DNA of 15,652 nt from an uncultured bacterium (GTDB taxonomy: Bacteria; Nitrospirota; Thermodesulfovibrionia; Thermodesulfovibrionales; JdFR-86). The first letter of the stretch is position 1. Every line of letters begins with the position of its first letter. Where the stretch lies: contig CBDVCR010000071.1 in NCBI GenBank assembly GCA_965372535.1, positions 1 to 15,652 of the forward strand, given 5' to 3'. Made by a program: the position numbers and the translations under genes. Below are positions 1-15,652 of the stretch, piece after piece. The notes under the pieces were generated by a model, which was not told the DNA's origin, did no database searches, and saw nothing but the letters and a program-made list of their open reading frames with translations.

Positions 1-1064
1 AGGAAGTCCGCCGGGCCGTTCATGGTGTCCATGTACTGGTGGATGACCCTCCACATGTGGCCGCACTCGCCGCCGAGTATCCACTTGACGCCGAGGCGTT
101 TGGCCTCGTGGTACATCTTGGCGTTGAGTTTCTTCATCATCTCGTTGGAGGTGAAGAGGCCGAAGTTTCCGCCCTCCGACGCATAGGTGCTCATGGTATA
201 GTTCAGCCCTATGTGCTCGAAAAGCAGTATGTAGCCCATCATCGTGTAAATCCCCGGCATGGCGAAGGCGTCCGCCGAGGGGGTGATGAAGAGCACGTCG
301 GCCCCCTTCTTGTTGAAGGGCACATCTATCCGCACGCCGGTTACGTCCTCGATGTCGTCGCAGAGGGATTCGACGCTGTTAACAAAGGCGTGGGGCTGGA
401 GGCCAAGATGGTTGCCGGTCCGGTTGCAGTTGGCGGCGGGCTCCAGTATCCAGTTGATGTTCACGCCCACCAGCTGCATGAGTTCCCTGGCCATCATAGT
501 GACCTCGGCGGTGTCTATGCCGTAGGGGCAGAAGGCCGAGCAGCGGCGGCACTCCGTGCACTGGTAAAAGTACATGAACCATTCCTTGAGGACGTTGACC
601 GTGAGCTTCCGGCCTCCGGCCAGCCTCCCCAGTATCTTCCCGGCGGTCTTGAACTCGCCCCGGTAGATGGACCTCATGAGTTCGGCCCTCAAAACGGGCA
701 TGTTCTTGGGGTCGCCGCCGCCCAGGAAGAAATGGCATTTGTCGGCGCAGGCCCCGCACCGCACGCAGATGTCCATGAACACCTTGAAGGAGCGGAACCG
801 TTTGAGCCTGTCTCGGAACCCCTCGAGGATGGTCTCTTCCCAGTTTTCGGGAAGCTTCCAGTCCTCCTCGGCGGGGGACCATTCCCTTGCGTTGGGAAAC
901 CCGTGGTACTCCACAATCTTGGCTTTCCCGGCATAGCAGAAATTGCCCGGCTTGAACTCCACGGGAATGTCCGTCCACTTTTTCTCCGGCACGTCACCCC
1001 TCAGCAAGTTGGGGGTGTTCAGCAGATTGTCTACCAGTTCCTGTGGTTTCGGTACCTTAGCCAT
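1..1064 (-). CDS. dsrK: DsrK, HdrD-like iron-sulfur subunit of the DsrMK(JOP) membrane complex; N-terminal 354 codons, 3' end runs off the left window edge
   Basis: Absent from the ORF track because no stop lies inside the window. Reading the reverse complement from the ATG at 1064..1062 gives MAKVPKPQELVDNLLNTPNLLRGDVPEKKWTDIPVEFKPGNFCYAGKAKIVEYHGF... It contains two ferredoxin-type cluster motifs, CVRCGACADKC and CTECRRCSAFCP, and later ILGGECGHMWRV. It shares codon phase with the spurious + ORF 39..1316 and explains it. It starts 4 nt after the dsrM stop, matching the usual dsrM-dsrK order. Confidence 0.85.
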   Translation of the reverse strand, partial: MAKVPKPQELVDNLLNTPNLLRGDVPEKKWTDIPVEFKPGNFCYAGKAKIVEYHGFPNAREWSPAEEDWKLPENWEETILEGFRDRLKRFRSFKVFMDICVRCGACADKCHFFLGGGDPKNMPVLRAELMRSIYRGEFKTAGKILGRLAGGRKLTVNVLKEWFMYFYQCTECRRCSAFCPYGIDTAEVTMMARELMQLVGVNINWILEPAANCNRTGNHLGLQPHAFVNSVESLCDDIEDVTGVRIDVPFNKKGADVLFITPSADAFAMPGIYTMMGYILLFEHIGLNYTMSTYASEGGNFGLFTSNEMMKKLNAKMYHEAKRLGVKWILGGECGHMWRVIHQYMDTMNGPADF

Positions 1065-1067
1065 AAC

Positions 1068-2072
1068 CTATTCTTCCTCTTCGTCTTTCTCAAGTGGCAA
1101 TCCGACGGACTTCATCGTCTTCCTGAAATCGTCCTCATACTCTTCATATGTATGGAACTTGACGTCGGGATTCCACGGGTTAATGTGCCTTTTCTTGCGG
1201 CTGTTGTTTATCATGTTTCTGGTCGGACTCATAAAGACCCCTCCCATGTGCATGAGCTTGCTGAAGGGGAAGTAGATGAGGAGCACGCTGACCAGCAACA
1301 GGTGCATGTAGAATAAGTAGCCTATCCCCTCCGGTGCCGCGGGGGTGAAAGAAAACAGCCCGTTTATCAGCTCCTTGACCTTGGGCACGTCCACCTTGCT
1401 TATGTACCTCATCAGGACCCCGGTGACGGCTATGCCAAGGATGAGGAACAGGGGGAAGTAGTCCGCGGGGAGGGAGATTACCTTCAGCTGCGGGATGACC
1501 ACCCTGCGGAGGAAGAGGTACGTCACGGCTATTACGATAACCGCGTCGGTCATATAGAACGTGGGAAGGGTCAGCTGTAAAAACCCGTCAAGCCCCTCGA
1601 CCCAGTGGACGAAGAACGGCACCGGATCGACGAAAAGCCTGAAGTGCCTGACCACTATGAAAAGAAACGACCAGTGGAAGGCCAACCCCGCCATCCACAG
1701 CCATTTGCTCGAGCCGTAGACGAGCCTCGGCCCTTCCATCGCGTCCGCCTTGGTGTTTTTGAACAGCGAACGGAACAGGAACACCTCCAGGAGCATCCTG
1801 CCGATGACGCCCAGGGCACTTGAAGGGTTGTCGAGCTTGTTCTGCTTTATCCACGGCAGCGACTCCTGCTGGCCGCTGGTCGTGGGGATGCGGAAGGGAA
1901 CGGGCACGCGGGCCCACTGAACAAGGCGATACGCAAAGCCCAGCACAAAGACGGCAACCGCCGCATACGGCACGACGATGCCTAATAAGTATTGCAGGCC
2001 TGCGTTCTCCCCTCCGACGTAAGCGAGCGCAACAAGCACAATCACCATTATAAGGGAAAACATCATACCCAT
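1068..2072 (-). CDS. dsrM: DsrM, NarI-like dihaem cytochrome b membrane subunit of the Dsr complex
   Basis: 334-aa ORF with several hydrophobic helices and spaced His residues (AFHWSF, VRHFRLF, FVHWVEG, YMHLLLV, KLMHMGG) typical of NarI/HdrE-type haem b proteins. It lies immediately upstream of dsrK. GAGG sits 8 nt before the ATG. Confidence 0.85.
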   Translation of the reverse strand: MGMMFSLIMVIVLVALAYVGGENAGLQYLLGIVVPYAAVAVFVLGFAYRLVQWARVPVPFRIPTTSGQQESLPWIKQNKLDNPSSALGVIGRMLLEVFLFRSLFKNTKADAMEGPRLVYGSSKWLWMAGLAFHWSFLFIVVRHFRLFVDPVPFFVHWVEGLDGFLQLTLPTFYMTDAVIVIAVTYLFLRRVVIPQLKVISLPADYFPLFLILGIAVTGVLMRYISKVDVPKVKELINGLFSFTPAAPEGIGYLFYMHLLLVSVLLIYFPFSKLMHMGGVFMSPTRNMINNSRKKRHINPWNPDVKFHTYEEYEDDFRKTMKSVGLPLEKDEEEE

Positions 2073-2126
2073 CAGATTCTACCTCGCTTCATGCGTTGCG
2101 TTAAATGCTTCATAGCCCCAGGAACC

Positions 2127-2642
2127 CTATCCATGGCTCTCCTCCCGTCTGTCGAGCAAGTTGGCCTTTCTGAGCAGCATGTAAAGGTTCCGCTTCATCT
2201 CATCTTCCTTGACCCTGTTGATGGCCTCGCGGCACTCCGTATAGATGTCAAAGGAGACGAGAGCCATCTCCTCGACGATGGAATCCAGCCGTTCGAGCGC
2301 CCCGGCGTTTCCGACTGACCCCTCTTCGTACACCTCTTTTACGGCCTTTTTAAGAAGGAACGCGAATGACACGGCCCGGGAGGGAGGGAAGTCCTGTACA
2401 GCCCGCATCCTGACGAAAGGCTTAAGGCAGGCCGAGAGCCGCTCCGGGTCGGCCCCATCCTGGAGATCCCCAAGCACGGAATCCACCATTTCGGAAATGG
2501 CGTACCCAATTGGATTGGCGAAACGGTCTTTCTTTTTCCTGAGAAACGCTTCGGAGTCTGCGGGATAAGTCTCTACAATCAATTGATGCCATTTCCGGCG
2601 GATTTCCTCTTTGTTCAGGACTAAAAACTCTTTAAATTCCAA
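2127..2642 (-). CDS. dsrT: RsbRD_N-domain protein, DsrT-like (small conserved protein found upstream of dsrMK)
   Basis: 171-aa ORF using a TTG start at 2642..2640, preceded by GGAGGAG at 8 nt spacing. The sequence ...RKWHQLIVETYPADSEAFLRKKKDRFANPIGYAISEMV... matches my memory of the RsbRD N-terminal family (the d-F-x-N-P-v-G motif). Its position between dsrC and dsrM fits DsrT. The symbol is assigned from memory and context, not from a search. Confidence 0.55.
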   Translation of the reverse strand: MEFKEFLVLNKEEIRRKWHQLIVETYPADSEAFLRKKKDRFANPIGYAISEMVDSVLGDLQDGADPERLSACLKPFVRMRAVQDFPPSRAVSFAFLLKKAVKEVYEEGSVGNAGALERLDSIVEEMALVSFDIYTECREAINRVKEDEMKRNLYMLLRKANLLDRREESHG

Positions 2643-2693
2643 TATCGAAACTCCTCCCCTTACCTTTTTCGAGCCGCGCGACCGCCAACGTAA

Positions 2694-2734
2694 GGCCGCG
2701 GATAAAGGCCGCGGTACGTCCTTTATCCGCGGCC
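2694..2734 (-). terminator. Perfect 15-bp stem-loop between dsrC and the dsrT-like gene (attenuator, partial terminator or mRNA stabiliser)
   Basis: GGCCGCGGATAAAGG (2694-2708) and CCTTTATCCGCGGCC (2720-2734) are exact reverse complements separated by an 11-nt loop. The structure lies 17 nt downstream of the dsrC stop. No U-tract follows on either strand, so it is not a textbook intrinsic terminator. Confidence 0.4.
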
Positions 2735-2750
2735 GTCAGTGCCCTGTGTC

Positions 2751-3086
2751 TTATACGCAACCCGTGGGCTTCGGAAGTCCCGCATACCTGCAGGCCTGCT
2801 TCGCAGGGCCGCCGGGATAGAGCTCGTAGAGGTACTTGGTGTTGCCCTTTTCGGGGCCCATCACCTTGCCTATCTCCTTGACGAGTATCTTGATCATCGG
2901 GGCAATCTGGTACTTCTCGTAGTATTCCCTGAGGAAGTTGATGACCTCCCAGTGGGCATCGGTCAGGCTAATGCTGTCCTCGTTGGCAAGCTCCTGGGCA
3001 AGTTCCTTGCTCCAGTCATCGAGGTCTACCAGATACCCGTCGTCATCGACTTCAATCTGCTTTCCCTGAAAATCCATTGTCGGCAT
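2751..3086 (-). CDS. dsrC: DsrC (TusE/DsrC/DsvC family) with both redox-active C-terminal cysteines
   Basis: 111-aa ORF ending ...PAKQACRYAGLPKPTGCV. The penultimate Cys and a second Cys ten residues upstream mark a bona fide DsrC rather than TusE/RspA. The internal HWEVINFLREYY motif is present. A strong GGAGGAG RBS lies 7 nt upstream of the ATG. Confidence 0.92.
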   Translation of the reverse strand: MPTMDFQGKQIEVDDDGYLVDLDDWSKELAQELANEDSISLTDAHWEVINFLREYYEKYQIAPMIKILVKEIGKVMGPEKGNTKYLYELYPGGPAKQACRYAGLPKPTGCV

Positions 3087-3154
3087 GTTGCGTCTCCTCC
3101 TTTTTATTTAATTGCCTTTGCCACGTGCGGAAATTCCTTCCCACGCACCCACCT

Positions 3155-3185
3155 ACACTAATCCATCCCCTCCCTGAAATGTCAA
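3155..3185 (-). promoter_or_regulatory. Possible sigma70-type promoter for dsrC
   Basis: On the minus strand there is a perfect TTGACA (3185..3180). ATTAGT or TAGTGT follows 16-19 nt downstream, which is only a weak -10. The region upstream (3190-3290) is strongly AT-rich. This is pattern recognition only. Confidence 0.25.
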
Positions 3186-3308
3186 GTCTGCGGTCATAAA
3201 AAGTAATACAGAGTGATAGCCGGGGTCAAATAAAAAATACTTATCAGCCTATCTATTTTAGTTAATATTCCTTTAATTTTCTTTTTCACGCACCTCTCGG
3301 AAACAGAC

Positions 3309-3340
3309 AAAAAAGCCGCCCGCGCAAGTGAAACCGCGGG
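3309..3340 (-). terminator. Candidate intrinsic terminator downstream of the ggt-like gene
   Basis: The minus strand reads CCCGCG-gtttcacttg-CGCGGG-cggc-TTTTTT (stem 3340..3335 / 3324..3319, T-tract 3314..3309). It lies about 180 nt after the ggt stop, so the assignment is tentative. Confidence 0.35.
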
Positions 3341-3523
3341 TTGACATTAAACGGCAAAAGAGGCGCCCCCGGTATTCCCGCCTCTGAACCTCTTTGGAAA
3401 ATCGAAAACCATATGAAGTTTACCTCCTCTATAAACCTCCCTGCGGCAGAGACCGCAGGGTATCCTGAAAAGGCAAGGAGTTGGCAACCCCGCGGCAAGA
3501 CCACGGGGAATGCACTGGTGCAT

Positions 3524-4942
3524 TCAATCGACCCTCATGAAATAGCCGCCCCTCCGGGTATCCCCCCACCCCTTGAGGTCCCCTGTCACGGCATGCACCC
3601 CGCCGAAGTAAACCTCTTTTTCCCGCCACGGGTTAAGAGGGTATTTCCCCCGGACAGCGCGCAGGGCGTCCTCGCCGAAGCCCGGCTCCAACTGCAGCAC
3701 CCCCTCGTCGTCCAGGTGCATCCTCGGGGCCTCGACCGCACGGGCCGCGTCCATCCCCCTGTCCAGGAGGTTATGGATAACCTGAAGCATCGCTGTCTTA
3801 ATCCTCTTGCTCCCGCCGCTTCCGAGCACCGAGTGGATTTCCCCGTCCTTCTTTATAATTGTGGGAGACATCATGGAGCCCACCCTCGCCCCAGGCACGG
3901 TGGTGAAGAACCCGTGGGGGAAGAGGTCGTCCTCGCCCATCATGTTGTTGAGCATGACACCCGTATCCCCGAGAAAATGCCCGGAGTTCGAGCCGTTTGA
4001 CGAGGTCATTGAGACGGCGTTCCCCGCCCCGTCCACCACGCTCACATGCGTGGTGCCCGCGGCCCCCTGCCTTTCCCTGTTCATCCTCGCCATGGTTTCC
4101 GCCAGCAGCAGGCAGGCCTCCGCCTCGTCCATCCGCTCAATCTCCTCATTTTTAAGAAGCGAGAAGGCCGTCTCAAGCAACGCGCCGCCGAAGGAGGGAG
4201 GGGGATTAAAAAGCATCTCAAACCCCCTGTACGCGCACGAAAGCGGCCTTCTCTTTCTCACTTCGTACTCCCGCAGGTCCCTTGCCGTAACGCGCCCGCC
4301 GCCAGGTCTTAACTGCTCCTCAAGCCGGTGGGCGCCGCTTCCGTAAAACGCGTCAATCCACGCATCGGGCGACCTCAAGCCCAGGAACTCACCAAACAGG
4401 GGGTTATAGAGCCTCCCGCCGCTTTCCTTGCCGCCGAAAATCTCCTTTCCATAGCCGGTAACCGTGAGGATGGGCAAGAGGATTTTAATGAGATAGCTCT
4501 GAAGCCCGTCTAACTCGACCCCCTGCTCAAGGTACCTGAGGGCCGGCCGTATGATGTCCCGGATGTCCATGGAGGCGAGCTCCCGGTGAAACCTTAAAAG
4601 CCCCTTGAGCATTCCAGGCGCCGCCACGGAGGCCGTGCCGATATGGAAGACCTGTACGGTGGACTTAAACCGTATCTCCACGGGTTCGAGCACGGGTGTT
4701 TCCGAAAAAGACGCCCCCCTGCCCGGTGCGTCCACGAAGAAATCATAGACCACGTCCTCGCCCCGGTCGGCGACATGGGCCATGAGAAACCCCCCGCCCC
4801 CGAGGCTTGAGAGGACGGGCTCCGCCACCACGGAGGCGAATCCCGCCGCAACAGCCGCGTCGAAGGCGTTTCCGCCCCTCCTGAACATCTCGCACGCCGC
4901 CCCGGTGGTAAGGGGATGCCCGGAAGCCGCCGCCCCTTTCAT
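3524..4942 (-). CDS. ggt: Gamma-glutamyltransferase family protein (Ntn hydrolase), no signal peptide visible
   Basis: 472-aa ORF. The N-terminus GHPLTTGAACEMFRRGGNAFDAAVAA matches the GGT N-terminal signature. GTTHVSVVDGAGNAVSMTSSNG matches the autoprocessing/nucleophile Thr region, and GSGGSKRI matches the C-terminal oxyanion region. The protein starts directly with the catalytic domain and has no hydrophobic leader. Confidence 0.85.
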   Translation of the reverse strand: MKGAAASGHPLTTGAACEMFRRGGNAFDAAVAAGFASVVAEPVLSSLGGGGFLMAHVADRGEDVVYDFFVDAPGRGASFSETPVLEPVEIRFKSTVQVFHIGTASVAAPGMLKGLLRFHRELASMDIRDIIRPALRYLEQGVELDGLQSYLIKILLPILTVTGYGKEIFGGKESGGRLYNPLFGEFLGLRSPDAWIDAFYGSGAHRLEEQLRPGGGRVTARDLREYEVRKRRPLSCAYRGFEMLFNPPPSFGGALLETAFSLLKNEEIERMDEAEACLLLAETMARMNRERQGAAGTTHVSVVDGAGNAVSMTSSNGSNSGHFLGDTGVMLNNMMGEDDLFPHGFFTTVPGARVGSMMSPTIIKKDGEIHSVLGSGGSKRIKTAMLQVIHNLLDRGMDAARAVEAPRMHLDDEGVLQLEPGFGEDALRAVRGKYPLNPWREKEVYFGGVHAVTGDLKGWGDTRRGGYFMRVD

Positions 4943-5040
4943 CTACCGGCCGGTTAGTTTCTCAGCAGACATTGAATCCTTCCAAAGCCCCCTGCACTGG
5001 GATTCCGAGGCATTTACATGTCTGCTTGCCGGCGGTCCCG

Positions 5041-6153
5041 TCAGCAAGCGTAAAACCCCTCCCGGACGCAGGCTATCATGGACTTGAAATCCCTTTCCTC
5101 CCTGTATAGCCTTTGTTGGGCGTGAGCCCCGGTGCCGTTTTCAAGTATTTCCCCTATTGCACCCATGTACCCGAGCCCCCCGAGTTCTCCGGACTGCCGC
5201 TCTACCAGGTGTAAGAGTTCCTGTACCGCCTCCCGGATGGGGACCCTTTTTGCGGTCACGGGGTTTACGAATATCCCGTCAAGGCCGTAGCGCGCCGCCT
5301 GCCACTTGTTGGACCTCAATATCTGCATCTGCACCCTTGCCTCGGGGTGAAACTGCACGTTTGAAAGCGTGACCACAAGGGCCTGGATAAGCGCGGTAAG
5401 AGCCAGAATCTCGGCGTAACGGCAGGGCATATCACATACCCGTACCTCTACGGTGCCGAACTCCGGGTGCGGACGCACGTCCCACCAGAGGTCCTTTACG
5501 GACTCTATTATCCCTCCCATCTGAAGCAGCGAGGCCATGCGACAGAACTCGTCCCAGTTTTCGAGGGAATCCGGCAGGCCCGCAAGCGGCAGGGCCTCAA
5601 AGAGCTTTGTCCTGTAGGAGTAAAGCCCCGTGTCCTCGCCCAGGTAGAAAGGAGAGGAGGTGGAAACGGCAAGCAGGAGGGGCAGGTACATCCGGATAGT
5701 GTTGTTTATCCTTATTGCCCGCTCCGGAGAGTTGACCCCTATGTGCACATGCAAGCCCTGGCTTATAAACCTTCTGCCCACAAGCTGAAGGTCGTCCATA
5801 ACCCTGACGTATCGCGGGCTGCTGGTGACGTTTTCCGCCGAGCCCCCCTCGAAGGGGTGGAGGCTTGCGGAGTAGAAGACCGCGCCGAAGTTTTTTAATA
5901 GTCCCTCAAGGTAGGAGAGCGTACTCCGCAGGTCGGCGTCCACCTCCTTGACGTCGGCGCAGATACGGGTGTTTACCTCTATCATGGAACGGATGAACTC
6001 TTCCTTTATGCGGTCCGTATAGGCGGGGTCCATTGAAGACAGCACCTCGGGCGCGATGTTCTTAAACCAAAGAGTTCCGGCGTCCAGGAGCTGAAGCTCG
6101 AGTTCCACCCCGATGGTGGGCTCGGGGCTTGAGTTAAACCTTAACTCGGGCAC
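5041..6153 (-). CDS. Carboxylate-amine ligase, YbdK / glutamate-cysteine ligase family 2 (GCS2)
   Basis: 370-aa ORF. PTIGVELELQLLD near the N-terminus, GLHVHIG, and the overall length are typical of YbdK-type GCS2 enzymes. Its start overlaps the upstream M20 gene by 20 nt. Confidence 0.8.
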   Translation of the reverse strand: MPELRFNSSPEPTIGVELELQLLDAGTLWFKNIAPEVLSSMDPAYTDRIKEEFIRSMIEVNTRICADVKEVDADLRSTLSYLEGLLKNFGAVFYSASLHPFEGGSAENVTSSPRYVRVMDDLQLVGRRFISQGLHVHIGVNSPERAIRINNTIRMYLPLLLAVSTSSPFYLGEDTGLYSYRTKLFEALPLAGLPDSLENWDEFCRMASLLQMGGIIESVKDLWWDVRPHPEFGTVEVRVCDMPCRYAEILALTALIQALVVTLSNVQFHPEARVQMQILRSNKWQAARYGLDGIFVNPVTAKRVPIREAVQELLHLVERQSGELGGLGYMGAIGEILENGTGAHAQQRLYREERDFKSMIACVREGFYAC

Positions 6154-7369
6154 GTTTTTCCTTCAGGCTTTCGACGGCCCTCCTTACGGCGGCGTCGAAA
6201 AAGGCCGCACCGACGCGTATCACGTCCTCATCGAAGTTGAAGTTCGAGCTGTGGGCCGTGGCGGACTCCCCGCCCCTGCCCACTGCGCCGAAGCGTACGA
6301 AACAGCCGGGCACTTCCTTAAGATAGTAGGCGAAATCCTCCCCTCCCATGCTGGGCTTTACCAGGTTGATGAACTTCTCCCTGCCGAGCAGTCCCTCCGC
6401 CGCTTCCCGTGCGAGCAGGTAGCATTCGGGATGGTTAACCACCGGAGGGTAACCCTCGAAAATATTCACCTCAATCCTTGCGTCATGGAGCGATGCCATC
6501 CCCTCGGCGGTCTTCTGAATTCTTTTGAGCACGTCTTTTCTGGTCTTTCCATCGGTATTGCGTACTGTGCCCTTGAGGACGGCCTCGTCGGCCACCGCGT
6601 TGTAAACAGTGCCGGCATGGAGGCTCCCGACGGTTATCACCGTGGGGTTCAGGGGGTTGATGCTCCTTGAGATGATGTTCTGAAGGGCCATCACAAAAAG
6701 GCTCGCCACCACGACTGCGTCCACGGTTTCGTGGGGCCGGGCGGCGTGCCCCCCCCGTCCGAGTATCCTTATCTCGATGGCGTCGGTATAGGAGGAGTCC
6801 ACGTCCGTCCGTATGGCGATTTCTCCCAGTTTGAACGCGCCGTCGATATGTCCGCCGAATATCATGTCCACGCCGTCGAGCGCGCCCGCCTCTATCATGG
6901 AGCGTGCGCCTCCGCTTCCCTCCTCGGCGGGCTGAAAGAGCAGTACCACGTTGCCGGGCGGCGGGGATTTCCTGAGAAGCTCCGCGGCGCCGAGCACGAT
7001 GGCCACATGGCCGTCATGCCCGCAGGCGTGCATGTAGCCTTTTACCCTGGAGGCGTAGGGGAGACCTGTCTTCTCCTCGATGGGCAGGGCGTCCATGTCC
7101 GCCCTTAGGGCCACGGTGGGCGCCGGGGGACCGTGGTTGTCGATGCGGGCCACTATGCCGGTCTTTGCGATGCCGCGCCTGTAGGGGATGGAAAGCCTCT
7201 CCAGATACCTGGCGATGGCCTCGCCGGTCTTTTTCTCCTTGAAGGCGGGCTCGGGCCAGCGGTGAATTCTCCTCCTGAGACTCACAAGGCGTTTAAACGT
7301 CCTGTCGTCCATCAAGCGCTTAAAGGGCATAATAAATTTTAGCACATGCGGGGGGATTAAAAGAGGCAC
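6134..7369 (-). CDS. M20-family (M20D-type) amidohydrolase / N-acyl-amino-acid or dipeptide hydrolase
   Basis: 411-aa ORF with LRRRIHRWPEPAFKEKKTGEAIARYL, MHACGHDGH and FQPAEEG metal-binding motifs. The start is uncertain: GTG at 7369 or ATG at 7330 (MPFKRLMDD...), and neither has a clear SD. Confidence 0.8.
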   Translation of the reverse strand: MPLLIPPHVLKFIMPFKRLMDDRTFKRLVSLRRRIHRWPEPAFKEKKTGEAIARYLERLSIPYRRGIAKTGIVARIDNHGPPAPTVALRADMDALPIEEKTGLPYASRVKGYMHACGHDGHVAIVLGAAELLRKSPPPGNVVLLFQPAEEGSGGARSMIEAGALDGVDMIFGGHIDGAFKLGEIAIRTDVDSSYTDAIEIRILGRGGHAARPHETVDAVVVASLFVMALQNIISRSINPLNPTVITVGSLHAGTVYNAVADEAVLKGTVRNTDGKTRKDVLKRIQKTAEGMASLHDARIEVNIFEGYPPVVNHPECYLLAREAAEGLLGREKFINLVKPSMGGEDFAYYLKEVPGCFVRFGAVGRGGESATAHSSNFNFDEDVIRVGAAFFDAAVRRAVESLKEKRARVKV

Positions 7370-7417
7370 GCGCAGGTTTACCCGCAGCCGTCAATGCATT
7401 GCAAAAATACAAAATAT

Positions 7418-7448
7418 TTGCCCGTAAACCGGTTGAATCATTTATAAT
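7418..7448 (+). promoter_or_regulatory. Possible sigma70 promoter for the rhodanese gene
   Basis: TTGCCC (7418-7423) is followed after 18-19 nt by TATAAT (7443-7448). The CDS start lies 23 nt further on. The spacer is slightly long. Confidence 0.3.
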
Positions 7449-7470
7449 ATGATGATGGGGAGGTAGCCGG

Positions 7471-8088
7471 TTGGGCCTTTTCGACATATTCGGAAACATC
7501 AGGACCATCAGCGTTGAGGAGGCGCGCAAGAAGCTCGAAGCCTCGAATAACGGAGAAGTGGCCCTCCTCGACGTCCGGGAGCCCAAGGAATACGCCCAGG
7601 GCCACATCAAGGGCGCGCGGCTCATGCCCCTGAGCCAGCTGGTGCAAAGGACAGAGGAACTCGACCCCTCAAGGCCCGCCATCGTTTACTGCCGCGTGGG
7701 CAGGCGCAGCGGGCCCGCCGCCTCGATACTCGGAAATTCCGGCATGAGCTCCGCGATAAGCCTCGAAGGGGGCATCGAGGCATGGAACGGAAACACTTTC
7801 TCATGCGGCATGGAGCCGGGCGTGTTCCCGCTCGACGGGAAAGACCCCGTGGAGGAGTTGCTCTCCGTCGCCTGGGCGCTTGAGGGCGGCACGTGCGAGT
7901 TTTACGAAAACGTAAGGGAAACCCTCAAGGACAATGAGGCCGGAGTGGTCTTCGGCGCCCTTATAAACAGCGAGCGGAAGCATAAGGACACCCTTAATAG
8001 AGGCATACGGAAAATACTCGACAGACGCCGGCGAGAGCGCAATAAAGGAATCTTCCGGAGCGTTCCTCAAAAGCGGAGCAAACCTTGA
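7471..8088 (+). CDS. Rhodanese-domain sulfurtransferase fused to the first half of a ferritin/rubrerythrin-like domain; the ORF as it stands ends in out-of-frame Arg-rich sequence
   Basis: TTG start with GGGGAGG 7 nt upstream. LLDVREPKEYAQGHIKGARLMP and the active-site loop CRVGRRS form a canonical rhodanese. FGALINSERKHKDTL looks like an ExxH ferritin-like helix. After about codon 175 the frame reads NRGIRKILDRRRRERNKGIFRSVPQKRSKP, which looks non-native. Confidence 0.75.
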   Translation: MGLFDIFGNIRTISVEEARKKLEASNNGEVALLDVREPKEYAQGHIKGARLMPLSQLVQRTEELDPSRPAIVYCRVGRRSGPAASILGNSGMSSAISLEGGIEAWNGNTFSCGMEPGVFPLDGKDPVEELLSVAWALEGGTCEFYENVRETLKDNEAGVVFGALINSERKHKDTLNRGIRKILDRRRRERNKGIFRSVPQKRSKP

Positions 8089-8299
8089 GAAAGCCCTCGG
8101 ATGGCTCGGGGCGCCGGAAAGGACAGCCCTGGACATACTGGAACTCTGTCTCCAGCTTGAGGCGAACGCCCTTGACCTTTACATGAAAATCATCCGGCGC
8201 ATCGACGAACCGGCCACAAAAGACGCGCTCAACCAGGTGCTGGAGGAGGAAAAAACACACCTGATGAGCATCGGGAAACTCCTGCAGAGCGTGCTTTAG
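7997..8299 (+). pseudogene. Out-of-frame (+1) continuation of the rhodanese/ferritin-like gene
   Basis: The frame beginning at 7997 reads IEAYGKYSTDAGESAIKESSGAFLKSGANLEKALGWLGAPERTALDILELCLQLEANALDLYMKIIRRIDEPATKDALNQVLEEEKTHLMSIGKLLQSVL* with the stop at 8297-8299. It has protein-like composition and a second E..E..H-type helix, but no start codon of its own. Skipping nt 7996 joins ...ERKHKDTL to IEAYGKY..., giving a 275-aa protein. Confidence 0.6.
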
Positions 8300-8311
8300 C
8301 CCGGCTTTCTC

Positions 8312-9481
8312 TTACCCCCCTTTTTCGGGCGCGTACCGAAACACCGCGGCCAGCGGCGCATCCACCGGCATTTTTTCGCGGGCAACAGCGTAAACAGTCC
8401 CGCGGTTTAGAAGCGTTCGGACCGCGGCCAGGTCCAGGAGGTCCTCCTTTTCAGGACCTTCTTCGGGTTCAAGGCTCACCGTGTCTGTTTCGGGGTCGTA
8501 TCTGCCCCACTCTTGCTCGCCAGAAGCGGCAAACAGCACATCTACACTTCCGGCGGAAGCGGCCGGGACAACGACGTTTATGTCCGTAGAAGCATGCCCG
8601 GTGCCCAGAAGCTCCCTGCAGCGCGCCGCAGCCTCCTCGCGGGCCTTGAGAAAAAGGGGCTCCACCACGGCCCATGCCTCCTTGTGCAGACGTTCCGCGC
8701 CCGCCCTTTCCGGGTTGCCCGCCACCCCCCTGTCAACGAGATAGGGGTATGTGTTCGCCTCCCGGTATATCGCGTTGATATACTCGACGCCCGCCAGGAC
8801 CAGGAACGAGTGTTCTTCCTTGAGAAGTTCGTGCAGGCCCCTGTCTACATGGCGGCAGAATCTCAGTACAGCGTCCTTTTCGTCATCCACGCCGACACCG
8901 TGGCCGTGGAACATGGCGGGCCGCTGCCGCATTCCCCCTCCCGTGCCCGTATGAAACTGGAGCTGTTTCTGAGGGTCGTCGTATTTCAGGGCGTCGGCAA
9001 GGCTTTTCGGTACGTCTTTAAGAGACGCCTCGGCCATGCTGTATCGGGAGCCCTGAAACAACCTGACCCCGTTCTGGCTTAGCGCAAGGAGATAGAATCG
9101 CCCGTCCCCGCTGAACAGGGGGAGCAGCGGCTTGAGGTGGAAACGCCGGCCCGGGACAAGCAGTTCTTCAAAGCTCATGGGAAGACGGTAACGGCGGAAT
9201 TCCCCGGCCGAGGCGAACACGGCCAGCCCATCGCTCCTGTGCTCCCAGAAATCCCTGTCGCCCAACAGCATGTGGCCGGGCCTCAGCATCTCTCCGGCCT
9301 CGGCGGAGCGGAGGCCGCCTTCCAGCAGAAGCCCTTCGGCCCGCGAGAGCAGATTTTTGAACCTTACCGGGTCCTGCTCCGCCCCGCCGCCCGTCCTGTG
9401 CGTGGGCATGTAAATCGATATGCATCGGCCGCCGCTTCCTCCCGCAAGCGCCCTCAGGTCATTGATTCCCAGCATATCCAT
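8312..9481 (-). CDS. Conserved hypothetical protein, probably a bacterial archaeo-eukaryotic release-factor-like (baeRF / eRF1-fold) family member
   Basis: 389-aa ORF with good coding character. The N-terminal CISIYMPTHRTGGGAEQDPVRFKNLL and the central FYLLALSQNGVRLFQG pattern match my recollection of baeRF-family proteins. No search was run, so the family call is tentative. Confidence 0.4.
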   Translation of the reverse strand: MDMLGINDLRALAGGSGGRCISIYMPTHRTGGGAEQDPVRFKNLLSRAEGLLLEGGLRSAEAGEMLRPGHMLLGDRDFWEHRSDGLAVFASAGEFRRYRLPMSFEELLVPGRRFHLKPLLPLFSGDGRFYLLALSQNGVRLFQGSRYSMAEASLKDVPKSLADALKYDDPQKQLQFHTGTGGGMRQRPAMFHGHGVGVDDEKDAVLRFCRHVDRGLHELLKEEHSFLVLAGVEYINAIYREANTYPYLVDRGVAGNPERAGAERLHKEAWAVVEPLFLKAREEAAARCRELLGTGHASTDINVVVPAASAGSVDVLFAASGEQEWGRYDPETDTVSLEPEEGPEKEDLLDLAAVRTLLNRGTVYAVAREKMPVDAPLAAVFRYAPEKGG

Positions 9482-9580
9482 AATCCGCCCGCCCTTCCGC
9501 TCGATAACAGCACTGTCTTTTCTAACTCTATCACCTTTTAAGCAACTTTATAAGCACCCGCCAGCAGCGGTGTCCTCCGG

Positions 9581-9596
9581 AGCAAATGCCACGCCA
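9581..9596 (-). promoter_or_regulatory. Sigma54-type -24/-12 promoter motif facing the baeRF-like gene
   Basis: The minus strand reads TGGCGTGGCATTTGCT. GG and GC are at the canonical spacing of the consensus TGGCACG-N4-TTGCW, and TGGC and TTGC are both intact. The motif lies about 100 nt upstream of the ATG at 9481. A match of this quality is expected by chance roughly once per few tens of kb, so location is the main support. Confidence 0.35.
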
Positions 9597-9883
9597 GACT
9601 CATAACCCGGATATTGCACGAGTCCGGTTTGCCTCGGACGCAAGGCGCGCGGGACGCGAAGGAGGACATCCATGATAAGTAAACGAGCATCGCACCTTGC
9701 GCGGTGCTCGTCTTCGCGGGCGGGGCATCTCTGTCAATCACTGCTTGAGCGCCCCGCGCTCTGAGGCGACCTCTCACTGACGGAAAACGGCGCCGTCTCG
9801 ATGTTTGCTGCAGGGGGCCGAGGCATATTTTTTTTACCTCGATAGATTTGTTATACTTATTCATCTTACTTAAGGAGTTTCGA

Positions 9884-11275
9884 ATGTCCCGGTTAAAACT
9901 CATAGGTTCAGCTCTGACGGTATGCGCTCTGGTGCTGATGCGGCCCGCTCCCGGTGCGGCGATAAGCGAAACGAGCGACGAATATTCCTTCAAAATCACT
10001 GTCGAAACCCACCTCGGGGAGCACCTCAAGTCCGTGCTCACGGACATCGCCGGCTCCGACGACATCATCGTCATAGTCAACGCGGAGGTGGAAACCGACA
10101 AGAAGAGCAAGAAGAAAAAGCGTAAAAAACCCCAGGGCCTCGTGCTTCCCGGCGTCCCGGTTAAGAAGGAAATCGGCAAGAGCGCGGACGAGGCAATGGC
10201 CATTGCAAGCATGGTGCGGAGGCTTGAGGTGGAAATCCTGGTGGACAACGACATTTCCGAGTCCCTCACCCAACTCGCCCACGACATCGCCATCTCCGTC
10301 ATCGGATACGACCCCGACCGGGGCGACAGGCTCACCATCAGGCGAATTGAGTTCGGAAACAAGGGATTTAAGTGGGCCTCGATGTTTTACCCGCCCCACC
10401 TGTACTGGCTTGTTACGCTTATAGCGGGCGGCTTCTTCCTGGTGTCGGCGGCCATGTTCTTCATGGACCCGTTCAAGAAACTGCCGCCCGCCGTGGGAAA
10501 CGTAAACTGGGACGTCATACTCAAGAACCCGGAGAATAAGATGTTCGGCGGAGGCCCGGCAGGCGCGCCGGCAGCGGCCCGGACAGCCAAGGCGGAAACC
10601 ATGGCCGGCAGCGGCGACCCGTTGCCCTTCGGGTTCATAAAAGACGGCCACGTCCCCGACCTGGCCTTCCTGCTTTCGGAAAGCCCTGCCGGGGACATCG
10701 CCATCGTGGCCAACTACCTGGAGCCGGACCTCTCCGCAGGGCTTCTTGAGTCCTTCCCCCCGGAGACCTATGCCGAGGTCGTACTCAAGCTTAAGGACAC
10801 CGCCGAGGCCGGCCCCGAAAGGGTGAAAGCCCTGGAGGAGTCCATCAGGGAGCGCCTGGACTACGTGGTGGGCGGCGACGACAAACTTGCTTCCGTCCTC
10901 AACCTTGCCGAGGGCGAGGTCAGGGACAAGGTGCTCCAAAAGCTCGAAGAGGAGGACCCGGAGGCCGTCGCCCGCCTGAGGCCGAAGATAAAGACCTTCG
11001 AGTCCATGCTGAGGTCCATGAAGCCCAATGTCCTTCAGGCCCTTTTCAGGCAGCTCGACACCACGGTGTTCGCCCGCGTCCTGAAGTCCTCCTCGGCCGA
11101 CATACAGACCAGGGTGCTGGAGTCGCTGAGCGAAGGGGCCGCCGAACTCCTGCGGGAGGAGATGGAACTGAGCCGTCCCCTGAGCGCCGCGCGCCTTAAG
11201 AAGGAAAAGCAGAACATCGCGGCCACCGTCATGCGGATGGCGAGTGTGGGCGTCATAGAGGAGGAAGACATCTGA
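9884..11275 (+). CDS. Membrane-anchored FliF-like (ring-building motif + TM) / FliG-like (middle + C-terminal torque domain) fusion protein
   Basis: The start is placed at ATG 9884 (AAGGAG 6 nt upstream), not the TTG at 9848 in the track. It begins with an N-terminal hydrophobic leader, MSRLKLIGSALTVCALVLM. The periplasmic part ends VRRLEVEILVDND...ISVIGYDPDRGDRLTIRRIEF, which resembles the FliF RBM3 end (G-f-x-x-x-RGD-x-l-x-V-x-x-x-x-F). That is followed by a TM helix, LYWLVTLIAGGFFLVSAAMFFM. Next come FliG_M-like LAFLLSESPAGDIAIVANYLEPDLSAGLLESFPPETYAEVV and FliG_C-like GGDDKLASVLNL...LEEEDPEAVARLRPKIKTFESML...LQALFRQLDTTVFARVLKSSSADIQTRVLESLSEGAAELLREEMELSRPL...VGVIE. Confidence 0.75.
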   Translation: MSRLKLIGSALTVCALVLMRPAPGAAISETSDEYSFKITVETHLGEHLKSVLTDIAGSDDIIVIVNAEVETDKKSKKKKRKKPQGLVLPGVPVKKEIGKSADEAMAIASMVRRLEVEILVDNDISESLTQLAHDIAISVIGYDPDRGDRLTIRRIEFGNKGFKWASMFYPPHLYWLVTLIAGGFFLVSAAMFFMDPFKKLPPAVGNVNWDVILKNPENKMFGGGPAGAPAAARTAKAETMAGSGDPLPFGFIKDGHVPDLAFLLSESPAGDIAIVANYLEPDLSAGLLESFPPETYAEVVLKLKDTAEAGPERVKALEESIRERLDYVVGGDDKLASVLNLAEGEVRDKVLQKLEEEDPEAVARLRPKIKTFESMLRSMKPNVLQALFRQLDTTVFARVLKSSSADIQTRVLESLSEGAAELLREEMELSRPLSAARLKKEKQNIAATVMRMASVGVIEEEDI

Positions 11276-11276
11276 G

Positions 11277-12059
11277 ATGGACTTTATGACCGTTTTCGGC
11301 CTTCTGATGGGCGGCGCGACCATGTTCTTCGTCATGGCCGAGGGGAATATCCTGAACATGATAATCAACCCCCTGGCTTTCATCCTGGTGTTCGGAGGCA
11401 CTTTCAGCGCCACGCTCATCTCCTATCCCTGGGACATCGTAAGGCGGATAATCCCTTCCCTGAAAACGATGTTCGTAAAAACCGGAAACGGCAGCGAGCA
11501 CCGGGAGGACCTCATAGAGCAGATTACCAGGCTGGCCGAGAAGGCCCGCCGCCAGAATATCGAGAGCCTTCAGGAGGACGTGGCTTCCATAAACGACGGT
11601 TTTCTGGCCTACGGCATCCAGATGGTGCTGGACGGCCTCGAGCACGAAGTCGTGAAGGACAACCTGGAAAAGGAGATACTTTTCACTCAGCGCTCCCGGC
11701 GCAAGGTCAGCGACGCGTTCCGCACCATGGCCACCTTAGCGCCCATTTTCGGGCTGCTGGGGACCCTCATCGGCGTGGTGCAGGTGCTCAGGAACCTCTC
11801 GGACCCCACCAGCATGGGCGAGGCCATGGCCATCGCCATAACCACCACCTTCTACGGCATTTTCGCGGCCAATTTTCTCTTTCTGCCCGCCGCCATAAAG
11901 CTCAACGAGAACAACGAAGACGAAGTGATGAACTGGCAGATTGCGGCCGAGGGCATATTGTCCATCCAGCAGGGCGACCTCCCGCTGATAGTGAGGAAAA
12001 AACTCAACGCTTTCCTGCTTAAAAGCCTCGGCCGCGAAGGTGGGACCCGAAAAGACTGA
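11277..12059 (+). CDS. motA: MotA/PomA-family stator channel protein
   Basis: 260 aa with a four-TM layout. The cytoplasmic loop KARRQNIESLQED has an R..(8)..E spacing like MotA R90/E98. TM3/TM4 carry the conserved prolines (LAPIFGLLGT, FLFLPAAIKL). The ATG lies 1 nt after the upstream stop. Confidence 0.85.
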   Translation: MDFMTVFGLLMGGATMFFVMAEGNILNMIINPLAFILVFGGTFSATLISYPWDIVRRIIPSLKTMFVKTGNGSEHREDLIEQITRLAEKARRQNIESLQEDVASINDGFLAYGIQMVLDGLEHEVVKDNLEKEILFTQRSRRKVSDAFRTMATLAPIFGLLGTLIGVVQVLRNLSDPTSMGEAMAIAITTTFYGIFAANFLFLPAAIKLNENNEDEVMNWQIAAEGILSIQQGDLPLIVRKKLNAFLLKSLGREGGTRKD

Positions 12060-12724
12060 TGAAGCTGTTCATCCCGGAAAACAGGAGGCGTGGGGGCGCG
12101 CTTTGGCTTGTCATATTTTCCGACCTTTCGACGAACCTCATGCTCTTTTTCCTTATTCTCTTCGCCATGACCAGGATGAGTGCCGCCGAGCGCGAGACGG
12201 TGATAGAGGGCATGCAGCGGGCGACCTCCAACCAGGCCGCCCTTGAGGAGCGGGCTTTGAAAAAACAGAAGGAAAAAAACGCCATAAGGACGCTCGAGGA
12301 CACCATTGCCTACGGCAGGCTGAAGAAATACACGAACCTCTCCGTGGGCGACGATAAAATCAAGCTGACCATAGAACTGCCGTTTTTCTTCGCCACCGGG
12401 AGCGCGGAAATCAACGCCGCCGCCCGTCCGGCCCTCAAAAGCCTCGTGATCCCCATTAAAGAGTTCCCCAACGACATAATCATAGAGGGCCATACCGACA
12501 ACGTGCCCATGACTGCGGGCCACAGGTACGGCTCGAACTGGGAGCTCTCGGTGGCCCGCGCCGTCAGCGTTATAAACTTCTTCAAGGAAAAGGGGGTCAA
12601 CCCCGCAAAGCTGGTCTCGGGCGGCTACGGGGAGTACCACCCGGCGTTTCCGAACGACACCCCCCGGAACAGGGCGAAAAACAGGCGCATAGAAATCACC
12701 ATTCTCCGGCAACCTGCGGTGTAG
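12059..12724 (+). CDS. motB: MotB/PomB-family stator protein with OmpA-like peptidoglycan-binding domain
   Basis: The start overlaps the motA stop (TGATG). The single N-terminal TM, WLVIFSDLSTNLMLFFLILFA, carries the conserved channel Asp. The C-terminal region IIIEGHTDNVP...SNWELSVARA...NRRIEI is a canonical OmpA/MotB domain. Confidence 0.85.
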   Translation: MKLFIPENRRRGGALWLVIFSDLSTNLMLFFLILFAMTRMSAAERETVIEGMQRATSNQAALEERALKKQKEKNAIRTLEDTIAYGRLKKYTNLSVGDDKIKLTIELPFFFATGSAEINAAARPALKSLVIPIKEFPNDIIIEGHTDNVPMTAGHRYGSNWELSVARAVSVINFFKEKGVNPAKLVSGGYGEYHPAFPNDTPRNRAKNRRIEITILRQPAV

Positions 12725-12730
12725 GGCAAA

Positions 12731-13381
12731 GTGGCGCTCCACCGAAAAGTACTCAACATCCTCGTAGGGGGAAGGCCGGAGCCCATGAGCTGGCTGCTCC
12801 CCCACAGCACCCTTATGCTCGTCCTGATGATACTGTTCGTGGCCCTGTTCAGTTACTCCTACCTGAACTCGGTCGAGTACGAGTCCGCCCTTGTAGACCT
12901 GGAGACGCCGAAGGCCGAGTTGAGCCCTTCCAAAAGGGAAATCCACCTCGCCAAGAGCATCAGGAAGTTCATCGAAGACATGGGCATGGAGGGCGTCGCC
13001 AGCGTTAACGTGACTCCCCACGCCATAAAGCTCAAGCTTTCAAGCCCCGTGATGTTCGAAAGCGGGAGCGCCGAGCTTACGCCCTTCATCATGCCCATGC
13101 TTGTGGAACTCCTCAGGCACCTGAGGGACATGGAAAACACCATAATCGTGGAGGGACACACCGACAACGTGCCCATACACAGCGCCCTTTACCGCTCCAA
13201 CTGGGAGCTCTCGGCCGCAAGGGCCTTCAGCATAATATATTTTTATATAAAGAGAGACATCGAGCCGGAACGCCTCATCGCCCACGGCTACGGAGAGCAC
13301 AGGCCGTTTTACTCCAACGAGAGCGAGTTCGGGCGCGCCATGAACCGGCGGATAGAGATAACAATCGTAAGGGGAGGATAA
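12731..13381 (+). CDS. Second MotB/OmpA-like protein, with a TM segment that lacks the channel Asp
   Basis: 216 aa with a GTG start 6 nt after the motB stop; an alternative ATG lies at 12785 (MSWLL...). The TM is WLLPHSTLMLVLMILFVALF and has no acidic residue. The C-terminal region IIVEGHTDNVP...SNWELSAARA...NRRIEI is an OmpA-like domain. Confidence 0.8.
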   Translation: MALHRKVLNILVGGRPEPMSWLLPHSTLMLVLMILFVALFSYSYLNSVEYESALVDLETPKAELSPSKREIHLAKSIRKFIEDMGMEGVASVNVTPHAIKLKLSSPVMFESGSAELTPFIMPMLVELLRHLRDMENTIIVEGHTDNVPIHSALYRSNWELSAARAFSIIYFYIKRDIEPERLIAHGYGEHRPFYSNESEFGRAMNRRIEITIVRGG

Positions 13382-13382
13382 A

Positions 13383-14684
13383 GTGAAGGCAGCACTTGCA
13401 GCCGTATTAACAATGCTCCTGCTTTCCTGGGCGGCGCCGGCCGCCACGGCCCGGGAGACAGGGGGAAAAGCCGGGAAGGCGCGGGACATGGCCGTGAGCC
13501 TCTTCAACCAGGGCAAATACGAGGAGGCCCTTCCACTGTTGAAAGAGATTCTCTCGGAAAACCCCGACGACAAGGTCGCACAGAGGTACCTGCTTATTTA
13601 CAATCAGCAGGTCGTCGAGCCCTACTGCAGGCAGGCGGCCCAGTCCTACTTTGCCGGAGACTACCCTTCCGCGGTCACCCAGTGGGAGAAAATCCTCCGG
13701 ATAAACCCCAACGACATGCGCGTCCGGAAGCTCCTGGACAGGACGATTACCGTCTCCAACCAGGAAGCCCTGGACTCCCTCTACTCCAACGTGACCACGC
13801 TTATGAAGGACAGTAGATACGCCCTGGCAGCGGGCGAACTCGAAAAAATCCTCCAGATAAGGCCCCTTGAGCAGCGGGCGCATGAACTGCTGTCCATAGT
13901 GCGCCGCACCCTTACGGACAGCGCCGTTAAAGAGCTATACGAAAAAGCCAACCAGTATTTCGAGCAGAAGGAATACGACCTCGCCATCGAGCAGTGGCGG
14001 AAGATACTGGAGGTAGACCCGGGCCAGGACCTGGCCTCCCGGCAGATTGCCACCGTGCACCGCCGAAAGCTCGACAAGATGTACACCACAGCCGAACGGC
14101 TCTACCTCGAAGGCGACCTCGCCGCCTCCCGCGACCTCTACAGCAATATTCTTTCCGAAAACCCCACCGACCTTTCCATTAAAAAAACCATAGACCGCCT
14201 CAACGGGACGATAAACATCGTGCCCAGGCTTACTGAGGAGGGGAAGGTCTGGGACGTGCTCAGAAAGGGCGTCGCCCACCACGTCTCGGAGGACGGAAAC
14301 CCCAGGGTGGCCGTTGCCGCCGCCTGGTATGCCGTGCAGCTTGAGCCGGAAAACGCCACGATACTGGCGCTCATGGACCACATGGAGCGGGAAAACTTCG
14401 CCGTCGTCCGCACAATGGCGCCCCCGGTGGACGAGATGAACGTCGTGGACCAGTACCTTTTCACCGCCCTCAACAACATCTACGAGGGCCGCTACGACCT
14501 GGCCGTCCAGGAGTGCGGGATTGTGCTCGAACTCGAGCCGGAAAACATCCTGGCCATGAAGCGCCTGGGCTCGGCCTACTACGCCCTCGGCAGAGCGGGC
14601 AAGGCCAAGAAAGCCTGGCAGAAGGCGCTCAGGCTCTCGCCCAACGACAGCGAACTCAAGGGCTTCATAAAACAGCTCCGGTAA
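13383..14684 (+). CDS. Secreted tetratricopeptide-repeat (TPR) protein
   Basis: 433 aa. The GTG start lies 1 nt after the upstream stop and GGGGAGG lies upstream. The signal peptide is MKAALAAVLTMLLLSWAAPAATA. Repeated 34-aa style A-x-x-Y/F...A...P-N/D helices run throughout (e.g. GKYEEALPLLKEILSENPDD, GDYPSAVTQWEKILRINPND, KEYDLAIEQWRKILEVDPG, GRAGKAKKAWQKALRLSPND). Confidence 0.8.
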   Translation: MKAALAAVLTMLLLSWAAPAATARETGGKAGKARDMAVSLFNQGKYEEALPLLKEILSENPDDKVAQRYLLIYNQQVVEPYCRQAAQSYFAGDYPSAVTQWEKILRINPNDMRVRKLLDRTITVSNQEALDSLYSNVTTLMKDSRYALAAGELEKILQIRPLEQRAHELLSIVRRTLTDSAVKELYEKANQYFEQKEYDLAIEQWRKILEVDPGQDLASRQIATVHRRKLDKMYTTAERLYLEGDLAASRDLYSNILSENPTDLSIKKTIDRLNGTINIVPRLTEEGKVWDVLRKGVAHHVSEDGNPRVAVAAAWYAVQLEPENATILALMDHMERENFAVVRTMAPPVDEMNVVDQYLFTALNNIYEGRYDLAVQECGIVLELEPENILAMKRLGSAYYALGRAGKAKKAWQKALRLSPNDSELKGFIKQLR

Positions 14685-14874
14685 GGGGCTCGCCGCCCAG
14701 GAGGTCGATTTCCGCGACGCCGATTTCAAGGAGGGTTTCAGCGAGCTTTTCAAAATCCCCGATTTCGATATCCGCATGTGCCTCTACTCCCCGGGTAAAG
14801 CAGAAACCGCACGCCCGGTCGCAGCGCAGGGTGGGGTAGAGCTGGACGAAACGGGGCCTGCCGGGCGTTGTCAT
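14665..14874 (-). pseudogene. Radical SAM enzyme N-terminal stump (69 codons), truncated
   Basis: The ORF reads MTTPGRPRFVQLYPTLRCDRACGFCF...EIDLLGGEPL. It has the CxxxCxxC cluster motif and the GGEPL motif of radical SAM proteins, but stops 5 codons later, inside the 3' end of the convergent TPR gene. It is far too short for a TIM-barrel radical SAM domain, and there is no SD. Confidence 0.6.
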
Positions 14875-14899
14875 GTGTTATTATCGTGAAAGGCATCGC

Positions 14900-14935
14900 A
14901 AAAAGTAAAAGGGTTGCGGGAGCAACCCGCAACCC
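14900..14935 (-). terminator. Strong rho-independent terminator (minus strand), directly downstream of the tRNA-end fragment
   Basis: GGGTTGCGGG (14911-14920) and CCCGCAACCC (14926-14935) form a perfect 10-bp GC-rich stem with a 5-nt loop. On the minus strand the stem is followed by TTTTACTTTTT (14910..14900). Confidence 0.65.
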
Positions 14936-14947
14936 CTTGATATCTTA

Positions 14948-14969
14948 TGGTGGCGCTGAGCGGGCTCAA
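14948..14969 (-). other. tRNA 3'-end-like fragment (T-loop remnant + T-stem + acceptor strand + discriminator + CCA); putative island attachment-site remnant
   Basis: The minus strand reads TTGAGC-CCGCT-CAGCGCC-A-CCA, which parses as part of a T-loop, a 5-nt T-stem 3' strand, a 7-nt acceptor 3' strand, a discriminator and an encoded CCA. The expected 5' partner strands (AGCGG, GGCGCTG) are absent upstream, so it is not an intact tRNA. Confidence 0.45.
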
Positions 14970-15062
14970 GGAACTCTTGAACCACAAGACGCTGAATATG
15001 ACTCTCTGATATGCTTATCCGGCTCCGAGCCACAAGGTCAAGTGTGGGGGTGCTGAATTATG

Positions 15063-15068
15063 TATAAT
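15063..15068 (+). promoter_or_regulatory. TATAAT -10 box only 5 nt before the GIY-YIG ATG (possible leaderless transcript)
   Basis: The sequence is TGTATAATTTTACATG. The hexamer is perfect, no SD lies between it and the ATG at 15074, and no convincing -35 is present. Confidence 0.25.
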
Positions 15069-15073
15069 TTTAC

Positions 15074-15652
15074 ATGAAGGAAATTACTCTATATGGTCCA
15101 TATTCAATTGTAAGTTCTGATCATGACATACTTTCTGATTGCCCATACTCTCAAAAGGCGGGGATATATTTGTGGGCTGTGAAAATGTTTTCAAATTATT
15201 TCAGAGTAACATACATCGGAGAGACCGGTACTTCATTTTATAAAAGAACCAAAGAGCATGTAATTCAAACGTTGGGGGGTAATTATCAAATATGTGATCC
15301 CGATGCAATGCAAAGAGGTGAATCTATAGTTGTATGGAATGGTTTATGGAGAAAAGGTTATAGGGACAAGTTTCCTGAGTTTTTGAGAAGATATGAGGGT
15401 ATTGCTACAGTGATAAAAGGTGCTCTCAGTGTCCAAAATATCTTTGTAGCTCCTATGGATGTGGATTCAAGGACACGTAAGCGTATCGAAGGTGCTTTAG
15501 CCTTTGCTGTAAGAAATAATAAAGATGCATCGTCTTTGCTTCCCAAAGACATTCGATACTTCAAGAATAAAGAAGATGAGAGTCCAATCGCTATAAGCAT
15601 CGAAGCACAATCGAAAATTGAAGGGCTGCCAAGGCAAATAATATGTGTGTAA
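15074..15652 (+). CDS. GIY-YIG nuclease-superfamily-like protein in low-GC, probably foreign DNA
   Basis: 192-aa ORF ending with TAA at the window edge. AGIYLWAV...RVTYIGETGTSFYKRTKEH supplies the GIY ... YIG pair and the following conserved Arg. A later RIEGALAF could supply the catalytic Glu. GC in hand-counted lines is 32-43%, against 60-70% for the rest of the window. Confidence 0.55.
   Translation: MKEITLYGPYSIVSSDHDILSDCPYSQKAGIYLWAVKMFSNYFRVTYIGETGTSFYKRTKEHVIQTLGGNYQICDPDAMQRGESIVVWNGLWRKGYRDKFPEFLRRYEGIATVIKGALSVQNIFVAPMDVDSRTRKRIEGALAFAVRNNKDASSLLPKDIRYFKNKEDESPIAISIEAQSKIEGLPRQIICV

Follow-up and report, generated by a model that had tools for sequence, protein, structure and literature searches.

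Five adjacent genes from an uncultured bacterium of the phylum Nitrospirota (positions 9884-14684 of the 15,652-nucleotide stretch of DNA analysed here, which we call the window) encode a rotor protein, MotA, MotB1, MotB2 and a TPR protein, as established by comparison of sequence and structure. We hypothesise that this cassette is a self-contained, flagellum-independent rotor-stator machine made from the flagellar torque core. The balance of evidence tips modestly in favour of this reading, with rotation and output being inferred and the presence of flagella in the Nitrospirota carriers undetermined. The module would be driven by the proton motive force (PMF), would either derive from the flagellar motor or share a common origin with it and, by inference, probably powers an envelope process that differs by lineage.

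All five open reading frames lie on the + strand (9884-11275, 11277-12059, 12059-12724, 12731-13381 and 13383-14684) and are joined, in order, by a 1-nt gap, a TGATG overlap, a 6-nt gap and a 1-nt gap. A putative 5' control region (9849..9883, + strand), inferred by reading the sequence, comprises an extended -10-like element, TGT TATACT (9849-9857), and a ribosome binding site (RBS), AAGGAG (9872-9877), ahead of the ATG at 9884. L019, a relative with 85% identity, has kept this stretch, and in other loci TTTACA-type -35/-10 pairs occur repeatedly upstream of the cassette; a simple sigma-70 scan did not flag the control region, and no sigma-54 consensus was found when it was looked for upstream of the cassette. 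On the 3' side a terminator-like scan detected a 13-bp GC-rich hairpin (14908..14938, no strand assigned) with its T-run on the - strand, which may possibly mark the end of the transcription unit, a function that has not been shown. Synteny with L019 stops 10 nt past the TPR stop codon. We regard the dsr and thiol-metabolism genes beside the cassette as incidental neighbours. The window also holds a baeRF-family gene and a low-GC ORF near the cassette.

The first gene (9884..11275, + strand) encodes a 463-aa protein that combines a FliF S-ring-type domain, a membrane helix and the middle and C-terminal domains of FliG (FliG-MC) in a single polypeptide, as shown by Pfam, a PDB match, an AF2 model, Foldseek and a family alignment of 38 sequences. 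From the N-terminus it consists of a signal/TM helix, a periplasmic domain (residues ~31-157), a TM helix (172-194), a linker of ~50 residues and the FliG middle and C-terminal (torque) domains (248-459). Pfam matches to FliG_C (6.3e-18), FliG_M (9.9e-10) and YscJ_FliF_C (1.7e-7) each exceed the gathering score, and the match to T. maritima FliG-MC in a PDB sequence search (4.8e-23) begins at PFSF, the onset of the middle domain. The AF2 model (pLDDT 75.6) gives the periplasmic domain an alpha-beta-loop-beta-alpha-beta fold of the ring-building, FliF RBM3/collar type, with an invariant LVLPGVP in the inter-strand loop, and Foldseek relates the model both to FliG-MC (1e-9) and to FliF RBM3/collar rings (3.9e-5 to 7e-4; target-normalised TM ~0.6). 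Neither partner is complete. Pfam gave no match to FliG_N, the N-terminal half being periplasmic RBM and TM; FliF RBM1/2 were not found in the protein, which has a single alpha-beta-beta-alpha-beta domain of ~125 residues; and the TIGR00206 fliF model, whose cut-off is 129.75, scored 28 bits. Nor is the FliM-binding motif EHPQR preserved, EHPQ being ESPA in the window and unconserved across the rotor family. The Gly-Gly hinge of the FliG part is invariant in the family alignment. Among the canonical charged residues of FliG, the family retains only the acidic pair of the torque helix (D288/D289 equivalent, here EE), the R281 equivalent being an invariant Gly, and the nearest canonical FliG is just 27-28% identical.

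The second gene (11277..12059, + strand) encodes a 260-aa stator A subunit of the flagellar MotA type, as judged from Pfam (MotA_ExbB 1.9e-24, and MotA_N), NCBIfam (MotA/PomA/MotP models 1e-50 versus TolQ 0.0086), the best PDB matches (flagellar MotA 6.8e-46, PomA 2e-37) and conserved residues. It remains below the NCBIfam equivalog cut-offs (173 versus 340) and is therefore a divergent member. The ARR motif, with the torque-interface Arg, and both channel prolines are retained, so that with MotA_N, MotA_ExbB and its nearest relatives in MotA/PomA the protein passes the test for a flagellar-type A subunit. The E98 position is occupied by uncharged Gln, Ala or Ser, and acidic residues have moved to adjacent positions; considering this together with the Gly at R281 and the EE pair as the only charges kept in the rotor, the torque interface is unlike the canonical one.

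MotB1 (12059..12724, + strand, 221 aa), compared with its orthologues and with E. coli MotB, has a TM helix, an invariant channel Asp (FSDL), a plug region and an OmpA-like peptidoglycan-binding domain (Pfam MotB_plug 41.5 bits, OmpA 64.8 bits), and meets the criteria for a flagellar-type B subunit. MotB2 (12731..13381, + strand, 216 aa), whose start is uncertain (GTG at 12731 or else ATG at 12785), is also a full-length MotB, with a conserved TM helix, an OmpA-like domain and Pfam matches to OmpA and MotB_plug (25.9 bits, cut-off 24). It fails the B-subunit test on the channel Asp in Nitrospirota: HSTL aligns with FSDL, and Thr or Ser replaces Asp in all Nitrospirota orthologues. Another lineage (L029) has Asn, and an Elusimicrobiota locus (L028) retains Asp. 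As MotB1 and MotB2 form separate clades across phyla, we conclude that the two genes arose by an ancient duplication, and that loss of Asp from the second copy was lineage-specific and repeated.

The last gene (13383..14684, + strand) has a strong RBS, AGGGGAGGA, ahead of its GTG at 13383 and encodes a 433-aa protein matching multiple TPR families of Pfam. Its N-terminus carries a signal-peptide-like segment, AAPAATA|RE, read by eye, and the protein is therefore inferred to be probably periplasmic. A PDB search returned generic TPR matches only and Pfam gave no match to Sel1. A TPR gene occupies fifth place in all complete Nitrospirota loci and in L028.

The gene order is identical in 15/15 distinct genome loci of sufficient length (Nitrospirota species representatives) and in further metagenome loci, with protein identity across these five-gene loci of 35-64%, a recurrence far beyond chance; it occurs also in an Elusimicrobiota MAG (L028). 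The five genes behave as one conserved unit across two phyla, Nitrospirota and Elusimicrobiota. Carrier genomes include CP070669.1 (2.29 Mb). An exhaustive profile search for the fused rotor found 285 clusters at E<=1e-30; among the top 150, almost every one matched over its full length, and the family divides into at least 34 subfamilies. The system is not confined to the window's genome, and its rotor fusion constitutes a large, diverse and widespread family.

No flagellar gene is present in the annotated flanks of 15 loci, as read from Pfam tables over at most 10 kb where the contig allows, nor among the ten largest flanking ORFs of L016; the flanks of the other loci from L004 to L018 were compared solely with one another. 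The window's other large ORFs add no further flagellar family, FliM and FliN were sought in the window and all annotated flanks without being found, and genes for the type III export apparatus, rod, hook and filament are absent from all examined flanks, which is a statement about flanks and not whole genomes. Relatives in Thermodesulfovibrio have flagella. Free-living Elusimicrobiota are reported to lack flagellar structural genes for the most part, and those lacking them to have fliG and motAB homologues (preprint, bioRxiv 10.1101/2022.07.08.499144). This passing mention of orphan fliG/motAB was all that the searched literature gave, and the system is apparently an uncharacterised membrane motor with a purpose other than swimming.

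These results allow an assessment of the original prediction, which was made from sequence alone. The orphan five-gene rotor-stator cassette it described held (ORFs, Pfam, the same order in 15/15 loci), as did its four junctions exactly as described, its Asp-less MotB paralogue (HSTL versus FSDL, all Nitrospirota orthologues) and the absence of other flagellar genes from the window (other large ORFs). Its FliF/FliG fusion held in part, the FliF portion being just an S-ring (RBM3) type domain and not a whole FliF. The MotY-like parallel drawn for the Asp-less protein failed, this protein being a full-length MotB paralogue of ancient origin that has a TM helix itself. The prediction was to be refuted if profile searches failed to recover FliG_M and FliG_C, and these were recovered along with the FliF RBM3/collar-type domain; or if the cassette lay inside or next to a flagellar regulon, which is not so in the annotated flanks, whole Nitrospirota genomes not being covered. 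The neighbourhood comparison it proposed shows the five genes co-occurring as a unit, including in Elusimicrobiota, and its remark that its author knew of no described system with this architecture stands against only the Elusimicrobiota mention above. Its suggestion of a minimal ion-driven envelope machine that is not a flagellum is supported, with the reservations that rotation is inferred and that the flagellar status of Nitrospirota is undetermined.

Neighbouring genes give some indication of what such a machine might serve. DmsE-type and c7-type multihaem cytochromes adjoin the cassette in most Nitrospirota lineages: in 10 loci a 19-haem gene (195.5 bits to the DmsE family, cut-off 192.2) follows the TPR gene at a distance of 6-144 nt and on the same strand, in an eleventh (L005) it lies upstream instead, and two nanowire_3heme c7 proteins are found alongside it. 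Most Nitrospirota clades also have an RCC1/Lcl_C protein and a sigma-54 two-component pair beside the cassette. The window's own clade has neither the cytochromes nor any other client gene linked to the cassette, and the cytochromes therefore cannot be its universal function. The rotor-stator genes of distant lineages adjoin a 16,931-aa ORF, PorV-like barrels or peptidoglycan enzymes, T9SS-type cargo genes and PorV-like genes being seen only beside these distant relatives. The client apparently differs between lineages, and we infer that the Nitrospirota neighbours point to an extracellular electron-transfer envelope apparatus.

We propose that the fused protein polymerises into a membrane ring, in which the covalent FliF-FliG link would stand in for the contact between FliF-C and FliG-N. 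MotA pentamers around a peptidoglycan-anchored MotB dimer, probably a B1/B2 heterodimer with one active Asp in Nitrospirota, would let ions pass and exert force on the FliG-C torque helix to turn the ring, and the periplasmic collar of the ring, together with the TPR protein, may transmit work to a periplasmic or outer-membrane client. Against this, ring formation, ion conduction and rotation are all inferred and none is shown by the present evidence, the FliG ring of flagella is floppy without FliM/FliN (PMC10941966), and no output or axle protein has been identified.

The alternative that survives best, although we consider it unlikely, is a PMF-dependent envelope energiser or tether with no turning ring, where MotA/MotB acts in the manner of TolQR or ExbBD, the OmpA and TPR proteins hold the envelope together, and the FliG-bearing protein is an adaptor, activator or brake that recruits and unplugs stators or senses load or ion flow. 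It is favoured by the parallel with Tol-Pal (a MotA-like protein, a MotB-like protein, an OmpA-like peptidoglycan binder and a periplasmic TPR protein), the repeated loss of Asp from the second B subunit, the position of one distant locus among peptidoglycan enzymes and the merely partial conservation of torque-helix charges. However, the A subunit is clearly of flagellar type (MotA/PomA 1e-50 versus TolQ 0.0086, and PDB), and the joining of an MS-ring ring-building fold to torque-receiving FliG domains is hard to explain without a ring. Less likely still is that these are extra rotor and stator paralogues of a conventional flagellum encoded elsewhere, such as alternative stators with a docking ring. 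Several stator sets are common in bacteria, there are flagellated Thermodesulfovibrio relatives, and the status of the Nitrospirota carriers is undetermined; but without FliG_N, FliF RBM1/2 and the FliM-binding motif gene 1 cannot replace FliG in a C-ring, it supplies its own membrane ring domain, its nearest canonical FliG is only distantly related (27-28%), annotated flanks of up to 10 kb lack flagellar genes, and the cassette is also carried by Elusimicrobiota, a phylum in which free-living members reportedly mostly lack flagellar structural genes. A Zorya-like anti-phage system on a MotAB-type motor, favoured by ZorB matches to both MotB proteins (7.5e-23 and 3.6e-20, PADLOC) and by a baeRF-family gene and low-GC ORF nearby, can be all but excluded, as ZorA matches MotA at merely 13.8 bits (E 0.0048), ZorC/D/E-G were not found, the 260-aa MotA has no long tail, the ZorB matches reflect generic OmpA/MotB similarity, and the cassette sits in stable chromosomal synteny that varies with host lineage, unlike a defence island.

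A bolder form of our preferred rotor-stator reading, to which we lean slightly against committing, is that of an uncharacterised, widespread class of flagellum-independent rotary machines with clients differing by lineage. The rotor would be one polypeptide, a mini S-ring with FliG-MC, and MotA together with a MotB1/MotB2 heterodimer would drive it. Nitrospirota would couple it to multihaem-cytochrome electron conduits, other lineages to giant surface proteins or PorV-like barrels. It is possible that such machines preserve, or mimic, a state of the flagellar motor prior to its joining a secretion system. Should the rotor-stator reading be true, it would add a new branch of ion-driven motors, represented by hundreds of sequence clusters and occurring in bacteria that reportedly have no flagella, and would offer, with just five genes, a system compact enough for reconstitution in studies of torque generation. 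For flagellar motor origin, rotor and stator evidently can exist without secretion apparatus, rod or filament; a naturally Asp-less second MotB bears on the two-Asp alternating model of 5:2 motors; and the recurrent DmsE-type and c7-type cytochrome neighbours suggest that extracellular electron transfer may include a mechanical component hitherto unexplored.

Non-flagellar relatives of MotAB (Tol, Ton, Gld, Agl, Zorya) are not known to work with a rotor ring, nor, to our knowledge, are FliG and a FliF ring used outside the flagellum. Zorya (ZorAB) likewise has a MotAB-derived core outside the flagellum, whereas the cassette lacks the ZorA tail and ZorC/D. TolQR-TolA-Pal-CpoB, ExbBD-TonB, GldLM/PorLM and AglRQS resemble the cassette in pairing an ion-driven inner-membrane unit with periplasmic, OmpA-like or TPR partners, and AglQ/AglS of Myxococcus gliding likewise provide two B-type subunits. 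They differ in passing energy through an elongated periplasmic protein, in their TolQ/ExbB/GldL-type A subunits and in having no FliG/FliF ring. Membership of Tol-Pal/ExbBD-TonB is not met (TolQ 0.0086 versus MotA 1e-50, and no TolA/TonB family in the five proteins), nor is that of type IX secretion, GldL/GldM being absent from the Pfam matches of the five proteins, and it is distant cassette relatives that recall GldLM/PorLM in adjoining PorV-like barrels, T9SS-type cargo and a giant surface protein. The Vibrio T-ring (MotX/MotY) and Campylobacter PflA/PflB also have an OmpA-like binder and a repeat protein, here encoded with the stator, and scaffolding is possible. MotY has no TM helix or plug region, whereas both a TM helix and a plug-like region are present in MotB2, which is a genuine MotB paralogue. 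MotB2 was rejected as a MotY analogue on its TM helix, MotB_plug match and grouping with MotB paralogues. T-ring membership is not met, as MotB2 has a TM and the TPR protein no Sel1, no direct sequence comparison with MotX/MotY having been made, and homology of MotB2 or the TPR protein to T-ring or PflA/PflB scaffolds is not shown. The cassette shares with the flagellar motor core the RBM3/collar domain, FliG middle and C-terminal domains with Gly-Gly hinge and acidic pair, the Arg and prolines of a flagellar-type MotA, and the Asp, plug and OmpA domain of a MotB. Unlike that core, it has FliF and FliG parts in one polypeptide and two MotB paralogues, lacks FliG_N, RBM1/2 and the FliM-binding motif, has no FliM/N, export, rod, hook or filament genes nearby, and belongs to a family also found in a phylum reported to be mostly without flagella. 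FliF-FliG fusions in Salmonella and Vibrio are engineered or spontaneous, full-length (~945 aa) and part of a complete flagellum, whereas the cassette rotor is natural, has 463 aa and is missing half of each partner. Engineered fusions nevertheless form rings efficiently, and those of Salmonella are motile (PMC10941966); the cassette rotor matched PDB 8z4d, and in such fusions a covalent link is compatible with both ring assembly and torque transmission.

The cassette comprises five open reading frames on the forward (+) strand. Gene 1, the putative rotor gene, occupies 9884-11275 and starts at ATG 9884 with AAGGAG upstream at 9872-9877. It is followed by gene 2, MotA (11277-12059; Pfam MotA_ExbB and MotA_N), by the two MotB paralogues, gene 3, MotB1 (12059-12724), and gene 4, MotB2 (12731-13381), each with Pfam MotB_plug and OmpA, and by gene 5, a TPR protein (13383-14684; Pfam TPR). 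An alternative start is possible for MotB2 at ATG 12785, while the TPR gene starts at GTG 13383, preceded by AGGGGAGGA. Genes 1 and 2 are separated by 1 nt, genes 2 and 3 overlap at TGATG, and the last two junctions are gaps of 6 nt and 1 nt. The domain assignments that the original prediction had made for the five proteins all held, every one of them above the Pfam gathering score, and for gene 1 both FliG_C (6.3e-18) and FliG_M (9.9e-10) were recovered, together with YscJ_FliF_C (1.7e-7). The window has no Rfam match to a structured RNA. A sigma-54 promoter for gene 1, considered because a sigma-54 activator adjoins many of the related loci, was dropped, as no sigma-54 consensus was present upstream of gene 1 in the 23 loci inspected.

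Residues 248-459, which make up the cytoplasmic half of the gene 1 protein, align from one end to the other with the T. maritima crystal structure of the FliG middle and C-terminal domains (FliG-MC; 1lkv, 4.8e-23), starting at a PFSF motif common to both, and a Gly-Gly hinge is invariant in the family alignment. An AlphaFold2 model, built from an alignment of 38 homologues (pLDDT 75.6), predicts an N-terminal hydrophobic helix, a periplasmic domain, a transmembrane helix (172-194), a linker of about 50 residues and then the helical FliG domains. The predicted topology of the periplasmic domain is alpha-beta-loop-beta-alpha-beta, the loop being a 35-residue segment of low confidence. Using Foldseek against the PDB, FliG-MC was the top match to this model (1e-9), followed by S-ring structures of the FliF RBM3/collar from Salmonella and Vibrio (7bk0_B, 3.9e-5; target-normalised TM-score about 0.6 for 6sd1_A, 8z5v_A and 8z4d_1), with SpoIIIAG and PrgK matching much more weakly. 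Moreover, the loop that splits the RBM lies at the site of the beta-collar in FliF and carries LVLPGVP, which is invariant in the family. Taken together, the 1lkv alignment, the RBM3/collar matches and the position of the loop show that gene 1 encodes a miniature FliF S-ring domain fused covalently to FliG-MC. The protein has neither FliF RBM1/2 nor FliG_N, which are the two pieces that normally form the non-covalent FliF-FliG joint of the flagellar motor. Laboratory FliF-FliG fusions are efficient ring formers and those of Salmonella are motile (PMC10941966), thus covalent linkage is mechanically acceptable.

The cassette MotA is of the flagellar type. It matches the NCBIfam MotA/PomA/MotP models at 1e-50 to 1e-51, its closest solved relatives are flagellar MotA (6.8e-46) and PomA (2e-37), and its ARR motif and both channel prolines are conserved across orthologues. 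MotB1 has the channel Asp in every orthologue, whereas at this position MotB2 has Thr (Ser in one locus), within a strongly conserved transmembrane helix. In a distance tree the MotB1 proteins of Elusimicrobiota group with those of Nitrospirota, and likewise MotB2 with MotB2; Elusimicrobiota MotB2 retains the Asp (PYADLM), while that of a third lineage (L029) has Asn. The twin-B arrangement is therefore ancient rather than a recent duplication, and the MotB2 Asp has been lost in at least two lineages, with a different substitution each time. Such lineage-specific loss is consistent with a MotB1/MotB2 heterodimer in one MotA pentamer, with one Asp sufficing, although this is an inference and a purely anchoring role for MotB2 remains compatible with the data.

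Two charged pairs, MotA R90-FliG D289 and MotA E98-FliG R281, have been published for the rotor-stator interface (PMC7564593). We compared what we take to be the alignment positions equivalent to the E. coli numbering. On this tentative mapping the MotA Arg side and the FliG acidic pair (EE in the window) are retained, whereas all members of the rotor family have Gly at the R281 position and the E98 position is Gln, Ala or Ser, with acidic residues at adjacent positions. Thus, one canonical pair appears to survive and the other to have been rebuilt on both partners. The rebuilt pair suggests a private interface, although the correlation is imperfect in distant members. The FliM-binding motif EHPQR is not conserved in the gene 1 family.

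A word-indexed search returned about 40 full-length relatives of the rotor protein, the named ones being from Nitrospirae/Nitrospirota MAGs, and the nearest canonical FliG reached only 5e-15 at 27-28% identity. The corresponding MotA search, at ≥54% identity, gave over 120 clusters, whose names were of the same sort. Of the 15 loci identified by scanning one genome per GTDB species, 14 have titles that name a Nitrospirota MAG and the other, L018, is titled an uncultured bacterium; carriers include the Thermodesulfovibrionales families BMS3Bbin05 and UBA6898 and the class UBA9217 (PMC11033732). With the five window proteins as tblastn queries, all five genes were found in the same order in every sufficiently long locus. 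On three long contigs (L003, L015 and L017) frameshifts split the cassette genes into several ORFs; because all five genes are hit yet otherwise conserved, these probably reflect long-read assembly errors rather than pseudogenisation. An exhaustive profile search extended the rotor family to 285 clusters (50% identity) at E<=1e-30, with at least 34 subfamilies. Of the best 150 clusters (430-735 aa), nearly all match the profile from about 10 to 470 and therefore share the fused architecture. The named members of three subfamilies are Elusimicrobiota or Endomicrobiales, annotated as 'FliG C-terminal domain-containing protein' or 'tetratricopeptide repeat protein', and the five-gene order is preserved in an Elusimicrobiota MAG (L028), so that the expected co-occurrence of the five genes as a unit held across Nitrospirota loci and in this second phylum. 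In L029 (29% GC) the first four genes are present, and next to the fourth come genes for a histidine kinase, an AmiC-type amidase and MurI. A conserved C-terminal TPR motif was considered as the mark of one orthologous partner in all subfamilies and dropped, being the plain TPR consensus.

The original prediction had also claimed that no other flagellar genes lie nearby, and this held for the window ORFs and the annotated flanks: beyond the cassette's own families, no flagellar family was found in any annotated flank, up to 10 kb per side. These flanks comprise 15 loci with Pfam tables and, for L016, the ten largest flanking ORFs; the remaining genome-scan loci (L004-L018) were compared only with one another. 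Whether flagella are encoded elsewhere in the Nitrospirota carrier genomes is undetermined, and PMC10203281 does not mention flagella. According to a preprint on magnetotactic Elusimicrobiota (bioRxiv 10.1101/2022.07.08.499144), most free-living members of the phylum have no flagellar structural proteins yet possess many homologues of motAB and fliG, with an 'unclear' role. In the present analysis the proteins from Elusimicrobiota bear FliG-like annotations and lie in the cassette, and it is conceivable that those homologues are cassette genes, their identity being unverified.

None of the window's other large ORFs is related to motility, and in its own clade (L019, with 85% protein identity, plus L020-L022) the neighbours are all housekeeping genes. 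On the reverse (-) strand of the window lie a dissimilatory sulfur-metabolism block (1-3086) of a partial DsrK running off the left end, a DsrM-like NarI-type protein (1068-2072), an RsbRD_N-domain protein (2127-2642) and a DsrC of 111 aa (2751-3086), the last assigned by synteny with L019; a long forward-strand ORF (39-1316) is the antisense shadow of DsrK. Gamma-glutamyltranspeptidase, a GCS2 carboxylate-amine ligase and an M20 peptidase follow consecutively (3524-7369, -), are syntenic in L019 and might form a small gamma-glutamyl/thiol metabolism unit. A rhodanese gene (7471-8296) is apparently frameshifted, as the 275-aa rhodanese/rubrerythrin-like protein of L019 aligns in frame 1 to about 7995 and in frame 2 over 7994-8296; the gene is thus a pseudogene unless the shift is a sequencing error. 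Immediately upstream of the cassette, in divergent orientation, is a baeRF-family (release-factor-like) protein (8312-9481, -), kept in L019; in other clades its place is taken by a divergent RCC1/Lcl_C protein, which lies upstream in at least 10 Nitrospirota loci. DNA identity between the window and L019 is about 90% over 5050-14694, synteny stopping 10 nt past the TPR stop codon. The remaining segment (14665-15652) holds a 69-aa radical-SAM N-terminal fragment (CDRACGFC, -) overlapping that stop, a 13-bp GC-rich hairpin (14908-14938) and a low-GC (~40%) 192-aa ORF with GIY...YIG-like motifs, which has neither a Pfam nor a PADLOC match and may be an inserted foreign gene.

Elsewhere in Nitrospirota the neighbours include cytochromes. 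In 10 of 15 distinct genome loci a protein of about 490 aa with 19 CXXCH motifs is encoded 3' of the TPR gene, on the same strand and 6-144 nt away, and is followed by two six-haem proteins of about 265 aa; an eleventh locus (L005) has the set upstream, and a BMS3Abin07-type contig has it 3'. In most Nitrospirota lineages multihaem genes flank the cassette, as in L016 (3738-7138 and 14829-18219) and in L004, L005, L007-L012, L014, L015 and L025. The DmsE/GSU2203-like 19-haem protein reaches the NCBIfam DmsE decahaem cut-off (195.5 vs 192.2), and each six-haem protein has two 'nanowire_3heme' c7 domains. Further linked genes encode a 13-haem MtrC-like cytochrome, an 8-haem-OmpA fusion, NHL propellers, and a sigma-54 response regulator with a histidine kinase. 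Cytochromes as a universal client were rejected, being absent from the window's own clade and from Elusimicrobiota; a link to extracellular electron transfer is thus a tentative lead for most Nitrospirota lineages only, not for the window's clade. In distant L026 (1-19481) the rotor gene comes after a 16,931-aa ORF and a fusion of a PorV-like (UPF0164) barrel with TPRs; downstream of it are MotA, only one MotB, a coiled-coil membrane protein of 824 aa, a second PorV-like barrel and a PilZ protein. In L027 (1-16145) a 672-aa rotor relative, extended at its cytoplasmic C-terminus by TPRs, is surrounded by T9SS-type cargo (Por_Secre_tail/CHU_C), two PorV genes, a TPR gene directly upstream and a Roadblock/LC7 protein downstream; an assembly gap conceals what comes right after the rotor gene. 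Comparison across lineages therefore defines an invariant core of rotor, MotA and MotB(s), usually with a TPR protein; the genes linked to this core encode envelope or surface proteins and vary by lineage.

The homology of each part, the fusion architecture, the conserved ion-coupled stator residues, the gene linkage across phyla and the absence of flagellar genes nearby are shown. On balance we lean modestly towards an autonomous rotor-stator machine, for which ring formation and rotation are inferred: the fusion protein would polymerise into a ring turned by the stator, MotB1 and MotB2 would occupy one MotA pentamer, and the collar and TPR protein may transmit work to a client in the periplasm or outer membrane. 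A non-rotating Tol-like energiser or regulator is unlikely, since the A subunit, at 1e-50 to 1e-51 for MotA/PomA/MotP, matches TolQ at only 0.0086; Tol/Ton identity of this subunit is ruled out by the NCBIfam and PDB rankings. An accessory role, in which the cassette would serve a conventional flagellum, is less likely still. Zorya or another defence system is all but excluded because in PADLOC the ZorA match to MotA is just 13.8 bits and there is no ZorC/D.

No described non-flagellar FliG/FliF-MotAB system was found in the full-text literature searched, carrier-genome identifiers included, nor is the cassette discussed in the keyword-matched passages of a survey of MotAB relatives (PMC12505986), the sole trace found being the Elusimicrobiota remark in the preprint. 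The autonomous rotor-stator machine that we favour may, with a substantial chance, represent a distinct class; however, because every part of it is already known, we place it among the ion-driven rotary motors, of which it is probably a variant.

Follow-up and report, generated by a model that had tools for sequence, protein, structure and literature searches.

The window analysed here, a 15,652-nucleotide stretch of DNA from an uncultured bacterium (GCA_965372535.1, CBDVCR010000071.1:1-15652), contains an open reading frame at positions 9884..11275 (463 aa; plus strand, as are all features below) that appears to encode parts of both FliF and FliG. Flagellar rotors such as those of Salmonella, Vibrio and Thermotoga use two polypeptides for these parts, and the locus therefore raises the question of whether the fusion is genuine and, if so, what kind of machine a putative rotor subunit of this sort would serve. 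The first-pass annotation, made from the sequence alone, read the frame as six parts forming a FliF(RBM-TM)-FliG(M+C) fusion that lacks the FliG N-terminal domain (FliG_N). That reading would have been refuted by a periplasmic part unrelated to FliF-type ring-building motifs, or by a C-terminal half belonging to MgtE_N or another ARM-like domain; it passed both tests, and all six parts were found. We found no description of a natural FliF-FliG fusion family in the literature searched, and the sections consulted of a survey of MotAB homologues (PMC12505986) mention no such fusion.

FliF and FliG domains in one polypeptide

In order, the protein consists of a signal peptide, an RBM3-type domain with a 37-residue insert, a transmembrane (TM) helix, a disordered linker, and the FliG middle (FliG_M) and C-terminal (FliG_C) domains. 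Pfam, profile searches of the PDB and Foldseek comparisons of two AlphaFold models agreed on this architecture, and NCBIfam matches also supported both halves. Neither domain searches nor models revealed FliG_N, the FliF C-terminal tail, RBM1 or RBM2 in the frame. Scores fell below the equivalog cutoffs for both parent proteins (28 bits versus 129.75 for fliF, TIGR00206; 74.2 versus 226.7 for fliG, TIGR00207).

Translation likely begins with the ATG at 9884, because a Shine-Dalgarno AAGGAG (9872..9877) lies 6 nt upstream and the TTG at 9848 falls inside the box TGTTATACT. This extended -10-like box (9849..9857), located about 27 nt 5' of the start codon and, like the Shine-Dalgarno sequence, identified by reading the DNA, is also present 5' of the orthologous gene at three other loci (L026, L019 and L021). 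It may act as a promoter, although that function is only inferred. No sigma-54 -24/-12 boxes were found in 16 upstream regions of operon loci.

Residues 1-26 (9884..9961) correspond to the hydrophobic leader of the original reading, with a hydrophobic helix at residues 2-18 in the AlphaFold model and a probable cleavage point, after an A-x-A-like site, between PGAA and ISE. The leader is likely a cleavable signal peptide rather than FliF TM1, because the leaders of relatives end in A-x-A directly before a conserved mature N-terminus (EVNDDY/SE..Y); cleavage itself is an inference.

The mature periplasmic part is short, at about 140 residues, and contains one RBM. Its domain (residues 27-160; 9962..10363) has an alpha-beta-insert-beta-alpha-beta layout in the AlphaFold model (helix 31-56, strand 61-71, insert 72-108, strand 109-121, helix 126-140, strand 149-155), and the two alpha/beta segments recognized in the first pass are the two halves of this single RBM3 fold. 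PF08345 matched the domain with an E value of 1.7e-7 and was seen in 18 of 18 family members checked. A profile of the isolated domain matched FliF chains in the PDB, one of them across the whole domain (E 7.7e-6), and Salmonella FliF aligned in two stretches, 237-282 and 404-438, that flank its large central insert, which we take to be the beta-collar. With an AlphaFold model of the isolated domain, the top 18 Foldseek matches were FliF RBM3/collar chains (E 9e-7 to 2e-4, TM ~0.6), and the next were OsmC/Ohr (8.5e-3), PrgK (0.018) and SpoIIIAG (0.019). These data establish the periplasmic domain as a FliF RBM3-type domain. Identity with SctJ or SpoIIIAG was considered and rejected, both being far weaker than FliF RBM3. 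SctJ/PrgK/EscJ and SpoIIIAG do share the alpha-beta-beta-alpha-beta ring-building fold, and the SpoIIIAG hairpin also bears an insert, but these proteins score at least three orders of magnitude below FliF RBM3, are not fused to FliG and are not accompanied by MotAB.

The Lys-rich insert (residues 72-108; 10097..10207) occupies the beta1-beta2 hairpin, in which FliF carries its beta-collar, and is much reduced: 37 residues versus approximately 120 between the RBM3 stretches of Salmonella FliF. Its pLDDT is below 50 in both AlphaFold models, and it is thus effectively unmodelled. Within it lies the family-invariant motif LPGVP (residues 88-92; 10145..10159), in which Pro is conserved in 181 and Gly in 177 of 183 family members. 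The insert could form a mini-collar in a ring or dock a partner, possibilities that rest on inference. Beyond it, the stretch DPDRGDRLTIRRIEF aligns with residues 423-438 of Salmonella FliF (FSDKRGDTLNVVNSPF), the end of RBM3, and lies directly before the TM helix, as originally proposed. It includes an RGD (residues 146-148; 10319..10327) aligned with the RGD of that FliF segment; R, G and D are conserved in 156, 158 and 165 of the 183 members, respectively. The single TM helix, HLYWLVTLIAGGFFLVSAAMFFM (residues 172-194), spans 10397..10465 and is followed by KK on the cytoplasmic side. This half of the protein therefore resembles flagellar FliF in its RBM3 fold, its beta1-beta2 hairpin insert and its last, RGD-bearing strand before a TM helix; unlike FliF, it lacks RBM1, RBM2 and the FliF tail, and has a signal peptide in place of TM1 and one internal TM helix instead of two.

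On the cytoplasmic side, a Gly/Ala/Pro-rich disordered linker (residues 195-247; 10466..10624; pLDDT below 50), whose length and sequence differ among relatives, occupies the place where the FliF tail and FliG_N would sit. The fusion contained no match to PF14842 (FliG_N), and the TM helix and FliG_M are just ~53 disordered residues apart. FliG_M (ARM_M; residues 248-328; 10625..10867) matched PF14841 (E 1e-9, residues 262-328) and FliG_C (residues 353-459; 10940..11260) matched PF01706 (E 6.3e-18). The Gly-Gly linker between them (G330-G331; 10871..10876) is invariant in an alignment of relatives (A1), is Gly in 176/183 and 175/183 fusions at the two positions, and is Gly in all canonical FliGs compared; an MFxF-like hinge is retained along with the M-C architecture. 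Thermotoga FliG-MC (1lkv) matched residues 248-458 with an E value of 5e-23, and Foldseek gave E ~1e-9 for the FliG-MC region of the model and rmsd values of 1.5-1.9 Å for the FliG_C domain against 1qc7 and 8ucs_H. The C-terminal half is FliG M+C, and the Foldseek comparison of AlphaFold models that had been suggested as a check confirmed both FliF RBM3 and FliG. MgtE_N was rejected as an identity for this half: it matched the same stretch at 3.6e-8 versus 6e-18 for FliG_C, no MgtE chain was present among the PDB matches (E <= 1), and every significant match was FliG.

One FliG motif has degenerated. Canonical FliGs carry an invariant E-H-P-Q and a distal R (9/9 examined), whereas the window has S-P-A-G, within LSESPAGD (residues 264-271), and K. 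Across the 183 fusions, the His and Arg of this EHPQR motif are outside the five commonest residues at their respective columns.

A conserved operon with flagellar-type stator genes

The fusion gene is the first of five genes spanning 9884-14684, in the order fusion, MotA, MotB1, MotB2 and TPR, with junctions of 1, -1, 6 and 1 nt. Like the flagellar motor, therefore, the fusion is encoded beside flagellar-type MotA and MotB. MotA (11277..12059; 260 aa), which starts 1 nt after the fusion stop, is a flagellar-type stator A subunit (MotA_ExbB 1.9e-24, MotA_N 5e-8) that matched 9lu9_A in the PDB at E 7e-46, as well as PomA and the MotA proteins of C. sporogenes and B. subtilis. Its P156 and P204 are the counterparts of the two conserved channel prolines, falling on the AP..G and F.P motifs of solved MotAs, and its score, 173 bits versus 340, is below equivalog cutoffs. 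MotB1 (12059..12724; 221 aa), whose start overlaps the MotA stop by 1 nt, has a plug, a TM Asp (D22) that is present in all orthologues, and an OmpA-like peptidoglycan-binding domain (MotB_plug 1e-10, OmpA 9e-18).

MotB2 (12731..13381; 216 aa) is a paralogous B subunit (MotB_plug 7.6e-6, OmpA 7e-17) with flagellar MotB and PomB as its closest PDB matches and a Ser, S26, at the channel-Asp position. Nitrospirota orthologues all have S or G here, and Elusimicrobiota-type loci have Asp. The last gene encodes a periplasmic TPR protein (13383..14684; 433 aa) that matches multiple TPR families and has a signal peptide and no lipobox Cys; the N-termini of its counterparts show AxA sites. PDB matches for this protein were limited to generic or designed TPR proteins and were uninformative, and its match to the tol-pal YbgF model was weak (1.4e-8, far below cutoff). 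A TPR gene, encoding 287-637 aa, is present in every sufficiently long operon locus.

A search for proteins with the same domain order, another check suggested at the outset, uncovered both a large family and this dedicated, conserved operon. There are 38 close full-length homologues of the fusion and 285 cluster representatives (50% identity) at E <= 1e-30, and nearly all of the 150 best 50%-identity representatives match over the full length. More than 180 full-length family members, drawn from at least three phylum-level groups, share this architecture together with invariant motifs peculiar to the family. The fusion-MotA-MotB-MotB-TPR order was present in the 13 Nitrospirota genome loci of sufficient length (L005 and L004 stop within MotA and the TPR gene, respectively), as well as in L026, L027 and a second group, represented by four loci (L019, L021, L022 and L023), that is related to a protein labelled Elusimicrobiota by NCBI. 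Among the loci examined from Nitrospirota and the Elusimicrobiota-type group, all those of adequate length carried the five-gene operon. Values of dN/dS ranged from 0.07 to 0.26 over the five genes (fusion, 0.26, versus the 86%-identical orthologue in L026; TPR protein, 0.16; MotB1, 0.11; MotB2, 0.07, the lowest), indicating purifying selection on all of them. Two long-contig MAG loci, L014 and L016, contain frameshifts; because these hit all genes of each locus, they likely reflect sequencing error rather than decay, although this is inferred.

Unlike canonical fliF and fliG, the fusion has no flagellar genes nearby: none were found near the operon in Pfam-annotated loci (±8-10 kb or to the contig end), and none were among the conserved neighbours of the remaining Nitrospirota loci. 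Flanking genes vary between clades. Conserved Nitrospirota neighbours encode cytochromes, an RCC1/Lcl_C protein and a two-component system, with multihaem cytochromes directly 3' of the operon in 13 Nitrospirota loci and absent at the window and L026, and Elusimicrobiota-type operons adjoin FecR-like genes and genes for giant beta-helix/Kelch proteins. Separately, related "type B" members adjoin CheA, CheW, CheY, MCP and CheC without adjacent MotAB, a chemotaxis setting from which it follows that the fused rotor is used in more than one context.

TolQR, ExbBD, AglRQS, GldLM and ZorAB are non-flagellar, ion-driven 5:2 motors in which, as proposed here, a MotA/MotB-family unit acts with a dedicated partner to perform extracytoplasmic work. 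The A and B subunits of the window differ from these in being flagellar-type (MotA_N, plug, extended OmpA-like domain), with the partner contacted via FliG_C. A Zorya system was also considered and rejected: MotA and the fusion matched no PADLOC model, no match to ZorA was obtained, and MotB1 gave only a generic ZorB/MotB match.

Charge pairs at the rotor-stator interface

In flagellar motors, stator and rotor are paired through R90-D289 and E98-R281 (PMC7564593, PMC12505986). We compared these positions in 183 aligned fusion members and nine canonical FliGs, and in the operon MotAs. In the torque helix, SEGAAELLREEMELS (residues 416-430; 11129..11173), alignment to E. coli FliG places G418 at R281 and E425/E426 at D288/D289, with S434, just past the helix, at R297; the K264 equivalent is kept as K401. 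This combination of kept and lost residues extends across the family. The D289 equivalent is Glu in 164/183 fusions. By contrast, the R281 equivalent is Gly in 165/183 fusions and Arg in 9/9 canonical FliGs, and at R297 the fusions have S, P or T where canonical FliGs have R or K. The first-pass alignment was therefore correct in reading the acidic pair as EE and R281 as Gly. In sum, the cytoplasmic half is like flagellar FliG in having ARM_M, the Gly-Gly pair, FliG_C, a torque helix with an acidic pair and the K264 equivalent, and unlike it in lacking FliG_N, the EHPQR His and Arg, and the R281 and R297 equivalents.

On the stator side, the earlier claim that MotA keeps an R...E pair with R90/E98 spacing was not confirmed. 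Alignment of the operon MotA to solved MotA/PomA structures places R91 (with R92 beside it) at R90 and Q99 at E98; R92 and E100 do have the 8-residue spacing, but conservation does not extend to E100. Of the 13 operon MotAs, 12 retain the R90 equivalent (Leu in L022), whereas the E98 equivalent, Glu in solved stators, is Q, A or S in all 13. Three residues before Q99, position 96 is E in 11/13 operon MotAs and D and Q in the other two. As a residue pattern, then, charge has been lost in a matched manner on both partners, at the E98 equivalent of MotA and at the R281 and R297 equivalents of the fusion.

A proposed rotor-stator module and its rivals

On balance, we favour, by a modest margin, a model in which the five genes at 9884-14684 encode a self-contained, flagellar-type, ion-driven rotor-stator module without the rest of the flagellum. 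After cleavage of the signal peptide, the periplasmic RBM3 domain would polymerise into a ring, an inference, the AlphaFold models being of monomers only. RBM3 is the FliF module from which the 33-34-fold S-ring is made and which fixes C-ring stoichiometry; the RBM3/collar half of FliF is described as a stable scaffold with a 33-34-fold symmetry that matches the C ring (PMC7355467). Each subunit would contribute one TM helix, and FliG M+C, on its flexible linker, would make up a cytoplasmic torque ring, with the covalent link standing in for the FliF-tail/FliG_N joint. With the EHPQR residues that bind FliM lost, we would not expect a FliM/FliN switch.

A laboratory construct bears on the covalent link. 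In Salmonella fliFGd-f, FliF is joined to FliG without the FliF tail and FliG_N, and the strain still builds flagella that generate a torque of 1523 versus 2068 pN nm (PMC6445934). The FliF-tail/FliG_N joint can therefore be replaced by a peptide bond with torque preserved. Compared with the natural fusion, the laboratory version retains the entire FliF periplasmic region, EHPQR, FliM/FliN and a whole flagellum, and it is impaired and CW-biased, whereas the natural fusion is conserved and selected, has its own stator and carries further reductions.

Stator units are themselves rotary motors in which MotA spins round MotB (PMC12704724). The stator of the proposed module would be a MotA pentamer round a MotB dimer, held to peptidoglycan by the OmpA-like domains, with MotB1 providing the ion-binding Asp. 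The lack of this Asp from MotB2 in Nitrospirota suggests either a MotB1:MotB2 heterodimer or a non-conducting anchor, neither of which goes beyond inference. Torque for the inferred rotation would run via what is left of the electrostatic interface, MotA R91/R92 facing rotor E425/E426; the second charge pairing (in E. coli, MotA E98 with FliG R281/R297) is gone from both proteins. The output can only be guessed at; its likeliest contact may be the LPGVP/Lys-rich insert on the periplasmic ring face, possibly with the TPR protein, whose role is likewise inferred. Against the module, a ring without RBM1/RBM2, an export gate or a rod has no obvious load, a stator with only one protonatable Asp per B dimer lacks, to our knowledge, any characterised precedent, the type-B relatives show the fused rotor in another setting, and a role in a normal flagellum, with only 10 kb flanks visible, remains possible.

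The rival that survives best is that the operon encodes an alternative or accessory rotor-stator of a canonical flagellum encoded elsewhere. The fusion would replace or co-assemble with FliF and FliG, and MotA, MotB1, MotB2 and the TPR protein would serve as an additional stator and its periplasmic scaffold, on the pattern of dual-stator bacteria. This is possible: each component has a homologue in the flagellar motor, the best stator matches are MotA, PomA and MotP, type-B relatives have chemotaxis neighbours, some Nitrospirota are flagellated, and periplasmic accessory proteins that bind MotB occur in real flagella (PMC10954123). However, the fusion lacks RBM1/RBM2, which surround the export gate in FliF, as well as the long rod-holding beta-collar, FliG_N and the EHPQR residues needed for FliM, and because these parts are missing it is hard to see it nucleating a type III gate, a rod or a switch. 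In addition, the loci with per-gene Pfam tables show no flagellar gene near the operon, and the disappearance of one charge pair from rotor and stator alike gives the impression of insulation from their canonical counterparts.

A second, unlikely rival is a non-rotating, Tol/Ton/Agl-like force transducer, in which single molecules or small oligomers of the fusion, pushed through FliG_C by a MotAB-type unit, would carry conformational work through the membrane to a periplasmic partner, for example the TPR protein, or to one in the outer membrane, in envelope maintenance, surface-protein movement or electron-transfer structures. The gene order does broadly recall tol-pal (a single-pass protein, A and B subunits, an OmpA-like domain and a TPR protein), and the neighbours give a hint of envelope or surface functions (multihaem cytochromes, FecR-like and beta-helix/Kelch proteins). 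Against it, the periplasmic domain is a ring-building motif closest to the FliF S-ring unit, and the fusion retains FliG M-C, the Gly-Gly pair and the MFxF-like hinge, which in flagella serve ring polymerisation. TolA-, TonB- and GltG-type partners engage their motors by TM helices, not by a FliG_C torque helix. Moreover, the conservation of neighbours may mirror kinship among genomes, and the window and L026 lack those neighbours. Finally, one could imagine that the operon is what is left, and decaying, of a lost flagellum, or that fliF was joined to fliG by an artefact of assembly or frameshifting, since the two genes are adjacent in flagellar operons (PMC7355467), where a deletion could fuse them, and since two loci (L014 and L016) are frameshifted, but this rival is all but excluded by the more than 180 full-length members with family-specific invariant motifs, by purifying selection on all five genes, and by the fact that the fusion is no simple splice, RBM1, RBM2 and most of the collar also being missing and a signal peptide replacing TM1.

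The self-contained module remains our preferred reading. It can be extended to a bolder one, a single joint claim that we find slightly easier to doubt than to accept: that the operon encodes a free-standing, non-flagellar rotary nanomachine without type III gate, rod, hook, filament or switch (the absence of any axial structure being inferred), in which a ring of fusion subunits would be spun by MotA-MotB1-MotB2 and output delivered in the periplasm or envelope via the LPGVP insert and the TPR protein. Such a machine would have a wide distribution among uncultivated phyla, with Nitrospirota, Elusimicrobiota and Firestonebacteria among them, and would have either spun off from the flagellar motor or survived as a relative of a pre-flagellar rotor-stator module.

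The family amounts to a natural experiment in which the FliF-tail/FliG_N joint, the FliM site and one of two charge pairs have been removed while the rest stays under selection, and the contacts that remain conserved show which are truly needed for torque. The MotB1/MotB2 pair, with its Asp-less member the most constrained, speaks to the number of protonatable sites required by a 5:2 motor. As a minimal rotor-stator set, the five genes, perhaps only two or three of them, could be reconstituted heterologously; the flagellum, by comparison, needs more than 25 proteins. If it is true that hosts lack flagella, the operon would represent a new class of rotary machine made from flagellar parts, and whether the flagellar rotor-stator can work apart from type III secretion, a question in flagellar origins, would become directly testable. 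Should the bolder reading be true, it would show that neither the existence of the rotor-stator core nor its selection depends on secretion.

Architecture of the FliF-FliG fusion

The gene at 9884-11275 (+) encodes a 463 aa protein (the fusion) in which FliF RBM3 and a transmembrane (TM) helix are joined to the middle and C-terminal domains of FliG (FliG-MC). Pfam placed YscJ_FliF_C at residues 97-157 (E 1.7e-7, with the profile end covered), FliG_M at 262-328 (E 1e-9) and FliG_C at 353-459 (E 6e-18). The NCBIfam fliF model touched residues 31-85 (model positions 235-290), and residues 248-458 align to Thermotoga FliG-MC (1lkv, E 5e-23). No FliG_N domain, FliF tail, RBM1 or RBM2 was found in the fusion. 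In an AlphaFold model built on 38 homologues (mean pLDDT 75.6), an N-terminal hydrophobic helix precedes a periplasmic domain composed of a helix (31-56) and strand (61-71), an unmodelled insert (72-108), and a strand (109-121), helix (126-140) and strand (149-155); a TM helix (172-194) and a linker disordered to about residue 247 then lead into the helices of FliG M and C. A Foldseek search of the PDB with the whole model returned FliG-MC structures first (E about 1e-9) and FliF RBM3/collar chains next. The domain identities, like the operon conservation, residue patterns and purifying selection described below, are shown rather than inferred.

The first-pass annotation had described two alpha/beta segments in the periplasmic region, which held only in part, as both are halves of a single RBM3 domain. 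A profile of the isolated periplasmic domain (18 family members) matched FliF in the PDB across the whole domain (E 7.7e-6), and PF08345 was matched by all 18 members. The same profile matches Salmonella FliF twice, at 237-282 and 404-438, flanking a large central insert, which we take to be the beta-collar; the RBM3 halves of the fusion are separated at that collar position by a Lys-rich insert of 37 residues. When an AlphaFold model of the isolated domain was searched with Foldseek, the top 18 matches were FliF RBM3/collar structures (9e-7 to 2e-4, TM about 0.6), followed by OsmC/Ohr (8.5e-3), PrgK (0.018) and SpoIIIAG (0.019). The N-terminal hydrophobic stretch ends in A-x-A directly before the start of the conserved domain in the fusion's relatives, and it is likely a cleaved signal peptide, although cleavage is inferred from sequence alone. 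If it is cleaved, the mature protein would be single-pass, with RBM3 outside and FliG-MC inside, a topology that agrees with the KK following the TM helix.

To compare the fusions with canonical FliG, 183 full-length family members and nine canonical FliGs (Thermotoga included) were aligned to one profile; E. coli FliG and MotA numbering was transferred by aligning the Thermotoga, C. sporogenes and 9lu9 sequences, with the cited papers and E. coli sequences as further guides. The Gly-Gly linker, present in all canonical FliGs, is retained in 175-176 of 183 fusions, and the MFxF hinge, retained in canonical FliG, is partly so in the fusions (F/L at its last position). On the torque helix, the D289 equivalent is Glu in 164/183 (E in canonical FliG) and the D288 equivalent is E or Q, 91 each (canonical E or D), while K264 is matched by K or R in 147/183 (canonical K). 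In contrast, R281, which is Arg in 9/9 canonical FliGs, is Gly in 165/183 fusions, the R297 equivalent is S, P or T instead of R or K, and the His and distal Arg of EHPQR, invariant in canonical FliG, are not among the commonest residues. In the FliF-derived part, the most conserved elements are LPGVP in the insert (Pro in 181/183) and RGD. The fusion falls outside both the FliG and FliF equivalog families, failing their defining features.

A conserved five-gene operon with flagellar-type stator subunits

The fusion gene is followed on the same strand by genes for MotA (11277-12059, 260 aa), two MotB-like proteins, MotB1 (12059-12724, 221 aa) and MotB2 (12731-13381, 216 aa), and a periplasmic TPR protein (13383-14684, 433 aa), with successive junctions of 1, -1, 6 and 1 nt. 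The ATG at 9884 is the likely start of the fusion gene because a strong Shine-Dalgarno sequence (AAGGAG, 9872-9877, +) precedes it and the alternative TTG at 9848 falls within an extended -10-like box, TGTTATACT (9849-9857, +), located ~27 nt upstream of the gene. This box is also present upstream of the fusion gene in L026 (the closest relative, an 86%-identical orthologous locus) and in L019 and L021 (Elusimicrobiota-type loci), and thus in loci from two phyla, and no sigma-54 box was found in the upstream regions searched. These data suggest housekeeping-type transcription over a flagellar sigma cascade, with the box's role as a promoter inferred.

A first search returned 38 full-length homologues (456-488 aa), the named ones from Nitrospirae/Nitrospirota MAGs. 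When one genome per species was scanned, 15 loci emerged, of which 14 are titled Nitrospirota, Nitrospirae or Nitrospiria MAGs and one an uncultured bacterium; the five genes occur in identical order in every sufficiently long one, with flanks that differ from those in the window. A profile search exhaustive over 1.84 billion cluster representatives yielded 285 proteins at E <= 1e-30. The best 150 are nearly all end-to-end matches, mostly 430-735 aa long, and more distant members retain the motifs LPG(V/I)P and RGD along with the signal peptide, TM helix and FliG-MC. The five-gene operon likewise occurs in a second clade, in four loci (L019, L021, L022 and L023); one relative carries the NCBI label Elusimicrobiota. 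Public annotations of these proteins read 'hypothetical', 'FliG', 'FliG C-terminal domain-containing' or 'tetratricopeptide repeat protein'. Purifying selection acts on the operon: dN/dS against L026 is 0.26 for the fusion, 0.20 for MotA, 0.11 for MotB1, 0.07 for MotB2 and 0.16 for the TPR protein, indicating that the operon is functional and neither a relic nor an assembly artefact. Several operon genes are frameshifted at once in L014 and L016 (MAG loci on contigs of 187 kb and 2.35 Mb), likely through sequencing errors rather than pseudogene formation.

MotA (MotA_N and MotA_ExbB domains) is clearly of the flagellar type. Its best PDB matches are 9lu9_A (E 7e-46), from an entry whose B subunit is a Paenibacillus sp. 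TCA20/E. coli chimera, together with C. sporogenes MotA and PomA. MotA R90 pairs with FliG D289, and MotA E98 with FliG R281 (PMC7564593; PMC12505986). The first-pass annotation had proposed that this MotA keeps an R...E pair with the R90/E98 spacing. The R90 part held (R91, adjoining R92), but the E98 part failed: the equivalent is Q99, and is Q, A or S in 13/13 operon MotAs examined. An acidic residue lies three residues before that position (E in 11/13). Since the E98 equivalent is gone from MotA and the R281 equivalent from the fusion, one charge pair has been deleted on both partners, while the other (R90/D289) is retained. This pattern of loss and retention is the strongest sequence-level argument that MotA and the FliG-like domain are cognate, which remains an inference.

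MotB1 combines a plug and an OmpA-like domain with the TM Asp (D22). In MotB2, which has a plug-like region and an OmpA-like domain, Ser26 occupies the Asp position. All Nitrospirota orthologues have S or G there (Gly in L017) and the Elusimicrobiota-type loci Asp, so that the paired B subunits are ancestral to the operon and the loss of Asp later and selected. The loss is confined to the Nitrospirota clade; even without the Asp, MotB2 has the lowest dN/dS of the operon. The TPR protein has a signal peptide and no lipobox; searches with it gave only generic, uninformative TPR matches.

Genomic surroundings

No flagellar export, rod, hook or switch genes were found in loci with a per-gene Pfam table (±8-10 kb, or to the contig end), and none of the conserved neighbour families of L006 (a Nitrospirota locus), the sole families annotated across the remaining Nitrospirota genome loci, is flagellar. 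In 13 Nitrospirota loci (L003-L016; e.g. L006:14859-18044 and L006:4839-9618), a same-strand gene for a ~490-aa multihaem cytochrome with nine Paired_CXXCH stretches directly follows the TPR gene after a gap of about 50-60 nt and is itself followed by two c7-type cytochromes; the upstream side holds MtrC-like cytochromes together with an RCC1/Lcl_C beta-propeller protein, and the downstream side a sigma-54 response regulator and histidine kinase. These neighbours, absent from the window, L026 and L027 (another relative's locus), could reflect a functional tie to extracellular electron transfer or mere synteny.

In the Elusimicrobiota-type clade (L021:15212-22190 and L022:14371-21386, also L023), the operon is bordered in convergent orientation by a conserved gene set. 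It encodes two unknown proteins (~630 and 600-680 aa), a FecR-like protein and a giant protein whose length is 10167 or 6434 aa (with beta-helix and Kelch domains in L022); the last is reminiscent of the giant adhesins that other ion-driven motors move. Loci of a third group, type B (L020:9152-17518, L024:3958-13542 and L025:7642-15990; a Candidatus Firestonebacteria MAG and metagenome contigs, in a group that includes Elusimicrobia MAGs), carry fusion genes as a tandem pair of paralogues, of which one has cytoplasmic C-terminal TPRs. The pair adjoins genes for a 1000-1270-aa unknown protein and a small AAA ATPase, and a CheW-CheY-CheA(-MCP-CheC) cluster is transcribed in the divergent direction; MotAB genes are not adjacent. 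At another locus (L018:5570-14145), from an organism carrying PorV and type IX secretion genes, a response regulator and a 521-aa TPR protein precede a fusion that also bears C-terminal TPRs, and an 830-aa unknown protein and a Roadblock/LC7 protein come after it.

The opposite-strand genes upstream of the operon in the window are unrelated to it. The divergent neighbour (8312-9481, -) encodes a bacterial eRF1-like protein (baeRF family 7/3/6) that also hits the NCBIfam 'ribosome hibernation factor' model, though at 130 bits against a cutoff of 330; this gene adjoins the operon also in L026, and only there. The others encode a rhodanese, a gamma-glutamyl cluster (3524-7369, -; GGT, GCS2 carboxylate-amine ligase and M20 amidohydrolase) and, adjoining it (1068-3086), DsrC (2751-3086, -; E 1e-46) and a NarI/DsrM-like membrane protein (1068-2072, -), the last two pointing to a sulfur-metabolising host. 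Synteny with L026 stops directly after the TPR gene, and the remaining sequence (14685-15652) is low in GC (0.49 vs about 0.59). It contains a GC-rich hairpin (14908-14938) that scores as a minus-strand terminator and an ORF (15074-15649) without matches in Pfam, NCBIfam or PADLOC, whose TAA stop (15650-15652) is the window's last codon.

A putative mechanism and its rivals

We propose a mechanism in which every step is inferred. Sec export and signal-peptide cleavage would yield an N-out, C-in single-pass protein whose RBM3 domains polymerise into a ring; in FliF, the RBM3/collar half forms the stable scaffold, with a 33-34-fold symmetry equal to that of the C ring (PMC7355467). The tethered FliG-MC domains would form a cytoplasmic torque ring, for which no FliM/FliN switch is expected because the EHPQR residues are lost. 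In a Salmonella deletion fusion, a peptide bond substitutes for the FliF-tail/FliG_N joint and torque is still produced, as shown experimentally (PMC6445934). Peptidoglycan-anchored MotA5-MotB units would conduct ions via MotB1 D22, and the MotA pentamer, which turns (PMC12704724), would drive the ring through R91/R92 against E425/E426; MotB2 may form a heterodimer with MotB1 or non-conducting anchoring units. Output would be drawn from the periplasmic face of the ring. The obvious contact there is the invariant LPGVP/Lys-rich insert and, short peptides being the typical ligands of TPR domains, the obvious candidate for its partner is the operon's TPR protein.

Alternatively, the operon could be part of a normal flagellum, which remains possible since the rest of the host genomes lay outside the data read, but this is hard to square with the absence of RBM1/RBM2, the collar and the FliM site and with the operon's genomic context. 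A non-rotary, Tol/Ton-like transducer would fit a gene order loosely like tol-pal, and an envelope function is suggested by the multihaem cytochromes that follow the TPR gene in the 13 Nitrospirota loci and by the FecR-like and giant beta-helix/Kelch proteins of the Elusimicrobiota-type clade; however, the ring-building domain and FliG torque interface favour rotation, and we consider this reading unlikely. That the operon is a relic or artefact is all but excluded by the selection on its genes, the size of the family and the motifs specific to it.

The full-text literature searched contained engineered FliF-FliG fusions and no description of a natural fusion family or of this operon. That the operon is a free-standing, non-flagellar rotary machine is a reading that we hold tentatively, leaning slightly against it without excluding it; that it encodes a flagellar-type rotor-stator is likely, with its rotation inferred.
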